From: an uncultured Candidatus Saccharibacteria bacterium
Lineage (GTDB): Bacteria > Patescibacteriota > Minisyncoccia > UBA6257 > 2-01-FULL-56-20
Length of the DNA: 64,000 nucleotides
NCBI GenBank assembly: GCA_964361595.1
Contig: CAYIAX010000004.1
Span: forward strand, 615 to 64,614
Reading direction: 5' to 3'
Positions 1-64,000 of the stretch are shown here, piece after piece. The notes beneath the pieces were generated by a model. The model worked only from the letters and a program-made list of their open reading frames with translations. It did not search any database and was not told where the DNA came from. A program made the translations under genes and the position numbers. Each line of letters begins with the position of its first letter. Within the stretch, counting starts at the first letter, position 1.

Positions 1-708
1 CCACTTCTCGATGTGTTCCTTGATCGCTTGTTCTCCAAGTACGATCCCGGCGAGGTCAACGTTGCGGGTTCCCCAGTTGGGATGAAGTAACCGGGTCAAG
101 TCGAAGGTGGTTGTGATCGGTGAGTCCGCGCGGTGTTCCACGTCAACCATCTCAATCTTCAATCCGTCGCCCGTGACCCCGTACTTCCCGGAAGAAAGAT
201 TCGTGCAGTGTTCCATCCCCGTCACCCACGTATTTGAGTTCCAGGCTACGAGAAGACGGGCTCGAATCCGCACGCTTACGGGGATGTCCTGGAAGTAGCC
301 TGGCGTTGGCACGATCCGGAGAGTGGGGTTGGCCGGGACTTCCAGGATGACGAATTGGAGGCAGGCGGGGTCGCTTTGTTGCGACGTGAGGTCGGCAAGT
401 ATGAAACCGCCTTCTTCCCAGTCGGCGATCTCTTTTTCCATGCGCTCAAGTTTTTGGAGAATGTCCGGAAACGCCGCGAGCCAGTACCTGCCGCCGCCGG
501 TTTCCATCGAAAGCCGCAAGGCGGCATCCAGTTTTGAGTTGCCGGTCAGGTTGAGCGTGTCGAGCCTCGAGCGGTCGAGGTGCTCCAGTGTTGCTTCCAG
601 GGAATCCGCTTCCGCTGTGAACGCCGCCGCCTGTTCCCTTAAAGATTGCACCTTTTGGGGAAGCGACAGGAGGTAGCTGGCGAAAACTTCGGGGTCTGAT
701 CTGCTCAT
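1..708 (-). CDS. hypothetical protein; 3' end runs off the window (start ATG 708..706)
   Basis: Hand translation of the minus strand from ATG at 708 gives >235 codons (MSRSDPEVFASYLLSLPQKVQSLREQ...) with no stop before position 1. It is absent from the ORF track because no stop lies inside the window. No recognisable motif. Confidence 0.5.
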   Translation of the reverse strand, partial: MSRSDPEVFASYLLSLPQKVQSLREQAAAFTAEADSLEATLEHLDRSRLDTLNLTGNSKLDAALRLSMETGGGRYWLAAFPDILQKLERMEKEIADWEEGGFILADLTSQQSDPACLQFVILEVPANPTLRIVPTPGYFQDIPVSVRIRARLLVAWNSNTWVTGMEHCTNLSSGKYGVTGDGLKIEMVDVEHRADSPITTTFDLTRLLHPNWGTRNVDLAGIVLGEQAIKEHIEKW

Positions 709-831
709 GTTCCGTTCCTTTCATATTCGATTGTCCGGGTACAATTTCTTGTTAACATAATCCCTTGCCAGAGTCCAGATTTTCTAAAAGCCTTACAATA
801 GAATCCTCCGGAAAATCGTACGGCTTTCCGT

Positions 832-1062
832 ATGATTTTCCATACGATTCTTTTTTGTTATGATACGGACATGCCAAGAAGGAAGTCCGGCAAGGAGCAG
901 ATTCGCAACCTCCAAAAAACCAAAGGCAGCTATCATTTAAGCCTGCCGATCAGCCTTGTGCATGCCTTAGGCTGGCAGGAGCGCCAAAAAGTTGTGGTCA
1001 AAAAATACGGAAAGAAGAGAATTTTAATCACCGACTGGCCCGGCAAAACGAAGCGCAGGTAG
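832..1062 (+). CDS. small AbrB/MazE (SpoVT-AbrB swapped-hairpin)-like DNA-binding protein; likely true start ATG 871
   Basis: Segment SYHLSLPISLVHALGWQERQKVVVKKYGKKRILI fits the SpoVT/AbrB looped-hinge pattern (vtIPkei.e.lgi..gd.v.v). It lies immediately upstream of the nuclease/methylase pair. Confidence 0.4.
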   Translation: MIFHTILFCYDTDMPRRKSGKEQIRNLQKTKGSYHLSLPISLVHALGWQERQKVVVKKYGKKRILITDWPGKTKRR

Positions 1063-1127
1063 GGAAGTAAAATGACGTTCGACTTCCTTCCGCCTCCGCC
1101 CTATCTACAAATTAGACCTTTGGTAAT

Positions 1128-1922
1128 ATGAAAAGTAATTTAAACCCCTGGACAAAACTAAGTATTGAATATGCCAGCCAACGCAGCTATTTAGACGATT
1201 TATTCCAGGTGTATCCCACAATTCCCGAAGGCATCAGAGAACTGAATGGTGAACCCTGGAAAAACGTTGAAAAAGCTTTTAAGAAGCGAGACAACACTGC
1301 GCTCTTGAAAAATCTTCTCAAGCTGGATTTATTTCCGATTAAAGATTCCTACGTTGCTTATCTAAAACGCGATAAGGAGGCATTGGAACGCAATCCTGCA
1401 ACCGCCGCTCGCCTCTCCGGCCGTTTATATGAAATGGGGCTGGACGCAATCTATGCACGCTGTTCCGAACCGAAAGAAACCAACCGGCAAATCGGCCTGC
1501 TTTTCAAACGCTGGCTCAAAAAGAAAGCTTTGGGCATTGAACCGGTTAAACCCGATCAATTTTTGAAAGCAAAGGGAAATGCTGTTTTGGACGCTGGCGA
1601 CGCCGAAATGATGAAGTTTGCACGAGCGCACCTGAATTATAAACATAACAAAGGACTAGATTTTATCGGCCGCTTTAACGGTAAGTACGCTATCGGGGAA
1701 GCAAAGTTTTTAACCGATTTTGGCGGGCATCAAAACGCGCAATTCAACGACGCTATCGCAACGGTCAAGGCAAGAGGAGTCAGGGCAATTCCCGTCGCTA
1801 TTCTTGACGGTGTTTTATACATCAAGGGGAGCAATAAAATGTATAAAGATATTACGGGTAGACACAAGAAAGAGAATATAATGAGCGCGCTCGTATTGCG
1901 CGAGTTTTTGTATCAACTATAA
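1128..1922 (+). CDS. PD-(D/E)xK nuclease, putative type II restriction endonuclease
   Basis: GLDFIGRF...AIGEAKF matches the D-(x)n-E-x-K catalytic motif. A DNA methyltransferase follows 6 bp downstream. AT-rich relative to the flanks. Confidence 0.45.
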   Translation: MKSNLNPWTKLSIEYASQRSYLDDLFQVYPTIPEGIRELNGEPWKNVEKAFKKRDNTALLKNLLKLDLFPIKDSYVAYLKRDKEALERNPATAARLSGRLYEMGLDAIYARCSEPKETNRQIGLLFKRWLKKKALGIEPVKPDQFLKAKGNAVLDAGDAEMMKFARAHLNYKHNKGLDFIGRFNGKYAIGEAKFLTDFGGHQNAQFNDAIATVKARGVRAIPVAILDGVLYIKGSNKMYKDITGRHKKENIMSALVLREFLYQL

Positions 1923-1927
1923 CGCCT

Positions 1928-3085
1928 ATGTTTATAACTTACGACAACAAAAAAAATGAGAAAGATATTCTCGAAAAAACCTCGAGAATTGAGCTGAAAA
2001 ACATATTGGGCAAAAGGGCAAAAAATAAGCTCATTCATGCCGACAATCTTTCTACTCTCAAAACTCTGCTCGACGATTATTCGGGTAAAGTTGATTTGAT
2101 TTATATTGACCCCCCATTCGCCACAAACGGACACTTCAAAATTAGCGAAGACAGGGCAAATACCGTAAGCAGCAGCAACGGTGATGCCATCGCATACAGC
2201 GATACATTGGTCGGCGCCGACTTTTTGGAATTTCTGCGTGAGCGCCTGGTTTTTCTGCGTGAACTTTTATCGGAGCGCGGGTCAATCTACCTTCATATTG
2301 ACTACAAAATTGGGCATTATGTAAAACTCATCATGGACGAAGTCTTTGGCCGCGAGATGTTCCGAAACGATATTACGCGTATCAAATGCAATCCCAAGAA
2401 TTTTGACAGGAAAGCGTACGGCAATATTAAGGATTTAATACTCTTTTATTCAAAGTCGGCTGCGCCGACGTGGAATGACCCGCGCGTTCCTTTCACGGAA
2501 GAAGATAAAGAGCGTTTATTCAAGAAACTGGATAAAGGCGGACGACAATATACAACTATTCCACTCCATGCCCCCGGAGAAACTTCTAGTGGCAATACCA
2601 GCAAAGAATGGAAAGGAATGAAGCCGCCTAAAGGCCGCCATTGGCGGACTGATCCGGCGGTTTTAGAAGAATGGGACAAGCAAGGATTGATTGAATGGTC
2701 GGTTAACGGTGTTCCACGCAAAAAAATCTTCCTTGATGAAAATGAAGGCAAAAAAATGCAGGATATCTGGGAGTTCAAAGACCCGCAGTATCCGCAGTAT
2801 CCAACCGAGAAAAACTTGGATTTACTAAAGTTTATTATTGAGGCCTCATCAAGCGAGGGCGATTTGGTGCTTGATTGTTTCGCCGGCTCCGGCACAACTC
2901 TGGTTGCCGCCCAAACGCTTAATCGCAACTGGATCGGGATTGATAAATCGGAACAAGCAATCAAAGTTGCAAAAAAAAGATTAGCGGGTTTGCCGAACAG
3001 CTTATTTTCAAAAGCTGAATATGAGTTTTTAGAAGAAGAAAATTATATCGAAGTTCCTAAAGAATCTTTTACTCAAGCCATCTAG
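1928..3085 (+). CDS. site-specific DNA methyltransferase, beta-class amino-MTase (N6-adenine or N4-cytosine)
   Basis: Motif IV IDPPF is near the N-terminus and motif I DCFAGSGTT near the C-terminus; the IV-before-I order defines the beta class. Confidence 0.85.
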   Translation: MFITYDNKKNEKDILEKTSRIELKNILGKRAKNKLIHADNLSTLKTLLDDYSGKVDLIYIDPPFATNGHFKISEDRANTVSSSNGDAIAYSDTLVGADFLEFLRERLVFLRELLSERGSIYLHIDYKIGHYVKLIMDEVFGREMFRNDITRIKCNPKNFDRKAYGNIKDLILFYSKSAAPTWNDPRVPFTEEDKERLFKKLDKGGRQYTTIPLHAPGETSSGNTSKEWKGMKPPKGRHWRTDPAVLEEWDKQGLIEWSVNGVPRKKIFLDENEGKKMQDIWEFKDPQYPQYPTEKNLDLLKFIIEASSSEGDLVLDCFAGSGTTLVAAQTLNRNWIGIDKSEQAIKVAKKRLAGLPNSLFSKAEYEFLEEENYIEVPKESFTQAI

Positions 3086-3190
3086 TTAATGTGAGCTACC
3101 CCAAATCCTTACCCGCCAGTTTTTGGGCCTGGAATTGCCGGTCGTGTGCGAGACGATTAAGCGAGCTTTAAGCGGAAAAGGCTTGAGGGC

Positions 3191-3236
3191 TTTGCGCGAA
3201 AATTAAGCGACTTCCGATGTCCAAATATTACGCAAT
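3191..3236. terminator. perfect 15-bp inverted repeat (gacttccgatgtcc...gggacatcggaagtc) downstream of the R-M cassette
   Basis: Palindrome seen directly in the sequence. No U-tract, so terminator function is uncertain. Confidence 0.3.
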
Positions 3237-3326
3237 TTCGGGACATCGGAAGTCATTAAATTAGCTCGCAATCCCTGTTATTTCGTGCTAGAATAAGTGT
3301 GCCGCCAAAGCGGCATTCTTCAACTC

Positions 3327-5396
3327 ATGGCTAAAAAAGAACCGGAAAAGCAGAATTCCTATAGTGCCAAGGATATTTACGTACTTGAGGGCCTGGAGCC
3401 CGTCCGCAAGCGCCCTGGCATGTATATCGGTTCCACGGGGACCGACGGCCTGCACCACTTAATTTGGGAGGTCGTGGACAACTCCCTCGATGAGGCGATG
3501 GCCGGCTATGCCAAAAACGTTACGATCGAACTTTTGCCTAAAGATCAGGTGGCGGTAACCGATGACGGCCGCGGCATTCCGGTTGAAACTCACAAGCAGA
3601 CCAAAAAATCGGCCTTGGAAACGGTTTTAACCACGCTTCATGCGGGAGGTAAATTTGGCGGGGAATCGTACAAAATTTCCGGCGGTTTGCACGGCGTCGG
3701 CGTTTCGGTTGTGAATGCTTTGTCCGAATGGATGCGCGTCGAAGTTTTCCGCGACGGCGGATTGTGGGTTCAGGAATACGAGCGGGGCAAGCCGAAATTC
3801 AAAGTCAAAAAAATCGGCGCGGCCAAAACCACCGGCACAAAAGTTATCTTTTCTCCCGATCCGGAAATTTTTTCAAACATAGAGTTCAATCTTAAAGGCA
3901 TCGTGGACCATTTGCGCCAGCAGGCGTATTTGACGAAGGGCGTGCGCATCAATATTTTCGACCGCCGCAAAGCGCCGCCGGCTTTTTACGGATTTTATTT
4001 CGAAGGAGGACTCAAGTCATTCGTAAGATATTTGTCCCGCGATGAAAAGCCACTGCAGGAGGATATTTTTTACGCGCATAAAGAATACGATGCCTCGGTT
4101 GAAAACGGCGGCAAAGGCAAGGGCAAAATCGAAGTCGAAGCCACTTTCGTCTATGTGGACGATATCGAAACGCGTGAGTTGTCTTTTGCCAATAACATTT
4201 ATACGCCCGACGGTGGCATGCATCTTACCGGTTTCCGTTCGGCCTTGACGCGCTCCTTGAATGCCTACGCCCGTTCCGAGGGGTACCTGAAGGAAAAGGA
4301 GGAAAATCTCACGAGCGATGACGTGCGCGAGGGCCTGGTGGCCGTGGTTTCGGTAAAACTGCGCGAGCCGCAGTTTGAAGGCCAAACCAAAGCGCGCTTG
4401 GGGAATCCGGAAGCCCGCACCGGCACGGAAGCGGTCGTGAACGAAACGCTTAAAGAGTTTTTGGAAAAGCATCCGCAGGAAGCGCGGCGGCTGATCGAAA
4501 AAGTAATGCTCGCGGCCAAGGCGCGCTTGGCGGCTAAAGCCGCCAAAGACACCGTACTTCGGAAGGGAGCCTTAGAGGGGCTTACCTTGCCCGGCAAGCT
4601 TGCCGATTGCACTTCGAAGAACGCTTCCGAATCGGAGCTTTTTATCGTCGAGGGAGATTCCGCCGGCGGCAGCGCCAAATCCGGGCGCGATCGCAGAACG
4701 CAGGCAATCCTTCCCGTCAAAGGAAAAATTTTAAACGTGGAAAAAGCGCGGCTCGACAAGATGCTTGGCAATGTGGAAATCCGTTCGCTTGTTGTTGCTT
4801 TGGGCACGGCGATTTCAGAAAATTTTGATCTCGCGAAACTCCGTTATCACAAAATCATTTTAATGAGCGATGCCGATGTGGACGGAGCGCACATCCGCAC
4901 GCTTTTTCTCACGCTTTTTTATCGCTATTTCCCGAAGATAATCGAATCCGGCCATCTCTACGTCGCCCAGCCTCCGCTTTATCGCATCCAGGCTGGTAAA
5001 GATGTCAGGTATGCATTTACCGAGGGAGAAAAACAAAAATTAGTGGACGAAGTTTTAAAAGCCAAAGCAGAGAGGAGAGGCAAGGGCGGCAAGGAAGCCG
5101 AGCCGGTTGTAGACGCAGAGGGCGCCGCGCTTGAAGCCGAAGCGGAAGGGGAAAGTCAGACAGGCTTAACAACTAAGGGAGTTGCCATCCAGCGTTATAA
5201 AGGTTTGGGTGAAATGAACCCTGACCAGTTGTGGGAGACAACGATGAACCCGGAAAACCGGCTCTTAAAGCAGGTAGTAGTTGACGACGTCATTAAGGCT
5301 GACAAGCTTTTCAATATCTTAATGGGGGATCAAGTGGACCCGAGAAAACAGTTCATTCAGGCGCACGCCGAGGCGGTGCAGAACTTGGATATTTGA
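3327..5396 (+). CDS. gyrB: DNA gyrase subunit B
   Basis: MAKKEPEKQNSYSAKDIYVLEGLEPVRKRPGMYIGSTG..., GHK ATPase and TOPRIM motifs (EGDSAGG), and the C-terminal YKGLGEMNPDQLWETTM motif. Confidence 0.95.
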   Translation: MAKKEPEKQNSYSAKDIYVLEGLEPVRKRPGMYIGSTGTDGLHHLIWEVVDNSLDEAMAGYAKNVTIELLPKDQVAVTDDGRGIPVETHKQTKKSALETVLTTLHAGGKFGGESYKISGGLHGVGVSVVNALSEWMRVEVFRDGGLWVQEYERGKPKFKVKKIGAAKTTGTKVIFSPDPEIFSNIEFNLKGIVDHLRQQAYLTKGVRINIFDRRKAPPAFYGFYFEGGLKSFVRYLSRDEKPLQEDIFYAHKEYDASVENGGKGKGKIEVEATFVYVDDIETRELSFANNIYTPDGGMHLTGFRSALTRSLNAYARSEGYLKEKEENLTSDDVREGLVAVVSVKLREPQFEGQTKARLGNPEARTGTEAVVNETLKEFLEKHPQEARRLIEKVMLAAKARLAAKAAKDTVLRKGALEGLTLPGKLADCTSKNASESELFIVEGDSAGGSAKSGRDRRTQAILPVKGKILNVEKARLDKMLGNVEIRSLVVALGTAISENFDLAKLRYHKIILMSDADVDGAHIRTLFLTLFYRYFPKIIESGHLYVAQPPLYRIQAGKDVRYAFTEGEKQKLVDEVLKAKAERRGKGGKEAEPVVDAEGAALEAEAEGESQTGLTTKGVAIQRYKGLGEMNPDQLWETTMNPENRLLKQVVVDDVIKADKLFNILMGDQVDPRKQFIQAHAEAVQNLDI

Positions 5397-5565
5397 ATCA
5401 GGGCTTGCTTTTCTCCCGGAAGTTTGATATTCTTGACTTAACCAAGCAAAATGCCTTGAGGATCAAGGTATTTTTTATTCCGGCGAGCGAGGAGCAAAAT
5501 CGAAGCATAGTCCATTTTGTCCGAGCGCTACCGGAACAAATGGTATAAACCATTTCTTTAAGGAC

Positions 5566-5757
5566 ATGTTCAAGCGCTTAATGAATTTTTTGCGTGGGGC
5601 CCGCCAAGAACTGCGCAATGTGAATTGGCCGACGCGGCAGGAAGCCGTGCGTTTAACTTCGGTCGTAATCGGGCTCTCGCTCCTTTTGGCGGTTTTTCTC
5701 GGAGCTTTCGATTATATTTTTTCTTATTTGATTAAATCAGTTTTCTTAAAAATCTAA
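5566..5757 (+). CDS. secE: preprotein translocase subunit SecE
   Basis: 63 aa with a single C-terminal TM helix (VVIGLSLLLAVFLGAFDYIF), directly upstream of nusG as in the conserved secE-nusG-rplK order. Confidence 0.7.
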   Translation: MFKRLMNFLRGARQELRNVNWPTRQEAVRLTSVVIGLSLLLAVFLGAFDYIFSYLIKSVFLKI

Positions 5758-6311
5758 TGGATAAAGAACAGAAACAAGTTGCCGGCAAGCGCGAGTGGTA
5801 CGCCATCCACACCTATTCTGGTTATGAAGAGGCGGTGGCGCGCTACTTGAAACAGCGCGTCGAGTCGCTTTCGATGGAAGATAAGATCTTCAACGTGGTC
5901 GTGCCCACCGAAAAAAAGATCAAGGTAAAAAGCGGCCGCCGCCAGACGATCGAAGAAAAGATTTATCCCGGTTATGTTTTGGTGGAAATGATTTTGGCCG
6001 AGGATTCCTGGTACGTTGTGCGGAATACGCCGCGCGTAACCGGTTTCGTGGGCGCCGACAATACCAAGCCGGCTCCGCTCTCCAAAGAAGAGGTTGAATC
6101 GCTCTTGAACCGGATGGGCCGCGAAGAAAACCGCTATAATGTGGATTTGCGCGTGGGCGACGTCGTCAAGATCATTGACGGGCCGTTCAAGGAGTATGAC
6201 GGCAAAGTTGCGGAGATTGACGAAGAAAAAGGCCGCGTCAAAGTGATGGTGCCGATCTTCGGACGCGACACGGCGGTTGATCTGGATTCATTGCAGGTTA
6301 AGAAACTATGA
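5757..6311 (+). CDS. nusG: transcription termination/antitermination factor NusG
   Basis: NGN domain (WYAIHTYSGYEEAV) plus a KOW domain (GDVVKIIDGPFKEYDGKVAEID). Confidence 0.9.
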   Translation: MDKEQKQVAGKREWYAIHTYSGYEEAVARYLKQRVESLSMEDKIFNVVVPTEKKIKVKSGRRQTIEEKIYPGYVLVEMILAEDSWYVVRNTPRVTGFVGADNTKPAPLSKEEVESLLNRMGREENRYNVDLRVGDVVKIIDGPFKEYDGKVAEIDEEKGRVKVMVPIFGRDTAVDLDSLQVKKL

Positions 6312-6388
6312 CCATCAACTAATTACGAATATCATACGAATAAACGAATTTGTATATTCGTAAAGATTCGATATTCGTTGATAAAAAT

Positions 6389-6811
6389 ATGGCTAAAGAA
6401 ATCAAAACAACTATTAAATTACAGCTCGAAGCGGCGAAAGCGAACCCCGCGCCGCCGGTCGGAACCGCCTTGGGTCCGCACGGCGTAAATATCGCCGACT
6501 TCTGCAAGCAGTTCAACGAGGCCACGAAGGACATGGTTGGCGACGTGGTGCCGGCGGAAATCACGATTTATACGGATCGCAGTTTTACGTTTAAGCTCAA
6601 GACCCCGCCGGTTGCGGCGCTCTTAAAGCAAGCCGCCGGCGTGGAGAAGGGCGCCGCGAATCCCCTGAAGGACAAAGTCGGCAAAGTCTCGCGCGCGGAT
6701 GTGCGAAAGATCGCCGAGCGTAAAATGCCGGATTTGAACACCGACAGCCTGGAAGCGGCGGAAAAGATAGTGGAAGGCGCGGCGCGTTCAATGGGGATCA
6801 CGGTTGAATAA
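6389..6811 (+). CDS. rplK: 50S ribosomal protein L11
   Basis: [43 protein letters not shown] is a canonical L11 N-terminus. Confidence 0.9.
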
Positions 6812-6870
6812 GCCGAGATTTACGGTAAATTTTTTTCCTGGTAAACTGGTTAAAACCGGTTTAAAGCCGT

Positions 6871-7509
6871 ATGGTAAAAAACACTTATCCGGGGAAATTC
6901 ATCGTTTTTGAAGGCCCCGACGGCTCGGGGCAATCAACTCAAGCAGATTTATTGAAAAAGCATTTTGAGGAGAAGGGAAAGACTGTTTGCTTGACCCATG
7001 AGCCGACACTTGATAGTCCGGCTGGCTTGAGGGTTAAAAATATTTTGACTCACCAGGAGCCACCGCCTTCGCCGTTCGAATTTCAAAAGCTTTATGCGAT
7101 TGATCGCGAGGTGCATTTGAAGAATAAGATAATTCCTGCTTTGAAAAAAGGCGAGTACGTCATTTCCGATCGGTATTTTTTCTCAACCTTTGCTTTTGGG
7201 TCTTTGGGATGCGATCTAGAAGCTTTGATTGATTTGAACAAAAACTTTCTTTATCCTGATCTGACATTCATTTTAAGAGTGGCTCCCGAAATTTCCATAT
7301 ACAGAATTGAAAAGCGGGGCCGCCAAGTGGAATTTTTTGAAAAACTGGAAAAGTTAAAGAGGGTAAATAACGCTTATAAAATTTTACAAAAAAGATTTGA
7401 AAACTGTTTTTTGATCGACGGAGAAAAACCGATTGAGGAAGTTCATGCGGTTGTGCTTGCAAAGTTAAACATTTTGAATATTGGCTTACCTGCCTATAAT
7501 CAATCCTGA
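6871..7509 (+). CDS. tmk: thymidylate kinase
   Basis: P-loop FIVFEGPDGSGQSTQ and the DRY motif (ISDRYFFS). Confidence 0.8.
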   Translation: MVKNTYPGKFIVFEGPDGSGQSTQADLLKKHFEEKGKTVCLTHEPTLDSPAGLRVKNILTHQEPPPSPFEFQKLYAIDREVHLKNKIIPALKKGEYVISDRYFFSTFAFGSLGCDLEALIDLNKNFLYPDLTFILRVAPEISIYRIEKRGRQVEFFEKLEKLKRVNNAYKILQKRFENCFLIDGEKPIEEVHAVVLAKLNILNIGLPAYNQS

Positions 7510-7515
7510 CTCCCC

Positions 7516-7629
7516 ATGCCCAAATACAAACCCACCATCGGACTTGAGGTTCCCGCCTTCGCTAAAGCTTCCACCGGCGCTAAAGCTATGGCGGACAAGC
7601 TGGCGGGCAAGCACGCTTTATTAATATGA
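7516..7629 (+). CDS. 37-codon upstream ORF whose first 12 codons mimic the gatB N-terminus; its stop TGA overlaps the gatB ATG (ATATGA)
   Basis: MPKYKPTIGLEV... versus GatB MNYQPTIGLEV...; the remainder is encoded by a repeat element (cccgccttcgctaaagct...). Confidence 0.3.
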   Translation: MPKYKPTIGLEVPAFAKASTGAKAMADKLAGKHALLI

Positions 7630-9245
7630 ATTATCAACCAACAATCGGACTTGAGGTGCATGCGGAATTGAAGACGCGAACCAAGATGTTCTGCGATTCT
7701 TTAAACGACCCGGACGAGCGGCACCCAAATGTGAATGTTTGTCCGGTTTGCCTCGGCCATCCGGGAGCCTTGCCGACGATCAACAAGCAGGCCGTGGAGG
7801 CCGTTATCCGCGCGGGTTTGGCCCTGGGCGGAAAGATAAATGAGCGGGCGAAATTTGACCGCAAAAATTATTTTTATCCCGATCTGCCGAAGGGCTATCA
7901 AATCTCGCAGTACGACGAACCGATTGTCACGGGCGGGGAATTAAAAGGAGTGCGGGTGCGCAGAATTCACCTCGAGGAGGATACGGGAACATTGGCGCAT
8001 TTTGCGCCAAGCGCAGACCTGCGCGGACCGGACGCAGATCGACGCGGAAACTTTCTGCGTGAGTCGGCGTTAAGTCAGCGTGAGTCAGCGTCGTTGGTTG
8101 ATTTTAACCGCGCAGGCGTGCCCCTTTTGGAACTTGTGACTGAACCGGACATTACGAGCGCGGAACAGGCGGTGGAGTTCGGCAAGGCTTTACGTCTTAT
8201 TTTCCGTTATCTCGGGATTTCTGATGCCGACATGGAAAAGGGCCAAATGCGGCTTGAAGCCAATGTTTCGCTTCGCGAAACCGCGGATGATCGCGGATCA
8301 AACGCGGATCAACGCGGAAACGGCTTAGGCGAAAATCTCGGGACGAAGGTTGAGATTAAAAACATAAATTCGTTTAAGGCGCTAGGCGTGGCCATAGCTT
8401 ACGAGCTAAAGCGGCAGGAAGAGCATTTAAAAGAGGGAAAAAAGATCGTCCAGGAAACGCGCGGCTGGAACGAAGACAAACAAGCGACCGTTTCCCAGCG
8501 GTCGAAAGAAGAGGCGCACGATTACCGCTATTTCCCTGAACCCGATTTACCGCCCATTCGTCTTACGAATGGTCGAGCCTCGCCCACCGATGTGGGCGGG
8601 CCGCCTTCGGATATCGCCTTCGACATTGAAGCCATCCGCGCTTCGTTGCCTGAATTGCCGGAGCAAAAAATCGGCCGCTTCGAGCGCGAATTCGGAATTT
8701 CTGCCAAGCAAGCCGAACTTCTTGTAAGTGATAAAAAAGTCGCGGATTTTTTTGAAGAAGCTGTTAGCGAACTGGCAACACGAGACGAACTCACTACTTC
8801 TAGGATTGACAAGAAATCACAAGAAATGCTTTTTAACTATATTACTGGTACAGCGAGGGGTATTTACTCCACAATGCTTGTTCAAGAAAATGGAGCTGTG
8901 CTTGGGAAGATAAAACCGGAGCATATAGCCCATTTGATAGATCTTATTTGTGATGGAAAAATAGGCGAACGCCAGGCAAGGGATATCTTAAAGAAAATGT
9001 TTGAGGATGGTTCAGATCCAGAAGAAATTCTAAATCGGGAAGGTTTACACACGGTCTCCGACACAGAAGAACTCAAACTCGTGGTGGAAGAGGTGATCGC
9101 AGAAAATCCCACTGCGGCTGCGGATTATAAAAAAGGCAAAGCACAAAGTTTGCAATTTATGATTGGCAAAGCGATGGGAAAATTGAAGGGCAGAGGGAAT
9201 CCCGGCGTGCTCAAGGAAATTTTTGAGCAGAATCTATCGCAGTAA
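7626..9245 (+). CDS. gatB: Asp/Glu-tRNA amidotransferase subunit B; carries two in-frame repeat-element insertions
   Basis: GatB N-terminus (TIGLEVHAELKT), the CPVCLGHPGALP zinc motif and a C-terminal YqeY-like tail. Low-complexity inserts ADLRGPDADRRGNFLRESALSQRESAS and ADDRGSNADQRGNG. Confidence 0.9.
   Translation: MNYQPTIGLEVHAELKTRTKMFCDSLNDPDERHPNVNVCPVCLGHPGALPTINKQAVEAVIRAGLALGGKINERAKFDRKNYFYPDLPKGYQISQYDEPIVTGGELKGVRVRRIHLEEDTGTLAHFAPSADLRGPDADRRGNFLRESALSQRESASLVDFNRAGVPLLELVTEPDITSAEQAVEFGKALRLIFRYLGISDADMEKGQMRLEANVSLRETADDRGSNADQRGNGLGENLGTKVEIKNINSFKALGVAIAYELKRQEEHLKEGKKIVQETRGWNEDKQATVSQRSKEEAHDYRYFPEPDLPPIRLTNGRASPTDVGGPPSDIAFDIEAIRASLPELPEQKIGRFEREFGISAKQAELLVSDKKVADFFEEAVSELATRDELTTSRIDKKSQEMLFNYITGTARGIYSTMLVQENGAVLGKIKPEHIAHLIDLICDGKIGERQARDILKKMFEDGSDPEEILNREGLHTVSDTEELKLVVEEVIAENPTAAADYKKGKAQSLQFMIGKAMGKLKGRGNPGVLKEIFEQNLSQ
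7991..8095. repeat. GC-type palindromic element, in-frame inside gatB
   Basis: gacgcagatcgacgcggaaactttctgcgtgagtcggcgttaagtcagcgtgagtcagcg: ACGCGGA-type units followed by their reverse complements. Confidence 0.7.
8281..8320. repeat. GC-type element half-copy inside gatB
   Basis: ccgcggatgatcgcggatcaaacgcggatcaacgcggaaa. Confidence 0.6.
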
Positions 9246-9262
9246 TCGCGCGAATAGCGAAT

Positions 9263-10360
9263 TTACGAATTCGCTCGATTCGATTTGATTCGTATTTTCG
9301 TGCGATTATTGCCGTGCGATGACATCCGCAAAAATTTTTGCGCGAGCGCTATGGCCGCTTGCGGAGAAGAAATCCAATGGATTTCTTTGTCGCGCTTGAA
9401 CCAGGTCATCTGCCGCTTGGCGTATTGCCAGATCGCTTTCTCGAGAGCTTGAAGCATTTCAGCTTTTTTCATGAGACCGCGCAGATAATAATTGATAAAA
9501 CGATATTCCAATCCCAAGGCGTCGAGCCGCTTTGAGCTTAATCCTTGTTTTTTGAGTTTCTGAACTTCTGTAATCATTCCCGCTCTCACGCGCTTATAAA
9601 GGCGTTCGTGAATCCGGTTTTTAAGCTCGCGTTCCGGCAAACGCACGCCGATCTTTAAAACTTCATACGGAGATGATTTGCCCAAAGGCGGAACGGGTTT
9701 TTTTGTCGTCAGCACAATTTCGAGCGCTCTTACGAGCCGCCGCGGATTGAAGCGATCAATCGTTTTTGCGCGTTCGGGATCAAGCGCTAAAAGTTTTTTG
9801 TAAAGCGACTCCGTGGTTTCGCGCTCAAGTTTTTTTCGTAAAGCGAAATTCGGTTTCACGGCCGGTAGCGCATAGGCTCCAAGCAAGGCGTTAACATATA
9901 AACCAGTTCCTCCGACAATGATAGGAATTTTATTCTTGGCTAAAGTTTTCTTAATGGCGGTTTTTCCCAGCCGTTGGAATTGAGCGACTGAAAAGATGCG
10001 CTGCGGCGAGGCGACATCAATCAAGTGATGAGGGACACCGCGCATCTCACGCTTAGTAATTTTGCCTGTGCCGATATCGAGCCCGCGATAAACCTGGCGT
10101 GAATCGGCGGAAATAATTTCGGCGCTTTTTCCGTGCCGCTTTAACCATGTCGCTAATTTAATCCCTAGAGTGGATTTGCCGCTGGCGTTGGGGCCGACAA
10201 CAGCAATGATTTTAGGTTTTTTAGTTGTGGTGGACCCCGTTAGAAATAACTTGGGCCAAATCTTTGAGTAATTGTAATCATAGCCCCAGCTGGAATTAGT
10301 TGAAGAGGCAAATTTATAAGTGTAAGCGCGAATTTCTAACGGGGTGGACACCTTGTTCAT
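9263..10360 (-). CDS. miaA: tRNA dimethylallyltransferase
   Basis: P-loop IIAVVGPNASGKST, DSRQVYRGLDIGTGK, and the typical MiaA core. It has a ~48-aa N-terminal extension and a C-terminal tail encoded by AT-type CGAAT repeats. Confidence 0.85.
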   Translation of the reverse strand: MNKVSTPLEIRAYTYKFASSTNSSWGYDYNYSKIWPKLFLTGSTTTKKPKIIAVVGPNASGKSTLGIKLATWLKRHGKSAEIISADSRQVYRGLDIGTGKITKREMRGVPHHLIDVASPQRIFSVAQFQRLGKTAIKKTLAKNKIPIIVGGTGLYVNALLGAYALPAVKPNFALRKKLERETTESLYKKLLALDPERAKTIDRFNPRRLVRALEIVLTTKKPVPPLGKSSPYEVLKIGVRLPERELKNRIHERLYKRVRAGMITEVQKLKKQGLSSKRLDALGLEYRFINYYLRGLMKKAEMLQALEKAIWQYAKRQMTWFKRDKEIHWISSPQAAIALAQKFLRMSSHGNNRTKIRIKSNRANS

Positions 10361-10635
10361 AAGAAAAGCCTTATTTTACCTTGATTTTTAAGCAATTTTA
10401 TGCTATATTCTACATAACAATCAAGAGGCGCATCGTAAAGCGAAGCGCTCCGGGGTTCTGTTCGAGAGGGGGGTGCGATGGAAGATAGTTTCGTGAGCTC
10501 GGATTTTTTAAAGGGCCTTTTAGCTTTTCTCGTAATCGCGGGATTGTACCTATATAAGTGGTTGTTTCCCCAACCGCCACAATACGACAGGAGATTCCGG
10601 CATCGCCATCGTTCGCCGGATGAATAATAATTCCG

Positions 10636-10670
10636 CACCCATATAGTTAGGCCGCCTTTATGGGGCCTTT
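10636..10670 (+). terminator. rho-independent terminator-like hairpin plus T-run (aggccgcctttatggggcctttttt)
   Basis: GC stem followed by TTTTTT, seen directly. It sits downstream of a 49-codon predicted membrane-peptide ORF (10478..10627). Confidence 0.4.
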
Positions 10671-10926
10671 TTTCGTTGCTGGGACGCTCTTTTGCTTTCA
10701 AAAGGTTATTGTATATTTAAATAAGTTCACCTGTGGGACGGATCGATCCGGGCTCGCCGCCGTATAGGGGGAAAAGATGGTCCTGCCCGTTGTGATAATT
10801 CTCGTCGCTCTCGTGGCAATCTTAGCATTCGTGTCGGTTGTGCCTCGAGAGTTCATCGAATCGTTTTTCTTCCGGAAATTGCAATAACGCTCCTGGCTTT
10901 GCCTGGAGCTTTTTTTGTGGCAGCTT

Positions 10927-12087
10927 TTACAGCTTTTCTGCGTTTTCCTTTTTAATTTTCGCAATTAAATTTTCAAGTTTAAATTCGCCCTCGGCATCCC
11001 GATAAGTTTTGCGTTCTTTATAAAGCCCCGGATGCCGTACGCTTGCGCTCCGGTTTTTTTCCTCTTTTTCACCGACGATAAGCAGGTAGGGGATTTTTTT
11101 AAGTTCTGCTTCGCGGATGCGGCGGCCTAGGGTTTCCGTGGCGGGAGAAATTTCCGCGCGGATGTCCGACGCCCGCAGTTCAGCCGCAAGCGATTCCGCA
11201 TAAGCCGCGGATTTTTCTCCGACCGGAAGAATTACGGCCTGCACAGGGGCGAGCCAAACCGGAAATGCGCCGGCAAAGTGCTCGATGATGATAGATAAAA
11301 ATCTTTCGATCGAGCCCATGATGGCGGCATGAATCATGACGATCCGCTCCGGCTTGCCGGATTCGTTTATGCAGGTCAAATCAAAGCGGTCCGGCATGTT
11401 TAAGTCGAGCTGAATCGTCGCCACTTGCCATTCGCGCCCTAAAGAATCGGTGGCCAAAAAATCTAGCTTCGGGCCGTAAAAAGCTGCTTCACCAATCGCT
11501 TCGAGGTGTTCCATTTGCTTGCGCTTCACGATTTCGCGCAAAATATTTTCTGCTTGAGTCCAGCGGGCCTTGTCGCCCAAAAATTTTTTCGGCTGTTTGG
11601 GATCGTGGAGTGAAAGTCGCAGTTTCAACTCTAAACCGACTGCACCGTAAAATTTCTGCACGATCTCCCAAATCTTCAATAATTCTTCTTTGGCCTGGAT
11701 GAGACGGCAAAAAACGTGTGCATCATCCTGGGTAAAACTCCGCACGCGCGAGAGGCCGGATAGCTCGCCGGTCTGTTCATCGCGGTAGCACATCGTGGTA
11801 TTCGCGTAACGCTGCGGAAGTTCTCGATAGCTCCACTGGCGCCGCGCATATATTTGCGTGTGATGCGGACAGTTCATCGGTTTCATCGCGAAGAGATGTC
11901 CTTCCCTGGTTGTGATTTTGAAAAGCTCGTCTTTGAATTTTTCCCAGTGGCCGCTTCGTTCGTAGAGTTCCTTTTTCGTAATGTGAGGAATTTCTACGCG
12001 TTCGTAACCTTTTTCGCGGCGTAGCTGCCAGACAAAGTCATCCAAAATGTTCCGCAAGAGCGTTCCTTTGGGGGGCCAAAGCTGCAA
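10927..12087 (-). CDS. thrS: threonyl-tRNA synthetase, catalytic core plus anticodon-binding part (TTG start in the ORF track; in frame with the upstream piece)
   Basis: Class II motifs: LWPPKGT (cf. FWHPKGW), FAMKPMNCPHH, TQDDAHVFC, and GSIERF in motif 3. Confidence 0.85.
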   Translation of the reverse strand: MQLWPPKGTLLRNILDDFVWQLRREKGYERVEIPHITKKELYERSGHWEKFKDELFKITTREGHLFAMKPMNCPHHTQIYARRQWSYRELPQRYANTTMCYRDEQTGELSGLSRVRSFTQDDAHVFCRLIQAKEELLKIWEIVQKFYGAVGLELKLRLSLHDPKQPKKFLGDKARWTQAENILREIVKRKQMEHLEAIGEAAFYGPKLDFLATDSLGREWQVATIQLDLNMPDRFDLTCINESGKPERIVMIHAAIMGSIERFLSIIIEHFAGAFPVWLAPVQAVILPVGEKSAAYAESLAAELRASDIRAEISPATETLGRRIREAELKKIPYLLIVGEKEEKNRSASVRHPGLYKERKTYRDAEGEFKLENLIAKIKKENAEKL

Positions 12088-12105
12088 ACGACTGGCGACG
12101 AGAGC

Positions 12106-12816
12106 CTAGAAAACGTAGAGGTCAAGTTCCGGCCCCAATTTTTTATGGTAGCGCTTTTCTGCTTCGGCGCGGCGCGCAAGATATTTATCCAATTCTTTTT
12201 TGTTTTGGAAAGCCAGTCCGTAGATCCGCTGGAGCTGGGGATTTTTTTCGCTGCCTTTCCAATACGCGCCGGCGATTTTGTCGAGCTTGAATCCATCCGC
12301 CGGAATTTCCTCTGTATTTTTCACGTGGCCGCCGCGGCACAAATCAATAAACGCAGATTTACGCTGATCAAACGCGGATGAACGCGGATTTAAGTTGCCT
12401 GTTACGTAAACTGTCAGGGTTTTCTTGTCCTTCGAAAAATCCTTTATAAGTTCGAGTTTGAAGGGCTGGTTCTTAAAAAGTTTTTTGGCTTCGGCGGGCG
12501 TAACTTTTTTCCCTGAAAACGGCAAATGCTCTTTGATCAGCCGGCGCATTTCCGCTTCGATTTCGGATAGATCTTCCGGGCGAATCTGCGTAGATCCGCG
12601 CTTTGATCCGCGTTTATCCGCATCTAATTGGAAGTCATAATAAAACCCGTTCTCGATCACGGGGCCGATGCCCAGTTGAGCCTTGGGAAATTTGCGCAAA
12701 ACAGCGTCGGCCAAAAGGTGGGCAAGCGAGTGGCGGACTTTGTCTAGCCGTAGGCTCGCTTCGTCCTGCCGAAGGCGGATTTTGTCGAGCGAGGCGTAGT
12801 TATGCTTTTGCGGCAT
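12106..12816 (-). CDS. thrS: threonyl-tRNA synthetase N-terminal (tRNA_SAD/editing) part, separated from the core by a single in-frame TAG
   Basis: HSLAHLLADAV (HxxxH) and YHKKLGPELDLYVF, then TAG, then ALVASRLQLWPPKG in the same frame. Two GC-type element halves are inserted in-frame. Confidence 0.75.
   Translation of the reverse strand: MPQKHNYASLDKIRLRQDEASLRLDKVRHSLAHLLADAVLRKFPKAQLGIGPVIENGFYYDFQLDADKRGSKRGSTQIRPEDLSEIEAEMRRLIKEHLPFSGKKVTPAEAKKLFKNQPFKLELIKDFSKDKKTLTVYVTGNLNPRSSAFDQRKSAFIDLCRGGHVKNTEEIPADGFKLDKIAGAYWKGSEKNPQLQRIYGLAFQNKKELDKYLARRAEAEKRYHKKLGPELDLYVF
12349..12625. repeat. GC-type element with its two inverted halves (12349-12392 and 12583-12625) separated by ~190 bp of thrS coding sequence
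   Basis: Left half aaacgcagatttacgctgatcaaacgcggatgaacgcggattt; right half agatctgcgtagatccgcgctttgatccgcgtttatccgcatct. Confidence 0.6.
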
Positions 12817-12890
12817 TTTTTTATTATAGGCGTTTTAACTCTGTTTTTAAAGGCCTTAACGACTGCTCTCAACTGCGGTATTATGGCTTT

Positions 12891-14207
12891 ATGCTTGACA
12901 TCAAATTCATCCGGGAGAACGAAAAAGAGCTGAAAAAAGCCATCAAAAATAAGAACTTGTCTCTTGATCTCGACGCGCTTATTTCTTTGGATAAAGAGAG
13001 GGTAGAACATATCCAAAAAATCGAAGAACTGAAGGCTCTAAAAAATAATCTGAACAACAGGGTATCCGCCGCCAAGGACGACGAGGAAAGAAAAAAAGCG
13101 ATAGAGGAAGGAAAAACGATAAAAGAAAGATTGTCCGAGCTTGAGCCGGAACTCAATGCAATCAATGAAAAATTCGAGGAAATGATGGTCCAGGTGCCGA
13201 CGATACCTTCAGCTGACACGCCAATCGGGAAAAGCGAAGAAGACAATGTTGAGATCGCGCGCTGGGGCGAACCGGAATTCAAGGGTGGTTTCAAGCCGAA
13301 GGATCATATCGAGATCGGCAAAGCGCTCGACATCATAGATTTCGAGCGGGGAGCGAAAGTCGCGGGCTTCCGCGGTTATTACCTCAAGGGCGACGGCGCG
13401 GCCATCGTCCTGGCGCTCATGATGTATGCGGCGGAAAAAATGATAAAAAAGGGATATCCGCTCACGATCCCGCCGACGCTCGTTAAGGAATTCGCTCTTT
13501 TCGGCAGCGGATATTTCAAAGGCAGGGAATACGATCCGGAAACCGACGAAATTTATCTGGTCGGTTCGGGAGATAGGGAAGCGACGGGAGAAAAAAGCAG
13601 AGACAAAAAATTCCTGGTCGGCACGGCGGAACCGTCTCTTTTGGCTTACTATTCTGACGAAGTGATTGACGAAGAGAAACTCCCGATAAAAGCATCGGGT
13701 TTCAGCCAGTGCTACAGGAGCGAGATAGGCAGTTACGGCAAGGACGTCAAGGGCCTCTATCGGGTGCACGAATTTATGAAAGTGGAACAGGTTGTTATCT
13801 GCAGGGACGACAAAAAAGAAGCGGAGATGTTACAGGAAGAGATGATCGCGATCTCAAAAGAGATGCACGAGGAGCTCGGCTTGCCTTACCGGCAGGTAAT
13901 AATCTGCACGGGAGAATTGGGTCCCGGAAAATACAGGCAGTACGATCTCGAGGTTTGGCTGCCCGGAATGAACCGCTGGGCGGAAACCGGTTCGGCGAGC
14001 ATTTTTCTTGATTGGCAGTCGAGAAGGCTGAATGTTAAATACGCGGATAAGTCCGGCAAGAAAAAATTCGTCTACATGTTAAACAATACCGCCCTCCCGA
14101 GTCCCCGGCCCCTGATCGCCATCCTCGAGAATTATCAGACCGAGGACGGCAAGGTGAGAGTCCCCGAAGTTCTCAAAAAATACCTGGGTAAAGATATAAT
14201 CGGATAA
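12891..14207 (+). CDS. serS: seryl-tRNA synthetase
   Basis: N-terminal coiled coil, class II motifs (FRGYYLKGDGA, GFSQCYRSEIGS, GSASIF...LNNTALPSPR). Start chosen at ATG 12891 rather than the ORF-track 12603, which overlaps thrS. Confidence 0.9.
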   Translation: MLDIKFIRENEKELKKAIKNKNLSLDLDALISLDKERVEHIQKIEELKALKNNLNNRVSAAKDDEERKKAIEEGKTIKERLSELEPELNAINEKFEEMMVQVPTIPSADTPIGKSEEDNVEIARWGEPEFKGGFKPKDHIEIGKALDIIDFERGAKVAGFRGYYLKGDGAAIVLALMMYAAEKMIKKGYPLTIPPTLVKEFALFGSGYFKGREYDPETDEIYLVGSGDREATGEKSRDKKFLVGTAEPSLLAYYSDEVIDEEKLPIKASGFSQCYRSEIGSYGKDVKGLYRVHEFMKVEQVVICRDDKKEAEMLQEEMIAISKEMHEELGLPYRQVIICTGELGPGKYRQYDLEVWLPGMNRWAETGSASIFLDWQSRRLNVKYADKSGKKKFVYMLNNTALPSPRPLIAILENYQTEDGKVRVPEVLKKYLGKDIIG

Positions 14208-14219
14208 AATCTCTTTAAA

Positions 14220-15029
14220 ATGGGATCCGTTGACGTTTATATTCCCGAAGCACGCGCCTTGCGCGACCGCAAAACGCGGTATGTTTGGCTGGGCATCTTA
14301 TTTTTAGCTCTCTATTTTATTAGCCTCATTGCCGCTTGGGTTGTCTTCCGTTCGCCGCTTTTCAAATTCAAAGAGTTGAGGATCGAGGGCAATGAAACGG
14401 TTCAAAAAGAAGACATCCTCATGCTTTACCAAAGCAACATGTTCAGGGATTCCTTTTTCCGTTATCTTTTGGGCTATCGCAACTTTTTGGTTTGGCCGGA
14501 GGAGCTTACACCGGAAGAGTTGCGGCAGTTTCCGGTAATCAAACGGGCGGCAACGGAAAAAGATTACGGACGCGGTTTGCTTTTGATCAAAGTGGAGGAA
14601 CGGAAGGCGGCAGGAATTTGGTGCGGCATGCAAACGGAACTACCCCGCTGTTTTTGGTTCGACGACGAAGGCGTGCTCTTTGATAAAGCTCCGCTTGTCG
14701 AGGGCAACTTGATTCGCGCCGTGCGGGATTATGCAAGCGCTGAAATTTATTTGGGCGCCCGCGTGCTGGGCAAGGAGCAAATCACAAACCTACTCTCGGT
14801 CTTCCAGGTTTTTGCGCGAACGGGTTTGAGCGTCAAGGAAATTAGTTTGTCCGATTTGGGCCTGCAGGAGCTTACGATTACAACTTACGAAGGCCCGGAG
14901 CTTTATTTCAGCCTGCGTTTCAAAGCGGACGATGCGGCGCAAGTCCTGGATTTCTTGGACCAGAAGCCAAATTTCCGGAAATTCGAGTACGTTGATTTTC
15001 GAGTGAAGGATAGAGTGTACTATAAATAA
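14220..15029 (+). CDS. FtsQ/DivIB-like cell-division protein (N-terminal TM plus POTRA-like domain)
   Basis: TM helix WLGILFLALYFISLIAAWVVF followed by FKELRIEGNETVQKEDILML. Pattern-level call only. Confidence 0.45.
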   Translation: MGSVDVYIPEARALRDRKTRYVWLGILFLALYFISLIAAWVVFRSPLFKFKELRIEGNETVQKEDILMLYQSNMFRDSFFRYLLGYRNFLVWPEELTPEELRQFPVIKRAATEKDYGRGLLLIKVEERKAAGIWCGMQTELPRCFWFDDEGVLFDKAPLVEGNLIRAVRDYASAEIYLGARVLGKEQITNLLSVFQVFARTGLSVKEISLSDLGLQELTITTYEGPELYFSLRFKADDAAQVLDFLDQKPNFRKFEYVDFRVKDRVYYK

Positions 15030-15065
15030 TGCAAAAATTAAAAATCAAAATGAAAAATGACGAAG

Positions 15066-15107
15066 TTTTCATACTTTCTAATTCGCGCGAATTAGAAAGT
15101 ATGAAAA
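15066..15107. terminator. perfect 21-bp inverted repeat (ttttcatactttctaattcgcg|cgcgaattagaaagtatgaaaa) between convergent genes; bidirectional terminator candidate
   Basis: Seen directly; flanked by A/T runs on both sides. Confidence 0.55.
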
Positions 15108-15173
15108 ATTGTAAACATTCTATCTTCCAAAATCCAGAAAACTAACTTTTTCGAGAAAAGCCGGAGCAAGATA

Positions 15174-17198
15174 TCACAGTTTGTAAATAAAGATTGATGT
15201 GCCCGCCCTATAATCCGGTTCGGGGACATTCCCTATTCCTGGTTTTGGCGGGCGAAGCTCGGTAAGCCAGCGGTACTCCTCTTCCGGTTTGCGAACTTGG
15301 CCGGGCACGGTCGGCTGGATTGCGCCTTCAAGCGTATTGACCGAAACCGCTAACCAATGAATCGCGGATTTACGCTGACCATACGCGGACTCGCGCGGAA
15401 AATTTTCTGCGTTGGTCTGCGTTTGGTCTGCGTCGTTCTGCGCCAAAGAGGGGTTGCCGCGACCCGACCACCAATATTCCGCTTTGTCCTCGCCAAGATA
15501 ATATTTAGGATTGGCGCCGCCGAAATAATCAACGGCAATTTTATCGATTTCCGGGTTGGCTTCCACGAATTTCTTGAGCCGCAGCATGTCCTGTCCCCAG
15601 TCGTAGTTCGAATCAGTCACGAAGCGGTAACCGTTCTCTTTGCCGCCGCCAATTTCATTGAAGTAAGAGATGAAGTGAGGCGCATTTACGAGCGTTTCCA
15701 GAATGAACCAAATGACGAGCACGACGACGGCGATATATTTTAACGCGGCCGAGAAGAATAATTTTGCCCAAGCTTTGAGGTTTTGCCAAAAAGAATTTAA
15801 ACGAGGCACTTCAAGTCCGACCACCCATTGTTTCAGGGCGCTTGCCGTGAGGATATAAATGAAGGGAAGCGTCGGGAAAAGATGCCGAAAACCGATATTC
15901 AAAGGGCTCTGCATGCTCCAGCCCCAGTAAAGGATGATGAAAACCAGCATCGCAAATTCCGGAAAACGATTTTCGATGTATTCAAGCACGAAGCGCATTG
16001 CTTGCCGCGGCAGGCGGAATAATTTTCCGAGCATGTTCCGCAAGGCTGTGAGGATGGCGATGAAGATCATGAGGAGCACAGGCAGGGGTTCCTTTAAGGC
16101 ATAAACCACGGGGAAATAAGAAGTCCAGCCGGCGGCGGAAACTTCGCCTAAAAAGTAATTCGTATTTCCTCCCGAAGAGCGCTGGAGCACCATGAGGACG
16201 CCCAGCATGTATTCCGCGAAGGGCCGCGTTACGGGATTTTTTGTGAGCCAAATGTTCAAGTCGGCCAAGCAGCGCAGGGGTTTACAGCTTGCCTCGGGCG
16301 GCGTCGGTCCGTCTGCGAAGGAAGCCAGGATGAACTCCGTATCCGCGGTTTGCTTGGCTTGCGGATAATTGACCGTGAAAAGCGCGTAGACCGGATAAAC
16401 GATTAAAAGGTAGCCGATGCCGAAAATAACGATGAGCGCGCGAACATAACGGAAAGCGCGGATGCCGAAGCGCTTGAAACGCAGTGCCGGATCGGTATTC
16501 CGCCAATCGCGCAGCAAACCCACGCCGTAAAAAGCGATCAGCAAGAAAATGAAATATGGCATCAAAAGCACCGCAGAAAATTTTGCGAGCTGGGCGACGC
16601 CGAAAATAATCCCCGCAATGATTAAATGCTTGCGGGAAGGATGAAGCAAGAAAGTTATGAGCGCATAAGTCGCGGCGAAGACGCCGAAAGCAGCAGCGAC
16701 ATCGGTGGTAACGTAATGGCCGTGCGCAAGGATATTAGGCGAGAGGGCAAAAATCCCCGCTGGCAAGAGCGCCCAGAATTTGCCAACGAGCTCCCGCGCC
16801 CAAAAATAAATGAGCCAGACAAGGATGAGCGTCAAGAGCATGGGCCCGATGCGCGCAACCTGGATAATTTTGTCCGCATCATTGCCCGCGCCGTAAAGAA
16901 AATTCCAGCCCATCGCCCATTGGCCGTTTACCTCTTGCCAAGGCGGAATGTCGGTCGGGAGAGTTGGATTGAATGTTAAGAGCGGCAAACCAGCCAAAGC
17001 TTTAAGGAGCGGCGGATGCTCCGGGTTCAAACGAAAGTCCAGATTGTGAACGTAAGCGTAGCCAGCCGGAATATGAGCCAGCTCGTCCATGATCGCCGAT
17101 TCCTCGAGCGACGAATAGGTCATGAGCCCCGCAGCCGCTATCGTGATAAGTACGAGGATCCAGATCGGCCAGACGCGCGGATTCAAAGATGACTCCAT
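15174..17198 (-). CDS. polytopic membrane glycosyltransferase, GT39/PMT/ArnT-like family
   Basis: More than 10 predicted TM helices. First loop has MDELAHIPAGYAY...NPEHPPLLK, resembling the DE-motif loop of PMT/ArnT-type transferases. Contains a GC-type element in-frame (15361-15447). Confidence 0.55.
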   Translation of the reverse strand: MESSLNPRVWPIWILVLITIAAAGLMTYSSLEESAIMDELAHIPAGYAYVHNLDFRLNPEHPPLLKALAGLPLLTFNPTLPTDIPPWQEVNGQWAMGWNFLYGAGNDADKIIQVARIGPMLLTLILVWLIYFWARELVGKFWALLPAGIFALSPNILAHGHYVTTDVAAAFGVFAATYALITFLLHPSRKHLIIAGIIFGVAQLAKFSAVLLMPYFIFLLIAFYGVGLLRDWRNTDPALRFKRFGIRAFRYVRALIVIFGIGYLLIVYPVYALFTVNYPQAKQTADTEFILASFADGPTPPEASCKPLRCLADLNIWLTKNPVTRPFAEYMLGVLMVLQRSSGGNTNYFLGEVSAAGWTSYFPVVYALKEPLPVLLMIFIAILTALRNMLGKLFRLPRQAMRFVLEYIENRFPEFAMLVFIILYWGWSMQSPLNIGFRHLFPTLPFIYILTASALKQWVVGLEVPRLNSFWQNLKAWAKLFFSAALKYIAVVVLVIWFILETLVNAPHFISYFNEIGGGKENGYRFVTDSNYDWGQDMLRLKKFVEANPEIDKIAVDYFGGANPKYYLGEDKAEYWWSGRGNPSLAQNDADQTQTNAENFPRESAYGQRKSAIHWLAVSVNTLEGAIQPTVPGQVRKPEEEYRWLTELRPPKPGIGNVPEPDYRAGTSIFIYKL
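15361..15447. repeat. GC-type palindromic element inside the GT39-like gene
   Basis: atcgcggatttacgctgaccatacgcggactcgcgcggaaaattttctgcgttggtctgcgtttggtctgcgtcgttctgcgcc. Confidence 0.7.
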
Positions 17199-17260
17199 TG
17201 TGTTTATTATACATTTTTCGTTGCTTTTTCCCCAGGAGCGGATAGAATTTGTGAGTAAAG

Positions 17261-19243
17261 ATGAAGGTCCCCAAGAAAAACATTTCCCGCCGCTTGGCTG
17301 ATATCAAAAATCGCAGCCAGGCCGTTCCCGAAGCCAAAGCAGAAGCCCCGATTGCCGTCGAGCGGATAATTTCAGTTTTTAAACCTGTAGCCGAGAAAAC
17401 CAGCTTGCCCAAGCGCAAATGGCCGCAGCGTTTGACTTTGATCGCCATAGTTTTTGCCTTGCTCGTCTTTGCGGGCTATGAGATTTTCGCTCGATCCGGC
17501 AGTATTGCCGGAATTCGAGCCAAGTTGAATTGGGCGGCAGGCGAAGGCGGGCCAACCGGTGAAACGTCCGGATTAAGTTGGGAGCAATTTTCAGCCAAGC
17601 TCAAACCTATTTTTGAAGAAGGCGGCGGGTTTTATGGAGATTTAGGCTTACTGGGATCGGCTTTCCTTAATTTATCTTCGGAAGCTGCGAAACTAGATAG
17701 TGCGCTCCAGGACGCACTCTTAGGCAAAAGCGGCGAACCGCTTTTGCGCGAGCTTAAGTCCACCGAGAATTATTTAAACGAGCTAAGCTCAACCTTAAGC
17801 TCGCTCACAAAAGAGGAAAGTATATTGAGCGGCGAAAATGCAGGCGCGCGGGCAGAAATATTGGGAGCCCAGCTCGAAGTCAACCGCATTTCGGAATTCC
17901 TTAAAGCTTTTATCCCGTGGCTTGCCGCGGACGAACCGCATCGGCTGGTGGTGATCCTGGGCAATTCTTCCGAGCTGCGGCCTGGAGGCGGGTTTATCGG
18001 CAGCTATGCCGAACTTAAATTGGAGAAAGGCCGGCTGGCGGAAATTAACGTCAGGGACATTAACGAACCCGATCGCTTGTTGGAGAAAAAAATAATTCCG
18101 CCGCGGCCGTTGCAGTTTCTCGTAAAAAATTGGCGCGCGGCCGATTCGAACTGGTTTTTCGATTTTTCGCAATCCGCACGGAAATTTATCGATTTGCTTT
18201 CGCAGTCTGAACTATACAAAGGAACAAAGCTTGAGGGCGTGCTCGCTGTTTCTTCGCAAGTTGTGAGCGATCTTTTGGGCATGACTGGTCCGATCGAGGC
18301 TGAGGGCACAGTTTTGACCAGTAAGAATTTTCTGCAGTCCATCCAGACGGATGTGCAATCGGACCAAGCCGAAGGAGCGGCCGAGCCGAAACAGCTTTTG
18401 AAATCCGTGGCCCCGCTCTTGCTTCAAGGCGCGGCAAAACTTTCCTTGGAAGATAAAAGGAAGCTTTTGGAGAAAATCGGCGAGTGGGTGAAGAACAAGG
18501 ATTTGCTTTTTTATTTCACCGAGCCGGAATTTGAAAAGCTGGCATCCGCCTATGAGTCTGCCGGCAAGGCTTACATTTTGCCGCGGGGCGAGAATGTAAA
18601 TTACCTGGCCGTAGTTAATGCCAACGTAGGCGGCGGCAAGAGCGACCTATACTTGGATCAAAATATCTTTTGGCAGGTCAGGCTGCGGGAAAACGGCGGG
18701 GCGGATTACAAAGTGCTTGTCGAGAAAACACATCGCGGAAATCAGAGCTCTTTTTGGTGGTATCAAGTGCCGAGCGAACACTATACGCAAGTCATTGTTC
18801 CTAAAGATTCCATACTCCTTGCGGCGAGCGGGGGCCGGGCGCGCGGAGCGCCGCCGCGTACGTACGACAGCACCTACGAAAGAGATCCGGATGTCGTGAG
18901 CTGGGAAGCGAGCCGAAAAATAAATGAAGAACTCCCAATGATTGAAGAATATGAAAATGGCAATAAAAGAATTTTTGCCACCTGGATGAAAACGCCTGTA
19001 GGCGAGACAAGTAGGTTAACGCTCGAATACTCTGGCCGGTTGCCGAAGCTGCCGCTTATTGGTCAGACATACAGCTTTGTGGTTGAAAAACAGGCGATGA
19101 GCCGCAGCGGTTTCAAGCTGGAGACGCTGGCTCCCGCCGGTTTCCGCTTCCGCGAAAATCATTTGCCCGTATATGAATATGAAACGCCCGCCTTGCCCGG
19201 CCGCTTGAGCCTAGAACTCACACTTGAGGCAGTACCTGAATAA
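17261..19243 (+). CDS. membrane-anchored hypothetical protein, tentatively DUF4012-like
   Basis: N-terminal TM helix (LTLIAIVFALLVFAGY) and motif VVILGNSSELRPGGGFIGSYAEL. The family name is from memory and unverified. Confidence 0.4.
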   Translation: MKVPKKNISRRLADIKNRSQAVPEAKAEAPIAVERIISVFKPVAEKTSLPKRKWPQRLTLIAIVFALLVFAGYEIFARSGSIAGIRAKLNWAAGEGGPTGETSGLSWEQFSAKLKPIFEEGGGFYGDLGLLGSAFLNLSSEAAKLDSALQDALLGKSGEPLLRELKSTENYLNELSSTLSSLTKEESILSGENAGARAEILGAQLEVNRISEFLKAFIPWLAADEPHRLVVILGNSSELRPGGGFIGSYAELKLEKGRLAEINVRDINEPDRLLEKKIIPPRPLQFLVKNWRAADSNWFFDFSQSARKFIDLLSQSELYKGTKLEGVLAVSSQVVSDLLGMTGPIEAEGTVLTSKNFLQSIQTDVQSDQAEGAAEPKQLLKSVAPLLLQGAAKLSLEDKRKLLEKIGEWVKNKDLLFYFTEPEFEKLASAYESAGKAYILPRGENVNYLAVVNANVGGGKSDLYLDQNIFWQVRLRENGGADYKVLVEKTHRGNQSSFWWYQVPSEHYTQVIVPKDSILLAASGGRARGAPPRTYDSTYERDPDVVSWEASRKINEELPMIEEYENGNKRIFATWMKTPVGETSRLTLEYSGRLPKLPLIGQTYSFVVEKQAMSRSGFKLETLAPAGFRFRENHLPVYEYETPALPGRLSLELTLEAVPE

Positions 19244-21141
19244 TGAATGTACGCAATTTTGTAATCATCGCGCATGTTGATCACGGAAAATCTACCTTAG
19301 CGGATAGGTTATTAGAGGCGACGGGGACTGTGGAGAGCCGGCGCATGCGGCCGCAGTATTTGGACCAGCTTGAACTTGAGCGCGAGCGGGGGATCACGAT
19401 TAAGATGGCCCCAGTCCGCATGGTTTATCATGCGGAATTTCGAAATTCGAATATCGAAACCCGAAACAAATTAAATTCGGATTTTGGATTTCGTGCTTCG
19501 GATTTATCAAATTCAGAATTCATTCTGAATTTGATCGATACACCTGGCCACTCCGATTTCTCTTACGAAGTTTCACGAGCGCTTGCGGCCGTGGAAGGCG
19601 CGGTGCTTTTGGTTGATGCCACGAAGGGCATCCAGGCTCAAACGCTTTCTAATCTGCGCGCGGCCAAAGCCGCGGGGCTTAAAATCATTGGCGCGGTAAA
19701 TAAGATAGATTTGAATTCACCGCATCTCGAAGATACCGTGCGGACGCTCGCCAGTCTCTTAGCTGTCCCGGAAAATGAAATTTTGCGAATTTCGGGAAAA
19801 ACCGGAGTAGGCGTGGAGGAACTTTTGAAAAAAATCGTCGAGGTGGTTCCGCCGCCCCAGCTTCCGCGCGGATCCGCCCTAGATCCGCAAGTATCCGTGC
19901 CCCCGAGGGCATTAATTTTTGATTCTCTTTACGACGACCATAAAGGCATTCTGGCTTACGTACGCGTTTACGACGGAGTTTTCCGTCCGGGCGAAGAGTT
20001 GGTGTTTTTGGCCGGCGCCGGCAAAACAAAAATAAAAGAAGTCGGTTATTTTGCGCCCGAACTGAAGCCCGTCAAAGAACTGCGCGCAGGCGATATCGGC
20101 TATATCGCGACCGGCTTAAAGGAGCCCGCGCTCGTAAAGATCGGGGATACCGTTATCGGATATCAGAAGTCGGAGATCAGACGTCCGATATCTGACATCC
20201 GAAATCTGGCTTTGCCCGGTTACCGCGAACCGGCACCGGTGGTTTTCATTTCACTTTATCCTGACGGCGAGACGAAATTTGAAGATTTGAAAAAAGCTTT
20301 GGAGCGGTTGCGGTTAACGGATGCGGCGCTGTCTTTTGAGCCCGACTCGAACGAAGCTTTGGGTCGCGGGCTTAAGGTGGGATTTTTAGGCCAGCTTCAT
20401 TTTGAGATCACTGCGACCCGATTGGAGCGCGAATTTAATCTAAGCTTCATCACGAGTTTCCCTTCGATCGCATATAAAGTGCGCGAACGCGGCAAAGAAT
20501 ATATTGTAACCGACGCTCACCAGTTTCCCGATGATCCCGACGAAGTGCTACAGCCGATGATTGATATCGAGATCATCACACCGCCGGTTTATCTGAATTC
20601 GATCGTAAATCTAAGCCAGGTTTTTGATCTCTCTGTAAAAGAAATTAGAACGATGGGTGAGCAAACCGTGGTTGCGGGCGTGATGCCCTTGATGGAGCTA
20701 ATCCGAGATTTTGACGATCAATTGAAATCCGTTTCGGCTGGCTACGCTTCGTTCAGTTATGAATTGGGAGAGTTGGCGCCGGCGGAAGTCGAAAAATTGG
20801 AAATTATAATCGCGAACGAAGTGGTACCGGCCTTGACCAGGATAATTTTCAAAAAAGAGGCCGAACGGGAAGGGCGGGCAACCGTGGAAAGGCTGAAGGA
20901 TCTTTTGCCCAAGCAGCAGTTCGCGCAGGCAGTCCAAGCGATGGTTAGGGGGCGGATCATTGCGCGCGAGACGATTCCTGCCATGCGTAAAGATGTGACA
21001 GGGTATCTTTACGGCGGCGACCGCTCGCGGAAGATGAAATTATGGAAAAAACAGAAGCGAGGCAAGGAAAAGCTCTTAGCTTCGGCTAAGGTAAGGGTCC
21101 CTGTGAATGTGTTTAAGGAAATCCTTAAGAAATCCAAATAG
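19243..21141 (+). CDS. lepA: elongation factor 4 (LepA) with an in-frame AT-type repeat insertion
   Basis: G-domain IIAHVDHGKSTLADRLL, DTPGH, NKID, and a C-terminal LepA_C domain. Insert EFRNSNIETRNKLNSDFGFRASDLSNSEF lies between G1 and G3. Confidence 0.9.
   Translation: MNVRNFVIIAHVDHGKSTLADRLLEATGTVESRRMRPQYLDQLELERERGITIKMAPVRMVYHAEFRNSNIETRNKLNSDFGFRASDLSNSEFILNLIDTPGHSDFSYEVSRALAAVEGAVLLVDATKGIQAQTLSNLRAAKAAGLKIIGAVNKIDLNSPHLEDTVRTLASLLAVPENEILRISGKTGVGVEELLKKIVEVVPPPQLPRGSALDPQVSVPPRALIFDSLYDDHKGILAYVRVYDGVFRPGEELVFLAGAGKTKIKEVGYFAPELKPVKELRAGDIGYIATGLKEPALVKIGDTVIGYQKSEIRRPISDIRNLALPGYREPAPVVFISLYPDGETKFEDLKKALERLRLTDAALSFEPDSNEALGRGLKVGFLGQLHFEITATRLEREFNLSFITSFPSIAYKVRERGKEYIVTDAHQFPDDPDEVLQPMIDIEIITPPVYLNSIVNLSQVFDLSVKEIRTMGEQTVVAGVMPLMELIRDFDDQLKSVSAGYASFSYELGELAPAEVEKLEIIIANEVVPALTRIIFKKEAEREGRATVERLKDLLPKQQFAQAVQAMVRGRIIARETIPAMRKDVTGYLYGGDRSRKMKLWKKQKRGKEKLLASAKVRVPVNVFKEILKKSK
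19434..19527. repeat. AT-type palindromic element (CGAAAT/ATTTCG units) in-frame in lepA
   Basis: gaatttcgaaattcgaatatcgaaacccgaaacaaattaaattcggattttggatttcgtgcttcggatttatcaaattcagaattc. Confidence 0.65.
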
Positions 21142-21224
21142 GGTTCGCGAATAATGAAAATTCGCATTATTTGCAAATATTCGCGTTATTCGCGATTACT
21201 CCTAAATTCATTTATCCTAAAGAG

Positions 21225-21506
21225 ATGAAGCCGGTGCTAACGGTTATTCTAGGATTATTCATGGCGTTTCTGCTTGTGCAGAATTATCTTTTTTGGCGCC
21301 GCGGCCGCGAGGCAGAAACAAAATTCGGAGAACTCCAGGCTGAACTTAAGACAACTAAGGAAGATTTCAATAACTTACGCGCGGAATACGAATATTTTTT
21401 GAATCCGGAAAATTTGGAGAAAGAGCTGCGGGCCAGGTTCAATTATAAGAGCGGCGGCGAAACCCTGATGATCCTTGTGCCCAAAACCGCTTCTTCCTCT
21501 CGTTAA
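21225..21506 (+). CDS. FtsB/DivIC-like septum-formation initiator (TM plus coiled coil)
   Basis: MKPVLTVILGLFMAFLLVQNYLFW followed by a coiled coil (ETKFGELQAELKTTKEDFNNLRAEYEY). Confidence 0.45.
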   Translation: MKPVLTVILGLFMAFLLVQNYLFWRRGREAETKFGELQAELKTTKEDFNNLRAEYEYFLNPENLEKELRARFNYKSGGETLMILVPKTASSSR

Positions 21507-22078
21507 TGCCGAACTTTGTATCAAAAAAGCGAGTTATGCTCGCAGCTGCACTCATCGCAATCCTAGCGGCGGTTTATCTCATTGCTGGCGGCTACTATCC
21601 GATCCTTACCGTAAACGGAACGATGGTGAGCGAACATAAGTTCCAGAAAAATTATGCGGCCGCTCTGCGCTATGCCAAAAATGCGCAGAAGACATACGAG
21701 CATGACGCCTCGCTTTCGATCCTGGATATAGAATCGCAAATATTGAACAGCTTGGTTGAAGCCGCGCTTATCGAACAAGCCTTGCGCAAGGAAGTTGGCG
21801 GCGATATGGAAATGCTCGTGGACAATAAACTCCAGAAATTCCGAGCCGAAGAAAATCAGAATTTCGCTAAAGCCGTGGAAACTCTTTATGGCTTAAGCGT
21901 CGAAGAATTCGAGGCCGAAGTTATGCGTCCGCAGGCGGAAAAGGATGTTTGGGAAGGAAGACTGTTTTTGCAGGGCGAAAAAATGGATATCTGGTTCGTG
22001 CAGGCGAAAGCGGCTGCGAGCGTCAATATATTCTCAAATAAATTCGAATGGAACGGCAAGGAGATCGTTAAAAAATAA
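21506..22078 (+). CDS. membrane-anchored hypothetical protein (SurA-N-like helical domain possible)
   Basis: N-terminal TM helix (MLAAALIAILAAVYLIAGG), the rest helical. Start overlaps the upstream stop (TAATG). Confidence 0.4.
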   Translation: MPNFVSKKRVMLAAALIAILAAVYLIAGGYYPILTVNGTMVSEHKFQKNYAAALRYAKNAQKTYEHDASLSILDIESQILNSLVEAALIEQALRKEVGGDMEMLVDNKLQKFRAEENQNFAKAVETLYGLSVEEFEAEVMRPQAEKDVWEGRLFLQGEKMDIWFVQAKAAASVNIFSNKFEWNGKEIVKK

Positions 22079-22079
22079 A

Positions 22080-22760
22080 ATGCAAAAAGAAGAACTGTTA
22101 AAAGAACTCACACGTGACGGATATTTAAAGAGTGAGAATGTTAAAGCCGCGTTTTCGGCTATCGATCGGAAGGATTTTGTCGCTCCCGGTTTTGAAGCAG
22201 AGGCATACTTGAATGTGCCCCTGCCGATCGGTTTTGGCCAGACGATTTCACAGCCTTTGACCGTTGTTTTTATGCTGGAGCTTTTGGACCTAAAACCGGG
22301 CCAGAAAATTTTGGAAATCGGTTCGGGATCGGGTTGGCAGACCGCAATGCTTGCTTATCTTGTAAGCAAGCCGCGGACTGACGCGGACTTTACGCAGATC
22401 AACGCAGAAAATAATCAAGAAAAATCCGCAGGCAGAGTAATTGCCATCGAGCGGATTCCGGAACTTCTGCGGATGGGGGAGAGAAATGTCAGCAAATACA
22501 ATTATGTGAGCAAAGGCACGGTGAAATTTGTCGAGGGCGACGGCTCGAATGGTTATGCGGCTGATGCTCCCTATGACCGGATCATTGGCGCGGCGAGCGC
22601 GGATAAATTGCCGGAAGCTTGGCGCGAGCAGTTGGCCGTCGGCGGACGGATCGTTACGCCCATTCGACAAAGCGTAATCGCTTTTGATAAGCTTTCGGAG
22701 AAAGAATTTAAAGAGACGGAATATCCGGGCTTTATCTTCGTGCCGCTTGTTAAAGGCTAG
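22080..22760 (+). CDS. pcm: protein-L-isoaspartate O-methyltransferase with a GC-type element insert
   Basis: GQTISQP, SAM motif LEIGSGSGW, and a C-terminal GGRIVTPI. Insert KPRTDADFTQINAENNQE. Confidence 0.8.
   Translation: MQKEELLKELTRDGYLKSENVKAAFSAIDRKDFVAPGFEAEAYLNVPLPIGFGQTISQPLTVVFMLELLDLKPGQKILEIGSGSGWQTAMLAYLVSKPRTDADFTQINAENNQEKSAGRVIAIERIPELLRMGERNVSKYNYVSKGTVKFVEGDGSNGYAADAPYDRIIGAASADKLPEAWREQLAVGGRIVTPIRQSVIAFDKLSEKEFKETEYPGFIFVPLVKG
22370..22412. repeat. GC-type element half-copy in pcm
   Basis: gcggactgacgcggactttacgcagatcaacgcagaaaat, preceded by the hairpin cttgcttatcttgtaagcaag. Confidence 0.6.
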
Positions 22761-22828
22761 TAAGCAGTAATTAGTAAGTAGTAGGTGGTAGAAGCGAAGC
22801 GGGCTTGCCCGCCATAGCTTTAGCGAAG

Positions 22829-22899
22829 GCGGGTATGGTTCAGTGGTAGAACGCGACCTTCCCAAGGTTGAGACACGGGTTCAATTCCCGTTACCCGCT
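22829..22899 (+). tRNA. tRNA-Gly (anticodon CCC)
   Basis: Cloverleaf folded by hand: acceptor GCGGGTA/TACCCGC, anticodon stem CGACC/GGTTG with loop TTCCCAA, T-loop GTTCAATTC. Close to E. coli tRNA-Gly(CCC). Confidence 0.8.
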
Positions 22900-22959
22900 C
22901 TAAACACTTGCCAATTTGGCAATTCTCCACGTCTTGGTGAAATTTCACTCGACGGCTTG

Positions 22960-22990
22960 AATAAAAAAGAGGGAGACTAGTCACCCTCTT
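22960..22990 (-). terminator. rho-independent terminator for the minus-strand small ORF (agagggtgactagtctccctct plus TTTTTT on the minus strand)
   Basis: Hairpin plus U-run, seen directly. Confidence 0.5.
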
Positions 22991-23280
22991 GTTATTGCGG
23001 TCGGGTCCGGTCGCGTAAGGGACTTCAGTATATACTCCCTTGCAGCAAACACGATCAGTACAAAAGCAGAGCTGACTGATACGACCGAGAAACCAAGAAA
23101 GACGAAGGCTGCCAAAAGGCGAGCCGATTCGCTCCTGGGTGAATCGCTCCATATAACGGCGGCGGTAATGGCGAGGCCGAGGAGTCCAACGAGCAGAATC
23201 ATGCCTACTGATAGAATCCGCTTATTAACCTCAGCGTCGCTCAGTGGGACAAGGTTGTTCTGTTGAGGCATATACACCAC
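22981..23280 (-). CDS. small two-TM membrane protein
   Basis: Two hydrophobic helices (ILSVGMILLVGLLGLAITAAVIW; LLAAFVFLGFSVVSVSSAFVLIVF) and its own terminator. Confidence 0.4.
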   Translation of the reverse strand: MVYMPQQNNLVPLSDAEVNKRILSVGMILLVGLLGLAITAAVIWSDSPRSESARLLAAFVFLGFSVVSVSSAFVLIVFAAREYILKSLTRPDPTAITRG

Positions 23281-23911
23281 CTTCGCGTGAGCAGTAACTA
23301 GTTGATATTTAAGGTCATGCAGGATGAGTTGTCAACCGGAGTCGTTAAGAAGGTGGCTTGTAAGTAGCGTACGCCTTTGTTTAGACTATATTGATAAGGG
23401 CGTCCAAGTGGCGGAGATTGCCGATTATATCAATCAACTCTTGGTCATGCGCCTGCCATCGAGTTCGAACGTCCTTCAGAATGCTGCTCCATGAATAAAT
23501 TTAAATCTCTAAAATGGCTGCTCCGGGCCGGGGCCATGTATTACCTTATCGGCGGCTTCGCCCACTTTTTTGGCTTAACAATTTTTCCCTGAACATAGTT
23601 GCAGGGTTTCCGAAGGGACTTTTTTTCTTGCTTTTAACTTGGCGAGCATCTCCCCTCTTGTTCGGTCTCATTCGTACGAATGGTTCCATAAAGAATAGCT
23701 AAAAATCAGCTAGATATAATTTACTAGTGGATTCTATATCGCGGTCTTTGTATTAATCTACTTGCTTGGCCCCTGTCTGCTCGTTTCGTTTGAGCTCCAG
23801 TGAACTGGCCGGGCAGGCGAATATACCAACTTTCGTATATTCGCAGTAAATTCGTATTTCGTAGCACACGTATTGCTACCTTGGCCAGTTTTGATTTACT
23901 ATCTATAAGCA

Positions 23912-25606
23912 ATGTCTTCCTCTCCAGCCGAGCTTGTCAAAGAAAAGCTCGATATTGTTGATGTCTTAAAGGGATATCTTACCCTTACCCCTGCCGGCAA
24001 AAACTGGAAAGCCCGGTGTCCTTTTCATAATGAAAAAACGCCGTCCTTCATGGTTTCGCCGGAGCGGCAAACCTGGCATTGCTTCGGCTGCGCCTTAGGC
24101 GGGGATTTATTCTCGTTCGTCATGCGGCATGAGAATATCGAGTTCGGCGAGGCCTTGAAGATTTTAGCCGAGAAGGCCGGCGTGGAGCTGAAGCGATTGA
24201 ATCCGACCGAATATAAATTTATGGGCCTGCTCTACGATTTACAGACTGCGGCCAAAGAATTTTTCGTCCAGCAGTTAAAGCAGTCTGAACCTGCGCAGGC
24301 GTATTTGAAAGAGCGTGGATTGAGCAAAGAAACGATTGAAGAGTTCGAAATTGGCTGGGCGCCAAATGCAAGCGATGCTTTGACCGTGCATTTCATGAAG
24401 GGCGGCTACAACCCCGCCGATCTCATCCGTGCGGGCTTGGTTTTCAAAACCGAACGCGGTATGCAGCTCGACCGTTTCCGCGGCCGGATCATGTTTCCGA
24501 TTCATAATCATTTGGGCAAGGTGGTCGGCTTCACCGGCAGGATTCTGCCGAAGCTCGATACCGGCACTTCCGGTAAATATGTGAATAGCCCGGAAACGCC
24601 GATCTTCAACAAATCCAAACTGCTTTACGGTTTTTGGAAAGCCAAGAATAATATCCGTGAAACCGGCAACGTATTTTTAGTCGAGGGCCAGACGGACATG
24701 CTCTTAAGCTGGCAAGCGGGCGTGAAGTACGCGGTCGCGAGTTCGGGGACGGCGCTGACGCAGGATCACCTGCGCATGCTCCGGCGGCTTACGGAGCGCA
24801 TAGTGGTGAGTTTCGATACGGACGAAGCCGGTTTGGCCGCGGGGGAACGAGCGATCGAGTTGGCGGAAGCGAACGACTTTGAGGTAAAGGTGGCGACCTT
24901 TGCGCCGGCCAAGGATCCGGCGGAAGCCGCGCAGGCCGACCCGCAAAAGTTTTTAGCCGCGGTAAGCGAGGCAAAACCGGCGCCGGAATTTTATTTTGCG
25001 AAATATTTGGATGGAGTTGAAGTTAAGCCACTCGAGCGCGCGTTTCTGATCCGCCTGCGGGCCGTGCTTGCGAAGCTCGCCGGTATTGGCAGTCCCATAG
25101 TCCAGGGCCACTGGCTCAAGGAGCTAGCGAAGCGGACCGGCATCGAAGAAAAACTTTTAATCGAGGAAATCGGGAAGCTGAATATGAAGAAATCCGAACC
25201 GGCAGCCTATGAAGTTTTGCCCGTTCCCGACCGCAAGGATTTCAACCGCTGGGAACTTTTAAGCCAGGAACTACTTTCCGCCGCGGTCGCACAAAACGAT
25301 TTCGGCCTCGTGGGCGAAGCGGAAGCATATCTTACTTCTGCCTGCCGGGAAATCTTTTTGATTCTCAAGAGCGGCGCGCGGACCGCATTAGATCCAGAGC
25401 TTGATGAACGCATCAATTTGATCGTCCTGCGCTCGGCGGACTTAAACCTGGAAGAACTGAAGGAAGTCAAGGAATATTTATACCGCGAGTTTCTGCGCGA
25501 GCGGCGCCGTCTCTTAACACAAACGGTAAAACAAGCTGAAGCCGCGGGGGATGAAGCCGCGCTGGAATCGGCCTTAAAAGAGTTTGGCAACTTGCCTGTC
25601 ATCTGA
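23912..25606 (+). CDS. dnaG: DNA primase
   Basis: Zinc finger [11 protein letters not shown]...WHCFGC, and a TOPRIM domain ([14 protein letters not shown]). Confidence 0.9.
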
Positions 25607-25607
25607 C

Positions 25608-26792
25608 ATGAAAAAGAAGAAACAGCGCAAGCACATGCAGGCCAAAAAACGCGCCCAAGAGCGCGTAATTCGCCTTAGAGCCAAAAAACGGGCCGAAAAA
25701 TTAATGAAGGTGAAATTGGAAGATAAGTCCCTCGAGGAGCTGATCGAGCGGGGCAAGCCGCGCGGTTTTGTGACCGACAATGAAATTCTCTATTACTTCC
25801 CCAATGTCGAGAACGACTTGAAGTTTTTGGAGAAAATTTACGACCGTCTAGAGAAGGAGAATATCAAAGTCATTGAAACCGGCGGCCTCATTGATATCGG
25901 CAAAGAAGAACCCTCGGATTCGGAGTTGGAGAGTTCGCTGGAGTTCGACCGCGGTACGCCGGATGCGGTCCAGATGTATCTGCGCGAAATCGGCAAAACG
26001 GCGCTCTTAACCAAGCAGGAAGAGCGCGATTTGGCCAAACGCCTGGAGCAGGGCGATGAAGAGGCTCGCCAGCGGCTGATGAAAGCCAACCTGCGGCTTG
26101 TGGTTTCAATCGCCAAGCGGTATGCGAACCGCACGCCCAATCTTTCCATCCTCGATCTCATCCAGGAGGGGAATATCGGGCTTTCCCGCGCCGTCGAGAA
26201 ATTCGACTACAAAAAAGGATTCAAGTTTTCGACCTACGCCACCTGGTGGATCAGGCAGGCGATTACGCGGGCCTTGGCTGACCAGTCGCGGACTATCCGC
26301 ATTCCCGTCCATATGGTGGAGACGATCTCGAAGTACGCCCAGACGCGTCGCCAGATGATCCAGGAATTAGGCCGCGAGCCGCTGCCGGAAGAAATTGCCG
26401 CGGAAATGGGCCTGGAAGTGGAAAAGGTGCTTCACATCCAGAAAATTTCGCAGGAAGTTTTGTCGATTGAAGCGCCGGTGGGCGACGAGGAAGATTCCAC
26501 TTTGTCCGATTTTATTCCGGACGAGAAGAGCAACACGCCGGCCCAGCTCGCCGCCCGCGCCCTCTTAAGGGATTTAATCCGCGAAATCATGGTGGATTTG
26601 ACCGAACGCGAACGGAAAATTTTGGCCATGCGCTTCGGGCTTGAAGACGGCGTCTCGCATACCCTGGAGGAAGTCGGCAAAGTTTCGGGCGTTACCCGTG
26701 AGCGCATCCGCCAGATTGAAGCCAAGGCGCTCGAGAAAATCCGCGAGCACCACAAAGCGAAAGCTTTGGAGGGTTTTGAGAACCTCACATAA
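25608..26792 (+). CDS. rpoD: RNA polymerase sigma-70 factor
   Basis: Region 2 (YLREIG...[10 protein letters not shown]...[16 protein letters not shown]) and region 4 (LEEVG...[13 protein letters not shown]). Classic dnaG-rpoD order. Confidence 0.9.
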
Positions 26793-26919
26793 ATTTCTCG
26801 CTAATTCTTTTTTATTGAGAACTCCGTCGAGAACTCCGAAAAACTTCGCCTTGTTATTAAATCCAACGATCGTACGATATAATAAAAGTAATGTGTACAG
26901 CAGAAAAGGGCCTAGAAAT

Positions 26920-27513
26920 ATGAAGGGAAGCTTCACGCTTAAGCTATTAGAAATTATTGCGGGTACGACAGAGGATGTCGCCGATGTATTCGAAGCATTT
27001 CTTAGCGCTGGTTACGGCGCCTCGCAGGGAAAAATTTCGCACGAGATTTCAAAAATTCAAAACAGGCGCGAACGGGAAAAAAGAGAACGCGAAGAATACC
27101 TGCGTCATTATCGCAGGTATTATAATCTTATCAGCTGGCTACAGCGCGATGGACTAATTGAGAAGCAAAAAGAAAATAATAAGAGCTTCGTTCTTACCGC
27201 GAAAGGGAAAAAGAAATTATCTATCTTGCGAAAGCAAGTTCAAATAGCCCTGCCGGAAAGTTGTTACGAAACGAAAGCAAATACTCAATTTGTTATCGTT
27301 GCATTCAATATTCCCGAGTCCGAACACCGAAAGCGAGCATGGTTGCGCAATGCATTAAAACATATGGGATTTACCATGCTCCAAAAGAGTGTATGGGGCG
27401 GGAAAGTGTTAGTTCCAAAAGCATTCCTCGATGATCTCCTTCGACTGCGATTAGTTGATTTCGTGGAAATTTTTGAAATTACCCGCTCTGGAAGCTTGCG
27501 TCACCTTGCATAA
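26920..27513 (+). CDS. winged-helix plus Cas2-like (ferredoxin-fold) fusion protein, function unknown
   Basis: N-terminus is PadR/MarR-like (YNLISWLQRDGLIEKQKENNKSFVLTAKGKKKL). C-terminus QFVIVAFNIPESEHRKRAWLRNALKHMGFTMLQKSVWGG follows the Cas2 b1-a1-b2 pattern but has N in place of the catalytic D. Confidence 0.45.
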   Translation: MKGSFTLKLLEIIAGTTEDVADVFEAFLSAGYGASQGKISHEISKIQNRREREKREREEYLRHYRRYYNLISWLQRDGLIEKQKENNKSFVLTAKGKKKLSILRKQVQIALPESCYETKANTQFVIVAFNIPESEHRKRAWLRNALKHMGFTMLQKSVWGGKVLVPKAFLDDLLRLRLVDFVEIFEITRSGSLRHLA

Positions 27514-27670
27514 CTTATCCAACCAGCCTTTCCAGCGCGGGTATCCTATTAACTTTGCGTTCTCAATTATTATATTCTACGATCGGAGGATATAATAATT
27601 ACCCGTTTTCTCTGGGAAATTTAGGAAATTTTTGAGATAATTGCTATGATAAGAAAAATCAGATATTAAT

Positions 27671-29491
27671 ATGAGTTCTTCTGAAATTCGTAAAATTTTT
27701 TTGGAATTTTTTAAAGCGCGCGGGCATGCAATTATTCCTTCAGCTTCGTTAGTTCCCGAGAACGACCCGACGACTCTTTTTACGGGTTCGGGTATGCAAC
27801 CTCTTATACTTTATCTTTTAGGCGCGCCGCATCCTTTGGGCAAACGTTTGGCTAATTCACAAAAAAGTTTTCGCACGGAAGACATAGATGAAGTAGGTGA
27901 TAACCGCCACACCACGTTTTTCGAGATGCTCGGAAATTGGTCGTTAGGATCCTATTGGAAAGAAGAGCAGCTTCCGTGGTTTTTAGAATTTTTAACCAAG
28001 GAAGTTGGAATTCCTAAGAATAAATTATGGGTTACGTGTTTTGCAGGCGATAAAAATTTGAATTTACCTCCTGACAATGAATCCGCGGAGATCTGGAAGA
28101 AAATAGGAATTCCTGAAGAAAGGATATGCTTTTATGATGCAAGAAAAAATTGGTGGAGCCGTTCCGGTCCGCCCTCCACGATGCCGGTAGGCGAGCCAGG
28201 CGGGCCCGACTCCGAGGTGTTTTATGAATTTACTGCAATTCAACATAATCCTAAATTCGGTGAAAAATGCCACCCAAATTGCGATTGCGGCAGATTTATG
28301 GAGATTGGTAATTCGGTGTTTATGGAATATAAGAAAACCGAATCAGGTTTTGAAAATTTGACCCAGCGGAATGTGGATTTCGGCGGTGGATTGGAAAGAA
28401 TTACGGCGGCGTCGAACGATGAGCCGGATATTTTTAAGATTGATGTATTTGTCGAGATGGAAAAAGCTTTTCCGCAAATTAAGGAAAACGACTTCGGTAA
28501 AAAACGTATTGTTTTAGATCACTTACGGGCTTCGGCTTTTCTAATTTTGGATAGTGTCAGGCCGTCGAATAAAGAAAAGGGATATGTGCTTCGCCGTTTG
28601 CTCCGGCGGGCAGCCTTGAGCGCGCGCAGTATTTTTGGCGCTCAAAAAAATGATTCATGGTTACTGAAAGTTCTTGAGTTTTTGGCTAAACCGTACGCAC
28701 AAGCTTACCCCGAATTGGGAAGCAGAATCATGGATATTGCAGTTATCATAATCGCCGAATTCTCGAAATTCGAGCAAACCCTGGACTTGGGTCTGCGCGA
28801 ATTCAATAAACTGATTCAAAAAGGGAATGTTTCCGGAAAAGACGCTTTCATACTTTTTTCTACATACGGTTTTCCATACGAAATGACATTTGAGTTGGCA
28901 AGGGAACACGGCGTTTCAGTGAGCAACGAAGAATTCATAGAAGAAATGAAAAAACATCAAGAAATCTCAAGCACCGCCTCGGCCGGCATATTCAAGGGCG
29001 GACTGGCCGACACGTCGGAGAAAACAACACAACTGCACACGGCGCATCATTTGCTCTTGAAAGCCCTGCAAATTGTTTTAGGCCCGCAGGTGAAGCAGAG
29101 AGGAAGCAATATTACGCAGGAGCGTCTGCGCCTAGATTTTCTGCACGGCGAGAAATTAACCGAGGAACAGAAAAAAGAAGTTGAGCGGATTGTGAATGAA
29201 AAAATTGCGGAAGATTTGCCGGTTATAAGGAGTGAGCTGGCGCGCGAAGAAGCGGAGAAGCTGGGCGCGGAGATGGAATTCGGGCAAAAATATCCGGAGC
29301 GGGTTTCTGTTTATTCGGTGGGTCCTAAAACGGCGACGCCAGAAAATCCTCAATTTAAAGAGGCATATTCCATCGAATTTTGCGGCGGGCCGCATGTTGC
29401 GCATACGGGAGAGATCAAAGGCAAGTTTAGCGTAGCAAAAGAAGAGGCCGTGGGCGCGGGCGTGCGCCGGATCCGCGGCATTCTCGAATAA
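27671..29491 (+). CDS. alaS: alanyl-tRNA synthetase, short form (catalytic plus editing domains, no C-Ala domain)
   Basis: FLEFFKARGH, FTGSGMQP, GNWSLGSYWKEE, and editing HxxxH (TAHHLLLKAL, CGGPHV). Only 606 aa. Confidence 0.9.
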   Translation: MSSSEIRKIFLEFFKARGHAIIPSASLVPENDPTTLFTGSGMQPLILYLLGAPHPLGKRLANSQKSFRTEDIDEVGDNRHTTFFEMLGNWSLGSYWKEEQLPWFLEFLTKEVGIPKNKLWVTCFAGDKNLNLPPDNESAEIWKKIGIPEERICFYDARKNWWSRSGPPSTMPVGEPGGPDSEVFYEFTAIQHNPKFGEKCHPNCDCGRFMEIGNSVFMEYKKTESGFENLTQRNVDFGGGLERITAASNDEPDIFKIDVFVEMEKAFPQIKENDFGKKRIVLDHLRASAFLILDSVRPSNKEKGYVLRRLLRRAALSARSIFGAQKNDSWLLKVLEFLAKPYAQAYPELGSRIMDIAVIIIAEFSKFEQTLDLGLREFNKLIQKGNVSGKDAFILFSTYGFPYEMTFELAREHGVSVSNEEFIEEMKKHQEISSTASAGIFKGGLADTSEKTTQLHTAHHLLLKALQIVLGPQVKQRGSNITQERLRLDFLHGEKLTEEQKKEVERIVNEKIAEDLPVIRSELAREEAEKLGAEMEFGQKYPERVSVYSVGPKTATPENPQFKEAYSIEFCGGPHVAHTGEIKGKFSVAKEEAVGAGVRRIRGILE

Positions 29492-29705
29492 TCTGGTGGA
29501 GCCCCACGGGCTTATCCAGCCTCCGTAGCCGTAGGCTACTACGGCGGAGGAGGCCGCCCGTGGCACCACTCCACACGCTTCGTCGGGCGGAACCCTCCGA
29601 AGCGTATCCTCCTTCGCTCTCCGAGCTACGGAGGATACCCTCATTCATTCCCGCCTTTACAGACGGGGCTTTCTCCGCTTCGCGGAGGAGGGTAGAATAA
29701 GAAAG
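29492..29705. ncRNA. GC-rich intergenic block of about five consecutive stem-loops; candidate structured RNA or terminator cluster
   Basis: ggtggagccccacgggc...gcccgtggcaccactccac; cgcttcg...cgaagcg; tatcctcc...ggaggata; ctccgcttcgcggag. No U-tract. Confidence 0.3.
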
Positions 29706-30881
29706 GTGATCAGATCCTTTTTTGCTCCTAAGGAAACATCGTGGGTACTTGAAGTTTTGCCGGGAGAGGTGCGAGCCACCTCGCTCGTTTTGGATACGGA
29801 AAAAAGGATCCAGATTCGGCGGCACTGGCAAGGGGAGTCTTGGAGGGATTTGCCAAAGAGTTTCCGTTTCACGGGCCAGGTTATCGTCTCCATCCATGCG
29901 ACGCTTGCCACGACTACGATTATTCCCGTGGGCGATATGCGGGAAAATCCCGATGAACCGCTCGTGGCGAACGAACTCGAAAATCTTATTTCGCGCGCAG
30001 TCGGGAAAATTTTCAATCAATGCCGGCAAGCGGCGGCACGCGAACTGCGGGTGGATGAAATTGACATCTTCTTGGCCAAAAGCCGTGTCATTAATTTCAA
30101 ATTAGATGATCATGTAGTTTTGAATCCCGTCGGTTTCCGCGCGGAAAAAATTGAAGCGGTTCTGGAGCTCATGCTGACCACGCGTCCCTTGATCGGGGAG
30201 CTTAAACAACTTTTTAAAGAAAGGCGTGAAATATTTTTTACGCAAACCGAGCGTGCCATTCTCCTTGATCTCGAGAAGCTGCACGGACCACCGTTGGGAC
30301 TGCTTGAGCTGGGAGAAGAATCTTTCTTTTTCCTCATGGAGAAGGCGGCCGTGGGCGAAATGCTCTCGCGCGGTAAATTCAACTGGTCGCCGCAGATGCT
30401 TTTACATGCTTTGGCCGGTGAATTATCCGTGAGCGGTGGAGCTGCGCGCAAGATCTACCATGCATTTTTGCGGGGGGAGGTTTCAGCGAATATGGGAAAG
30501 CACATAAAAAAGGCGCTCGATCCCCAGTTGAAGCTCTTTTATGAGGAGTTGGGCCGCACCCGGCTTAGGGGCAAAGTCTTTGTTTTATCCGGCCTGCCCT
30601 TGCCGATTTCTCTGCCGCAAAAGCGCCAAAACCTGATTTTATCTGAACCGCCGCTTACGCCAATGCTTGACCATTTCGGCTTGGCTTTGGCCCCCTATCG
30701 GCCGGAAACCTGCCGGCGGCCGTTCGAGGTTTTGGCTCCTTGGCTCGAATTTTACCTCGACAAAAGTGACTCGAAAATAAACCAGTGGCTGCGCCGTCAT
30801 TTAAATTGGCTGGGGCCTGTGCATGAGTCCCAAGCCGGCCCGGGGCAGCGTCAAATCAAGCTTCCATTTCTCGAGCAGTGA
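29706..30881 (+). CDS. hypothetical protein (GTG start)
   Basis: 391-aa ORF with good coding periodicity and no recognised motif. Confidence 0.55.
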   Translation: MIRSFFAPKETSWVLEVLPGEVRATSLVLDTEKRIQIRRHWQGESWRDLPKSFRFTGQVIVSIHATLATTTIIPVGDMRENPDEPLVANELENLISRAVGKIFNQCRQAAARELRVDEIDIFLAKSRVINFKLDDHVVLNPVGFRAEKIEAVLELMLTTRPLIGELKQLFKERREIFFTQTERAILLDLEKLHGPPLGLLELGEESFFFLMEKAAVGEMLSRGKFNWSPQMLLHALAGELSVSGGAARKIYHAFLRGEVSANMGKHIKKALDPQLKLFYEELGRTRLRGKVFVLSGLPLPISLPQKRQNLILSEPPLTPMLDHFGLALAPYRPETCRRPFEVLAPWLEFYLDKSDSKINQWLRRHLNWLGPVHESQAGPGQRQIKLPFLEQ

Positions 30882-31035
30882 GCTATACTTACTAAGAATC
30901 TACGAATTCTCGATCCGAATGTTTTCCCTATCGCGCGAATGCCGAATTCATTGCGAATACACGAATTACAAGCCAAAAATTCGTAAATTCGATTAGTAAG
31001 AAATTCACTATTCGTGCGATTATTATTCGGATGCC

Positions 31036-32700
31036 ATGAAAAAGTTATTTGTTGAAAAAACCCAATCTTTGCCGGCGATTGTCGAAAAAATTATCAATGA
31101 TCCCGAACAGGATCTTGTTTTAGTCATTCCGCGGCAGGCTAAAATCGGGGAGTCGGCAAACAATTTTCGGCTCTTAAAACGAGAAGCCGAAGCGGCCGGC
31201 AAAAGCGTTGCCGTGGAATCAGTTGATGAAACGATTCTCGTCTTGGCTGAAGCGGAGGACATCAAGGGCTCCCACCCGCTCTTCAGGGATAACATCCAGC
31301 GTTCTTTGGCTGACATTGTGCCTGCGGCCGCAGTGAAAGAAGAAAGCGCGGCGAAACGGGCGAAAACCGCGGCCAAGAAAACCGGCGAGCCGACAGTTAC
31401 GGTTGTGAGAAAAGAGCCGCCGGCAATCTCGTCGGCAGCGCAACCGGAGCCGGAACCAGAACCAGAGCCTATGCGGATAACGAGGCGCGCCGTCGAGCCG
31501 ATTGCGGTTCCCGAAGCCTACGAAGATGAAGAAGCGGAAGAAGAAACCGGCGTGCGGCCGTTTTGGCTCCGGCTGAAGTTTATCCTGCCTTTCTTAGTAG
31601 TCATAATTTTGGCTTTGGGCATTTGGATCGTGACGGCGTTTTTCGCCAGGGCGGAAGTGGTTTTGACCTTAAATGAAACTCCCTGGAGCCATGAGGGAAC
31701 GGTTTTGGCGAGCAAGGCAGTTGCGCGCATAAATCCAGCCGCCTTTTCACTGCCGGCGCAGGTCTTTACCCAATCTAAAAACGCTACCCAGCTTTATCCG
31801 GCCTCAAAGCGAGCCCAGGTAACTCAAAAAGCAAAAGGTAAAATCACGATTTACAACGCCTACAGTTCGCAACCGCAGTCTTTGGTTGCAACAACGCGTT
31901 TTGCGACTTCGGAAGGAAAAATTTACCGCTTGGTTTCCGCCGTTACGATCCCCGGCGCCAAAGTGGAAGGCGGCAAGCTTACGCCTGCGAGCGTCGAAGC
32001 CGAAGTGGCCGCTGGTGAACCAGGCCCTGCCTATAACACGGGTCCGGTGCCGAAGCTCACCATTCCTGGTTTCCAGGGCACGCCAAAGTATGACAAGTTT
32101 TACGGCGCGCTGCTTGCCGGCGCAAGCGGCGGGGCGATCGGCGAACGCGCCGTGGCCTCGGACGCCGACATCGCGGCCGCGAAACAAAAAACCGAAGAAC
32201 TCTTAAAATCAACTTTAGCCAATAATTTTCTCTCCACGCGCTCTTCCGACTTTCTGTTTTTGGAGGGGGCTTCCCGCTTAACGATCGGCAAAATGACGGT
32301 GAACACGACAACGGATGATAACGGCAACTTCGGTGTTTTCGGCGAAGCTTCGCTCCAGGCGATCGGTTTTAAGGACACGGATTTGAAAACCCTGCTCGAG
32401 CTACTCGCGACTAAAGGTGACAGCGGCAAAGAATTTAGAGACTTGGAAATGATCTATAACTTGGCCGTGCCAGATTTTGCCCGCGGCGAGATTAAATTTG
32501 TGGTGCGTGCTTCGGGAACTTTGGTTTCCGCAATTGACGAAAGGGGGCTTAAGGACGACTTGAAGGGGAAAAGCTTAGAGCTTGTAAAATCGGAGGTGGC
32601 CAAAGTGCCGGGCTTGCATGACGCTGATGTTTCCGTGTGGCCATTTTGGCTGCGCAGTCTGCCTGGGGATAGTAATAAAATTAAGGTTTCCATCCAATAG
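31036..32700 (+). CDS. hypothetical single-pass membrane protein with a large extracytoplasmic domain
   Basis: Cytoplasmic N-domain, PEPEPEPEP linker, TM helix (FILPFLVVIILALGIWIVTAFF), then a ~350-aa C-domain. Confidence 0.6.
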   Translation: MKKLFVEKTQSLPAIVEKIINDPEQDLVLVIPRQAKIGESANNFRLLKREAEAAGKSVAVESVDETILVLAEAEDIKGSHPLFRDNIQRSLADIVPAAAVKEESAAKRAKTAAKKTGEPTVTVVRKEPPAISSAAQPEPEPEPEPMRITRRAVEPIAVPEAYEDEEAEEETGVRPFWLRLKFILPFLVVIILALGIWIVTAFFARAEVVLTLNETPWSHEGTVLASKAVARINPAAFSLPAQVFTQSKNATQLYPASKRAQVTQKAKGKITIYNAYSSQPQSLVATTRFATSEGKIYRLVSAVTIPGAKVEGGKLTPASVEAEVAAGEPGPAYNTGPVPKLTIPGFQGTPKYDKFYGALLAGASGGAIGERAVASDADIAAAKQKTEELLKSTLANNFLSTRSSDFLFLEGASRLTIGKMTVNTTTDDNGNFGVFGEASLQAIGFKDTDLKTLLELLATKGDSGKEFRDLEMIYNLAVPDFARGEIKFVVRASGTLVSAIDERGLKDDLKGKSLELVKSEVAKVPGLHDADVSVWPFWLRSLPGDSNKIKVSIQ

Positions 32701-32707
32701 ATTAGGT

Positions 32708-32736
32708 TTGACAATGCTTCCCGCCCGGTCTATAAT
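32708..32736 (+). promoter_or_regulatory. consensus sigma-70 promoter: TTGACA, 17-bp spacer, TATAAT, upstream of infA
   Basis: Exact consensus hexamers seen at 32708-32713 and 32731-32736. Confidence 0.55.
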
Positions 32737-32773
32737 TGTTTCGCTGGTTTTCATATGAGTATTGCCGTAAAGT

Positions 32774-32995
32774 ATGGAAGATAAAAACGATTCAGCCCCG
32801 CTTCGACAGGAAGGGGTGGTGGAAGAGGCTTTGCCCGGAGCCACATTTAGAGTGGAGCTTCAGCGGGGCGGCCGAGTCTTAGCGCATTTGGCTGGAAAGT
32901 TAAGGCTTTACCATATTCGGGTATTGCCCGGCGACCGCGTGCTTCTGGAGCTTTCTCCCGATGGGCAGCGAGGCAGGATCGTTAGGAGGTTATAG
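32774..32995 (+). CDS. infA: translation initiation factor IF-1
   Basis: [49 protein letters not shown]: S1-like OB fold of IF-1. Confidence 0.9.
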
Positions 32996-33059
32996 CTTTT
33001 AGAAATAAAAAGTTAAATCTACTAAAAGCTGAAAGCTCGAAGCTCAAAGCTAATAAAAA

Positions 33060-33173
33060 ATGAAGGTCAGAAGTTCCATTAAAAAGATTTGCCAGTCCTG
33101 CAAGGTGGTGAAACGCCAGGGACGGCTTTATGTTATCTGCAAGAATCCCAAGCATAAACAGCGGCAGGGCTAA
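33060..33173 (+). CDS. rpmJ: 50S ribosomal protein L36
   Basis: [37 protein letters not shown] (37 aa; zinc ribbon C..C...C..H). Below the ORF-track length cutoff, so found by hand. Confidence 0.85.
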
Positions 33174-33258
33174 CTAGCTTTTAGCTTTTACCTGCCGGCA
33201 GGCAGGGCTTTGAGCTTATAGTCACTAAAACCTAACAGCTAAAACCTCAAACCTAATT

Positions 33259-33642
33259 ATGCGATTACTCGGTATCAACATTCCCGACAATAAAGCGATC
33301 GAAGTTTCGCTTACTTATATTTATGGAATCGGCCGCGCGCAGAGCCGGCGCGCTTTGGCCGCAGCAAAGGTAGGTTTTGAAAAACGGACAAAAGATTTGA
33401 ATGCTGAAGAGGTCAATAAATTGAAAACGTGGATAGAAAAAAATTGCCACATCGAAGGCGATTTGCGCCAACAGATCCGCCGCAACATCCAGCGGCTGAA
33501 GGAGCTCCAAACCTATCGCGGCAGCCGCCATGCGCGCCGCCTGCCGGTCCGTGGCCAGCGCACACGCACCAATTCCCGCACTGTTCGGGGCAATGTCCGC
33601 AAGACCGCAGGCAGCGGCAAGCGCAAGGTGGAGTTGAAGTAA
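33259..33642 (+). CDS. rpsM: 30S ribosomal protein S13
   Basis: MRLLGINIPDNKAIEVSLTYIYGIGRA... Confidence 0.95.
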   Translation: MRLLGINIPDNKAIEVSLTYIYGIGRAQSRRALAAAKVGFEKRTKDLNAEEVNKLKTWIEKNCHIEGDLRQQIRRNIQRLKELQTYRGSRHARRLPVRGQRTRTNSRTVRGNVRKTAGSGKRKVELK

Positions 33643-33767
33643 TCCCTCACCCTTTAACGATTTCCAACATGACTAAATTCAGTTTAAAAATTTCGTTCTC
33701 TAATCAAGGCAACATGAAAGAAATTGCAGTTTTTAAGGTCGCGAAGCAGATCGCTAAAGGGTGAGGG
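33643..33767 (+). repeat. TIR-flanked ~125-bp intergenic element, ribosomal-protein type, copy 1; contains 16-codon leader uORF 33714..33764 and ends ...agggTGAgggATG at the rpsK start
   Basis: TIRs tccctcaccctttaacgat / atcgctaaagggtgaggga. uORF MKEIAVFKVAKQIAKG with its stop TGA 3 nt before the rpsK ATG. Confidence 0.85.
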
Positions 33768-34220
33768 ATGGGCAAGAAAAAAATCGCACAACAAACCGCC
33801 GAAGAGGCGCTGAAGGAAAAAAACGAGCAGGACATTGCGGTGGCCAAGGCTTCGGTGGTCAAGAAAGCCAAAAGCGTTGATTCCGGCCGCGTTTATGTTA
33901 ATGCTTCATATAATAATACGGTGATTACCGTGACTGATCTGCAGGGCAATGTAATAACCTGGGCTTCGGCGGGATCAATCGGTTTCTCGGGACCCAAAAA
34001 GGCTACCCCATTCGCGGCTTCTAAGATCGTGGCCGTGATCGCGGAGAAACTCAAGAATTTGGGAGTGATGAATTTGGAGATCCGGGCTAGGGGCATCGGC
34101 GGCGGCAGGGATTCGTCTATCCGTTCCTTTGCCAACCAGGGTTTCAATATCACCTCCTTGAAAGATGTAACCCCGGTACCGCATAATGGTCCTCGGCCGC
34201 GTAAAGTCAGGCGCGTATAA
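33768..34220 (+). CDS. rpsK: 30S ribosomal protein S11
   Basis: VYVNASYNNTVITVTDLQGNVITWASAGSIGFSGPKKATPFAA... Confidence 0.95.
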   Translation: MGKKKIAQQTAEEALKEKNEQDIAVAKASVVKKAKSVDSGRVYVNASYNNTVITVTDLQGNVITWASAGSIGFSGPKKATPFAASKIVAVIAEKLKNLGVMNLEIRARGIGGGRDSSIRSFANQGFNITSLKDVTPVPHNGPRPRKVRRV

Positions 34221-34345
34221 TCCCTCACCCTTTAGCGATTTCTAACATGACTCAATTCAGTTTAAAAATTTTGATCACTATAAAAGGCAACATGAAAGAA
34301 ATTGCAGTTTTTAAGGTCGCGAAGCAGATCGCTAAAGGGTGAGGG
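34221..34345 (+). repeat. TIR element, ribosomal-protein type, copy 2 (uORF 34292..34342)
   Basis: Near-identical to copy 1, with the same TIRs and uORF MKEIAVFKVAKQIAKG. Confidence 0.85.
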
Positions 34346-34960
34346 ATGAGATATCCTAAAGAAAAAAAAGAACGCTCGTTGGGCGAGCGGCTACAGCTCA
34401 AAGGGGAGCGCTGCCGGTCACCCAAATGCGCCATGGTGCGGAAGCCGTATCGGCCCGGCATGCATGGACACAAGCGGCAGCGAAAGATGCTGTCTGATTT
34501 CGGCCGCCAGATCAAAGAAAAGCAGAAATTCAAGTGGAGCTATGGGATTGACGAGCGGAACCTGCGCCATATCTTCGAACGCGCCGAACGGAAATCAGGT
34601 TCAGTCGCTTCGCAATTTTTAAAACTTTTGGAATTGCGTTTGGATAACGTAATCTTTCGTTTAGGTTTTGCCGCGTCGCGGTCGATGGCGCGCCAGCTCG
34701 TGAACCACGGGCATGTTATGGTTAACGGACGGCGGGTCAAATCTCCCGGTTTCGAGCTTAAGCTTGGAGATATAATCTCGGTTCGTCCGTCTTCGGTTAC
34801 AAAGTCGGTTTTCAAGAATTTAAAAGAGGAACTTTCGAAGTATACGCCCCCGGCATGGCTTAGCATTGATGCCGACAAGTTTGAAGGCAAAATTGTTTCC
34901 GCTCCCGATGAAAATATGCCTTTTGAAGTAAATTTATTGGTCGAATCATTTAGCAAATAA
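34346..34960 (+). CDS. rpsD: 30S ribosomal protein S4
   Basis: Zn-ribbon N-terminus (CRSPKCAMVRKPYRPGMHG) and the S4 domain (LELRLDNVIFRLGFAASRSMARQLVNHGHVMVNGRRV). Confidence 0.95.
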   Translation: MRYPKEKKERSLGERLQLKGERCRSPKCAMVRKPYRPGMHGHKRQRKMLSDFGRQIKEKQKFKWSYGIDERNLRHIFERAERKSGSVASQFLKLLELRLDNVIFRLGFAASRSMARQLVNHGHVMVNGRRVKSPGFELKLGDIISVRPSSVTKSVFKNLKEELSKYTPPAWLSIDADKFEGKIVSAPDENMPFEVNLLVESFSK

Positions 34961-34975
34961 ACATTTCGCAACACG

Positions 34976-35728
34976 ATGGAATACGCACACTTGAGTTCTA
35001 CGGTAGGCATTAAAACTGTTTCGGAAGAGGCCAAGCATGGTGTCTTTGACATTGAGGGCTTATATGCCGGTTATGGCCTTACAATTGGAAATGCGCTCCG
35101 CCGCGCCCTTTTGTCTTCGCTGCCCGGCGCCGCAGTAACCTATATCAAGATCAAAAATGCGTCGCACGAATTTTCAACCTTGCCGGGCGTCAAAGAGGAT
35201 CTGGTTCAGTTGACGCTCAACTTTAAAAAACTGCGTTTTCGCATGCATACGGACGAGCCGCAAATTCTACTTCTCGAATCTAAAGGCGAAGGCGTAGTCA
35301 AGGCTGGTAATATCGCTCCCAACTCCGAGGTGGAGATCGTAAATCCGGATGAAGTAATCGCCACGCTCACGACTAAAGATTCGGAGCTCAATATTGAGAT
35401 TACCGTCGAGCGCGGTTTGGGTTACTCCGCCGTGGAAGCGCGGAAAGCGGAAAAACTGGCCATCGGCCTTATTGGTATAGATGCCTTCTTTTCGCCCGTG
35501 ACTAAAGTGAACTATGCGATCGAGAATATGCGCGTGGGTGAACGCACCGACTACAATCGTCTGCGCTTTGAGATTGAAACGGACGGGACAGTGAGCCCAT
35601 CTGCGGCCCTCCACAAGACTTCGAATATCCTGAAGGACCACTTCGACAAGATTTTTGGCGTCGAGGTGAAGGAATTCGAGCTCGAAAAAACGGAGCCGGC
35701 CAAAAAACGTACGAGGAAAAAAGCATAG
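34976..35728 (+). CDS. rpoA: DNA-directed RNA polymerase alpha subunit, N-terminal domain only (250 aa, no alpha-CTD)
   Basis: GYGLTIGNALRRALLSSLPGAAVT..., dimerisation/assembly domain. Ends EPAKKRTRKKA with no CTD-like sequence. Confidence 0.9.
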   Translation: MEYAHLSSTVGIKTVSEEAKHGVFDIEGLYAGYGLTIGNALRRALLSSLPGAAVTYIKIKNASHEFSTLPGVKEDLVQLTLNFKKLRFRMHTDEPQILLLESKGEGVVKAGNIAPNSEVEIVNPDEVIATLTTKDSELNIEITVERGLGYSAVEARKAEKLAIGLIGIDAFFSPVTKVNYAIENMRVGERTDYNRLRFEIETDGTVSPSAALHKTSNILKDHFDKIFGVEVKEFELEKTEPAKKRTRKKA

Positions 35729-35857
35729 AAAATCCCTCACCCTTTAGCGATTTCCAACATGACTAAAACCAGTTTAAAAATTTTGATAACTATAAAAGGC
35801 AACATGAAAAATCATGGAGTATTTAAGGTCGCGAAGCAGATCGCTAAAGGGTGAGGG
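35729..35857 (+). repeat. TIR element, ribosomal-protein type, copy 3 (uORF 35804..35854, MKNHGVFKVAKQIAKG)
   Basis: Same TIRs; diverged interior. Confidence 0.85.
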
Positions 35858-36211
35858 ATGCGGCATTTAAAGAAAGGAAAAAAGTTTCACAGGTTGAAGG
35901 GAGAACGGCGTTCTTTTTTGCGCAACTTGGCGAATGATTTGCTTCGTAGCGGCAAAATCGAAACTACGGAAACCCGCGCCAAAGCCATCCGGCCTTTAGT
36001 TGAGCGCATGGTCACCATCGCCAAGCGGCAGGATTTGGCTGCGCGCCGCCTGCTCCTTGCTCGTTTGCACAATGAGCGGATTGTCCATAAGCTTTACGAT
36101 GAAATCGCTCCGCGTTATCAAGGCCGCCCGGGCGGATATCTGCGGATCACGAAGTTGGGCCGCAGCAAGAAGCGCGACGGCAGCCGGCTGGCCACCATAG
36201 AATTTGTTTAA
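35858..36211 (+). CDS. rplQ: 50S ribosomal protein L17
   Basis: MRHLKKGKKFHRLKGERRSFLRNLANDLL... Confidence 0.95.
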   Translation: MRHLKKGKKFHRLKGERRSFLRNLANDLLRSGKIETTETRAKAIRPLVERMVTIAKRQDLAARRLLLARLHNERIVHKLYDEIAPRYQGRPGGYLRITKLGRSKKRDGSRLATIEFV

Positions 36212-36336
36212 TCCCTCACCCTTTAGCGATTTCTAACATGACTCAATTCAGTTTAAAAATTTCATTCTCAAAGCAAGACAACATGAAAAATCATCGAGTT
36301 TTTAAGGTCGCGAAGCAGATCGCTAAAGGGTGAGGG
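36212..36336 (+). repeat. TIR element, ribosomal-protein type, copy 4 (uORF 36283..36333, MKNHRVFKVAKQIAKG)
   Basis: Same TIRs, ends at the rplM ATG. Confidence 0.85.
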
Positions 36337-36684
36337 ATGGATTACCACTTGGATGCTAAAAATAAGCACTTGGGGCGCTTGGCGTCGGAAATCGCCATGA
36401 TTCTCCAGGGCAAGCGGAATGCAAGCTACGACCCTGCTCGTTTGAGCGGTGATCGCGTGTTCGTAAAAAATTATCGCGGCGTGGTTGTGACCGGCCGCAA
36501 GGCGGAGCAAAAAACCTATTATCGCCACACCGGCTACATGGGACATTTGAAGGAAGCCAAATACAAAGAAGTATTTGCGAAGGACCCCAAGCGCGTCCTG
36601 CGCGAAGCAGTGCGCCGGATGCTGCCGAAAAATTTTTTAAACCAGCGCCGTCTAAACCAACTTATTTTCATCGATGGCGAATAA
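36337..36684 (+). CDS. rplM: 50S ribosomal protein L13
   Basis: LGRLASEIAMILQGKRNASYDP...VFVKNY. Confidence 0.95.
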   Translation: MDYHLDAKNKHLGRLASEIAMILQGKRNASYDPARLSGDRVFVKNYRGVVVTGRKAEQKTYYRHTGYMGHLKEAKYKEVFAKDPKRVLREAVRRMLPKNFLNQRRLNQLIFIDGE

Positions 36685-37075
36685 GAACGAAGACAAATTT
36701 TTTGAAGGCGTAGGCCGGCGCAAGACTGCCGTGGCCCGCGTGCGCGTGATGAAAGGCAAAGGCATGCTCGTAAACGAAAAAGATCTCGGCGCTTATTTCG
36801 GCCTGGGACGGCTCGAAAAGACCGCCCAGGAGCCGCTTACGGCCTTGAAGCTCGCCGATACCTATCGCGCGACTGTTCGCGTTAAGGGCGGAGGCGTTAA
36901 AGCCCAAGCCGAAGCCATCCGCCACGGATTGGCCCGCGCGATCGCCAAAGCTGAACCGGATTTTGTCGCCCGCTTGCGCACAAGCGGCTGGCTCACGCGC
37001 GACCCGCGCATGGTGGAAAGGAAGAAATACGGATTGAAGAAGGCGAGGCGTGCTCCGCAGTGGCAGAAACGCTAA
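36674..37075 (+). CDS. rpsI: 30S ribosomal protein S9
   Basis: GVGRRKTAVARVRVMKGKG...GGGVKAQAEAIRHGLARA...KKARRAPQWQKR. Overlaps rplM by 11 nt. Confidence 0.95.
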   Translation: MANKNEDKFFEGVGRRKTAVARVRVMKGKGMLVNEKDLGAYFGLGRLEKTAQEPLTALKLADTYRATVRVKGGGVKAQAEAIRHGLARAIAKAEPDFVARLRTSGWLTRDPRMVERKKYGLKKARRAPQWQKR

Positions 37076-37105
37076 AGCGTTTTTGCCACGAGGAGATGGA
37101 GGGGG

Positions 37106-37142
37106 TCGGGGAGGAGCGGGAAATGAGCTCCTCCCCGTTTTG
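37106..37142 (+). terminator. rho-independent terminator after rpsI (ggggaggagc-gggaaat-gagctcctcccc-gtttt)
   Basis: 10-bp GC stem plus T-run, seen directly. Confidence 0.6.
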
Positions 37143-37149
37143 GAAGCAT

Positions 37150-37420
37150 TGGAAACCGAGGGTTTCCAAGGAGCGCGCGACGCCGCAGTGGCAGAAGCGT
37201 TAATTTGCCCGGAGGGAAAGGCCTGGCCTGCCCTTGCCTACAGGCAGGCAGGGGTTTCCAAGGAGCGAAGCGACGCCACAGTGGTAAAAACGGTAGCTGC
37301 TTCCGCCAAATGGCAGAATTTATGAATCATACGGAAAATCATACGATTTTCCGTATGATTCTTTTGAACCGAGGGGTTTGAGGGAGCGTAGCGACCCCGC
37401 AGTGGCAGAAACATTAGTTA
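37150..37420 (+). repeat. three tandem degenerate copies of the last ~45 nt of rpsI (gggtttccaaggagcg..gcgacgccgcagtggcagaagcgttaa), spaced ~90-125 bp apart
   Basis: Copies at ~37153-37205, 37245-37297 and 37370-37420, each ending in a TAA/TAG-like triplet. Confidence 0.6.
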
Positions 37421-37433
37421 CGCTTGTGCGGAT

Positions 37434-37462
37434 TTGCAGCAATCTGGCAGTTATGGTATAAT
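37434..37462 (+). promoter_or_regulatory. sigma-70-like promoter: TTGCAG, 17-bp spacer, TATAAT
   Basis: Hexamers at 37434-37439 and 37457-37462, about 100 nt upstream of ATG 37563. Confidence 0.4.
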
Positions 37463-37562
37463 TTAACGGCACTTCAAGGGGGGATTTTCGAATGTGCTGG
37501 ATTGCAGCTTTGAGGAAATTTTAAAGTCTTCAGAGCTGCAATGCAGCAGAAAGGAGCTGACC

Positions 37563-38216
37563 ATGAATAACATGCTCAGCGAAGCTCTCCAGGAGTTCGT
37601 GGGTCTCCTCGGACGGCTTTTTAAAAATTTACTCGGCAGGGATGCCGAGTTGTGGGGGAACGAACTCAAGAAATTCCTTCGTAAGGAGCCGCGCTGGGAG
37701 AAGTATTTCCGCGAAACCGCCGAGTTCTCGGTTCAGATTCCTGCTCTCACGCGCCCGACGCTTGCGGAACTCCGGGAGAAATTCCTCTGGATCCGCGCGG
37801 AGAACGGCATCGAGCGCGATGTCTCGCCCGAGGGAGAGGTTACGCTCGTTCTGGGGACCTTGCTCCGTCTGGGCGAGTCGTCGATCAGCGGCCAGGAATA
37901 CGAGCGCCGTGTCGCTTTGGTCAGCCGCCCGTTCTTAGGGTACCAGCAGCTGAACTGGCTCGTCGAACATCAGGACGAGCATCCCGCGCTCATGGCCCTC
38001 CTCGGCCAGATTTACGTTGACGGGCCGGGTCTCGTGGTGGTCGACGGTGACAACAGCGACCGGCGCTTCCCGTATCTTGTTCGGTACGGCGAGCGGTGGC
38101 ACCTGTACTGGGCCTGGAAGGACTATTCAAGACCTAAGGTTGTAAGCAAATATAATTTACTCCGTCGTTATTTACGGCACATTTTCGGCCTGGGAGAAAT
38201 GCCATGTATGCAGTAA
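37563..38216 (+). CDS. hypothetical protein, GC-rich, with strong SD (aaaggag 7 nt upstream)
   Basis: 217-aa ORF whose codon usage (CTC/GAG/CGC-rich) differs from its neighbours. No motif recognised. Confidence 0.55.
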   Translation: MNNMLSEALQEFVGLLGRLFKNLLGRDAELWGNELKKFLRKEPRWEKYFRETAEFSVQIPALTRPTLAELREKFLWIRAENGIERDVSPEGEVTLVLGTLLRLGESSISGQEYERRVALVSRPFLGYQQLNWLVEHQDEHPALMALLGQIYVDGPGLVVVDGDNSDRRFPYLVRYGERWHLYWAWKDYSRPKVVSKYNLLRRYLRHIFGLGEMPCMQ

Positions 38217-38394
38217 ATTCTATTCTTAAGGAGTTGGACGAAATGATTAAGCTTGTTCCCTATGGCTGGCAACTTGAATTTATCAGGTTCTGCCTGCCAG
38301 TAACGCCGGAAACTGGATTTCCCCGAAATTATCCACAGTTCGCCTGATCTCCGCGCCCAAGCTGTGTTATAATCGTTCCATTAATACTCGTATT

Positions 38395-38535
38395 ATGTCC
38401 AATCCGTCCAAATATTATTGCCCGCGGTGCAGAGTTAAGTTCTTGCACAAAGAAACAAATATGAATTTGAAGCACCATTGCGGGGAATTTGCCCGCTTGC
38501 TGTGGGGCAACGAAGGCGATGATGACGAAAGCTAA
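38395..38535 (+). CDS. small zinc-ribbon protein (46 aa; CPRC...HHCG)
   Basis: Preceded by an extended -10 (tgtTATAAT at 38365-38373). Confidence 0.3.
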   Translation: MSNPSKYYCPRCRVKFLHKETNMNLKHHCGEFARLLWGNEGDDDES

Positions 38536-39846
38536 TTAGGGCTTAGGAAAACTCGCGCTTAGAAGCGATTCCCGCGAAATTAAATATAAGCGGTTCGAGT
38601 CGGGATCGTACTTGGCTTTGCGGCCGCTTAAGTCAACCAAGTTTTCTTGAGCCAGATCATCGAGTTCCAAAAACACCGCCTTATCCTCATAGACGAGGAA
38701 TAGGTGATGGTCGTCTTTGTACCAATTGAGCGCCGTTATTTTATGGTTAGGCGGCAACTTAAATCGCCAGTAATCTTTTTCACCCCGGAAGGAGAAAACT
38801 TCAATACCCTTGCTTTCCAAGGCGGCGACCATGTCTCCGTTCTCATTAAAGCTGAAATCGAGAACGTCGCTGGCCAGTTTGGAGGTCGAGTTCGATTCGA
38901 CATTATAAAGATAGAACGAGCCATCGTCCTCCAGGATGCCGAGCGTGGAATTTTCCGCCCAAGCCAACTTTTTTGTTTTGCCGGGCAGAGTCTGGAGAGT
39001 GTCTGAACCTCGCTCGAGGAATTTGTCATAACGCATTAGCTTAGAAACTTTTGCTTTAGGGTCAAAAACAGTCCAAGCTACCCAGAAACGGGAAGCGTCG
39101 GCGGGGCCAAGGAGGAGCGTGGAGGTAGGCGTGAGCGCTTTCAAGGTATTTCTTTGGATGTCAAAAACCGCGAGGCTGCGATCGCGTTTTACGAGGACTT
39201 TGTTGTCCTGGAAAGGATCGACAAATAAATTAAAGTTTTCTTTGGGCAAAAGGAGCGAGAGCCTGCTCGAAAGATTGAGCCAAGTTACTTCGTCGAGGTT
39301 CACCCAAAACAATGTGTTTTTGGCGTCTTTCACGAGCAGGCGTCTTTCGTTGTTCGTAAAACCCAGCACATCCGCGCCGGGGATTTTCTGGCCGCGCCAG
39401 CTTAGTTCATTTTTGTTGTTGCGCGTAAGTATTTCCCCCTGGGCCAGCCAAAAGTCCGTAAGCGGGCCCTGCAAAACCAATTCTGTTTGCTGCGGCACAA
39501 GCACTGCATATTTCACTTCTGTAACCAAGGCCGGCAAAACTTCAACTTTCCGCTGCCACGGATGAAAGCCCGAAGCGGAGATCGAAAGTATATGGGTTTT
39601 TGGAAAAAGGTTATTGATCAGGGTTCCGGACTGGAAAAATCCGCTTTGCGTTTTTACCGGATTGTCATCAAGCGTCAAGGAAGTGTTTTCCGGGAAAGTG
39701 CGCACGTAAATTGCCCCCACTTTCTTGAAAACCACGGTTTTGAAATCGAAGCGCCAGCCTTTGGCAAAGAAAACTACGCCTGTGCCGAAAAGCAGGAAAA
39801 CCAAGATAAAAAAATAGAATATATATCTTCGCTGCCGTCTGGTCAT
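38536..39846 (-). CDS. membrane-anchored PEGA-domain plus beta-propeller-like protein (ORF extends to 39957; ATG 39846 is the likelier start)
   Basis: TM helix YIFYFFILVFLLFGTGVVFF; PEGA-like FKKVGAIYVRTFPENTSLTLDDNPVKTQSGFFQSGTLINNLFPKTHILSISASGFHPWQRKVEV; the C-terminal ~300 aa are strand-rich. Confidence 0.6.
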   Translation of the reverse strand: MTRRQRRYIFYFFILVFLLFGTGVVFFAKGWRFDFKTVVFKKVGAIYVRTFPENTSLTLDDNPVKTQSGFFQSGTLINNLFPKTHILSISASGFHPWQRKVEVLPALVTEVKYAVLVPQQTELVLQGPLTDFWLAQGEILTRNNKNELSWRGQKIPGADVLGFTNNERRLLVKDAKNTLFWVNLDEVTWLNLSSRLSLLLPKENFNLFVDPFQDNKVLVKRDRSLAVFDIQRNTLKALTPTSTLLLGPADASRFWVAWTVFDPKAKVSKLMRYDKFLERGSDTLQTLPGKTKKLAWAENSTLGILEDDGSFYLYNVESNSTSKLASDVLDFSFNENGDMVAALESKGIEVFSFRGEKDYWRFKLPPNHKITALNWYKDDHHLFLVYEDKAVFLELDDLAQENLVDLSGRKAKYDPDSNRLYLISRESLLSASFPKP

Positions 39847-40060
39847 AGATGATTTTTTTGTAGTATAATTTAAGCGGTCCCGCGCTAGATTTCGGATCAA
39901 ATAATTTTGCAAGGGAGGACGATTGCTTCTCGCCCGAGGGCTTGAGCTCGAGTCCACCCACCTGGTTTATATTTCCGGGATTATCTAGGCGGGATCCTTA
40001 AGCCCCCGATGTCCAAAGTCGGGGCTTTTAAGTCTTTAGGTCATAAATATTTGTCGGGCT

Positions 40061-40125
40061 GCCGGGAATTGCCGCCCACGGCCGTGGGCGAGCCTCGCCC
40101 CGTCCGAGCGGGGCGGGAACCGCTT
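40061..40125 (-). terminator. GC-rich hairpins downstream of tRNA-Pro (gcccacggccgtgggc; cgccccgtccgagcggggcg), including a 17-nt duplicate of the tRNA 3' end
   Basis: Perfect palindromes. A related hairpin, gagcctcgccccgttgcgacggggcgggagcc, recurs at 50608-50640. Confidence 0.4.
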
Positions 40126-40129
40126 TTTG

Positions 40130-40200
40130 TCGGGCCGCCGGGAATCGAACCCGGGCTGCAAGACCCCCAGCCTCGCGTACTGCCATTATACTACGGCCCG
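40130..40200 (-). tRNA. tRNA-Pro (anticodon GGG)
   Basis: Folded by hand: acceptor CGGGCCG/CGGCCCG with C1-G72 and A73; anticodon stem CGAGG/TCTTG (two G-U pairs), loop CTGGGGG; T-arm CCGGG-TTCGATT-CCCGG. Confidence 0.7.
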
Positions 40201-40245
40201 TTTTGTTACTAAGCATGCGATATGCGATAAGCCATACATCGCATG

Positions 40246-40431
40246 CTACTTTGCGCTTTTATGCAAAGTTCTTATGCAATTCGTGCAGATCAATTTGCGT
40301 ACGCCTTTAACCTTCGCCCACTGCAGGTTGGGATAATGACGCTTCCAGTTCACCGGATTGTACTTTCCGCGCAGCTTTTTGCGTTCGCCGCCCATGCGGG
40401 AACCTTTTTTACAGATGGCGCATTGACGCAT
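40246..40431 (-). CDS. rpmB: 50S ribosomal protein L28
   Basis: MRQCAICKKGSRMGGERKKLRGKYNPVNWKRHYPNLQWAKVKGVRKLICTNCIRTLHK matches the L28 pattern C.I.GK...N.SH....R.w.pNLQ...v..G....VC..C.R. Confidence 0.8.
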   Translation of the reverse strand: MRQCAICKKGSRMGGERKKLRGKYNPVNWKRHYPNLQWAKVKGVRKLICTNCIRTLHKSAK

Positions 40432-40520
40432 GTTTTTATAGCGATGCGAATGATTCAAATTACATCCGAATACCTCAAATTATTTGCGGTATTCGCATGC
40501 ATTCGCGGATTTGCATTGCG

Positions 40521-40994
40521 TTATTCCAGTTTGACCTTGAGTTTTTTCGTTTTTTTCCTGTTTAGCTTGGGCAAACGGACGGTGAGAATTCCGTTTTTGA
40601 ACGTAACCGAGGCGGCGTCCGGATCCACTTCTTGCGGCAAGATGATCGAGCGGGAGAACCTGCCCCAGTAACATTCCTGATAGAAATAATCCTCGTCGCT
40701 TACTTCTTCGCTTCGGCTGCGTTCGCCCCGGATGGTAACGGAGTCATTTGAAACATTGATGTCCAAATTTTCCGGTTTCACGCCGGCGACCGCCGATTCG
40801 ATCACGATATCGGAAGCCGTCTGGTAAACGTCAACTGTAAGCTGGCCTTCGGGTTCGTAGCTTTCCTCGATCGGCGCCACTTTTTTTGTCCGCAATGGCG
40901 CCATTGTGGCCTTGGTAAGCTCTATTTCCGGTTCGGGTTCCGCTTCCCCGTATTTGGCCAAACTTTCAAAAAATTTTTCTTCGGATGAGTCCAT
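40521..40994 (-). CDS. Hsp20/alpha-crystallin family small heat-shock protein
   Basis: Alpha-crystallin domain TVDVYQTASDIVIESAVAGVKPENLDINV...TIRGER...GRFSRSIILPQEVDPDAASVTFKNGILTVRLPK. Confidence 0.85.
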   Translation of the reverse strand: MDSSEEKFFESLAKYGEAEPEPEIELTKATMAPLRTKKVAPIEESYEPEGQLTVDVYQTASDIVIESAVAGVKPENLDINVSNDSVTIRGERSRSEEVSDEDYFYQECYWGRFSRSIILPQEVDPDAASVTFKNGILTVRLPKLNRKKTKKLKVKLE

Positions 40995-40995
40995 G

Positions 40996-41697
40996 TTACA
41001 CGCTTTCCCGCTTCAGTTTTTCGAGGTCATTCAGGCTCACAAAGCCCAGGATGATGACGAAAAGAAGCGCATAAATTATCGTTCCGTATTGCAGTATAAG
41101 ATAATTGAAGAAAGCATGCAAGATGGTGGCCAGAAACACGCCTTTTATAAGCATAAACCTGCTTCCGAATTTGCGGATGGAAAGCGCCCAATAGTAACCG
41201 ACAAGGCCGGAGGTAAGCGTATGTAGAAGCGTTGCGCCCACGAAGCGGAAAGTGGCAGTTTCAAAAAGCGGGCCCATGAGCGCCGCCTCGCCGCCGCCTT
41301 TGCCCATTAAGGCGCCGATATTCTCGAGCGTGGCGAAACCCAAGGCGGCGACGATCGTATAGATCATAGCATCGACCGGTTCATCGAAAGCGGGGTTTTT
41401 GCGTACGGAAAAATAAGCGGCGGCAAACTTCACTAATTCTTCAATAAAAGAAAATAAGAGGAGTGCAAGCATGAATAAGAGCGGCGAGAGTTCGCGCGAA
41501 GTGAAAAGCGTGCGAAATTCGGGCCAGGGGACGGTGAGCGCCACTTGAAGAAGGTAAGCGACAAGCGCAGACAATGCGCCCATAACGAACGTGAAGGCGA
41601 TGAGGCGCCTCGGTTCGGGATGCAGGTCTTCCTGCAGGTAGAAAAAAAGCCAGGTGAAGCCTGGAAGTATGCCTAGAACAAGTGCCAAGACTGACAT
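40996..41697 (-). CDS. PrsW-family intramembrane metalloprotease
   Basis: Polytopic membrane protein with EExxK (FIEELVKF), FxxxH-like, and HxxxN (ILHAFFNY) motifs. Confidence 0.55.
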   Translation of the reverse strand: MSVLALVLGILPGFTWLFFYLQEDLHPEPRRLIAFTFVMGALSALVAYLLQVALTVPWPEFRTLFTSRELSPLLFMLALLLFSFIEELVKFAAAYFSVRKNPAFDEPVDAMIYTIVAALGFATLENIGALMGKGGGEAALMGPLFETATFRFVGATLLHTLTSGLVGYYWALSIRKFGSRFMLIKGVFLATILHAFFNYLILQYGTIIYALLFVIILGFVSLNDLEKLKRESV

Positions 41698-41748
41698 GAT
41701 TTAGCTTAGAGGTTTTAGCTTATAGCTTTGAGTTCGCACATTTTTATT

Positions 41749-44568
41749 TTACCACAGCTCAATCATTAAGAGCGTCCCGGGCCGAAACTTTTGGTAAAGG
41801 GTTTCTGTTATAAAGGGCATAAAAGGGTGAAGAAGCTTTAAGGAGGTGAGTAAGCAGGTTTCGAGCGTGGCATACGCTCGCCGGGCGTCATTCAAGTTCT
41901 CGCCCTGGAGACGCGATTTTGCGGTTTCCACATGCTTATCCGCGAGCGCGTGCCAGATGTAGTGATAAAGCAGTTCAGCTGACCGGTGGTATTCGAATTT
42001 TTCGAGATGCGCCGTGACTTTTTTCTTTATGCCCGCCAGTTCAGCCGCAGTTTTCTTGTCCCAAGCCGTAGGAGCGGCAAGCGCGCCGTCTTTGGGCTTC
42101 CGCATATCGAGAAATCGCGAGATATTCCAGATTTTGGTCGCAAAATTGCGGTAAGCGCGGATTTTGTCTTCCGAGATCACGATATCGTTGCCGGGAGTAT
42201 TCCCGACCACAAGCGCCATCCGCAAAGCATCTGTGCCGTAAGTTTCCGCCACGCCCAGGGGATCGATTACGTTGCCCTTGGATTTGGACATTTTCTGCCT
42301 GTCCTTGTCGCGGACCAAGCCATGGAGGTAGACGGTTTTAAACGGAACTTTACCGGTGCGGTAAATTCCCAGCATCACCATGCGCGTCACCCAGAAGAAA
42401 AGAATGTCATAAGCGGTTTCCATGATATCGGTCGGGTAAAATTCCTCAAAATCGGATTTTGATTTAAGGAGGGTAGCGAACGGCCATTGGCCGGAGGAAA
42501 ACCAGGTGTCGAAAACGTCGGGGTCCTGTTCGTAGATGTGGTTGCCGCATTTTTCGCACGGTTCAAGGATATCAAATTGAATTGCCTGGGCGTTTTTTAT
42601 GCTTTCTCTCGTAAGCGCCCGCTCGGCAGTCAGGCCCCTTATCTGTTTCATGAGCATTCTGATGGTGCCGCCGTGGCTGACAACGATGACGTTTTTATGT
42701 TTATGGATTTTTTGATGTTTTTGGAAGGCCGCCCAGGCGCGTTTTTCCACTTCTTTGTAGCTTTCACCTCCGTAATCGTTGACCTCGTAGTCATATAAAC
42801 GTTTTCCGTATTTTTCTATGGCTTCGTTGCGCGCCACCCCTTCGGCGTCTCCCATGGAACGTTCGTGCAGTTCTTCTTCTATAATTATTTCTTTATCCCC
42901 CAGTGTTTTTGAAATAATTTCCGCAGTTTCTCTGGCTCTTTTCTGATTTGAACTGATAATAAGGTCTATCGGCGTATTCTTGAGCGCCTCGGCGGTTTTT
43001 TCGGCCTGAGCTTTTCCCGCGTCGTTTAGCGGATCGTCTCCGAGTCCTTGCAGTATGCTGTTTTTATTGGCGTCTGTTTCCCCGTGCCGTACCAGAAACC
43101 AGCTCGATTTTATTTCCGGATTTATTTTTACGTCGCCGCAGCCGAGGCAGAACCAGGCGGGGATTCGTATGCCCCAGACGATTTGGCGCGAAACGTTCCA
43201 GTCGCGGATATTCTTTAACCAATGGAGATACACTTTCTCCATCCTTTTGGGAATAAATTTAATTTTTCCGGATGTTACGGCCTCAATCCCCAAATCCCGC
43301 AGCGATTTTTCGGAAGCAGTTTTTTTCTGCGTTTGTCCGCGCTCGCCCCGAGTTGCATCGAGGGGTGAAGTCCGCGTAAGTCCGCGGGATGTCGGCGTAG
43401 CCGACATCCGGACGAACCACTGCATGCGGGGTAAGGGTTCAAGCGTCGAACCGCACTTGTAGCAAGTCGCAATTTGGTGGACGTAAGCCGGGTCAACTTT
43501 CTCTAAAATCCCTTTTTCCTGCATGGCGGCGGCAACTTTTTCCCTCGCCTCCGCCACCTTGAGGCCGTGAAAAGGCCCGGTTTCGCCCGTAAGCCGTCCG
43601 TTTTCGTTTATTATTATTTTCGGACCAGGTATTTCGTCCTTATGCCTCTGCCAGATCTCAAAGTCGGTCGCATCGTGCGCAGGCGTAACCTTAACCACGC
43701 CCGTGCCGAAGGCGGGATCAACGGCCTCGTCCGCAATGACTTTGAATTTAAGCGGGCCCAAAATGCCTTCCGCCTCGATTTCCTTGCCGATGTATTTCTT
43801 GTAGCGTTTGTCCCCAGGATTAACCGCGAGCGCTGTATCGCCGAACTTGGTCTCGGGCCGCACGGTTGCCAAGGTAAGCGGCCCGTACCTGATGTAATAA
43901 AGCGGATCGGTGCGTTCGACGTACTTTATCTCAAGATCGGAAAGTGCGGTCTTGTGCTTGGGGCACCAATTGACGACGCGGAAATCACGGTAGGCGAGAC
44001 CGTCTTTATAGAGTTGGGCAAAAGTTTCGTAAACTATTTTTACGATCTCGGGATCAAGCGTGAATTTTTCGCGTGACCAGTCGCAGGAGGCGCCCAGTTT
44101 GCGCAACTGGCCCTCCATGATTTTTTTATTCTCCTGCGTGAAGTCCCAAATCGCTTTGTAAACTTCTTCCCGGTCCATTCGAAATCGGCTTTTTCCTTCT
44201 TTCTCTAATTTCTTATCGAAAACCACCTGTGTTTCAAATCCCGCATGGTCGGCGCCGGGCAGCCACAGCGCCTTCTGGCCGCGCATGCGCGCAAAGCGGA
44301 TCATGATGTCCTGGAGCGTTACGAACACCGCGTGCCCCACATGCAAGGAGCCGTTCGCGTTCGGCGGCGGCATGATAATCGAAAACGCGGACTTACGCTG
44401 ACTTGACGCTGACTGTCGCTGACTTTTTCCGCGTTTGTCTGCGTGCCGTCCGCGTGAGTCTGCGCTGATCGGCGGTAGCCGATCAGGGTTGAAATATCCG
44501 GATTCCTCCCACTGCTTATAAATCGAATCTTCAATCTCTTTGTGGTCGTAGCGGGGGTCGAGTTCCAT
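41749..44568 (-). CDS. valS: valyl-tRNA synthetase with an inserted histidine-phosphatase (PGAM-like) domain and two GC-type element inserts
   Basis: PPPNANGSLHVGHA (HIGH), KMSKSKGN, editing domain, and the anticodon-binding helices. RHGETDANK...VVSHGGTIRML lies between the two Cys pairs of the zinc knuckle. Confidence 0.9.
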   Translation of the reverse strand: MELDPRYDHKEIEDSIYKQWEESGYFNPDRLPPISADSRGRHADKRGKSQRQSASSQRKSAFSIIMPPPNANGSLHVGHAVFVTLQDIMIRFARMRGQKALWLPGADHAGFETQVVFDKKLEKEGKSRFRMDREEVYKAIWDFTQENKKIMEGQLRKLGASCDWSREKFTLDPEIVKIVYETFAQLYKDGLAYRDFRVVNWCPKHKTALSDLEIKYVERTDPLYYIRYGPLTLATVRPETKFGDTALAVNPGDKRYKKYIGKEIEAEGILGPLKFKVIADEAVDPAFGTGVVKVTPAHDATDFEIWQRHKDEIPGPKIIINENGRLTGETGPFHGLKVAEAREKVAAAMQEKGILEKVDPAYVHQIATCYKCGSTLEPLPRMQWFVRMSATPTSRGLTRTSPLDATRGERGQTQKKTASEKSLRDLGIEAVTSGKIKFIPKRMEKVYLHWLKNIRDWNVSRQIVWGIRIPAWFCLGCGDVKINPEIKSSWFLVRHGETDANKNSILQGLGDDPLNDAGKAQAEKTAEALKNTPIDLIISSNQKRARETAEIISKTLGDKEIIIEEELHERSMGDAEGVARNEAIEKYGKRLYDYEVNDYGGESYKEVEKRAWAAFQKHQKIHKHKNVIVVSHGGTIRMLMKQIRGLTAERALTRESIKNAQAIQFDILEPCEKCGNHIYEQDPDVFDTWFSSGQWPFATLLKSKSDFEEFYPTDIMETAYDILFFWVTRMVMLGIYRTGKVPFKTVYLHGLVRDKDRQKMSKSKGNVIDPLGVAETYGTDALRMALVVGNTPGNDIVISEDKIRAYRNFATKIWNISRFLDMRKPKDGALAAPTAWDKKTAAELAGIKKKVTAHLEKFEYHRSAELLYHYIWHALADKHVETAKSRLQGENLNDARRAYATLETCLLTSLKLLHPFMPFITETLYQKFRPGTLLMIELW
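42560..43105 (-). other. PGAM/histidine-phosphatase domain-coding insertion inside valS
   Basis: Encodes ...CLGCGDVKINPEIKSSWFLVRHGETDANKNSILQGLGDDPLNDAG...NVIVVSHGGTIRMLMKQIRGL...FDILEPCEKCG, flanked by ValS zinc-knuckle cysteines. Confidence 0.75.
43327..43410. repeat. GC-type element (TCCGCG units plus palindrome gatgtcggcgtagccgacatc) in-frame in valS
   Basis: gaagtccgcgtaagtccgcgggatgtcggcgtagccgacatccgg. Confidence 0.6.
44384..44490. repeat. GC-type palindromic element, full copy, in-frame in the valS N-terminus
   Basis: acgcggacttacgctgacttgacgctgactgtcgctgact...tccgcgtttgtctgcgtgccgtccgcgtgagtctgcgctgatcggcggtagccgatcag; encodes ADSRGRHADKRGKSQRQSASSQRKSAF. Confidence 0.7.
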
Positions 44569-44667
44569 AATGTAAGGATTTTAACGCGAAGGCGAGATTT
44601 TTGGAAGATTTTCCGGAATGAAAAAGCTCTCAAATGTGCCGAGAGCTTCCGTGGATGAATGCTATTT

Positions 44668-44889
44668 TTACCAACGCCAGCAGCCGCGGCCGGATTTCTG
44701 CCGGGACCGAGCCCGCTGTTCCTTGGCCGATAGCCGGTTCTTGCCGAAGCGGGGTTGGTAACCGTTGCCGTTGGACGTGGTTTGAGTTTCTTCTGTATTT
44801 CCTCCGTTGCTGGAGGAGAATTGACGGGTCAGGGGCCTGCCGTACTTGGCATGCATGAGCCCGCCGTTAGGCGTACTGGCGTGCGCCAT
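44668..44889 (-). CDS. small Gly/Asn-rich hypothetical protein with a good SD (ggaagga)
   Basis: 73-aa ORF MAHASTPNGGLMHAKYGRPLTRQFSSSNGGNTEETQTTSNGNGYQ... with an RBS 8 nt upstream. Confidence 0.35.
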   Translation of the reverse strand: MAHASTPNGGLMHAKYGRPLTRQFSSSNGGNTEETQTTSNGNGYQPRFGKNRLSAKEQRARSRQKSGRGCWRW

Positions 44890-44955
44890 ACCGGAAACTC
44901 CTTCCCTACAAATTCAAGTTCTAATTATTAATTTAAGCTAGATTTCGTCTGAAAA

Positions 44956-46062
44956 TCAAATGTTCAGATCTCCCCGGGCTTCAAGTCTTAATTTCTTCTT
45001 GCGCAGGCGAGCTTGCCCGTCCGAAGCTCTTGAGCGAAGGAGGGTCATGTACCCCGCGGCGGCAATCATCACGGCGTTGTCGGTGTTGTATTGCATATCT
45101 GCTACAAAAAAGCGAATCCCCATTTTCCGTGTCGCTTTTTCCAGTTCGCTTCGCAAGAGTTTATTGGCCGCTACGCCGCCGGAGAGCATGATGGATTTGG
45201 CTTTGAAGATTTCTGTTGCGCGTATCGTTTTATAAACAAGCACATTGATCACCGCTTTTTCAAATGATGCGGCAACATCGGCTTTGTCGGCTTTTGGGTT
45301 GTCGCGGAGATAATACAGGACGGAAGTCTTGAGTCCCGAAAAACTGAAATCATAATTCTTTTGATCGCGCATGGGACGCGGGAAGGGAATGGCATTGGGA
45401 TCGCCCTTCGCGGCAAGGCGCTGGATTTCCGGCCCGCCGGGGTAGGGGAGGCGAAGCAAGCGCGCCACCTTATCGAAGGCTTCACCGGCGGCATCGTCGC
45501 GCGTTTCGCCGAGCTTTTGCCAGGATTTAAGATTTTTCATCAAAAGCAAAATCGTGTGCCCGCCGCTCACCAGCAGTGAAACTGCTGGGAATATCGAAGC
45601 ACGAAACCCGAAATCCGAAACGCGCTTCGAGCTTTCTTTTTTCTTCGGCAGAAGAAAAGAGAAGAGATGTCCTTCGAGATGATTTACTCCCACGAGCGGG
45701 GGCTTATGGCTTATGGCGAATGGCATATCGTAAAGCTCTTTTGCAAAACTGATGCCAGTCCACAGCGCCGGTTCCAAACCAGGGCCCACTGTGACGGAGA
45801 CCAAATCAACTTTTTTCCATAAGCTATATGCTCTTTGTCCTTTGCCAAAAATTTGCCGAAAAAGGATCGGCAAATTTTTTACGTGCTCGCGCTTGGCCAG
45901 ATTGGGAACCACGCCGCCGAAGGGGCGGTGGATGTTTATCTGCGAGGAAACCAGGTTTGTGAGCACCTTAAATTTCGGCAGCCCATTTGGGGAGCCTGCG
46001 CTAGCCTCAACCATGGCAAGCGCTGTCTCATCGCAACTTGTTTCAATGCCAAGTATAAACAT
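44956..46062 (-). CDS. tsaD: tRNA N6-adenosine threonylcarbamoyltransferase (Kae1/TsaD) with an AT-type element insert
   Basis: ILGIETSCDETALAMV, VGVNHLEGHL, SGGHT. Insert KKKESSKRVSDFGFRAS at 45590-45640. Confidence 0.9.
   Translation of the reverse strand: MFILGIETSCDETALAMVEASAGSPNGLPKFKVLTNLVSSQINIHRPFGGVVPNLAKREHVKNLPILFRQIFGKGQRAYSLWKKVDLVSVTVGPGLEPALWTGISFAKELYDMPFAISHKPPLVGVNHLEGHLFSFLLPKKKESSKRVSDFGFRASIFPAVSLLVSGGHTILLLMKNLKSWQKLGETRDDAAGEAFDKVARLLRLPYPGGPEIQRLAAKGDPNAIPFPRPMRDQKNYDFSFSGLKTSVLYYLRDNPKADKADVAASFEKAVINVLVYKTIRATEIFKAKSIMLSGGVAANKLLRSELEKATRKMGIRFFVADMQYNTDNAVMIAAAGYMTLLRSRASDGQARLRKKKLRLEARGDLNI
45590..45640. repeat. AT-type element in tsaD (encodes SDFGFRAS, the same peptide as the lepA copy)
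   Basis: cgaagcacgaaacccgaaatccgaaacgcgcttcgagc. Confidence 0.6.
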
Positions 46063-46166
46063 AAGCTTTGAATTTAGAGCGGCCCGCCCCTTCGCCAAGC
46101 GGGCGCTTTATTCCCCCCGCCGGGGGATGACCTTGGTGATACAGTAATAATTTTCGGCTGAAATTT

Positions 46167-46418
46167 TTAACCTGCCGGCGCTTCGTCAACAAGCAGTCTT
46201 GCGGTATTTGATCGCACTTCGAGAAATCCCGAACCCATAGGGATATAATGTTCTTGATTCTCACTATCAACGATTTTCACAATTCCCTTGGTTAGGGCGG
46301 AAATCAGCGGCCGATGGTGATCAAGGACCGTAATTTCGCCCAAGCGGGTTTTGCAGTTTACTGACTTGGCCTCGCCCTCGTAGAGGACATTTTTTAAGGA
46401 ATAAACGCTTACGTGCAT
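46167..46418 (-). CDS. atpC: F0F1 ATP synthase subunit epsilon (short, beta-sandwich only)
   Basis: 83 aa; VYSLKNVLYEGEAKSVNCKTRLGEITVLDHHRPLISAL... Confidence 0.8.
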   Translation of the reverse strand: MHVSVYSLKNVLYEGEAKSVNCKTRLGEITVLDHHRPLISALTKGIVKIVDSENQEHYIPMGSGFLEVRSNTARLLVDEAPAG

Positions 46419-46439
46419 AAAGATACAAATATACTAATT

Positions 46440-47957
<1,518 letters not shown>

Positions 47958-48896
47958 TTACTTCAACGACTCAGCTCCGGCGGTGATTTCGATGATTTCT
48001 TTCGTGATCGCGGCCTGGCGAGCTTTGTTATAAACGAGCGTGAGCTCCGACCTAAGCTCATTCGCGTTATCGGATGCGTTTTTCATGGCCACGCGGCGGG
48101 CGGCGTGCTCGGACGCGTTCGCCTCGAGCACCAAATGGTAAATTTCCATGAGTGTGAGGTGGGCGGCGAGTTCGTCGAGGATCTCCTGCGGCGAAGGTTC
48201 GATCAGATAATCTTCGTTGCCTGTTTGCGCCTCCGGTTGGTCAAGTTGCTTGAAATTGGCGAAGCGTCCGGTTTTAGGAACAAGTTCGCGGAGAGTATTT
48301 AAGAGCGCTTCGGCGCTCGCGGGCAAGAGCTCGCGAAAAACCATGTCTTGCCGGAGCGCGCTTTCAAAGCGCATTGAGAAGACGAGGACGCGGTCCCAGT
48401 CGCCCCGGAGAAATCCTTCCGTCAAAAATTTGGCCAGAGGTTCGATTTCCGCGATTGTGGTGTAATCGCCGAAGCGGGTAAATGCGCGTTTAAAGTTCGG
48501 CGTCCGGCGTTCGAGATAGGCGGCGGCTTTTTGGCCGACGGCGATGTACGCGTAAGCGGGATCGGCAAAATCTATTTTCTCCGCCCGGATGAATTTTTCC
48601 ACTGCGCGGATTACAGCGCTGTTGAACGAACCGGCCAGCCCCTTGTCTGAAGTGACGACCACAATCGCCGTGGTTTTAACGCCGCGTTTTTCGAGAAGCT
48701 TAGGCAGGTGCGCGGTTTCGAGACGCGTAAGCCGCGCGAGAAAATCCAGCGCCGAAAAAGCGTAAGGCCGCGAAGCCAAAGCGATCTCCTGGCTCTTTCG
48801 CATCTTGGTTGCCGCCACGAGCTCCATGGCTCGCGTGATCTGGTTTATGTTTGTCACCCCTTTGAGGCGGCGTTTAAGGTTTTGCAAAGACTCCAT
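47958..48896 (-). CDS. atpG: F0F1 ATP synthase subunit gamma
   Basis: MESLQNLKRRLKGVTNINQITRAMELVAATKMRK..., ending ...ITKEIIEITAGAESL. Confidence 0.9.
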   Translation of the reverse strand: MESLQNLKRRLKGVTNINQITRAMELVAATKMRKSQEIALASRPYAFSALDFLARLTRLETAHLPKLLEKRGVKTTAIVVVTSDKGLAGSFNSAVIRAVEKFIRAEKIDFADPAYAYIAVGQKAAAYLERRTPNFKRAFTRFGDYTTIAEIEPLAKFLTEGFLRGDWDRVLVFSMRFESALRQDMVFRELLPASAEALLNTLRELVPKTGRFANFKQLDQPEAQTGNEDYLIEPSPQEILDELAAHLTLMEIYHLVLEANASEHAARRVAMKNASDNANELRSELTLVYNKARQAAITKEIIEITAGAESLK

Positions 48897-49020
48897 CCCT
48901 CACCCTTAGAGAATTTGCGCAGAGCGCAAACTCTCGATATGTTTTGAGCTAAAGACCTTTATCTCCAAATAAGTTCTTGTGAAAATGTGTTTCATGAAAT
49001 GATTCTCTAAGGGTGAGGGA
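48897..49020 (-). repeat. TIR element, atp type, copy 1, upstream of atpG (29-codon uORF 48906..48995; ...ctcTAAgggTGAgggATG)
   Basis: TIRs tccctcacccttagagaat / attctctaagggtgaggga. uORF MKHIFTRTYLEIKVFSSKHIESLRSAQIL. Confidence 0.85.
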
Positions 49021-50550
49021 TTAAGAGTTGGCGATCAGGAATTTCTCGATCGCGGCTTTGAGCTTCGCTTCAGTCTCCTCGATCAAGTTTCCGGTTTCGC
49101 GAATCGGCTTCAGGATGTCTTCGTCGTGCAGTTTGGCGATGTACTCAAGGAAAAGCCCTTCCATTTTTTTCGCTTGCTCGATTTCAAAACGGTCGAAATG
49201 GCCGTTCAAGACCGCGTAGAAAATCGCCACCTGCTTTTCGCAAGCCAAGGGCGCCTGGTCGTCCTGCTTTAAAATTTCGGTGATGATTTGTCCCTGGCGG
49301 ATGCGTTTTTTCGTGGCTGCGTCCACGTCCGAGGCGAATTGTACGAAAGCCTGGAGTTCGCGGAACTGCGCCAAGGCGTAGCGCAAACCGCCGGCGACTT
49401 TCTTCATCGCTTTGGTTTGAGCTGCGGAGCCCACGCGCGAGACCGAGAGTCCAACGTTTACGGCCGGCCGGATGCCTTGGTAGAAAAGATCGCTTTCCAA
49501 ATAAATCTGGCCGTCGGTAATCGAAATTATGTTCGTCGGAATGTAAGCGGTAATGTCGCCGAGTTGCGTTTCGACAAGGGGGAGTGCCGTCAAGGATCCC
49601 CCGCCTTTCTCTTTTGATAGTTTGGCGGCGCGCTCTAGCAAGCGGGAGTGGAGGTAAAAAATATCGCCGGGGTAAGCTTCGCGGCCGGGCGGGCGGCGGA
49701 GCAAGAGCGAGATCTGCCGGTAAGCCCAGGCATGTTTTGAAAGGTCGTCGTAAACAACAAGCGCGTCTTCGCCGCGGTCGCGGAAATATTCGCCTACGGC
49801 GCAGCCGGCAAAGGGTGCCAGATACCACAAGGCGGCGGGCGACGAAGCCGAAGCGGAAACTACAATAGTATATTTCAAGGCGTCATATTGCTTGAGGGTT
49901 TCCACAATGCGGGCAACTTTCGCTTCTTTCTGTCCTACGGCTACATATATACAGATAGGCGTTTTGCGGCCGGTATCAGAGCCCTGGTTAATTATCGTAT
50001 CGAGCGCCACGGCGGTTTTGCCGGTCTGGCGATCGCCAATGATAAGTTCGCGCTGGCCGCGGCCGATCGGGATCATTGAATCTATGCTCTTTAATCCGGT
50101 ATGGAGCGGCGTGTTCACACCTTCGCGTTCCAAAACGGATGGCGCGCGATTTTCCAAAGGGTAGCGTGTTTGTTCTTGGTTTTTAAAAATTGGGCCCTTG
50201 CCGTCCAGGGGATTGCCCAGGGGATCGATCACGCGGCCAACCATTTCTTTGCCGACCTGGAGCGAAAGCACTTGGCCGGTGCCCTTAACGGTATCTCCGC
50301 TTTTTATTTCCAAATAATCATCGAGCACCAAAGCGCCGATTGTTTCTTCTTCGAGGTTTAAAGCCACGGCGCGGCGCGGACCCGCATGAGTTTCGATCGT
50401 GAGGAGCTCCTGGCTCGCCGCTTGCTTCAAACCGGTCAATTTTACAATGCCGTCGCCGACTTCAATTATGCGGCCCACGGCTTCCCAGTCGGTCTTATCC
50501 TTATAATCGGCAATTTCACGCTTAAGTTTTTCGATGATTTCGTAAGACAT
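49021..50550 (-). CDS. atpA: F0F1 ATP synthase subunit alpha
   Basis: P-loop [18 protein letters not shown], and ...[23 protein letters not shown]... Confidence 0.95.
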
Positions 50551-50639
50551 TGGTTAGAATTTAGAACCTAGCCGCCTTGGCGCCCGCTCCGACTCGGAGA
50601 CGAGGCGAGAGCCTCGCCCCGTTGCGACGGGGCGGGAGC

Positions 50640-51038
50640 CTAGAATTTAGAATTGGTTGCGGAGAATAATTTTTGCAGTTTTCGTTTAAGCGACATGTCG
50701 AGTTCGCGTTCGTCATTTACGGTGATCCTTACTCCGGCCACGAGTTCAGGAAGAATTTGTTCTTCGACTTTATCTTTGGGTTTAAGAAGCGTATGAAAAA
50801 GTTTGCGCGCGGGCTGGGGTAAGGGGCGGGCGGAAGCAACCTCAATTTTATTTATGCCCTTGCGGGCGTAAAACATTTTTTCGGTCGCCGCGGCGATTTT
50901 AGGCAAAAGGTATGCGTCGCCGTTTTGCCTCGCTAAAGATATGGCGCGGCGGATGTACTCTTCCTGCTTCACCTGGCTCTCTGTGCTTGCGAGCACCGCG
51001 CTTAAAGCTTCGGCATAAACCCTGGGAGAAAACTTCAT
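50640..51038 (-). CDS. atpH: F0F1 ATP synthase subunit delta (OSCP-like, short)
   Basis: Position between atpF and atpA; helical N-domain (YAEALSAVL...). Confidence 0.7.
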   Translation of the reverse strand: MKFSPRVYAEALSAVLASTESQVKQEEYIRRAISLARQNGDAYLLPKIAAATEKMFYARKGINKIEVASARPLPQPARKLFHTLLKPKDKVEEQILPELVAGVRITVNDERELDMSLKRKLQKLFSATNSKF

Positions 51039-51162
51039 CCCTCACCCTTAGAGAATTTGCGCAGAGCGCAAGCCCTCAATCTGTTTTGTCCTGGGGACCT
51101 TTAGCTCCGAATAAGTTCTTATTAAAATGTTTTTCATAAAGTGATTCTCTAAGGGTGAGGGA
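51039..51162 (-). repeat. TIR element, atp type, copy 2, upstream of atpH (uORF 51048..51137)
   Basis: Near-identical to copy 3. uORF MKNILIRTYSELKVPRTKQIEGLRSAQIL. Confidence 0.85.
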
Positions 51163-51663
51163 TTATTTTCCGGCAATTTCCTCTACTGCTTTCTTGATCA
51201 AGGCCTCATCCACGGCCGTGGGAGCAAGTTCGACGGTGCGAATCAGGGCTGCTTTGACCAGGGCCGCCGCTTCTTGTTTCATCGCCCGGCGGGCGGTTTC
51301 CGCCTTACCGGCAATAATCTGATCCGTCTGGGCCAGCATCTCGGTTTCTTTGGTTTTGGCGGCTGCGAGGAGTTCGCCCTCGAGCCGCTTGGCCTTGGCT
51401 TCGGTGGCTTTAATTACAAGCATGGCCTTTTCATCAGCTTCTTTCATTTTGGCTCGCTCGAGCTCCTGGATTTCGCCTAACCGGACTTCGGCCTCTTTGG
51501 CTTTGGTGAGGCCCGCCTCGATTTTCTCCCGCCGGTCCTTGAGGATTTTTAAAATCGGCTTGTAAGCGAAAACGCGCAAGACAACTAGAAGCAGCAAGAA
51601 GTTCACCGCTTGGCTTAAAAGCAATTTCCAGTCGAGGCCTAATTGGTTGATGAGTTCAGACAT
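51163..51663 (-). CDS. atpF: F0F1 ATP synthase subunit b
   Basis: N-terminal TM helix (LLLSQAVNFLLLLVVLRVFAY) plus a long charged helix. Confidence 0.8.
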   Translation of the reverse strand: MSELINQLGLDWKLLLSQAVNFLLLLVVLRVFAYKPILKILKDRREKIEAGLTKAKEAEVRLGEIQELERAKMKEADEKAMLVIKATEAKAKRLEGELLAAAKTKETEMLAQTDQIIAGKAETARRAMKQEAAALVKAALIRTVELAPTAVDEALIKKAVEEIAGK

Positions 51664-51745
51664 AATGCGATGCGAATGATGCGAATCCCATGCGAATACT
51701 GCGAATAATTCGTTGTATTCGCGTGCATTTGCGGATTAGCATTGC
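51664..51745. repeat. AT-type hairpin element (tgcgaat x4, then their complements) between atpE and atpF
   Basis: gcgaatgatgcgaatcccatgcgaatactgcgaataattcgttgtattcgcgtgcatttgcggattagcattgc. Confidence 0.5.
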
Positions 51746-51973
51746 TTAAACGAACTTCAAAATTAACGCGACGACCAGCGCATAAATGGCGATCGCTTCG
51801 GCGAAGGCGATCGCGAGAATCATGGCCGTCTGCACCTTGGGGGCCGCTTCGGGGTTGCGGCCGATCGCATCCGTACCGCGCGAGCCGATCATGCCGATCG
51901 CGATGGCTGGCGCAATCGCACCGACAGCAATCGTGATCATCGGCGCCCACAAACGTACTGTTTCTAGTTCCAT
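51746..51973 (-). CDS. atpE: F0F1 ATP synthase subunit c
   Basis: Two-TM hairpin with a conserved E in helix 2 (AIAFAEAIAIYALVVALIL) and the GRNPE loop. Confidence 0.85.
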   Translation of the reverse strand: MELETVRLWAPMITIAVGAIAPAIAIGMIGSRGTDAIGRNPEAAPKVQTAMILAIAFAEAIAIYALVVALILKFV

Positions 51974-52087
51974 GTAGTTAAAATTCTAAGTTTGCAATTT
52001 TGCAATTCTCAAAAAATTAAGTTGAGTTTTGAAAATTGAAAATTGGGAATTGGAAATTGTGTTTGCGACCTTTTAATGACCAGAATT

Positions 52088-52825
52088 CTATTCATGTGCA
52101 ATGGCGGTGGCAACGAAGACGAGGGACAGCATTGCGAAGACGAAAGCTTGGATGAAACCCACGAAAGTTTCCAAGAAGAGAAACGGAAGCGGAATGAAGT
52201 AAGGAGTGAGGAAAGCGATGATCGTGAGCAAGATTTCGCCGGCAAAGATGTTGCCGAAGAGCCGGAACGAAAACGAGATCAGTTTAGCAACTTCGGAGAT
52301 TAATTCAAGTATGCCGATGAAAAAATCGATCGGTCCCCTGAAATTAAAAAATTTACCCGCGTGCTTTACAAAACCGATGACGGCAATACCCAGAATATTC
52401 ACGGTGACGACGGAAATGACGGCCAAGGCGAGCGTGAAATTGAGATCGCTGCCGGGCGAGCGCAAAAGCGGAACGCGCCCCTCCGCTGTTTCAAAAATGA
52501 CCGAGCCGATGCCGGGCAAAAGCCCAAACCAGTTCGCAGCGAGAATGAAAAGGAAAACGGTGCCCACAAAGGGCAGGTATTTTTCAGCTCGCTCACGGCT
52601 GCCAAGGATTCCTTCCATGAGCCCGAGCGCTCCCTCAATCGCAGTTTCAAAAGTATTTTGAATGTAGCCGGGGACGAGGACTAACCGCCGCCGGCCAATT
52701 GCGGCGAGCGCGGCTAGGATAACCATGACTAGAGTTGAAAGCAAAAGCGCGTTCGTGACGGGAAAGCCGCCGAGGCGGAAAAGTTCTTCGGCGCGGAGTG
52801 AAATATGTATGCCAGATGATTCCAT
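52088..52825 (-). CDS. atpB: F0F1 ATP synthase subunit a
   Basis: Polytopic; RLFGNIFAGE contains the essential Arg. Confidence 0.85.
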   Translation of the reverse strand: MESSGIHISLRAEELFRLGGFPVTNALLLSTLVMVILAALAAIGRRRLVLVPGYIQNTFETAIEGALGLMEGILGSRERAEKYLPFVGTVFLFILAANWFGLLPGIGSVIFETAEGRVPLLRSPGSDLNFTLALAVISVVTVNILGIAVIGFVKHAGKFFNFRGPIDFFIGILELISEVAKLISFSFRLFGNIFAGEILLTIIAFLTPYFIPLPFLFLETFVGFIQAFVFAMLSLVFVATAIAHE

Positions 52826-52949
52826 CCCTCACCCTTAGAGAATTTGCGCAGAGCGCAAGCCCTCAATCTGTTTTGTCCTGGGGACCTTTAGCTCCGAATA
52901 AGTTCTTATTAAAATGTTTTTCATAAAGTGATTCTCTAAGGGTGAGGGA
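52826..52949 (-). repeat. TIR element, atp type, copy 3, upstream of atpB (uORF 52835..52924)
   Basis: Same TIRs and uORF as copy 2. Confidence 0.85.
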
Positions 52950-53321
52950 TTCCCGCCGGACGCCGAAAGCGGCGGCAGGAGAGTAATTATAGGAAAAAGC
53001 GGCTGGAAAAGCAAAACCGATTACAATCTAAAAAAGATAAGGCCGGCGCGGGAGAAAAGCTTGCGTCGGCCTCGGATGTTCGGGTCGTATAGACCCGAGT
53101 GGTCCCCAAAAGGAGGGGCAGCAGCGCAGCAAAAGCTAGCAACCGGGGTTATTTAGAAAATACTGGAACTGGCTTAATTATAGCGCTTGCATTTCGTTTA
53201 TGGAAGGGGAATGTGGATAACCCCAAAGGGCTTTACCGGGATTCAAGCATAAGGAAGCCCCGACGTGCATGGTTGCACCGGGGCTTTTAGCGGAAAATGT
53301 TTGGTGGGAAATACTTCTTAT

Positions 53322-53350
53322 ATCATACCAGTATACAAAATCTTTGTCAA
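53322..53350 (-). promoter_or_regulatory. minus-strand sigma-70-like promoter: TTGACA, 17 bp, TATGAT, reading toward the atp operon (~500-nt leader)
   Basis: Plus strand shows atcata (53322-53327) and tgtcaa (53345-53350), i.e. reverse complements of the hexamers. Confidence 0.45.
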
Positions 53351-53432
53351 GCGCGCTTCCGACGGTATTTGATTGAGTGAATACATAGTTTCCATGATAC
53401 GGAGGCTTGCGCTAACAGGGTTGGATTATCCT

Positions 53433-55247
53433 CTAAACTTTCCTATGTTTAGGCGTAACCCAAAAGCCCAGCCTGAACTTGCCGCCGAGCATCAGCCGCG
53501 TTTGCGCATCAAGACCCGGAAAAGCGCCGAAGACAATCAGAGTTATGGGGATCAAGAGCCACTGCAACGCATACAGGAAATAATGCCACCGGCGGAACCA
53601 GGCCGGCTTGGGGGGCAAAAGCAGTATGGCGAGTATAGCTGAACTGGCGATACCCAACATCGCCAAGCTCATAATGAAGCTTGTAATCTGCGGCAGGCTG
53701 TAAGACAGAAGCGAGTAGCTGAAAGCCTCGCCGCCCAGCCAGAGCGGCAGCCAGCCCAAAGCAAAAATCATGAGGGCGTTCGTCGCCCAGGAATGAAAAC
53801 CTTCGATCGTAATCAATGACCAGTACCATTTTTTCCGCAAGGGTATTTTTTTATCGTATAAAAACCCTTGCCCGCGATCCGAATCTACCAATCCATCCGA
53901 AGTATCCGAATGGCCTTGCTGAATAGGCATATCCGAATAATTCGGGTTGTTGATTCGGTAAGTATTCGGAGCATTCGAATGTAATTCGGATTTTTCGGAT
54001 TGCCTACCACAGAGCATATAAGGAATGTTTTCCGCGCCCCAGCCCCAGCGCCGGTGCTGGCGGTAGGTATTTTTCATCGTACTCCAAAAAGTCGGGCCGA
54101 CGTTTGCATCCATGGATACGGGATAGGATAAGGGCTCCACGCGGAACTCGCCGTTGTAGCGCAGAAATCCCTGCCAGAACACACGCGAGTCTTCGGAAAC
54201 GACATCCTTGTGCCAGAATCCCATATCAACAAGCGCCTGGAAAGGGATTGATTGGGACGAAAAAGATGTGAGCCGTTCCGGCCTCGCCTGCTGCATCATT
54301 TGCCAGAAGGTGGAGGAGAACGAAACTACGCGCGCGAAAGCGGGAGCCTGGTAAATATTGTTAGTGAAGAGCGGCACCGGTTGGTAGATTGCGCGCAGCC
54401 TGTCTTCGGCATTTAAAAATGCATAGGTGAGCCGTCCGAAGTAATCGGGGAAAATTTGCGTGTCAATGTCAAAAACGGAAACCAGAATATTTTCGTAGGA
54501 GAGCGCTGATTCACGCTGACTAGACGCTGACTTGCGCAGAACCTCGCTGGCGGTATCGTTGGTCTGCGTATAGTCTGCGTAAGTCCGCGTATTGACCAAG
54601 GGGTCAATAATTAGCCGCTTGGCTTCTTTGGCGGCCCAGGCTTCGTTCGAACCTTTGCCGGGAATTTCTCCGGGCAAGCCGGCCGGGTGTTTCGTAGTTA
54701 GAAACCTGCGGAAGCGCGCGCCGAATTCCGCTTTGATTTTTTTCGCCGTTTCCGCGGCTTCCTCGCCGCCGCTTGCTTCCGTCGCCAAAACCACGATGAA
54801 TTTGTCCGTGGGATAATTGGCTTTAACCAAACTTCCAAAACTTTCTCGCACGAGCGGATGGGGTTCTTTGTGTATAGGGAAGATGATTAAGTGAATGATT
54901 TCTTTCCAGGATATGCGATTCGAATCTACTAATTCATCCGAATGCTCCGATTCAACAATTCGGGGCATTCGGATGTCATTCGCCTGCCTGCCGGTCAGGC
55001 AGGGATTTTTAGGATCGCTTTGGAGCTTTTTTAATTCCGCGAGCCAATCCACCTTAAGATTGCGCTTCATCTGCCGGAAAGTCGCGCTCAAATGGAGCGA
55101 GAGGTAAACGGTTTTGAGGAGCCAGTAGGTGTCAAAAAGAATGATGAAGATGGCGATAAAAGCGGGAGTGGCCCAGGAGAGGAAAACCATGAGTCCGATC
55201 GTGAGCCAAGCCAGCGCTCCGGGAATAATTTCAAAAAAGCGGTACAT
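53433..55247 (-). CDS. processive family-2 glycosyltransferase (cellulose/chitin-synthase-like) with in-frame GC-type and AT-type element inserts
   Basis: N- and C-terminal TM bundles; DXD (VSVFDIDTQ); QxxRW motif (YRQHRRWGWG). Inserts KSASSQRESALS, NAPNTYRINNPNYSD... and IRMPRIVESEHSDELVDSNRISW. Confidence 0.6.
   Translation of the reverse strand: MYRFFEIIPGALAWLTIGLMVFLSWATPAFIAIFIILFDTYWLLKTVYLSLHLSATFRQMKRNLKVDWLAELKKLQSDPKNPCLTGRQANDIRMPRIVESEHSDELVDSNRISWKEIIHLIIFPIHKEPHPLVRESFGSLVKANYPTDKFIVVLATEASGGEEAAETAKKIKAEFGARFRRFLTTKHPAGLPGEIPGKGSNEAWAAKEAKRLIIDPLVNTRTYADYTQTNDTASEVLRKSASSQRESALSYENILVSVFDIDTQIFPDYFGRLTYAFLNAEDRLRAIYQPVPLFTNNIYQAPAFARVVSFSSTFWQMMQQARPERLTSFSSQSIPFQALVDMGFWHKDVVSEDSRVFWQGFLRYNGEFRVEPLSYPVSMDANVGPTFWSTMKNTYRQHRRWGWGAENIPYMLCGRQSEKSELHSNAPNTYRINNPNYSDMPIQQGHSDTSDGLVDSDRGQGFLYDKKIPLRKKWYWSLITIEGFHSWATNALMIFALGWLPLWLGGEAFSYSLLSYSLPQITSFIMSLAMLGIASSAILAILLLPPKPAWFRRWHYFLYALQWLLIPITLIVFGAFPGLDAQTRLMLGGKFRLGFWVTPKHRKV
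53878..54003. repeat. AT-type element (CCGAAT/ATTCGG units; core gaatctaccaatccatccgaa) in-frame in the GT2 gene
   Basis: Shares a 20-nt core with the copy at 54913-54985 (gaatctactaattcatccgaa). Confidence 0.6.
54503..54592. repeat. GC-type palindromic element in the GT2 gene
   Basis: gcgctgattcacgctgactagacgctgacttgcgcagaacc...ggtctgcgtatagtctgcgtaagtccgcgtattgac. Confidence 0.7.
54913..54985. repeat. AT-type element, second copy in the GT2 gene, plus hairpin cctgcctgccggtcaggcagg
   Basis: cgattcgaatctactaattcatccgaatgctccgattcaacaattcggggcattcggatgtcattcg. Confidence 0.55.
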
Positions 55248-55290
55248 ATTTAGAACCTAGAATTTAAAACCTAGAAGCTAGAAAGTATGA
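55248..55290. repeat. TAGAAC-type satellite (tagaacctagaatttaaaacctagaagctagaaag)
   Basis: The same unit recurs at 57073-57209, 57549-57677 and 58206-58326, partly as inverted arrays. Confidence 0.6.
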
Positions 55291-55382
55291 TTTTCTTAAA
55301 TTTGCCGTGATTGCTTGAAAATTAAGCGTATTCACTATACAGTATAACGGCAGAGCACGGAAATACAGGTAAAAAATCTTTT

Positions 55383-55457
55383 GGCCTCGTCGTCTAGCCT
55401 GGTCCAGGACGCCGCCCTTTCACGGCGGAGACACGGGTTCGAATCCCGTCGGGGCTA
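55383..55457 (+). tRNA. tRNA-Glu (anticodon UUC)
   Basis: Anticodon arm CCGCC-CTTTCAC-GGCGG; T-arm ACGGG-TTCGAAT-CCCGT; D-arm GTCTAGCCTGGTCCAGGAC. Close to E. coli tRNA-Glu. Confidence 0.85.
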
Positions 55458-55505
55458 CAATTATCCACTTTTGTACTAGCGTTTGAGATTGTATAATAAG
55501 TTACG

Positions 55506-56207
55506 ATGGTTCAAAACGCGAAAAAGGCTCGGGCAGTTCAGCTAAGGTTAGCCGGCAAAAGCTATGGGGAAATTACTAAAATTCTCAACGTATCTTCAAA
55601 GGGATTGTTGAGTTACTGGTTTAGAGATTTAGTCTTGCCCGTAAAAGTTAGGAAAAAGCTATCTCGGAAAATAGCCTTTGCTAGAAAACGAGGATTTTTT
55701 AGATTCAATAAAGAACGCACCGCAGCTATTCTTGCCGACAATGAGCTGGTTGCTAAACAAGCCGCCGCTTCCATCAAAAGACTTGCAAAAAACGAACTCC
55801 TCCTGGTTGGCGCAGCTCTTTATTGGGGCGAAGGCACGACAAAAGAACTCGAATATGGTTATCAGCGCATTTCCTTTTCTAACTCGAACCCCATTATGGT
55901 AAAAATTTTTATGAGGTTTCTCCGCGAGATTTTAAGTGTTGAAGATGACAAGATTAAAGCTGGTATTCATATCCATCCGAACATTAGTGCGGAAGCAGCA
56001 AAAAAATTTTGGTCAAAAGTAACCGGTTTAGATGCAGGAAAGTTCTATATTTTCAATCAAATCAGCCGCGCGAGCCAACTAAAGCGGCCACCAAATTTTC
56101 TCCCCTACGGAACAATCAACATTCGGGTTAGCAATAGGCAATTGTTTTATAAAATTAAAGGATATATTAACGGGATTATTGCACAACTGGCATCTGAAGC
56201 AATTTGA
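55506..56207 (+). CDS. HTH protein with a possible LAGLIDADG-like endonuclease domain, next to tRNA-Glu
   Basis: N-terminal HTH (AVQLRLAGKSYGEITKILNVSSKG); LLLVGAALYWGEGT resembles a single LAGLIDADG motif with E replacing D. Pattern-level call only. Confidence 0.35.
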   Translation: MVQNAKKARAVQLRLAGKSYGEITKILNVSSKGLLSYWFRDLVLPVKVRKKLSRKIAFARKRGFFRFNKERTAAILADNELVAKQAAASIKRLAKNELLLVGAALYWGEGTTKELEYGYQRISFSNSNPIMVKIFMRFLREILSVEDDKIKAGIHIHPNISAEAAKKFWSKVTGLDAGKFYIFNQISRASQLKRPPNFLPYGTINIRVSNRQLFYKIKGYINGIIAQLASEAI

Positions 56208-56220
56208 TATACTTATTGTA

Positions 56221-57072
56221 ATGCAGGATAAATCTATTCCAGATTCCAGATTCCAGATTCTAGATTCTCGCCGGGGTTTCACCATCCTTGAGCTTTTGAT
56301 TTTCACCGCGATTTTTACCGGCGCGGCGATGGCGTTTATCGCGATCCTGGTGGCGGTTACGCGCGTCCACGTCCGCCAGAACGCGATGGCCGAGGTAACG
56401 CAGCAAAGCCAATTCCTGCTGACCACGATTCAGCGCTACGTCGAACAGTCGAGCGCCATCGAAATGGCCAACGATTCGACGACGAGCACCTTAAAGCTTC
56501 GCATGGCTTCGACGACCGGCGATCCCGCCTATATTTATTTGTCGGGAACGACCGTCTACCTGAAACAAACGGAGAGTGGCACGGCCGAGCCTTTGACTTC
56601 GGACAAGGTGCAGATAACAAGTTTGAATTTCGCCAAGCGGTCTAATCCCGGCGGCCACGATTCGGTGAGCGTGGCCTTTCTGATGAACTATAACGCGACG
56701 AACATTCAGCACCGCTTCACGAATGAAATTGATACTGCGATCGGCCGGGTCTCCGCGGCCACTTTTGATTCGAACATTTTGCCTTCGACCGGGAACACTT
56801 ACCGCCTGGGCACGGCGGCGGCGGATTGGCAGGCGATCAACAACACGATTTATTTCAGCGGCTCGAACGTGGGCGTGGGGGTTGCCTCGCCAGGCCAGAC
56901 GCTCGAGGTAAACGGCGGCGTGCGCTTGAATACGACGACCGGGAAGCCGACTTGCGACTCTACCCAGCGCGGCACGCTGTGGGTAACGCAGTCCGCGAGC
57001 GGCACCAAGGATTATGTCCAGGCCTGTATTCGCAGTTCTACGAGCACGTTTTACTGGGCAACTTTAGATTAG
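56221..57072 (+). CDS. type IV pilin-like protein (class III signal peptide) with a long C-terminal domain
   Basis: Prepilin motif RRGFTILELLIFTAIFTGAAMAFIAILV (G|FT(L/I)xE). C-terminal SGSNVGVGVASPGQTLEVNGG echoes the giant-protein repeat. Confidence 0.7.
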   Translation: MQDKSIPDSRFQILDSRRGFTILELLIFTAIFTGAAMAFIAILVAVTRVHVRQNAMAEVTQQSQFLLTTIQRYVEQSSAIEMANDSTTSTLKLRMASTTGDPAYIYLSGTTVYLKQTESGTAEPLTSDKVQITSLNFAKRSNPGGHDSVSVAFLMNYNATNIQHRFTNEIDTAIGRVSAATFDSNILPSTGNTYRLGTAAADWQAINNTIYFSGSNVGVGVASPGQTLEVNGGVRLNTTTGKPTCDSTQRGTLWVTQSASGTKDYVQACIRSSTSTFYWATLD

Positions 57073-57209
57073 AACCTAGAAGCTAGAATTCAGAATCTAG
57101 AATCGCTTTTAAAACCTAGAAGTTAGAATTTAGAACCCAGAAGAAACATGATCGAAACTTTTTAATCATAAATTCTAAATTCTAGGTTCTAGATTCTAGA
57201 TTCTGCACA
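57073..57209. repeat. TAGAAC satellite arranged as an imperfect large palindrome
   Basis: ttagaacctagaagctagaattcagaatctagaatc ... cataaattctaaattctaggttctagattctagattctg. Confidence 0.6.
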
Positions 57210-57548
57210 ATGACCAAATCTTTCAAGGAGCTTCTGGTTTGGCAAAAAGCCAAGGAATTAGCCGTTGAAATTTATAAGCTGACGGAAGAATTTCCAAACT
57301 CTGAAATTTATGGTTTAAGCAGCCAGATGCGAAGAGCTGTTATTTCGATTTCTTCTAATATCGCGGAAAGCTACCAGCGTTTTCATAAAAAAGAAAAAGA
57401 CCAATTACTTGCAGTGGCTTACGGTTCGGGCGCGGAGCTTGAAAGCCAGATTGAAATAGCAAGGGAGTTGTTCCCTAGCTTAAAATATGAAAAAGCAGAT
57501 GCGATTCTTTTGGAAGTTATGAAAATGCTTAACAATTTCCTGCATTAA
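57210..57548 (+). CDS. four-helix-bundle protein (TIGR02436 / '23S rRNA intervening-sequence protein' family; Avd-like fold)
   Basis: KELLVWQKAKELAVEIYKLTEEFPNSEIYGLSSQMRRAVISISSNIAESYQRF...AYGSGAELESQIEIAREL. Confidence 0.8.
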   Translation: MTKSFKELLVWQKAKELAVEIYKLTEEFPNSEIYGLSSQMRRAVISISSNIAESYQRFHKKEKDQLLAVAYGSGAELESQIEIARELFPSLKYEKADAILLEVMKMLNNFLH

Positions 57549-57677
57549 GTCAATTTCCAGCTTCCAGCTTCCAGCTTCCAGCTTCTAAGTTTGCTTGTGG
57601 ATAAACTATTTACCGGCTTGTTATATACTATTATTGAGTATTCTAGGTTCTAAATTCTGAATTCTAGATTCTAAACA
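57549..57677. repeat. simple repeats: (ccagctt)x4 followed by an inverted TAGAAC-type array
   Basis: ccagcttccagcttccagcttccagcttc ... ttctaggttctaaattctgaattctagattctaaac. Confidence 0.55.
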
Positions 57678-58205
57678 ATGTCCAACAAACAAATCATCTA
57701 TGTTGTGATCGCCGTCGCCATCGCGGGTTCCTTGGTTGCCTATTTTGTTTCGCGCAAAGGGAGTAGCGCGCCGGAATCCGAACTTAGCCAGCAAGGAGGC
57801 CAAGGCTTGGTTACGCGGGAAGTGGCGCCGGAGAATATCGCAGTTCCGGAAAAAGATTCCGGTAACGTTCCGGAAAATGTCGCCAAGCCCGAGCAGGTAT
57901 CGCCGGCGGCGGCTGGAGTAGAGGAAGATATGCGGACATTTTCGATTACCGTGTCGGGAAATAAATTTTCGCCGGACACAGTGATTGCTCGTGTCGGCGA
58001 CATCATTAAATTGAATTTCACCGCCGTCGACAAAAATTATGAATTTACCCAGCCGGATTATGGCTTTAAGGCCCAGCTCCCGAAAGGACAAACGGTTTCC
58101 GTAACCTTCGGCGTGAACGGCGAAGGCAAGTTCCTTTTCTACTGCGGCAGCTGCGGCGGGCCGTCACAGGGTCCGGTGGGATATATTATTGTGGTGAAAA
58201 GATAA
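57678..58205 (+). CDS. membrane-anchored cupredoxin-like domain protein
   Basis: N-terminal TM helix, then GDIIKLNFTAVDKNYEFTQPDYGFKAQLPKGQTVSVTF...GKFLFYCGSCGG, which resembles the Cupredoxin_1 pattern. Confidence 0.5.
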   Translation: MSNKQIIYVVIAVAIAGSLVAYFVSRKGSSAPESELSQQGGQGLVTREVAPENIAVPEKDSGNVPENVAKPEQVSPAAAGVEEDMRTFSITVSGNKFSPDTVIARVGDIIKLNFTAVDKNYEFTQPDYGFKAQLPKGQTVSVTFGVNGEGKFLFYCGSCGGPSQGPVGYIIVVKR

Positions 58206-58326
58206 GAACCTAGAATTTAGAACCTGGAATCTGGAAAATACGAATTATGCTATTACTAAAAAAGTCGATCGGTTTTTAAAGTTTTAAATTCTAGATTCTG
58301 AATTCTAGGTTCTAAATTCTAATCTC
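58206..58326. repeat. TAGAAC satellite, forward and inverted arrays
   Basis: gaacctagaatttagaacctggaatctgg ... aaattctagattctgaattctaggttctaaattctaatc. Confidence 0.55.
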
Positions 58327-58773
58327 ATGTTAAATAAAAAACTTTTAGGAATTTTAGTCGCGGTCATCGTTGTTCTCGTTCTGGTCGGCGTCTGGGTGGG
58401 GGTTAAACTTACCGGAAACGGCGCTGACGAGCCCTCGGAATATTCGGCGGTTTACCTTTCAAGCGGCGATATTTATTTCGGCAAACTCTCCTGGTTCCCG
58501 TGGCCCAAAATTAAAAATGTTTGGTACATCCAGCGGGGAGTGGACGCGCAGAATCAGCCCCAGCTGGGACTTGCGCCTTTCACTTCCGTTTTCTGGGGTC
58601 CGGTTGACGAAGTTTCCTTAAATCCCAAAGAAATTCTTTTTTGGACGCGCTTGCGCGAAAGCAGCCAGCTTGTGCAGGCCTTCAGGAACCCGCAAGCGGT
58701 CCAGCCGCCGCCCGCGAATCAGCAGGTTTCACCAGGGCAGCAGCAAAATCCCACAAGCGGAAACCCTCAATAG
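58327..58773 (+). CDS. hypothetical membrane-anchored protein, Q/P-rich C-terminus
   Basis: TM helix LLGILVAVIVVLVLVGVWVGV; C-terminal low complexity (PQAVQPPPANQQVSPGQQQNPTSGNPQ). Confidence 0.5.
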   Translation: MLNKKLLGILVAVIVVLVLVGVWVGVKLTGNGADEPSEYSAVYLSSGDIYFGKLSWFPWPKIKNVWYIQRGVDAQNQPQLGLAPFTSVFWGPVDEVSLNPKEILFWTRLRESSQLVQAFRNPQAVQPPPANQQVSPGQQQNPTSGNPQ

Positions 58774-58820
58774 TAAGTAGAAAGTGGTAGGTAGTAGGTG
58801 GAATATGGGACGATAAAAAC

Positions 58821-59192
58821 ATGACCGAAGGATCAAATATAAAATCCTTTCGGGATTTAAACATTTGGCAGAAAACAAAAGCCTATGCAGTAGCTTTGTA
58901 CAAAGTCACCGAGCAATTTCCTCGATCCGAGCTTTACGGGTTAACCAATCAAATCCGGCGCGCGGCGGTTTCTATGCCTGCGAATATCGCCGAAGGATTT
59001 AGGAGAAAGACAAAAAAAGAAAAACTGCAGTTTTTACGGATTGCCTATGGGTCAGGAGCTGAATTGGAGACACACCTCGAAATCAGCCGCGACTTGAATT
59101 ATTTGCCGGAAACATCGTATGCAAATCTGGCGCTTGAGTTGGAAAGCATTATGAAAATGATGAATTCAGCTCTCCGCTCTCTGGAAAGCTGA
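58821..59192 (+). CDS. four-helix-bundle protein (TIGR02436 / Avd-like), second copy
   Basis: FRDLNIWQKTKAYAVALYKVTEQFPRSELYGLTNQIRRAAVSMPANIAEGFRR...AYGSGAELETHLEISRDL. Confidence 0.8.
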   Translation: MTEGSNIKSFRDLNIWQKTKAYAVALYKVTEQFPRSELYGLTNQIRRAAVSMPANIAEGFRRKTKKEKLQFLRIAYGSGAELETHLEISRDLNYLPETSYANLALELESIMKMMNSALRSLES

Positions 59193-59291
59193 AATAGCAG
59201 GATAATTGTCTACCACCTACCACCTACCACCAAATACTTGTCCACAGCCGTTAAATCCCCGGGTTCTATATAATAAAGGTAAATACGCAGC

Positions 59292-62200
59292 ATGAACCAG
59301 CAAGCTCGGACATACCGGAGAAAATTAGCCTGGAGTTTAATCAGCTTAATTTCGCTCGCTATTCTACCACCTACCACCTACCACCTACTACCTACCGCAA
59401 ACGCCTTCACCGGCCCGTCCTCGGGCGGCGGCGTGGGCACGGGCGCGATCGGCGTGAATTCGGCCAATAACTTGAGCGTCGGCACCTCGACGCCGCTTGC
59501 CGAGACCAAGTTTTTGATCGTGGCTTCCAGCTCGGCCGACAGCGCGAACTTTGCGGTTAAAGTCAGCTACCCCTTGAGTACGCCGATCTTGTGGGTGCGG
59601 AACGACGGCAAGGTCATGATCGGCACCTCCACGCCCATTTCCGCCGCGGCTCTGACGGTGCAGGGCGACATTTATGCAACCGGCAACTTGTATGGCACTC
59701 TTTCCGGCGCAGTTTTAGCTGCAAACGTTACGTCCGACGTCTTCGGCCGCCTGCAGGGCAACGGGAATTTCGCTTTTCCGGCCTCGCTAGGTGTCGGCAC
59801 TTCTTCGCAGGCGGGACTGCCGCAGGAACTCTCGGTTTATGGCGATGCGTATGTAACGGGCAGCGTCGGCATCGGGACGACGGGGCCGGGGGCAAAGTTA
59901 CAAGTTCTTGGAGGGAATGTGCTTGTTGGTGGCTATGGTACTGGAACGGAATATGGCATTCTGTTGTCGCCAAGCGATGCTGGTAACTACCACTGGATAG
60001 CTCAAATTGCTGGTACTAAGTTGCAGATTGGCTCAGGAAACGTTATTGGTACATCTCCTCAAGTTACTATTGACAACTCCGGCAACGTTGGCATCGGGAC
60101 GACGGGACCGAGTTCAAAGCTGGATGTTAAGGGAAGCGCAGGAGCATTGACCGATTACGGCATCGCCACGATTGAAGAACCAACTCAAAATAGAGGTATT
60201 TCTTTTGGATTCGATACTACAAATGACTGGACATGGGTTTACAGCCGAGATGTTGGAGTGGAAAGTAAACCAATAAGATTTAATGATTTATTTTTTGTTG
60301 GCAAAGGAAACGGCAACGTCGGCATCGGGACGACGAATCCGAGTGATTTATTAACGGTGGTGACAAGTGCCCAGGGGACTGGCGGTATGTCAATTCAACA
60401 AGCTACCAATGAGGGACTATGGTTCAGGCCGGATAATTCTGCTGGCGCGTCCAATCCTCTCGTTCAGGCCGGGGACAAGAGTATTATATTTAGTGCTGGG
60501 TCTATCGAAACAGGTAATCTCGTCATTGCGCCTTGGTCGGCTAGCAGTTATGGAGTACGTATAACGAATACCGGCAACGTCGGCATCGGGACGACGAATC
60601 CGAACGCTATGCTGGATGTTGCGGGTACGATTAACGGGCGGAACTACGCCGTTCCAGATACGGGAGCAACGTCGCAATGGGCAAAGCTAGGCACATTTAC
60701 TGCAGGGCAGGCTGGCCATACAATCCGTGTCGTCGCATACATCCACAACGGTTTTAATGCTGTAAACTCTCAAGATAGCGTTTATACCATAACTTTCAAG
60801 ACCTCTAACGGTTCAAGCGTAGACGGCAACGGCTTTGCAGGAAATGGAAGCTGGTACGCAATCGGTTTCAATTCTCAAATCCCATCTGGCAATATCAAGT
60901 GGAAGGCGAATGCCGCCGGGGTGAGCGCGACCTCATATGATCTCTATATTCTCTTGCCCATTTTTACCACTAATAGCCACTACGCTGTCTCCGTGGTTTC
61001 AACCGCAAGCTGGACAAATGTCGGATCAATTGGTCAGACTGACCCAGGCATTGCGAGCGCCTCGGTACTTATACCGACACCAGAGTTCAATGTGCCTTAC
61101 GGCAGCGTCGGCATCGGGACGACGGGGCCTGCCACTAAACTCGAAGTAGATGGGGATACGACACTTCTAGTTCCGTCTACTGTTGCCACTGCGACGACGG
61201 ATTATGCATTAAGGCTTTTCGACAATAGGACGAGAACGGCCAATAACGCTCAAGCGATTATATTTCAAAATGCTTCAACAGAGCATTTCGCGCGGATTGA
61301 AGTTACTGATTTGGGTGGTGGCGGTAACGCGGCGGCACGTATGGATTTCAAGGTAAACAGTGCCGCAGAGGGGACTAATCCAACCTCGCGCCTGACAATT
61401 CTAAATAGCGGCAACGTCGGCATCGGGACGACCAACCCCACGAGCACCCTCACTGTCGTCGGCGAAATCAAAACCACCTCCGGCGGCGTCCGCTTCCCCG
61501 ACGCCACCCTCCAGACCACGGCCTACACCGGCACTTCCACCCAGGTGGTCTCGGCCGCGAACGTCTCGGCCGACGTCTTCGGCCGCCTGCAGGGCAACGG
61601 GAATTTCGCTTTTCCGGCCTCGCTCGGCGTCGCCACCTCGACGCAGGTCGGCTTGCCCCAGGAACTTTCGGTATATGGCGATATCTATGCCTCTGGCAAC
61701 GTCGGCATCGGGACGACGAGTCCAAACGCGGGATTGCAAATTAGCGGCGGCAACGTTCATGTGCAGGGTTCTTTCAGCAACAGTAATCAGTTAAGAATTA
61801 CCGGAACGGGAGCCGCGGGTACGGGCAACGATGCGATTCTCCGTTTTGATACGTCCAGCAATAGCCGAGTGATATATGTGGATGAAAGTGATTCAAACAA
61901 AATGAAGTTTACTGGCGGTGGAGCAACGGATTTGGTCACAATAGATAACAGCGGCAATGTCGGCATCGGGACGACGGGGCCAAACCGAAGGCTTACGATA
62001 GGAAATCCTGGAGCGGTAAGTACCAATACACAACTGCTCTACCTTAAACAGCCCAATGATTATGGTTACTCATTCAATATCGATGATTCTGTTACTGGTC
62101 GTATGTATCTCCAAGGAGTCAATGCTGGTGTTGAATCAAACATTATGACTCTTGACAGAACAACCGGCAACGTCGGCATCGGGACGACGGGGCCGGTGAC

Positions 62201-64000
62201 CAAGCTCCAAGTGGGTTTGGATGCTCCGGGAAGTGGGACTCAAGAGCACATGCGGTTCTCCAATGCCGCGAACAGTGTGGCATACCTATTGATTGGCACC
62301 ATCGCGGGAGGAACACCGCCAGCGTATATTTCAACTGACGGAAGCGGTCGTCCGCTAGTCTTGCAGAATAACGGCGGCAACGTCGGCATCGGGACACCCC
62401 AATCGGGGACAGCACCGGCTGAGAGACTTCACGTGATCAACAATGTGTCAGCCGCTCTTGGCTATTCACTGAAGTTACAGAATGACGACACCATCGACTC
62501 TGGAACTACGGGGACAGGCATTCTGTTTGCGGTAGGCAGTGGCGGCGCTGCTCGCGGGAAGGGTGGATTGGTTTATGCTTATCCAACTGGCGGCGGCACG
62601 TGGAATCGCGGGAATTTTTATTTCCTGCAAAACAGTGTAGCAGATGCGAGCACTCCAACACTGGCAAATTCAGTTGTAACCATAACGAATACCGGCAACG
62701 TCGGCATCGGGACGACGGGGCCAGGTGCGAAGCTGGATGTAGCGGGAACCATGCGCATAAGAGACCAAGGAGACAATGTCCTTTCGGTGCTTCAATCCTC
62801 TAAAACTTACCAGCTTATCGGGACTTACTCGGGGTGGGATGCGAATGCGATTTATCTTGGTGGTTACAATGCCACAAACAACCCGCAGAATTCCTCCAGC
62901 ACCCGGGTCATTGTCGGCGGCTCCGGTTCCACCCTGCCGCTCGACGTTACCGGTGTTCTTACCGTCTACGGCAGCGGAAATTCTAGTTTTGCCGGCAACG
63001 TCGGGATTGGGACGACTACGCCAAGTGCAAAACTAGAAATACAAGCGGCACAGAATGCCGCTCATTTAGAATTGGAGAGCACTGGCAGCGGTGCAAGAAG
63101 GTGGGGTTTGATAGTTAATCCTGGCTGGGCGGCTGGCTCCTTAAGTTTGTATGATTTAACTTCTGACAGTGCAAGGTTATTGATTGACACCTCCGGCAAC
63201 GTCGGCATCGGGACGACCCAGCCATCTTCAACCTTGCACGTCATCGGCGACATCCGCGCCTCGGGCAACCTTTACGGCACTTTTAGCGGCGCGGTCTCGG
63301 CCGCCAACGTCTCGGCCGACGTCTTCGGCCGCCTGCAGGGCAACGGGAATTTCGCTTTTCCGGCCTCGCTCGGCGTCGCCACCTCGACGCAGGTCGGCTT
63401 GCCCCAGGAACTTTCGGTATATGGCGATATCTATGCCTCTGGCAACGTCGGCATCGGGACGACGGGGCCAGTAGCGAAACTACATGTGTATGATGGGTCA
63501 ACCAGTGCTTATCTCAAAATACAAGCCCCCTTGGCAAGCCAGAGTGCACTTGAGTTTGCAGACAACACAAATGGTCAAGACATTGTGATTTATCGTTTCC
63601 AAGGGACAAGGGATTTAAGTATCTGGACGCCAACTGCCAGCGATATTGTTCGAGTGACACAAGGCGGCAATGTCGGCATCGGGACGACGGGGCCGCAGCA
63701 AAAACTTCATTTCTCTCCAGGAAGCTTTATTGGATTACCTATATCATCTCCTTATGTCCCTGCTACATGGCAAAGAGGGGGTACAGGTATTATTTTGGCT
63801 GGAGCGCAGAATACAGACGGGACCGGCTGGAATTACGGTAGCAGAATGACTGTGTCGGATTACGGTGATGGCTTAGGTACCTCGATAGACGCGTTGGCAA
63901 ACGGAACATGGTATAATGACGCATTGTTTATTAGTGGACGGTCTGGCAGATATGGATACGTCGGCATCGGGACGACGGGGCCAGCGCAAACACTTGACGT
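59292..64000 (+). CDS. giant secreted/cell-surface fibre-like repeat protein (>1569 aa, 3' end off the window) with ~16 copies of the motif (S/T)GNVGIGTT(G/N/S)PxxKLxV
   Basis: Frame 0 stays open from ATG 59292 to the window end (hand translated); absent from the ORF track because it has no stop. N-terminal TM/signal WSLISLISLAIL. Periodic ggcaacgtcggcatcgggacgacggggcc DNA repeat every 200-300 bp. Confidence 0.8.
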   Translation, partial: MNQQARTYRRKLAWSLISLISLAILPPTTYHLLPTANAFTGPSSGGGVGTGAIGVNSANNLSVGTSTPLAETKFLIVASSSADSANFAVKVSYPLSTPILWVRNDGKVMIGTSTPISAAALTVQGDIYATGNLYGTLSGAVLAANVTSDVFGRLQGNGNFAFPASLGVGTSSQAGLPQELSVYGDAYVTGSVGIGTTGPGAKLQVLGGNVLVGGYGTGTEYGILLSPSDAGNYHWIAQIAGTKLQIGSGNVIGTSPQVTIDNSGNVGIGTTGPSSKLDVKGSAGALTDYGIATIEEPTQNRGISFGFDTTNDWTWVYSRDVGVESKPIRFNDLFFVGKGNGNVGIGTTNPSDLLTVVTSAQGTGGMSIQQATNEGLWFRPDNSAGASNPLVQAGDKSIIFSAGSIETGNLVIAPWSASSYGVRITNTGNVGIGTTNPNAMLDVAGTINGRNYAVPDTGATSQWAKLGTFTAGQAGHTIRVVAYIHNGFNAVNSQDSVYTITFKTSNGSSVDGNGFAGNGSWYAIGFNSQIPSGNIKWKANAAGVSATSYDLYILLPIFTTNSHYAVSVVSTASWTNVGSIGQTDPGIASASVLIPTPEFNVPYGSVGIGTTGPATKLEVDGDTTLLVPSTVATATTDYALRLFDNRTRTANNAQAIIFQNASTEHFARIEVTDLGGGGNAAARMDFKVNSAAEGTNPTSRLTILNSGNVGIGTTNPTSTLTVVGEIKTTSGGVRFPDATLQTTAYTGTSTQVVSAANVSADVFGRLQGNGNFAFPASLGVATSTQVGLPQELSVYGDIYASGNVGIGTTSPNAGLQISGGNVHVQGSFSNSNQLRITGTGAAGTGNDAILRFDTSSNSRVIYVDESDSNKMKFTGGGATDLVTIDNSGNVGIGTTGPNRRLTIGNPGAVSTNTQLLYLKQPNDYGYSFNIDDSVTGRMYLQGVNAGVESNIMTLDRTTGNVGIGTTGPVTKLQVGLDAPGSGTQEHMRFSNAANSVAYLLIGTIAGGTPPAYISTDGSGRPLVLQNNGGNVGIGTPQSGTAPAERLHVINNVSAALGYSLKLQNDDTIDSGTTGTGILFAVGSGGAARGKGGLVYAYPTGGGTWNRGNFYFLQNSVADASTPTLANSVVTITNTGNVGIGTTGPGAKLDVAGTMRIRDQGDNVLSVLQSSKTYQLIGTYSGWDANAIYLGGYNATNNPQNSSSTRVIVGGSGSTLPLDVTGVLTVYGSGNSSFAGNVGIGTTTPSAKLEIQAAQNAAHLELESTGSGARRWGLIVNPGWAAGSLSLYDLTSDSARLLIDTSGNVGIGTTQPSSTLHVIGDIRASGNLYGTFSGAVSAANVSADVFGRLQGNGNFAFPASLGVATSTQVGLPQELSVYGDIYASGNVGIGTTGPVAKLHVYDGSTSAYLKIQAPLASQSALEFADNTNGQDIVIYRFQGTRDLSIWTPTASDIVRVTQGGNVGIGTTGPQQKLHFSPGSFIGLPISSPYVPATWQRGGTGIILAGAQNTDGTGWNYGSRMTVSDYGDGLGTSIDALANGTWYNDALFISGRSGRYGYVGIGTTGPAQTLD
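59706..59886 (+). repeat. intragenic long repeat, copy A (diverged) of a ~174-bp module
   Basis: Shares a 57-bp identical core (gtccgacgtcttcggccgcctgcagggcaacgggaatttcgcttttccggcctcgct) with copies B and C. Confidence 0.7.
61545..61718 (+). repeat. intragenic long repeat, copy B (174 bp)
   Basis: Identical to copy C except for one g/c difference. Encodes ANVSADVFGRLQGNGNFAFPASLGVATSTQVGLPQELSVYGDIYASGNVGIGTT. Confidence 0.85.
63291..63464 (+). repeat. intragenic long repeat, copy C (174 bp)
   Basis: See copy B. Confidence 0.85.

Follow-up and report, generated by a model that had tools for sequence, protein, structure and literature searches.

Phased CGCNGA repeat palindromes lying in frame in housekeeping genes of a CPR genome: candidate cargo-less copies of a GxxExxY nuclease element

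The valS gene of this contig carries, within its reading frame, a run of short repeated units followed by their reverse complement, which raises the question of what such a structure is and how it can persist in an essential gene. In a first-pass annotation of the window (the whole stretch of DNA that was analysed, 64 kb in length) it had been assigned to a family of palindromic mini-elements, resembling Rickettsia palindromic elements (RPEs) and inserted in frame into at least six housekeeping genes of a CPR-like genome. The genome is indeed a CPR one (Liptonbacteria-like), the repeat is present at all the sites then listed (Table 1), and identical gatB inserts in three independent assemblies show that the copies are not assembly artefacts.

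The basic module is an arm of four units of 10 or 11 nt, each with an invariant CGCNGA core (the sequence logo of the unit reads A-CGC-N-GA). CGC[AGT]GA cores in the window cluster at spacings of 10, 11 and 10 nt; with one core per 10/11-nt unit, the cores are thus phased with the DNA helical repeat and, since a pair of units measures 21 nt and an arm 42 nt (14 codons), the reading frame is not shifted by an arm. Ten arms with perfect cores were found, distributed among gatB, thrS, the GT39-like gene (PMT_2 by Pfam), pcm, valS and the GT2-like gene; when the 20 fixed core positions were scored, these ten reached 20/20, none fell at 18-19 and two at 17, about 0.3 arms being expected at 16 or more under a Markov background. 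The strict four-unit pattern CGCDGAN4CGCDGAN5CGCDGAN4CGCDGA matches nine times in the window versus never in 100 dinucleotide shuffles. A three-unit chain at 2211-2259 proved to be ordinary methylase sequence, and was discarded as an element.

Table 1. Repeat elements of the window and their parts (positions in the window; L, CGCNGA units; R, TCNGCG units; z, from RNA folding)
Feature	Position	Strand	Composition and remarks
valS element a (focal)	44386-44486	-	flank hairpin, L arm, R arm; full palindrome 44386-44464; RNA fold -49.3 kcal/mol, z -6.1; encodes ..PPISADSRGRHADKRGKSQRQSASSQRKSAF
valS a flank hairpin	44465-44486	-	CTGATCGGC-tacc-GCCGATCAG; first in gene orientation
valS a L arm	44428-44464	-	4 CGCNGA units
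valS a R arm	44386-44422	-	4 units
valS element b	43326-43409	-	flank hairpin and L-type arm of 2+2 units
valS b flank hairpin	43387-43409	-	GGATGTCGGC-tac-GCCGACATCC
valS b single arm	43326-43386	-	interrupted at 43342-43370, where a small CCCC..GGGG hairpin is nested
gatB element a (site A)	7992-8090	+	flank hairpin, L arm, R arm; full palindrome 8012-8090; z -4.4
gatB a flank hairpin	7992-8010	+	TTGGCGCA-ttt-TGCGCCAA
gatB a L arm	8012-8048	+	
gatB a R arm	8054-8090	+	
gatB element b (site B)	8265-8318	+	flank hairpin and single L arm
gatB b flank hairpin	8265-8281	+	GTTTCGC-ttc-GCGAAAC
gatB b solo L arm	8282-8318	+	
thrS L-type arm	12585-12625	-	encodes DADKRGSKRGSTQI; unit spacing 10, 12, 10; one core degenerate
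thrS R-type arm	12349-12392	-	encodes LNPRSSAFDQRKSAF
GT39/PMT_2-like gene	15363-15442	-	full palindrome, 4+4 units; no flank hairpin; z -4.8
pcm element	22349-22425	+	flank hairpin, L arm, remnant of one R unit
pcm flank hairpin	22349-22371	+	GCTTGCTTA-tcttg-TAAGCAAGC
pcm L arm	22372-22408	+	
GT2-like gene element	54504-54609	-	flank hairpin, two arms; palindrome 54504-54589; z -4.1
GT2 flank hairpin	54590-54609	-	TATTGACC-cctt-GGTCAATA
GT2 arms	54563-54589, 54504-54540	-	3 intact units, 22-nt centre, 4 units

The orientation of the arms is always facing, with CGCNGA units (L) first and TCNGCG units (R) second, and a head-to-head pair forms an imperfect palindrome of about 80 nt. The description of each copy as a run of units followed by its reverse complement, able to form a hairpin, holds for the four full palindromes of the window (gatB a, GT39-like, valS a and GT2), which fold as hairpins with z from -4.1 to -6.1; the period, however, is 10/11 nt (21 per pair of units) and not 7-11 nt, and gatB b, pcm and valS b are single arms. 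In thrS both an L and an R arm are present, but conserved ThrRS sequence separates them, the R arm lying 196 nt downstream of the L arm in the direction of the gene. A scan of a genome collection gave at least 120 loci, counts with no permuted-core background behind them; among the matches listed, 190 of 255 arms consist of four units, L-then-R pairs are adjacent in 34 cases and near in 31, R-then-L pairs are adjacent in none, and single arms are common. No near-identical pair was found among the window copies, so that they provide no demonstration of recent transposition.

As had been claimed, the host reading frame runs without a stop through all window copies, and the cores are perfect across different codon phases when the host frames are compared. 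On alignment to solved orthologues each copy coincides with a gap: GatB site A corresponds to a 20-aa gap versus the T. maritima protein and site B to a 14-aa gap, the pcm insert to a 19-aa gap in the PCMT orthologue, and the thrS L and R arms to gaps of 10 and 14 aa, respectively, in ThrRS; at ValRS element b the alignment breaks at query residues 390-428, where the solved chain has only residues 365-371. The AF2 model of ValRS (pLDDT 87.3) falls below 50 in two segments only, residues 36-57 and 396-417, which are elements a and b, and the ValRS inserts are accordingly predicted to be disordered loops; more generally, the elements are predicted to be translated as disordered segments of 14-30 residues.

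These segments are missing from many orthologues. About half of 44 orthologues have nothing at the site of ValRS element a (site 1), and the insert-bearing sequences, which fall into two junction classes, are scattered in a neighbour-joining tree that is itself star-like; GatB site B has no insert in 41 of 121 sequences, the remainder having either one arm alone or the complete L+R pair. Many close orthologues lack the insert, and others carry unrelated repeat families at the same site. The inserts are not lineage-specific, as might have been supposed: among the matches listed, this arm is shared by many CPR lineages with several other phyla, and helices of 16S and 23S rRNA contain it as well, and similar peptides stand at the same sites in distant CPR orthologues (gatB of a Saccharibacteria MAG, thrS of another MAG; the thrS L-arm site is occupied in locus L118), an outcome that the first-pass annotation had named as refuting. 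Since the nearest orthologues are often without the insert, what it suggests is repeated or hot-spot insertion, and not a protein segment inherited from an ancestor; alternatively, the shared sites could reflect ancient inheritance followed by many losses.

The breadth of this distribution is to be read with some care. In viral contigs only two match the real pattern, fewer than the permuted-core control (nine stretches in four contigs), and carriage by phages was discarded on this ground; the control matches indicate that unrelated 21-nt-periodic repeats exist and, because they outnumbered the real pattern, some of the high-GC matches are probably unrelated to the element family. At the elements themselves Rfam had no family to offer: in the window and eight loci the search matched only tRNA, rRNA and, below threshold, generic hairpins. 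Genes for the four-helix-bundle protein of 23S intervening sequences are not associated with the elements (2 of 120 loci among the matches listed); no HUH or other transposase gene emerged from Pfam scans of the window ORFs or from clustering of the locus genes, and the only recurrent gene families near the elements are the host genes that contain them.

How the elements were inserted may be recorded at their borders. In CPR copies a perfect small hairpin adjoins the first core, made up of an outer arm that belongs to the host and an inner arm that is the exact reverse complement of this host sequence. Such hairpins, nearly confined to CPR, are found in six of the nine window copies and missing from three, and among the matches listed 14-17% of 156 arms have one directly against the first core, versus 1-2% in controls. 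The dependence on the host sequence is visible in the proteins: at GatB site A the residues gained change together with the host residue X of the TLXH motif (FAPS, LAPS or LAAS after TL[A/V/L]H) and, similarly, RE[T/I] comes after AN[V/I]SL, in both cases as reverse complementarity would predict. Rfam alignments of the rRNAs show the inserts sitting at the tips of native helices, with an exact copy made of each G.U-paired strand. As for target-site duplications, nothing exceeded chance: the best flanking direct repeats (2-5 nt) equalled those of random controls. An origin of the flank hairpins as P-nucleotides was rejected because every one of them has a non-palindromic loop of 3-5 nt, and direct duplication of a palindromic target was rejected because the inner arm matches its own flank as an exact complement, and does not have the sequence of the G.U-paired partner strand. 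To judge from the sequences, the flank hairpin would be a signature of snap-back repair.

A candidate for a longer relative of the elements is provided by the GxxExxY ORF, of about 125 aa (PF13366/TIGR04256), a minimal PD-(D/E)XK nuclease with a Cas4/RecB-like fold and with invariant catalytic residues D, E and K; a search of solved-structure sequences with this protein gave no match, and the function of PF13366 has been given as 'Unknown' (PMC3424549). In all six contexts considered (L098, L067, L123, L138, L146 and L151) the ORF is bracketed by L and R units, its start codon lying often within the last L unit. In lepA (L098) and leuS (L067) it lies in frame inside the host gene, as a continuous ORF with low-complexity linkers, and nuclease ORFs occupy conserved gatB sites in relatives (P0140, P0154, P0176, P0181 and P0196). 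The arm family co-varies with the subfamily of the ORF, a different subfamily being accompanied by different arms.

The reading preferred here, to which a probability of roughly 0.6 is given, is that a small selfish element encoding the GxxExxY nuclease is represented in the window by copies without cargo; they are classed as its derivatives solely because they share its arm architecture. The cores would be recognition sites of the nuclease or of a partner protein, either of which might mobilise or maintain the copies in trans. Integration would proceed through a DNA break, in loop-coding DNA or at the apex of an rRNA helix; the broken 3' end would snap back and copy 6-15 nt of its own flank, generating the perfect flank hairpin; extension would then add the arm, and often a few native codons would be replaced. 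The sharing of sites across lineages would result from repeated, homing-like or hot-spot insertion, and only copies that are stop-free and in tolerant loops would persist; they could do so inside essential genes and rRNAs because they are read through in frame and not spliced out. Against a cassette origin, the window has no GxxExxY gene, and the flank hairpin is missing from non-CPR copies too.

The absence of that gene from a window rich in arms also favours the view that the elements are selfish palindromes of the RPE kind with some other mobiliser, the GxxExxY ORF being an unrelated invader that settles preferentially in palindrome centres. Nested insertions into arms do occur, small hairpins breaking those of valS element b and of locus L136, and ORF-less copies far outnumber ORF-bearing ones at the sampled loci among the matches listed, so the ORF might have entered pre-existing palindromes secondarily. 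That every examined ORF of the subfamily is arm-bracketed, often with its start codon in the last L unit, argues against it, and the pairing of another subfamily with another arm family fits co-inheritance at least equally; this account is judged unlikely. Constant cores with near-random spacers and N bases, as found between the paired arms of CPR copies, could alternatively reflect a host-level function, the arrays being beneficial sites for a DNA- or RNA-binding protein that are tolerated in genes like uptake sequences; chromosome organisation, DNA uptake and recombination control are examples of such roles. The match to the 10.5-bp helical repeat, the fixed number of four sites per arm and, among the matches listed, the presence of the motif in several phyla agree with this proposal, which is nevertheless improbable: orthologous sites in close relatives are empty or filled by unrelated repeats, a nuclease cassette is associated with the arrays, Pfam scans of the window ORFs offered no candidate binding protein, and rRNA helices and enzyme loops are implausible as sites chosen by a host.

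Two further accounts are to be considered. Local slippage and template switching during replication may, with no mobile element involved, produce quasi-palindromes where loops are unconstrained, and both the templating of the flank hairpins by adjoining host sequence and the species-specific peptides of 7-aa periodicity found at the same sites in orthologues are in keeping with such a process; yet the same core, 10/11/10 spacing and four-unit arm recur at nine places of the window and in distant phyla, and the conserved bracketing of the ORF is left unexplained, so that slippage is very hard to credit as the source. Scarcely more credible is selection of the inserts for a function, as peptide modules or as mRNA hairpins tuning translation or stability. 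Although the full copies fold well (z -4 to -6) and the encoded peptides are alike and hydrophilic, reading of the arms in two or more phases yields different peptides, predicted moreover to be disordered, and single arms are common; co-variation between paired arms is absent from the N bases and spacers of coding copies, which indicates that the hairpin is not maintained.

If the derivation from a GxxExxY cassette is correct, it would add to Rickettsia a second and much broader case of selfish DNA in essential protein genes, set in ultra-small CPR bacteria and extending into their rRNAs, and would give a first functional context to the widespread GxxExxY/PF13366 family, while the snap-back flank hairpins, if truly such, would be a sequence footprint of the integration route. 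It would also make sense of many peculiar low-complexity inserts in CPR proteins and of their variation in length, both of which confuse annotation, alignment and phylogeny. Topic, DNA-string and family-name searches of the literature retrieved no earlier description of the element; that it represents a mobile-element class so far undescribed, combining nuclease cargo, phased inverted arrays, snap-back integration, in-frame persistence and ORF-less remnants, is put forward tentatively, as a proposal open to considerable doubt.

Comparison with known systems gives partial likenesses. RPEs are outlined, in the account of Ogata et al. (2000) conveyed by PMC10969869, as Rickettsia-specific sequence families of about 150 bp (100-150 bp as a defining range) lying in frame in genes. 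The resemblance noted at first holds for behaviour, both being short palindromes in frame within unrelated housekeeping genes of a reduced genome, tolerated and translated as extra, fold-compatible peptide segments, but it does not extend to membership: the 42/84-nt size, the four phased 10/11-nt units per arm and the invariant hexamer set the present elements apart from RPE descriptions, as do their presence in several phyla and in rRNA helices, the candidate nuclease-coding parent and the snap-back flank hairpin. With MITEs they share terminal inverted repeats (the L and R arms) and a small size (80-100 nt); the GxxExxY ORFs, bracketed by the same arms in 6/6 contexts, are a candidate for the longer relative with shared ends, their autonomy and transposase activity being putative. 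Unlike MITEs, they show no target-site duplication. Like both MITEs and REPIN/RAYT systems, they are compact multi-copy elements with inverted ends that form hairpins, and a protein from a longer relative plausibly mobilises them in trans, but that protein is a minimal PD-(D/E)XK nuclease and neither a DDE nor an HUH transposase. REP/REPIN sequences are palindromes of 20-40 nt with a GTAG/CGTC head, accompanied by a RAYT (HUH) gene; the elements described here lack that head, and their ends are four-repeat arrays, unlike plain terminal inverted repeats.

PARCELs, too, are coding repeats that have dyad symmetry, and they are likewise spread horizontally in a punctate pattern; they are 25-residue domains in long tandem tracts of proteins of unassigned function, often membrane-targeted, unlike the short inserts of phased 10/11-nt units in housekeeping enzymes considered here. 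The usual homing endonucleases belong to the LAGLIDADG, HNH or GIY-YIG types. Their genes, and rRNA intervening sequences, are resembled by the nuclease ORF in conserved sites of lepA, leuS, gatB, valS and rRNA, and by the patchy occupation across distant lineages with ORF-less remnants, the ORF being seen at such sites in relatives and not in the window; unlike inteins and introns, with no Rfam intron match at the elements and no intein domain in scans of the host proteins, the inserts are simply read through.

The first-pass annotation had placed the repeat at 44384-44490 in valS and at a series of other sites in the window, and it is present at every one; its units, described as 7-11 nt long, are indeed repeated, but measure 10 or 11 nt and are built around the hexamer core CGC[A/G/T]GA. 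Four such cores compose an arm, with core-to-core spacings of 10, 11 and 10 nt (21 nt per unit pair), CGCNGA units forming the L arm and TCNGCG units the R arm. The strict four-unit pattern is matched 9 times in the window and never in 100 dinucleotide-preserving shuffles; scores over the 20 fixed core positions are bimodal, ten arms reaching 20/20 and two 17, with none at 18-19 and the remainder at background level. The palindromic hairpin attributed to each copy holds for the four full copies, in which the two arms stand head to head and the predicted folds are long bulged hairpins (z-scores -4.1 to -6.1); the remaining copies are three single arms and the split thrS pair. An assembly artefact as the source of the repeats is excluded by the identical gatB inserts of three independent assemblies; one strain variant of gatB has two residues changed, neither within the inserts.

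Coordinates of repeat copies and of other features in the window
Feature	Gene or location	Position	Strand
Full head-to-head palindrome	gatB	8012-8090	
Full head-to-head palindrome	GT39-like gene	15363-15442	
Full head-to-head palindrome	valS	44386-44464	
Full head-to-head palindrome	GT2-like gene	54504-54589	
Single arm	gatB	8282-8318	
Single arm	pcm	22372-22408	
Single arm, interrupted	valS	43326-43386	
L arm and R arm 196 nt apart, conserved ThrRS sequence in between	thrS		
In-frame TAG	thrS	12106-12108	-
Two ORFs yielded by the TAG	thrS	12816-12106 and 12087-10927	
Complete histidine-phosphatase domain (PF00300, phosphoglycerate-mutase-like)	valS (ValRS aa 488-660)	~42589-43107	-
Different in-frame palindromic element (HAEFRNSNIETRNKLNSDFGFRASDLSNSEF)	lepA	19429-19521	+
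~127-nt elements	Intergenic	33642-33769, 34220-34347, 35732-35859, 36211-36338	
~127-nt elements	Intergenic	48884-49032, 51037-51163, 52824-52950	
Heptamer arrays TAGAAYC, TTCCAGC, CTACCAC, TAGTAAG	Intergenic	55248-59396	
TIGR02436/PF05635 four-helix-bundle proteins (23S rRNA IVS protein, bAvd-like)	Among the heptamer arrays	57210-57548 and 58821-59192	
GT2-like protein	GT2-like gene	53433-55247	-
Heptamer tandem repeats CGAAACC x3 and GGCTTAT x4, with a palindromic stretch	tsaD coding region	45595-45735	-
Tsp45I-type restriction endonuclease gene adjoining an N6/N4 DNA methylase gene		1128-3085	
Shorter GC palindrome CCTGCCGGCAGGCAGG	Intergenic spacer	33190-33215	

As had been proposed, the insertions are in frame: every copy is genic and free of stops in the host frame, stops being frequent in the other frames, and each element falls in a gap on alignment with solved structures, of 20 and 14 aa in gatB, 10 and 14 aa in thrS and 19 aa in pcm; in valS, the alignment to the solved ValRS is interrupted from query residue 390 to 428, a stretch to which just residues 365-371 of the solved chain correspond. 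In the AlphaFold model of the window ValRS (mean pLDDT 87.3), the sole segments below 50, residues 36-57 and 396-417, are the two elements, both predicted to be coil. The genome is that of a Liptonbacteria-like organism (Parcubacteria), whose ValRS is no more than 65% identical to its nearest homologue. Of 44 ValRS orthologues, about half have nothing inserted at the N-terminal site, five besides the window's ValRS carry the same element type there, and several more carry unrelated palindromic peptides; the insert-bearing sequences are scattered over the neighbour-joining tree and fall into two junction classes, with or without a small perfect hairpin abutting the first core. Site B of GatB is empty in 41 of 121 sequences, the others bearing a solo arm or a full L+R palindrome at an identical junction, and site A is equally variable. 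The best-supported account of the surviving in-gene copies is that they form disordered loops of housekeeping enzymes.

Similar peptides had been claimed for all copies; DAD.RG and TQ.NAE types can be recognized, but the registers differ between copies and, owing to the 10/11 alternation, successive cores fall in different codon phases, so that protein-level selection cannot explain the constancy of the cores, which are kept constant at the nucleic-acid level. Cores are perfect throughout in CPR, window and non-CPR copies; within arm pairs, complementarity at the variable base N and in the spacers is near random in CPR and window copies (0-41%) and about 60% in non-CPR ones. Either the cores serve for recognition, or propagation is confined to copies in which they are intact; it is also conceivable that perfect cores reflect a host function. 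The 21-nt periodicity, found in intergenic and rRNA copies as well, is intrinsic and renders the arms frame-neutral, so that selection need remove only copies with stops or at intolerant positions.

The view of the insertions as lineage-specific did not survive, since the same four-unit pattern occurs in other CPR lineages and other phyla. A scan of a species-representative genome collection returned at least 120 stretches; among the matches listed, about one third are CPR (Saccharibacteria, Wolfe-, Jorgensen-, Vogel-, Moran- and Liptonbacteria), with many copies within long ORFs, and the non-CPR ones, among them Omnitrophota, Nostocales cyanobacteria, Bacteroidota, Chloroflexota, Planctomycetota, Gemmatimonadota and Betaproteobacteria, mostly overlap short ORFs only and are therefore probably intergenic. 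Bases flanking the core differ, being A-CGCNGA-H in CPR copies versus CGCNGA-K in non-CPR copies. The window's gatB site A is also occupied in a Saccharibacteria MAG and its thrS site in another MAG; rRNA genes are hit too, at 16S helix 6 (locus L023) and in a 23S helix (locus L109). In viral contigs, a permuted-core control gave 9 stretches in 4 contigs against 2 with the real pattern, and part of the collection matches, in high-GC genomes especially, are therefore probably unrelated 21-nt-periodic repeats. Over all loci listed, 190 of 255 arms have four units, and L-then-R pairs are adjacent in 34 cases and within 300 nt in 31; adjacent R-then-L pairs number zero. The Saccharibacteria 23S rRNA gene of L109 (193-5837) is 5.6 kb long and holds, besides the element, several weak matches of group I intron type, all below threshold; in L023 (7457-8000), the 16S gene has a second insert of 138 nt further downstream.

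The arms bracket a GxxExxY ORF in all six contexts examined: in frame within lepA of a Saccharibacteria locus (L098), one of the L...R pairs a few hundred nt apart, as a 120-aa PF13366 (PDDEXK_3) and TIGR04256 (GxxExxY) domain between PVRMVY and ILNLIDTPGH; in frame within leuS (L067); around a stand-alone gene of a Cyclobacteriaceae genome (L123); and around the closest stand-alone homologues (L138, L146 and L151, the last between nusG and rplK). In many cases the ORF starts within the last L unit (ATGAGCGCAGAT = MSAD). A second GxxExxY subfamily is flanked by another arm family (SNxxRI ... NPKF/DSxxF) and stands in frame at gatB site A or B of five Liptonbacteria-like orthologues, others carrying ORF-less palindromes of this arm family at the same sites. 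The correspondence between arm family and ORF subfamily is confirmed by the protein tails: 18 of 69 subfamily A tails are R-arm-like and none B-like, and 35 of 48 subfamily B tails are B-like and one A-like. In the literature, PF13366 is listed as a family of unknown function with multiple horizontal transfers (PMC3424549); a literature search retrieved no paper tying PF13366, or CPR, to in-frame palindromic repeats.

On the best-supported reading, the window elements derive from a small nuclease cassette with phased repeat arrays as its ends and have no ORF of their own; the nuclease would recognize the cores and mobilize or maintain copies in trans, and sites common to several lineages would stem from repeated, homing-like insertion, not from ancient inheritance. 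On the main rival view, the palindromes came first and the GxxExxY ORF invaded them secondarily. Present activity in this genome is unproven, because the 64-kb window contains neither a GxxExxY gene nor near-identical pairs among its elements. The suggested resemblance to Rickettsia palindromic elements extends to behaviour, namely in-frame insertion, but not to membership, given the differences in size, internal architecture, taxonomic range and candidate nuclease-coding parent; unlike MITEs, the elements show no target-site duplication above chance, they do not have the defining properties of REP/RAYT, and in contrast to homing-endonuclease inteins and introns they lack any splicing apparatus. 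They are best grouped with selfish in-frame insertion elements, of a previously unknown variant, and the full cassette could, with substantial probability, represent a new class of mobile element.

In the window, a perfect 6-10-bp flank hairpin with a 3-5-nt loop accompanies 6 of 9 copies, always on the gene-upstream side and ending exactly one base before the first core; stems of at least 7-8 bp occur at 14-17% of 156 arms versus 1-2% of random positions. The hairpin is nearly confined to CPR, being present at 25/67 CPR arms versus 1/81 non-CPR arms. Its outer arm consists of host sequence, of which the inner arm is the exact reverse complement. At GatB site A, FAPS, LAPS and LAAS come after the host TLAH, TLVH and TLLH, just as expected when the codons of each lineage are reverse-complemented; site B shows RET after ANVSL and REI after ANISL. 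In two MAGs, the host GRK codons of infB form the basis of the right-hand hairpin. According to Rfam alignments, the rRNA inserts sit at a native helix apex, where the host strands pair with G.U wobbles and each is copied exactly on its own side, so that the two small hairpins differ by transitions alone. Hairpin opening with P-nucleotides is ruled out by the non-palindromic loops, and duplication of a palindromic target by the fact that each copy agrees with its own flank, not with the partner strand. The simplest reading is that the 3' end at a DNA break would fold back on itself, self-prime for 6-15 nt and then acquire the arm by further extension; to judge from empty orthologues, several codons of the native loop appear to have been replaced during integration. 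In eukaryotes, polymerase-theta-type end joining is known to leave templated snap-back insertions as its signature; for the putative step considered here, no bacterial enzyme is implicated by the present data.

Several other features were observed. The thrS TAG (..LDLYVF*ALVASRLQLWPPKG..) could denote a pseudogene, a sequencing error or read-through. The histidine-phosphatase domain inserted in ValRS is modelled with confidence, and most of the nearest ValRS homologues of Liptonbacteria type have it too. The lepA element occupies the exact site of the arm-flanked GxxExxY cassette in the L098 lepA, and a degenerate PRGSA-type piece lies at ~aa 205-222. The ~127-nt elements, of two subfamilies, fill spacers of the ribosomal-protein/rpoA and ATP-synthase operons; they have 20-nt terminal inverted repeats (ATCCCTCACCC...GGGTGAGGGAT), perfect in most copies, and one end, with an SD-like GGGTGAGGG, lies directly against the neighbouring gene's start codon. 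The heptamer arrays, often inverted pairs, surround small genes, and further low-complexity segments of the GT2-like protein (NDIRMPRIVESEHSDELVDSNRI; TYRINNPNYSDMPIQQGHSDTSDGLVDSD) resemble yet another repeat family that is translated in frame. The element in the valS of P0030 (L135, 3001-5817) has a short, perfect GC palindrome (CCTGCCTGCCGGCAGGCAGG) nested in it; together with the related intergenic one of the window, this palindrome may represent another mini-element family.

Follow-up and report, generated by a model that had tools for sequence, protein, structure and literature searches.

A histidine phosphatase domain nested in the CP3 zinc knuckle of a patescibacterial valyl-tRNA synthetase

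Results

The window, that is the whole 64-kb stretch of DNA that was analysed, comes from an ultra-small groundwater bacterium of the Patescibacteria (CPR) and carries a valS gene on its reverse strand. The gene is a single open reading frame, without internal stop or frameshift, encoding a valyl-tRNA synthetase (ValRS) of 939 amino acids. Its features are listed below in the order of the protein (aa, positions in the 939-aa ValRS).

41749..44568 (-), valS, ValRS with a nested histidine phosphatase; TAA stop codon at 41749-41751
43150..44568 (-), N-terminal part of ValRS, aa 1-473: first Rossmann half, HIGH motif, CP1 editing domain, CP2
44383..44481 (-), disordered low-complexity loop 1, aa 30-62; pLDDT below 50; its coding DNA is a dispersed palindromic element
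43279..43395 (-), disordered low-complexity loop 2, aa 392-430; repeat family of loop 1 in the opposite orientation
43138..43149 (-), first CP3 zinc-knuckle Cys pair, C474-L-G-C477; aligns to the knuckle of T. thermophilus ValRS
43108..43137 (-), entry linker GDVKINPEIK, 10 aa, aa 478-487; conserved; pLDDT above 94
42568..43107 (-), nested histidine phosphatase domain (His_Phos_1), aa 488-667; boundaries by AF2/DSSP
42547..42567 (-), exit linker LEP (aa 668-670) and second Cys pair C671-E-K-C674 (CEKC at 42547-42558)
41749..42546 (-), C-terminal part of ValRS, aa 675-939: pocket strand, KMSKS, anticodon-binding domain

The host protein is a ValRS by curated scores, reaching 809.6 bits against the NCBIfam valS equivalog PRK05729 (cut-off 704) and 769.4 bits against TIGR00422 (cut-off 612.1). 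The HIGH motif reads HVGH (aa 76-79, 44332-44343), the amino-acid-pocket motif QDPDVFDTWFSS lies at aa 681-692 (42493-42528) and KMSKS at aa 759-763 (42280-42294). In the CP1 editing domain we find TVRPETKFGDT at aa 235-245 and GTGVVKVTPAHDATDF at aa 288-303; both the Thr-rich and the GTG...PAHD editing motifs are thus there, the latter as FGTGVVKVTPAHDATDF. In a comparison with 99 homologues the editing residues T235, R237, E239, T240, D244, G288, G290, H298 and D302 are invariant, as are the residues of KMSKS and of the amino-acid-pocket strand, while those of HIGH reach at least 90% conservation.

The full-length AlphaFold2 model (pLDDT 92, pTM 0.90) has its best Foldseek match in T. thermophilus ValRS 1GAX (E = 1.6e-59, TMq 0.70, TMt 0.76, 33% identity), and by sequence the protein matches T. 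thermophilus ValRS with E = 5e-161. The two enzymes share the domain order, HIGH and KMSKS, CP1 editing, the anticodon-binding bundle and a CP3 CxxC...CxxC knuckle directly before the D-x-F-D-T-W-F-S-S strand. The insert sits exactly between both CxxC pairs, so that the knuckle loop is about 17 residues long in T. thermophilus and 193 residues in the protein described here. Unlike T. thermophilus ValRS, this protein has no coiled-coil arm at its C-terminus and contains two disordered loops.

The gene order TsaD-valS-PrsW-Hsp20 is common to relatives without the insert and to relatives with other CP3 modules. The conserved synteny with plain valS speaks against an extra paralogue and supports the protein as the orthologous, single-locus housekeeping valine--tRNA ligase. 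That it charges tRNA(Val) is inferred, and a second valS elsewhere in the genome is not excluded.

Regarding the insert, Pfam His_Phos_1 (PF00300) matches aa 491-661 with E = 7e-47 and 160 bits (gathering cut-off 21.7) and cuts the tRNA-synt_1 match into two halves. The domain is bounded by GDVKINPEIK|SSWF and FDI|LEPC and flanked by the knuckle pairs C474-x2-C477 and C671-x2-C674. In the alignment of fused clusters (see below) these cysteines are nearly always kept: C474 in 85/87, C477 in 83/87, and C671 and C674 each in 85/87. The entry linker is conserved to a lesser degree (N483 in 66/87, K487 in 70/87). CP3 is the literature name of this cysteine-rich zinc-finger module, and a catalogue of aminoacyl-tRNA synthetase (aaRS) insertion modules assigns it no function.

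In the AlphaFold2 model the phosphatase forms a confident lobe of its own, with pLDDT 95-98 inside the full-length protein and 96.9 when folded alone. Foldseek with the insert alone gives TMq 0.88-0.92 to 4ij6 (PspA), 4qih (GpgP) and 6s2q; the nearest solved folds are PspA 4ij5/4ij6, GpgP 4qih, the mycobacterial hydrolase 6s2q and HFP 9mmh, at about 28% identity and TM around 0.9. Thus a complete 180-aa branch-1 histidine phosphatase fold, as predicted by the model, opens the tip of the CP3 zinc-knuckle hairpin through linkers of 10 aa and 3 aa.

The phosphatase signatures RHGETDANK (aa 494-502) and VVSHGGTIRML (aa 629-639) are in frame, and the full Arg-His-Arg-Glu-His set is present: R494 and H495, with G496, at 43081-43089, R544 at 42937-42939, E569 at 42862-42864 and H632 at 42673-42675. 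Across the fused clusters R494 is found in 83/87, H495 in 85/87, R544 in 87/87, E569 in 82/87 and H632 in 87/87. All five residues are intact in 76/87 clusters at a mean domain identity of only 44%; in the remaining 11/87 at least one is lost and the domain retained.

The predicted fold and its compact cap fit the small-substrate phosphatases and not cofactor-dependent phosphoglycerate mutase (dPGM). The insert shares with PspA (4ij5), GpgP (Rv2419c, 4qih), CobC (6e4b/6nru) and PhoE (1h2e/1ebb) the fold (TM 0.86-0.92), the catalytic set and the cap. It differs from free-standing phosphatases by being nested in another enzyme and by its C-terminal tail, which is replaced by a strand going back to the knuckle. 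At about 28% identity it stays under every NCBIfam equivalog cut-off. A glycolytic dPGM (TIGR01258, pgm_1, 61.2 bits against 81.7; other dPGM equivalogs 76-85 against 225-316), a CobC alpha-ribazole phosphatase (TIGR03162, 106.1 against 162.9; PRK15004, 76 against 250) and a PspA orthologue (74.5 against 350) are rejected because all these scores fall below the curated cut-offs. Structurally, dPGM is also a longer target with an rmsd of roughly 3-4.5 A, compared with about 2 A for the small phosphatases.

A first-pass annotation, made without database searches, had proposed a catalytically plausible PGAM-like domain at 42560-43105, inside the zinc-knuckle loop of ValS and just before the pocket motif, with the Cys pairs CLGCG and CEKCG split by it. 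The placement held: His_Phos_1 lies in frame between the CxxC pairs, the extent is essentially exact (42568-43107 by AF2/DSSP), the quoted strings (both Cys pairs, both phosphatase signatures and the pocket motif) are all present in frame, and the insert aligns at the T. thermophilus knuckle. The annotation would have been refuted by the lack of a His_Phos_1 hit or by a hidden stop or frameshift, and neither was the case. Whether the domain would pack as a separate lobe had been left to structure prediction, which shows that it does. Catalytic plausibility holds at the level of residues; activity is inferred. The claim that the insert is not an intein also held, there being neither a match to a Hint/intein family nor a Cys/Ser...His-Asn junction.

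The same architecture is found in at least 87 protein clusters, drawn from NCBI, JGI, ENA and Logan, that are 52-66% identical and belong to Liptonbacteria and other Paceibacteria. NCBI lists such proteins as 'class I tRNA ligase family protein' or 'hypothetical', and the protein of the window has no name in its source. The identical protein was independently assembled in an ENA assembly (Hainich groundwater, 0.1 um fraction) and a Logan assembly.

Comparison of relatives shows that the phosphatase is accessory cargo. Among ValRS bodies 92-95% identical to one another, CP3 may hold this phosphatase, another phosphatase or some other module, or be empty, and body pairs of 93.6%, 94.6%, 91.8% and 91.5% identity differ in CP3 content. 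Since the phosphatase is missing from close relatives, it is dispensable for ValRS. The identity of the bodies does not correlate with that of their inserts (r = 0.11), two insert alleles that are mutually 45-50% identical segregate among bodies 87-91% identical, and cargo types are interspersed over the ValRS body tree (the trees, of bodies and of cargo, rest solely on NJ and UPGMA with p-distances). At the DNA level the flanks are 96-98% identical and CP3 is unalignable. CP3 is hence a recombining cassette site, with a cargo phylogeny decoupled from that of the body. ValRS inserts also have a more basic pI than their free-standing homologues (8.0 vs 5.9); this is confounded by lineage and was therefore not taken as pointing to RNA binding.

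Each of the three cargo types that could be identified has homologues among the phage families of PHROG. One PHROG family, of no known function, is matched at E = 1e-35, and one alternative CP3 cargo matches the phage 'RNA-binding protein' family phrog_19935 at E = 1.5e-8. The alternative cargo of about 110 aa (P0054 type) gave nothing significant in Pfam or PDB profile search and only a weak PHROG match; an ASCH-like fold suspected for it had no support from either search, and this cargo is left unassigned. As to where the cassette comes from, a scan of viral contigs for a phage origin gave only distant matches (27-38% identity). Membership in a defence system was rejected as no cargo matched a PADLOC family, and fusion with a neighbouring gene was rejected as no His_Phos gene adjoins valS in insert-less relatives and none other exists in the 64-kb window.

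Unrelated His_Phos lineages are nested in IleRS and ValRS of CPR bacteria at no fewer than four sites and in one to four copies. There were 21 representative matches longer than 500 aa, and 16 of them were scanned with Pfam: 15 are class I synthetases and one, P0186, consists of tandem His_Phos domains only. Four of the five unscanned representatives (P0130, P0133, P0138 and P0132) were reported as ValRS fragments by motif, though P0132 carries the IleRS motif; the fifth, P0153, was left out of the motif calls. The recurrence across sites and copy numbers argues for a specific functional link with these two synthetases and against a random passenger.

The first-pass annotation had further called the fusion undescribed and left open whether relatives share it. 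Within the full-text literature searched, no link between an aaRS and a histidine phosphatase was found, so the first point stands with that scope. The architecture is widespread in patescibacterial ValRS and no one-off. One amendment is needed: the phosphatase is one among several interchangeable CP3 cargoes, and IleRS shows like insertions.

Discussion

Three further known systems resemble this protein in part. The RNase H / acid phosphatase of the Rv2228c type (NF005567) likewise joins a nucleic-acid enzyme to a CobC-like histidine phosphatase, but there the fusion is end to end, whereas the ValRS phosphatase is nested in the catalytic domain of its host; the 97 bits of the insert are far under the cut-off of 326. 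IleRS with GNAT (NF040702, ileS_w_GNAT) is a curated precedent of a class Ia synthetase with an extra catalytic domain, differing in that the accessory enzyme is an N-acetyltransferase and the host is IleRS. Inteins, too, are large in-frame insertions that interrupt essential enzymes at conserved positions and are patchy among close relatives. In contrast to them, the ValRS insert has no Hint domain or splice-junction residues, and a conserved enzyme fold stays rigidly docked in the mature protein.

On balance, we lean towards a ValRS with two functions, the second being that of an accessory phosphomonoesterase which is catalytically competent and whose substrate is unknown; its activity is inferred without biochemical data. 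Retention of all five residues in 76/87 clusters despite 44% mean identity points to selection on catalysis. In this view H495 would form a phospho-histidine intermediate, and the domain would act hydrolytically on phosphomonoesters of small metabolites or nucleotides. The two chemistries would probably be independent, an inference made without knowledge of how H495 is placed towards the Val-AMP site and the 3' end of the tRNA. The benefit may lie in tethering to, and co-expression with, an essential and constitutively expressed enzyme. Two observations count against this reading: the recurrence of separate His_Phos lineages in IleRS and ValRS, described above, and the 11/87 clusters with a lost catalytic residue, which hint that an additional non-catalytic role is possible.

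An alternative is that the phosphatase is coupled to aminoacylation, acting on a blocking 2'/3'-phosphate at the tRNA 3' terminus, on pyrophosphate, or on the released nucleotide or PPi. In support of this, ValRS and IleRS are the two closest paralogues in class Ia, and it is they that repeatedly host unrelated His_Phos lineages, at several surface positions and also in tandem; another CP3 cargo matches phrog_19935, as noted above; and the short, conserved, confidently modelled linkers predict rigid docking. Yet the phosphatase is dispensable among ValRS that are 92-95% identical, the many different insertion sites speak against a precise geometry, and the closest folds are small-metabolite phosphatases. 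No histidine phosphatase acting on RNA ends was found in the literature searched. By an inferred topology argument, moreover, CP3 precedes Rossmann strand beta4 and has no described contact with tRNA. We consider coupling unlikely. Should the phosphatase prove to target tRNA or its own synthetase, a new layer of quality control or defence in translation would have come to light.

A conflict or immunity module has still less in its favour. The cargo would shield translation from a phosphorylating attack or a phosphorylated inhibitor, and cassette turnover would reflect an arms race. HipA-type kinases phosphorylate synthetases, and toxSAS-type enzymes attach pyrophosphate to the CCA end of tRNA. 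Presence/absence polymorphism and allelic cassette exchange among near-identical hosts, variable His_Phos copy number and the phage-family homologues of all three identifiable cargo types would fit. Against it, no cargo matches PADLOC defence families, viral contigs hold no close relative (best matches 27-38% identical), no toxin gene adjoins valS at the loci compared, and analogy is its sole footing.

It is also very doubtful that the domain is non-catalytic and serves for structure or for ligand sensing, as a pseudo-enzyme or as a sensor of a phosphorylated metabolite that modulates ValRS allosterically. The domain is indeed kept where the nucleophile is lost (His to Tyr in P0038 and P0097) or the acid is lost (Glu to Gly in P0065, P0072, P0073, P0074 and P0077), and it is rigidly attached near strand beta4, which bears the amino-acid-pocket Trp. 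However, the copy described here and 76/87 clusters retain the five catalytic residues at 44% mean identity, and ValRS of close relatives does without the domain.

A bolder reading may be added, which we regard as a remote possibility. Surface loops of ValRS and IleRS in Patescibacteria, chiefly CP3, would be a hypervariable cargo dock recombining between lineages, and the phosphatase, as the commonest cargo, a built-in repair or immunity enzyme that dephosphorylates a translation component, either a tRNA 3' end blocked by phosphate or pyrophosphate or the synthetase attacked by a kinase toxin. If true, this would be the first aaRS with an on-board counter-measure to phosphorylation-based translation toxins.

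An artefact or mobile protein element can practically be dismissed: its only support comes from the short ORFs P0128, P0137 and P0143, which resemble stand-alone knuckle-phosphatase-knuckle pieces but diverge from ValRS exactly at the knuckle flanks, like frameshifted fragments, while a frameshift or two genes are ruled out by the single ORF and by the architecture in 87 clusters, an assembly chimera by the identical protein in two independent assemblies, and an intein by the absence of a Hint/intein family among the Pfam matches and of a His-Asn junction at the insert boundaries.

aaRSs are among the most conserved enzymes, and the insertions CP1, CP2 and CP3 are usually treated as ancient and fixed. 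Our results show CP3 of CPR ValRS as an actively exchanged docking site for whole enzymes, where near-identical ValRS differ by an entire 180-aa phosphatase, and one enzyme family as taken up by ValRS and IleRS time and again, at several sites and with as many as four copies. Under the preferred reading of a bifunctional ValRS, this is a concrete, testable example of new activities grafted onto essential translation enzymes in genome-reduced episymbionts. Generic or 'hypothetical' NCBI names hide the architecture, which is an annotation gap. For protein engineering, nature seems to have validated CP3 as a site that tolerates domain insertion.

As minor observations on the locus, no regulatory RNA was found upstream of valS, Rfam giving only three tRNAs in the 64-kb window, and low-complexity loop 1 is a feature separate from the phosphatase.

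Results

Nested phosphatase in the valS reading frame

The valyl-tRNA synthetase (ValRS) gene valS is a single open reading frame without an internal stop. Pfam divides its tRNA-synt_1 match (E = 3e-120) in two stretches, with His_Phos_1 between them (aa 491-661, E = 7e-47, 160 bits; the gathering score is 21.7) and Anticodon_1 at the C-terminus. The whole protein passes two NCBIfam valS equivalogs, PRK05729 (809.6 vs the cut-off of 704) and TIGR00422 (769.4 vs 612.1).

Features of valS; amino acid strings were translated from exact coordinates
41749-44568, minus strand: valS, ValRS with nested His_Phos, 939 codons
42568-43107, minus strand (aa 488-667): phosphatase fold, derived boundaries
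aa 474-477: first Cys pair, CLGC
aa 494-502: RHGETDANK
aa 629-639: VVSHGGTIRML
aa 671-674: second Cys pair, CEKC
aa 681-692: QDPDVFDTWFSS

The first-pass annotation had placed a PGAM-like domain in the zinc-knuckle loop of ValRS at 42560-43105. This interval agrees with the fold boundaries, and all the strings it quoted were found on translation. An assembly chimera was rejected because two independent assemblies, one of a Hainich groundwater 0.1-µm sample (ENA) and one of a public read set (Logan), contain the identical 939-aa protein.

The protein ends directly after the anticodon-binding bundle (41749-41790), without the coiled-coil tRNA-binding arm that standard bacterial ValRS carry at the C-terminus. 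This arm is kept by some fused relatives, i.e. ValRS with His_Phos inside (P0138, P0142; P-numbers denote homologous protein clusters or search representatives).

The insertion site is the zinc-knuckle module CP3 of the catalytic domain. Alignment to Thermus thermophilus ValRS (1GAX, E = 5e-161) is interrupted precisely at the two Cys pairs, where the Thermus knuckle reads ...PAWYCEDCQAVNV... and ...SCEACGSPRLKRDEDVFDTWFSS...; about 17 residues separate the pairs in Thermus vs 193 in the window protein. CP3 has been described as a cysteine-rich zinc finger of 25-77 aa linking CP2 with the second Rossmann half, and the catalogue of aminoacyl-tRNA synthetase insertion modules gives no function for it. 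Among 87 fused homologues the knuckle cysteines are kept (C474, C671 and C674 in 85 each, C477 in 83), as is the entry linker (N483 in 66, K487 in 70, W490 in 80). The zinc knuckle has therefore stayed intact, with the phosphatase inserted at its tip.

Both active sites are conserved

On the synthetase side, 99 ValRS homologues show no variation in the residues of KMSKS, the D-T-W-S-S pocket strand or the editing site, and conservation of the HIGH residues is 90% or more. The phosphatase catalytic residues are found in most of the 87 fused clusters (R494 in 83, H495 in 85, R544 in 87, E569 in 82, H632 in 87) and 76 clusters keep all five. Mean identity among these clusters is only 44% in the phosphatase domain vs 71-77% in the Rossmann halves. 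Retention of the five residues despite such divergence indicates selection for catalysis, the activity itself being inferred from sequence and predicted structure.

The domain persists in a minority of fused ValRS that lack a catalytic residue: the nucleophile His is changed to Tyr in P0038 and P0097, and in a five-member clade (P0065, P0072, P0073, P0074, P0077) Gly replaces the acid Glu and the second-His motif is rewritten (THIETIH).

The AlphaFold2 model of the full protein, built from a 99-sequence alignment, has mean pLDDT 92.0 and pTM 0.90, with 95-98 in the insert; its top solved match is ValRS 1GAX (TMq 0.70, TMt 0.76). Modelled by itself (pLDDT 96.9), the insert resembles small-substrate branch-1 histidine phosphatases (TMq 0.86-0.92, about 28% identity), namely PspA (4ij5, 4ij6), glucosyl-3-phosphoglycerate phosphatase (4qih), a mycobacterial hydrolase (6s2q) and the riboflavin-pathway HFP (9mmh). 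Cofactor-dependent mutases are longer targets with larger rmsd than these. The insert scores under every curated equivalog cut-off (CobC 106 vs 163, PspA 74.5 vs 350, pgm_1 61 vs 82); it is a generic superfamily member and no orthologue of any characterised enzyme.

Distribution and gene neighbourhood

A search of 5.8 billion proteins, in which only the best 120 homologues were considered, gave 87 clusters with PF00300 inside the synthetase (52-66% identity). Their source names are Candidatus Liptonbacteria, Wolfebacteria, Paceibacterota, Parcubacteria or 'Patescibacteria group'; the window protein has no source name. A scan of one genome per species gave at least 16 representatives with fused ValRS, Moraniibacteriota and Sungiibacteriota included. 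Where fused proteins are named, NCBI mostly uses 'class I tRNA ligase family protein' and JGI valyl-tRNA synthetase; insert-less neighbours are usually valine--tRNA ligase.

Three short ORFs (P0128, P0137, P0143; 214-235 aa) consist of CxxC - His_Phos - CxxC alone. They are likely frameshifted or fragmentary valS calls, since their ends fall where ValRS flanks would be, and stand-alone genes remain possible.

The order TsaD - valS - PrsW protease - Hsp20 is identical in the window contig, in fused relatives, in relatives with a short knuckle or none and in one carrying a different 103-aa module. This shared order supports valS of the window being the housekeeping gene, with valS copies per genome unchecked. 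No histidine phosphatase gene adjoins valS in the insert-less relatives examined and no second His_Phos was found within the 64-kb window. A wider order, ATP synthase gamma/beta/epsilon - TsaD - valS - PrsW-family protease - Hsp20 (about 38500-48900, minus strand), is conserved in the Paceibacteria loci L081 and L083-L088 (L-numbers denote compared genomic loci) regardless of CP3 cargo.

CP3 as an exchangeable cassette

The ValRS family of CPR (Patescibacteria) shows six states at the CP3 position.

States of CP3
1: short loop without knuckle
2: short zinc knuckle
3: knuckle with His_Phos
4: divergent His_Phos, cysteine-less and lacking the RHG arginine (P0050, P0067)
5: module of about 110 aa (P0054, P0094, P0099), alone or in tandem with His_Phos (P0031, P0053)
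6: 103-aa module (P0083, P0118) or 155-aa module (P0102)

Unrelated modules other than the phosphatase occupy the site equivalent to window 42547-43149 in closely related ValRS. In PHROGs the 155-aa module matches phrog_19935, an 'RNA-binding protein' family (E = 1.5e-8), and it has a weak DUF3850 match; His_Phos matches an uncharacterised phage family (E = 1e-35). For the module of about 110 aa PHROGs gave just a weak match, and the 103-aa module matches nothing.

The states are thoroughly intermixed in a neighbour-joining tree of ValRS bodies with CP3 removed (all our trees are distance-based), and nearly identical bodies carry different cargo.

ValRS pairs with similar bodies and different CP3
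P0004 / P0083: body 93.6% identical; His_Phos vs 103-aa module
P0023 / P0118: body 94.6% identical; His_Phos vs 103-aa module
P0016 / P0100: body 91.8% identical; His_Phos vs short knuckle
P0013 / P0050: body 91.5% identical; two unrelated His_Phos types

The divergent His_Phos of P0050 and P0067 has FVHGTTTDN and sits in a cysteine-less loop at the site equivalent to 42547-43149. It is an independent capture, since these bodies are 90-92% identical to bodies with the standard knuckle-type phosphatase. Among the 87 fused proteins insert identity is essentially uncorrelated with body identity (r = 0.11). One quartet with bodies 87-91% identical has two insert alleles, 84-93% identical within and 45-50% between alleles. 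At the DNA level, the syntenic loci L085 and L086 share 96-98% identity (97.7% as a single figure) over the 3' half of valS and the downstream genes vs about 81% in the 5' half; the break falls at CP3, whose DNA is not alignable. This mosaic suggests intragenic recombination. In a second locus pair the whole CP3 segment is replaced, with no clean indel. Taken together, interspersed states, different cargo in near-identical bodies and the DNA mosaic show that CP3 cargo is accessory and exchanged by recombination.

Recurrence in IleRS

The insert profile also retrieves isoleucyl-tRNA synthetases (IleRS), which score 818-886 bits with TIGR00392 (cut-off 621). They come from Paceibacterota, Buchananbacteria, Peribacteria and other CPR genomes. 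In some, a single His_Phos is nested at the homologous knuckle. Loci with one domain are L035, L039, L043, L066, L068 and L069, and Peribacteria IleRS have two in tandem (L023, L046, L080). IleRS representatives with nested His_Phos_1 are P0125, P0126, P0127, P0129, P0135, P0146, P0147, P0223 and P0263.

The census of host proteins was limited to the best 150 hits of a 1.84-billion-representative search. Twenty-one exceed 500 aa; Pfam was run on 16, of which 15 are class I synthetases and one (P0186) has tandem His_Phos domains alone. Where the synthetases have a diagnostic C-terminal domain, it marks them as IleRS (DUF5915) or ValRS (Val_tRNA-synt_C). Among the five without a Pfam scan, P0130, P0133 and P0138 are ValRS fragments by motif, P0132 has an IleRS motif and the fifth is P0153.

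Three sites lie outside CP3. One is before the WGxPxP hairpin (ValRS P0212 and P0121, a class I synthetase fragment with four copies). IleRS use at least the other two, between the pocket strand and KMSKS, and after KMSKS directly before the anticodon-binding domain. Copy number per synthetase is one to four.

Clustering of 401 domain sequences puts 107 of 114 ValRS inserts in a single group, together with four 'free' sequences, at least two of them ValRS fragments. IleRS inserts and a few ValRS inserts are spread over at least 10 separate groups, about 30% identical mutually vs 28-32% to free-standing phosphatases. Being no closer to each other than to free enzymes, they indicate that synthetases captured His_Phos repeatedly and independently. 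This pattern is what weighs most against a purely random passenger.

Discussion

The evidence shows a ValRS body of canonical make-up whose zinc knuckle is intact, and nested in it a histidine phosphatase that has every catalytic residue and is well folded in the predicted model. From sequence and predicted structure we infer that H495 would be transiently phosphorylated and that the domain would act as a phosphomonoesterase on a small metabolite or nucleotide. CP3 is inferred to lead into Rossmann strand beta4 at its N-terminal end, on the sheet side facing away from the catalytic cleft; the pocket Trp would lie at the other, C-terminal end of this strand. The two activities would be chemically independent, because CP3 is placed away from the cleft, has no reported tRNA contact and lacks cargo in close relatives; pocket orientation relative to the synthetic site and tRNA path is unmeasured. 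Fusion may then serve to keep an accessory phosphatase attached to an essential enzyme and expressed together with it. We favour this inferred reading as a whole with moderate confidence.

It is possible that the phosphatase is instead coupled to tRNA ends or reaction products, which recurrence of His_Phos in both ValRS and IleRS keeps alive. The same recurrence leaves room for a conflict or immunity role, which we consider unlikely. A non-catalytic role in the window copy, with its full catalytic set, is the least likely reading.

The components are firmly known families and the whole is an aminoacyl-tRNA synthetase with an accessory domain. The surprising features are nesting inside CP3, cassette dynamics and convergent recurrence. 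The full-text literature searched contained nothing that connects aminoacyl-tRNA synthetases with a histidine phosphatase or PGAM domain; within this scope the first-pass claim that the fusion is undescribed held, and such sequences are public under mostly generic or no names. The closest concepts include the Rv2228c type, where a nucleic-acid enzyme and a CobC-like phosphatase are fused end-to-end, and the curated IleRS-with-GNAT family. Inteins share only the patchy, in-frame mode of insertion into essential genes.

Disorder in the full-length model is confined to two loops (aa 48-58 and 397-415). These low-complexity loops are encoded by a dispersed palindromic DNA element (44383-44481 and 43279-43395, inside valS) with units of about 10 nt, ACGC[GA]GAC / GTC[CA]GCGT. 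It occurs also at 8072-8090, 22372-22390 and 54571-54589, giving five copies in the window vs 0.03 expected, all within long ORFs; one copy folds as a long hairpin (z = -5.8). The element resembles REP or Rickettsia RPE sequences, inserted in frame in coding genes.

Follow-up and report, generated by a model that had tools for sequence, protein, structure and literature searches.

A MITE-like hairpin repeat flush with start codons in Patescibacteria and its putative role in translational coupling

Introduction

Among the small repeats described in bacteria, the nearest analogue of the element considered here is the Correia element (CREE, or NEMIS), which duplicates TA and is, to our knowledge, restricted to Neisseria. 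CREE is co-transcribed with its neighbour genes, and the hairpin formed by the repeat RNA alters expression of the adjacent gene (PMC2649163, PMC10969869); the element acts via promoters, IHF binding and RNase III (PMC2649163). A different kind of likeness is offered by leader-peptide control of the erm-attenuation type, in which a short upstream open reading frame (uORF) accompanies a helix that sequesters the main start codon, and translation of the leader opens that helix. Reinitiation typically goes with a stop-to-start gap of 3-10 nt or with an AUGA overlap. Classical intervening sequences (IVS) of ribosomal RNA sit mostly in 23S rRNA and are removed by RNase III, for which perfect duplexes of 20-24 bp fall in the size range of substrates; we know of no classical IVS between protein-coding genes. 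Patescibacteria make up a very large and mostly uncultured share of bacterial diversity. Their ribosomes are reduced, and many lineages lack Shine-Dalgarno (SD) pairing (PMC9297842).

Results

Copies in the window

The window, by which we mean the whole 64,000-nucleotide stretch of Candidatus Saccharibacteria DNA that was analysed, contains seven copies of one inverted-repeat element, three of an atp type on the minus strand and four of a ribosomal-protein type on the plus strand. The arm motif TAAGGGTGAGGGA, with up to two mismatches, matches the window 14 times, where shuffles lead one to expect 0.95 (none of 100 reaches 14), and these 14 are the two arms of each of the seven elements. The atp-type copies are about 125 nt long, and each stops precisely at a start ATG, that of atpG, atpH or atpB, as the first-pass annotation had placed them; Pfam matches in the genes that follow (ATP-synt for gamma, OSCP for delta and ATP-synt_A for subunit a) confirm the gene names. 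Copy 1 (48895..49021, core CCCTC..GAGGG at 48897-49019) fills the space from the stop codon of atpA to the start codon of atpG, its hairpin running from the last A of the TAA (49021) to the AT of the atpG ATG (48896-48895), while copy 2 (51037..51163, core 51039-51161) does likewise for atpF and atpH. Copy 3 (52824..52950, core 52826-52948) has no gene upstream; it is part of the operon's 5' leader and flush with the atpB ATG, and its left flank reads GGGAAT. A promoter-like site is found about 370 nt upstream of this copy. The inverted repeat is a perfect 20 bp in every atp-type copy (ATCCCTCACCCTTAGAGAAT / ATTCTCTAAGGGTGAGGGAT); its final A and T double as the opening AT of the host ATG, and in the atpG and atpH copies its first A is also the last base of the upstream TAA.

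Within each atp-type copy is a uORF of 29 codons plus TAA on the minus strand (48906..48995, 51048..51137 and 52835..52924 in copies 1 to 3), whose stop in copy 1 falls inside the 3' arm, 9 nt 5' of the atpG ATG and in the same frame as atpG. Adjoining the 3' arm on the same strand is a small hairpin, TTGCGCTCTGCGCAA (48915-48929, 51057..51071 and 52844-52858). The four related copies precede rpsK, rpsD, rplQ and rplM: one from the S13 stop to the S11 start (33642..33769), with a uORF of 31 codons at 33669-33764 and a TGA stop within GGGTGAGGG; one from the S11 stop to the S4 start (34220..34347, uORF 34247-34342); one before L17 (35732..35859, uORF 35759-35854), where a three-base spacer, AAA, follows the rpoA TAG; and one from the L17 stop to the L13 start (36211..36338, uORF 36238-36333).

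The atpH and atpB copies are identical at 126 of 126 positions although their flanks are unrelated, whereas the atpG and atpH copies share 87.3% identity, and the uORF peptides differ accordingly (MKNILIRTYSELKVPRTKQIEGLRSAQIL before atpH and atpB, MKHIFTRTYLEIKVFSSKHIESLRSAQIL before atpG). Between the two types identity is about 61%, the alignment placing their uORF ATGs in one column, and throughout the window identity ends at the repeat ends. Much of the first-pass annotation is thus upheld, namely that the atp copies are a second subfamily of the same inverted-repeat element, that they carry a 29-codon leader ORF and the TTGCGCTCTGCGCAA hairpin, and that two are near-identical with the atpG copy diverged. 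Among the four ribosomal-protein copies, each of the three ways of grouping them two by two is borne out by a contiguous block of sites, which we count as exchange between copies.

Fold and pairing

The atp-type RNA is predicted to fold at -51.6 to -51.9 kcal/mol (z = -6.5 to -7.3; -51.6 kcal/mol and z = -7.3 for the atpG copy), and no shuffled sequence matches this. Across 50 copies, 98% of stem cells are paired, against only 36-56% in slid registers, and both sides have changed in 89 stem cells where shuffles give 21.6 (0 of 500 get there). In the basal stem, A·C mismatches (16) are about as frequent as G·U (13), so the stem data do not separate selection for pairing at the RNA level from that at the DNA level. 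The A and the U of the host AUG both lie within the stem, and the predicted unpaired probability is 0.30 around this codon vs 0.51 around the uORF AUG. Other subfamilies also have a hairpin at the position of TTGCGCTCTGCGCAA, with covariation; this internal hairpin by the 3' arm has a conserved loop, GTCGC, covarying stems and U·G wobbles in the sense strand only. Many other intergenic spacers in the window and in relatives form hairpins as well.

Distribution across Patescibacteria

An exact-end scan of GTDB genomes returned at least 119 matches in at least 116 stretches, and 59 of the matches listed have an AT-rich interior; almost all of these 59 come from Patescibacteria MAGs, in many lineages. 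As to the doubt, raised with the first-pass annotation, that there might be no further copies, many exist in other Patescibacteria. The family has the ends AT-CCCTCACCCTT…AAGGGTGAGGG-AT followed by 5-7 more covarying base pairs, and a length of 118-140 nt; its 11-bp core is invariant because the search was built on it, so that conservation across the phylum is ascertained and not measured. Among the matches listed, an ATG abuts one end in 45 of the 59 copies and AT stands on both flanks in 44, the other end usually following TAA, with the stop codon most often ending 1 nt before CCCTC. Of the abutting ATGs, 42 of 51 (again among the matches listed) begin an ORF no shorter than 76 codons or one truncated by the locus end. 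Placement flush with a start codon is general, but its proposed link to the most highly expressed operons finds only partial support: the downstream genes elsewhere are mixed (S19, L18, L9, the hibernation factor family S30AE, EF-G, an MraY-type transferase, PheT, type II secretion protein F, pilin and glycosyltransferases), some copies lie 8-25 nt from the ATG, and two are inside 16S rRNA genes at the tip of helix 44. One of the latter (L056, 4208-4333) falls within an Rfam SSU match at 2785-4410, and the other (L047, 3378-3501) has 16S helix 44 sequence on both flanks. Start-flush placement may reflect either targeting or the survival of insertions. Short-read contigs from the same site either end at the element or are collapsed over it.

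The same junctions were compared in the closest available relatives, at 79% identity in L17 and 66% in AtpG. The ribosomal-operon junctions of L200, L202 and L204 and the atp-operon junctions of L208 and L209 lack the element, S13-S11 in L200 being a bare TAATG overlap and atpF-atpH in L209 an ATGA overlap. The element is therefore not a conserved operon leader, which disposes of the other doubt attached to the first-pass annotation, although these presence/absence differences are between relatives only 66-79% identical in protein, at which distance gain and loss are not separable. The AT flanks (44 of 59 among the matches listed) and the TAATG of L200, the sole clean empty site and one from a relative at only 79% L17 identity, fit a 2-bp duplication of AT, but the AT may equally be part of the repeat. 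In the roughly 0.6 Mb of loci examined there was no transposase or longer element with the same ends, and no pair of family ends 300-4000 bp apart, the latter a weak test, being confined to these loci.

The upstream reading frame

Counting as a uORF any ATG-ORF of at least 20 codons that ends no more than 13 nt from the host ATG or overlaps it, we found one in the sense direction in 36 of 51 start-flush copies and in antisense in 6 of 51 (p = 1.5e-9), and after clustering of interiors at 70% identity in 25 of 36 clusters vs 4 of 36 (p = 6.5e-7), all among the matches listed. The remaining 15 of the 51 lack a long sense uORF, a few of them apparently having been inserted antisense. The uORF stops fall in three registers relative to the repeat (TGA at -6, TAA at -12 and TGA at -13) or overlap the start as ATGA, and subfamilies differ in how the reading frame is set against the conserved ends. 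Since dN/dS is about 1 (0.98 for atpG vs atpH, 0.6-3.2 among the ribosomal-protein copies), it is the open frame that is conserved and not the peptide; a KG motif that recurs about 18 residues from the uORF C terminus is, in nucleotides, a conserved AAAGG. An SD motif precedes only 3 of the 40 genes in the window and, in the other loci, 6-10% of genes, in agreement with a report that some Parcubacteria have lost the anti-SD motif (PMC9297842).

Discussion

What is the element, and what might it do?

The family is best read as a set of small, non-autonomous, MITE-like palindromic elements that have spread through Patescibacteria. The copies are 118-140 nt long, encode no transposase and only an ORF of about 22-37 codons, have terminal inverted repeats, and are dispersed with similarity ending at the repeat ends; within one genome they appear to multiply, probably by transposition, and to exchange sequence. 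Copies are confined almost entirely to sites where the right end recreates the start codon (…GGG-ATG), and the left end often comes after a stop codon (TAA-T-CCC…), as insertion into a TAATG or AATG stop/start junction, possibly duplicating AT, would predict.

On the question of function we lean, by no wide measure, towards a hairpin in which the start codon is buried and whose own uORF restores translation by termination-reinitiation. The element would be transcribed within the operon, its arms closing into a perfect helix of about 20 bp that takes in the A and U of the host AUG; because the hosts are essentially without SD sites and these two bases are in the helix, the AUG would be hidden. 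The AU-rich interior would offer a separate AUG, starting a uORF of about 22-37 codons, and the ribosomes translating it would melt the 3' arm and stop 3-10 nt before the host AUG, or at an AUGA overlap, there to reinitiate or to expose the host AUG to a new ribosome. Under this proposal insertion would leave expression of the downstream gene unblocked. The arrangement expected of uORF coupling is present, namely an ORF finishing at or beside a main start codon that is itself predicted to be base-paired.

Several other explanations deserve to be weighed against uORF coupling. RNase III, or a similar double-strand nuclease, might cut the roughly 20-bp helix as in an rRNA intervening sequence, splitting the operon transcript and leaving the downstream mRNA a very short leader (…GGGAUG) that suits a non-SD ribosome, while a cut of this kind in rRNA would excise or shorten the insert. 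The perfect 20-24 bp duplexes, the two copies at helix 44 tips, the many other gene spacers that are hairpins and the binding and cutting of Correia elements by RNase III in mRNA (PMC2649163, PMC10969869) all speak for this processing, but it leaves the sense-only retention of an ORF ending at the host ATG unexplained, and we think it unlikely as the whole account, though processing and uORF coupling could both operate. More improbable still is a non-mobile, cis-acting operator of the host, protein-bound or signal-sensing, that co-regulates translation-related and energy genes: conserved ends, biased orientation, many housekeeping genes downstream and the internal hairpin, with its GTCGC loop, covarying stems and sense-only wobbles, would suit it, yet nearest relatives lack the element at the same junctions, identical copies stand at unrelated sites, copies form mosaics of each other, the genes downstream are of many kinds, two copies lie in 16S rRNA and Rfam has no match.

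It would be surprising if the 29-31-residue peptide were the functional product and the repeat a duplicated mini-gene. Retention of ORFs of about 22-37 codons in 25 of 36 clusters (among the matches listed) and the recurrent KG favour a small protein, but dN/dS is about 1 between copies, the frame shifts against the conserved ends from one subfamily to the next, the KG corresponds to a conserved AAAGG in the nucleotide sequence, and such an ORF is missing from 15 of 51 copies (among the matches listed) and from those in rRNA. Chance or an assembly artefact has in its favour only that repeats disturb short-read assemblies, and we reject it as having next to no probability, given the excess of arm matches (14 vs 0.95 expected) and an architecture that recurs in dozens of independent assemblies from different projects.

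What would this mean more widely?

More speculatively, and with clearly less confidence than in uORF coupling itself, we suggest that SD-less Patescibacteria might carry phylum-wide mobile hairpins as portable translation couplers, inserting at the AT of TAATG junctions and at rRNA helix tips, joining stop and start codons at the base of a helix, and delivering ribosomes by their own uORF, by RNase III cutting, or by both. If true, these hairpins, together with the other hairpin spacers that fill the operons, would represent a distinct organisation of multi-gene transcript expression. A 20-bp helix over start codons in essential operons (ATP synthase and ribosomal proteins), tolerated and with its ORF kept, offers a testable model of SD-independent coupling, and the same element in 16S rRNA links intergenic repeats to short, unexplained insertions of Patescibacteria rRNA. 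As a simple marker, the conserved 13-nt ends account for broken and mis-joined contigs of Patescibacteria MAGs and could serve the annotation of true start codons.

How does it compare with known systems?

No description of this family was found in searchable databases and literature; at gathering scores Rfam matches only tRNAs, and at E <=5 it adds only chance-level miRNA and SAM_alpha matches far below their thresholds. Correia elements are alike in their size (~100-155 bp), long terminal inverted repeats, lack of a transposase and many copies (PMC2649163, PMC10969869). Their sequence is unrelated, and membership is ruled out by ends of ATCCCTCACCCTT, AT rather than TA flanks and Patescibacteria hosts; nor have flush start codons or a coupling uORF been reported for CREE; the present element spans many deep Patescibacteria lineages. 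ERIC sequences are imperfect palindromes of ~127 bp in transcribed intergenic operon regions, which affect mRNA fate and some of which have ORFs (PMC10969869), but there is no sequence similarity, start-codon abutment has not been reported, and the effect described in Yersinia is RNase E-dependent decay and not translational coupling. An rRNA IVS is likewise a hairpin of ~100-150 nt, replacing the loop at a helix tip with patchy distribution, a position shared only by the two 16S helix 44 copies and not by those in the window. Compared with leader-peptide systems, no inducer or stalling signal is evident in the present element, and the module is a portable repeat at many unrelated genes in hosts without SD sites. 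Finally, the Rickettsia palindromic elements (RPE) are also small palindromic repeats for which frame matters to the tolerance of insertion (PMC10969869), but they lie in-frame inside genes and become part of the protein, whereas the element described here is intergenic and keeps an ORF that is separate from both of its neighbouring genes.

The repeat in the ATP synthase and ribosomal-protein operons

The three atp-type copies of the element (cores at 48897-49019, 51039-51161 and 52826-52948 on the minus strand, ~125 nt each) start with ATCCCTCACCCTTAGAGAAT and finish with ATTCTCTAAGGGTGAGGGAT, a perfect 20-bp inverted repeat. The first-pass annotation had described minus-strand copies with terminal inverted repeats that end at the start codons of atpG, atpH and atpB, and this holds to the base in all three, since the closing A and T of each repeat double as bases one and two of the host ATG, the start codon directly downstream. 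By Pfam, the host genes encode ATP synthase gamma, delta (OSCP) and subunit a. Before atpG and atpH, the last base of the atpA or atpF TAA is the first A of the repeat, so that the element occupies the entire stop-to-start gap; the atpB copy lies in the operon leader, with no upstream gene. A strong promoter-like site at 53322-53350 on the minus strand (TTGACA-17-TATGAT, TG before the second hexamer, 11/12 matches) precedes the atpB copy by ~370 nt and implies a long leader.

The atpH and atpB copies, earlier called near-identical, agree at 126/126 positions, and the atpG copy, earlier called diverged, is 87% identical. Each of the three contains the 29-codon ORF and the small GC hairpin that had been read in the interior, the ORF stopping at a TAA inside the 3' arm (the arms being the two halves of the inverted repeat) and the hairpin adjoining that arm, and each is predicted to fold as RNA at ~-52 kcal/mol, with z ~-7. 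The four ribosomal-protein-type copies lie on the plus strand before S11, S4, L17 and L13, with identical 13-nt ends, a different stem extension and interior, and a 31-codon ORF that stops at the TGA within GGGTGAGGG. The window contains 14 matches to the 13-mer arm where 0.95 are expected, accounting for both arms of seven elements, and all seven are oriented the same way relative to the host gene. In an alignment of all copies in the host-gene sense, the ATG of the short internal ORF (uORF) falls in a column common to both subfamilies. The four ribosomal-protein copies are mosaics, with blocks of sites backing all three possible two-by-two groupings, and we take this to mean that they recombine with one another.

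The window also holds other hairpin spacers, at 57073-57209, 58206-58326, 6312-6388, 21142-21224, 47844-47957, 51974-52087 and 51664-51745 (z -2.7 to -5.8), in which the left arm consists of short tandem repeats (e.g. period-7 TAGAAnn) and the right arm of their complements, with TTCTAnn immediately before the ATG. Spacers of this kind also occur in relatives, with sequences of their own, such as TCTAATT repeats at three atp junctions of the atp-operon relative L209, and hairpin spacers appear to be a general operon feature of these genomes. Period-7 arms also pair over long range (58773-58801 with 59367-59395, 565 nt between; 57060-57103 with 58288-58331, 1184 nt between), surrounding whole genes, one of them Avd-like. 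Two genes here (57210-57548 and 58821-59192, plus strand) are 23S_rRNA_IVP / bAvd matches, based on Pfam hits to the same genes in the same-population contig L117, and adjoin a gene of at least 1732 residues that runs past the window end, in what may be a diversity-generating retroelement neighbourhood.

Breadth across Patescibacteria

A scan for exact CCCTCACCCTT-N88-118-AAGGGTGAGGG in one genome per GTDB species returned at least 119 matches in at least 116 DNA stretches, which fall into a GC-rich and an AT-rich class. Further copies are thus numerous in other genomes: the AT-rich class numbers 59 among the matches listed, nearly all from Patescibacteria MAGs (Jorgensen-, Harrison-, Lipton-, Brenner- and Berkelbacteria, Saccharibacteria, Paceibacterota and Minisyncoccia), with a few MAGs labelled otherwise, the labels being those of the binned assemblies as given. 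Among these listed AT-rich matches, AT flanks both sides in 44/59 and an ATG directly abuts one end in 45/59; in 42 of 51 oriented cases the ORF that begins at the abutting ATG either spans at least 76 codons or is truncated by the locus end, gene calls outside the window being simple longest-ORF calls. In the oriented cases among the matches listed, the commonest end point of the upstream stop codon is one base before CCCTC. The genes downstream of the matches listed include those for S19, L18, S11, S4, L9, EF-G, S30AE, an MraY-type transferase, PheT, type II secretion protein F, a pilin and glycosyltransferases. Element interiors diverge strongly between lineages. That the 11-bp core never varies follows from the search pattern, as exact ends defined the family-wide sample, yet positions free to vary are also constant among the matches listed: the flanking A-U/U-A pairs in 94-96%, and an A-U pair at stem position 21 in 49/50.

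The GC-rich class (60 among the matches listed) comprises nested palindromes with CC…GG flanks in Sphingomonas, Mesorhizobium, Parvibaculum and relatives, built of units CCCTCTCCC…GGGAGAGGG (loci L001, L002, L004, L008, L014 and ~55 others), and is probably a different, unrelated repeat family that shares the 11-mer. One GC-rich copy lies in a prophage-like contig (L207:11896-12027); we set aside carriage of the element by phages, because the sole viral-contig match is this unrelated alphaproteobacterial type of repeat. A separate subfamily in the MAG H41-bin049 (L030:7250-7384, L071:3621-3755 and L058:6841-6974) has a promoter-like TTGATT-N17-TATAAT in its interior, facing the 3' arm, and there the next ATG is 8-14 nt downstream rather than flush.

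A mobile repeat or an inherited leader?

Simple conserved operon leaders would be expected at the same positions in all relatives, and this is not what the relatives show. These were gathered via L17 and AtpG homologues and are all distant; a metagenome scan with the S4 protein gave best relatives of at most 47% identity, and L17 is 79% and 77% identical in the nearest ribosomal-operon relatives found. In the ribosomal-operon relative L200 the element is absent, the S13-S11 junction being a bare overlap, AAATAATGG, and the remaining junctions having 2-16 nt spacers; two others, L202 and L204, carry unrelated spacers of 65-120 nt. The atp-operon relatives L208 and L209 (AtpG 66% identical) also lack it, and in L209 atpF and atpH overlap as ATGA. 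Distant lineages, by contrast, have the same junctions occupied by the element family (S13-S11 in loci L023 and L049, S11-S4 in L034). Absence from the nearest relatives, occupied junctions in distant lineages and mosaic copies together argue that the element, as read from these comparisons, is a repeat subject to gain, loss and homogenisation, and not an inherited leader.

The assembly that yielded the window is from Hainich groundwater, and further contigs from this population either end within the element or fuse the atpB copy to the atpH copy. For example, L117:9393-10001, set against window 51038-53433, joins these two copies with 1787 bp (atpB, atpE, atpF) gone: either the assembly collapsed across the identical repeats, or the contig is a genuine recombinant. 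Two more same-site contigs begin within the element.

In the basal helix, across 50 copies among the matches listed, 98% of stem cells are paired, and 89 cells are changed on both sides against 21.6 in shuffles (0/500 reach 89), with pairing of 36-56% in slid registers. Its mismatches are balanced (G·U 13, A·C 16), so the basal stem does not tell selection on RNA from selection on DNA. One large subfamily, including the window's ribosomal-protein copies, has an internal hairpin beside the 3' arm with a conserved loop (…GTCGC…), in which 5/6 stem pairs have changes on both sides and every wobble pair is U·G in the sense strand, that of the host gene, which hints that this hairpin folds in RNA. 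The atp type has its own hairpin at the same position, next to the 3' arm.

How might a host gene be translated behind such a stem?

Shine-Dalgarno (SD) motifs, taken as GGAG, GAGG or AGGA upstream of a gene, precede only 3/40 genes of the window and 6-10% of those in the host loci (L009-L115), which is about chance level, and the sequence before start codons is A/T-rich there and in the window, frequently …AAC(A)ATG. In hosts without SD sites a start codon is usable only when single-stranded. The scarcity is in line with findings in Parcubacteria, roughly half of which are reported to lack the anti-SD motif (PMC9297842). This bears on the advised check of whether the stem hides an SD: the 3' arm (AAGGGUGA…) is SD-like and the 5' arm is similar to the anti-SD tail, but with SD motifs at chance level in the hosts the 3' arm is unlikely to serve as an SD.

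The host AUG is partly within the 20-bp helix and the uORF AUG in the AU-rich interior, with predicted mean unpaired probabilities of 0.30 and 0.51. With a uORF defined as an ATG-ORF of at least 20 codons whose stop precedes the host ATG by no more than 13 nt or shares bases with it as ATGA, 36/51 oriented copies among the matches listed have one in sense against 6/51 in antisense (p = 1.5e-9), or 25/36 against 4/36 clusters when interiors are grouped at 70% identity (p = 6.5e-7). Measured against the conserved arm, its stops occupy three registers, and dN/dS between copies is ~1 (0.98 for atpG vs atpH, 0.6-3.2 among ribosomal-protein copies). On these grounds we rejected a conserved peptide; it is an open frame through the 3' arm to the host start that is kept.

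We think that uORF-coupled translation of the host gene is the most likely mechanism, with all RNA and ribosome steps inferred from sequence. The element would be transcribed within the operon and fold; a ribosome would start at the accessible uORF, unwind the 3' arm and terminate 3-10 nt from the host AUG, and would then reinitiate or leave that AUG open for another ribosome. Coupling would render harmless an otherwise blocking insertion, and copies could thus survive flush with start codons in essential operons, in one orientation. Programmed ribosomal bypass of the T4 gene 60 type was rejected, as the flanking genes encode separate, complete proteins and there are no matching take-off and landing codons.

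We rank second an RNase III-type processing, in which a cut in the stem would free the host AUG. The same inverted-repeat hairpin occupies the helix 44 tip of two 16S rRNA genes (L056 4208-4333 and L047 3378-3501), with flanks CCCGAAT|…|ACACGG and a highly structured interior (GGCCGYAAGGCC hairpin) that has no ORF; both genes have the canonical end GGATCACCTCCTTTCT. Its position there resembles that of rRNA intervening sequences, which are removed by RNase III. The helix is also of a size that suits RNase III, and Correia elements in Neisseria mRNAs, which this enzyme cleaves, offer an analogy (PMC2649163, PMC10969869). Processing ranks below coupling because it leaves the sense-specific ORF unexplained, and both mechanisms may operate; a host RNA with a purely regulatory role and a gene for a small protein agree less well with the data. 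The 16S gene of L047 also has a ~900-nt insertion (~2440-3335) with a LAGLIDADG-type motif (…LDPHYISGFVDGEGCF…, read from sequence), which resembles a group I intron carrying a homing endonuclease.

The flush position suggests insertion at the AT of (T/G)AATG, TAATG being the classic overlap of stop and start, and the copy between rpoA and L17 is compatible with an original TAGAAAATG; the flush position could also have arisen by selection after insertion. TAATG, if it is indeed the target, has not been filled everywhere, as overlaps at 5757 and 19243 in the window are unoccupied.

Comparison with known repeats

In kind, to judge by its architecture, the element is a MITE-like palindromic repeat: it has the size, the inverted repeats, the dispersed copies with sharp edges and the variable presence of one, and its target duplication is ambiguous. 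In the ~0.6 Mb inspected for an autonomous partner there were no repeat-end pairs 300-4000 bp apart and no transposase. No Rfam family was matched at either the gathering or a permissive threshold, and the element is undescribed in the literature that we searched (on Patescibacteria MITEs, the end motif, CPR Shine-Dalgarno, CPR rRNA insertions and Parcubacteria palindromes). In a 2024 review of prokaryotic MITEs (PMC10969869), 'start codon', 'rRNA' and 'candidate' never occur, and 'translational' appears twice, for protein fusions and an IS2 frameshift rather than coupling. Correia, ERIC and RPE differ from the element in sequence, host or placement, and what we consider new here is that the element fits exactly from stop to start, keeps a coupling ORF, lives in hosts free of SD sites, is present in mRNA as well as rRNA, and ranges broadly across Patescibacteria.
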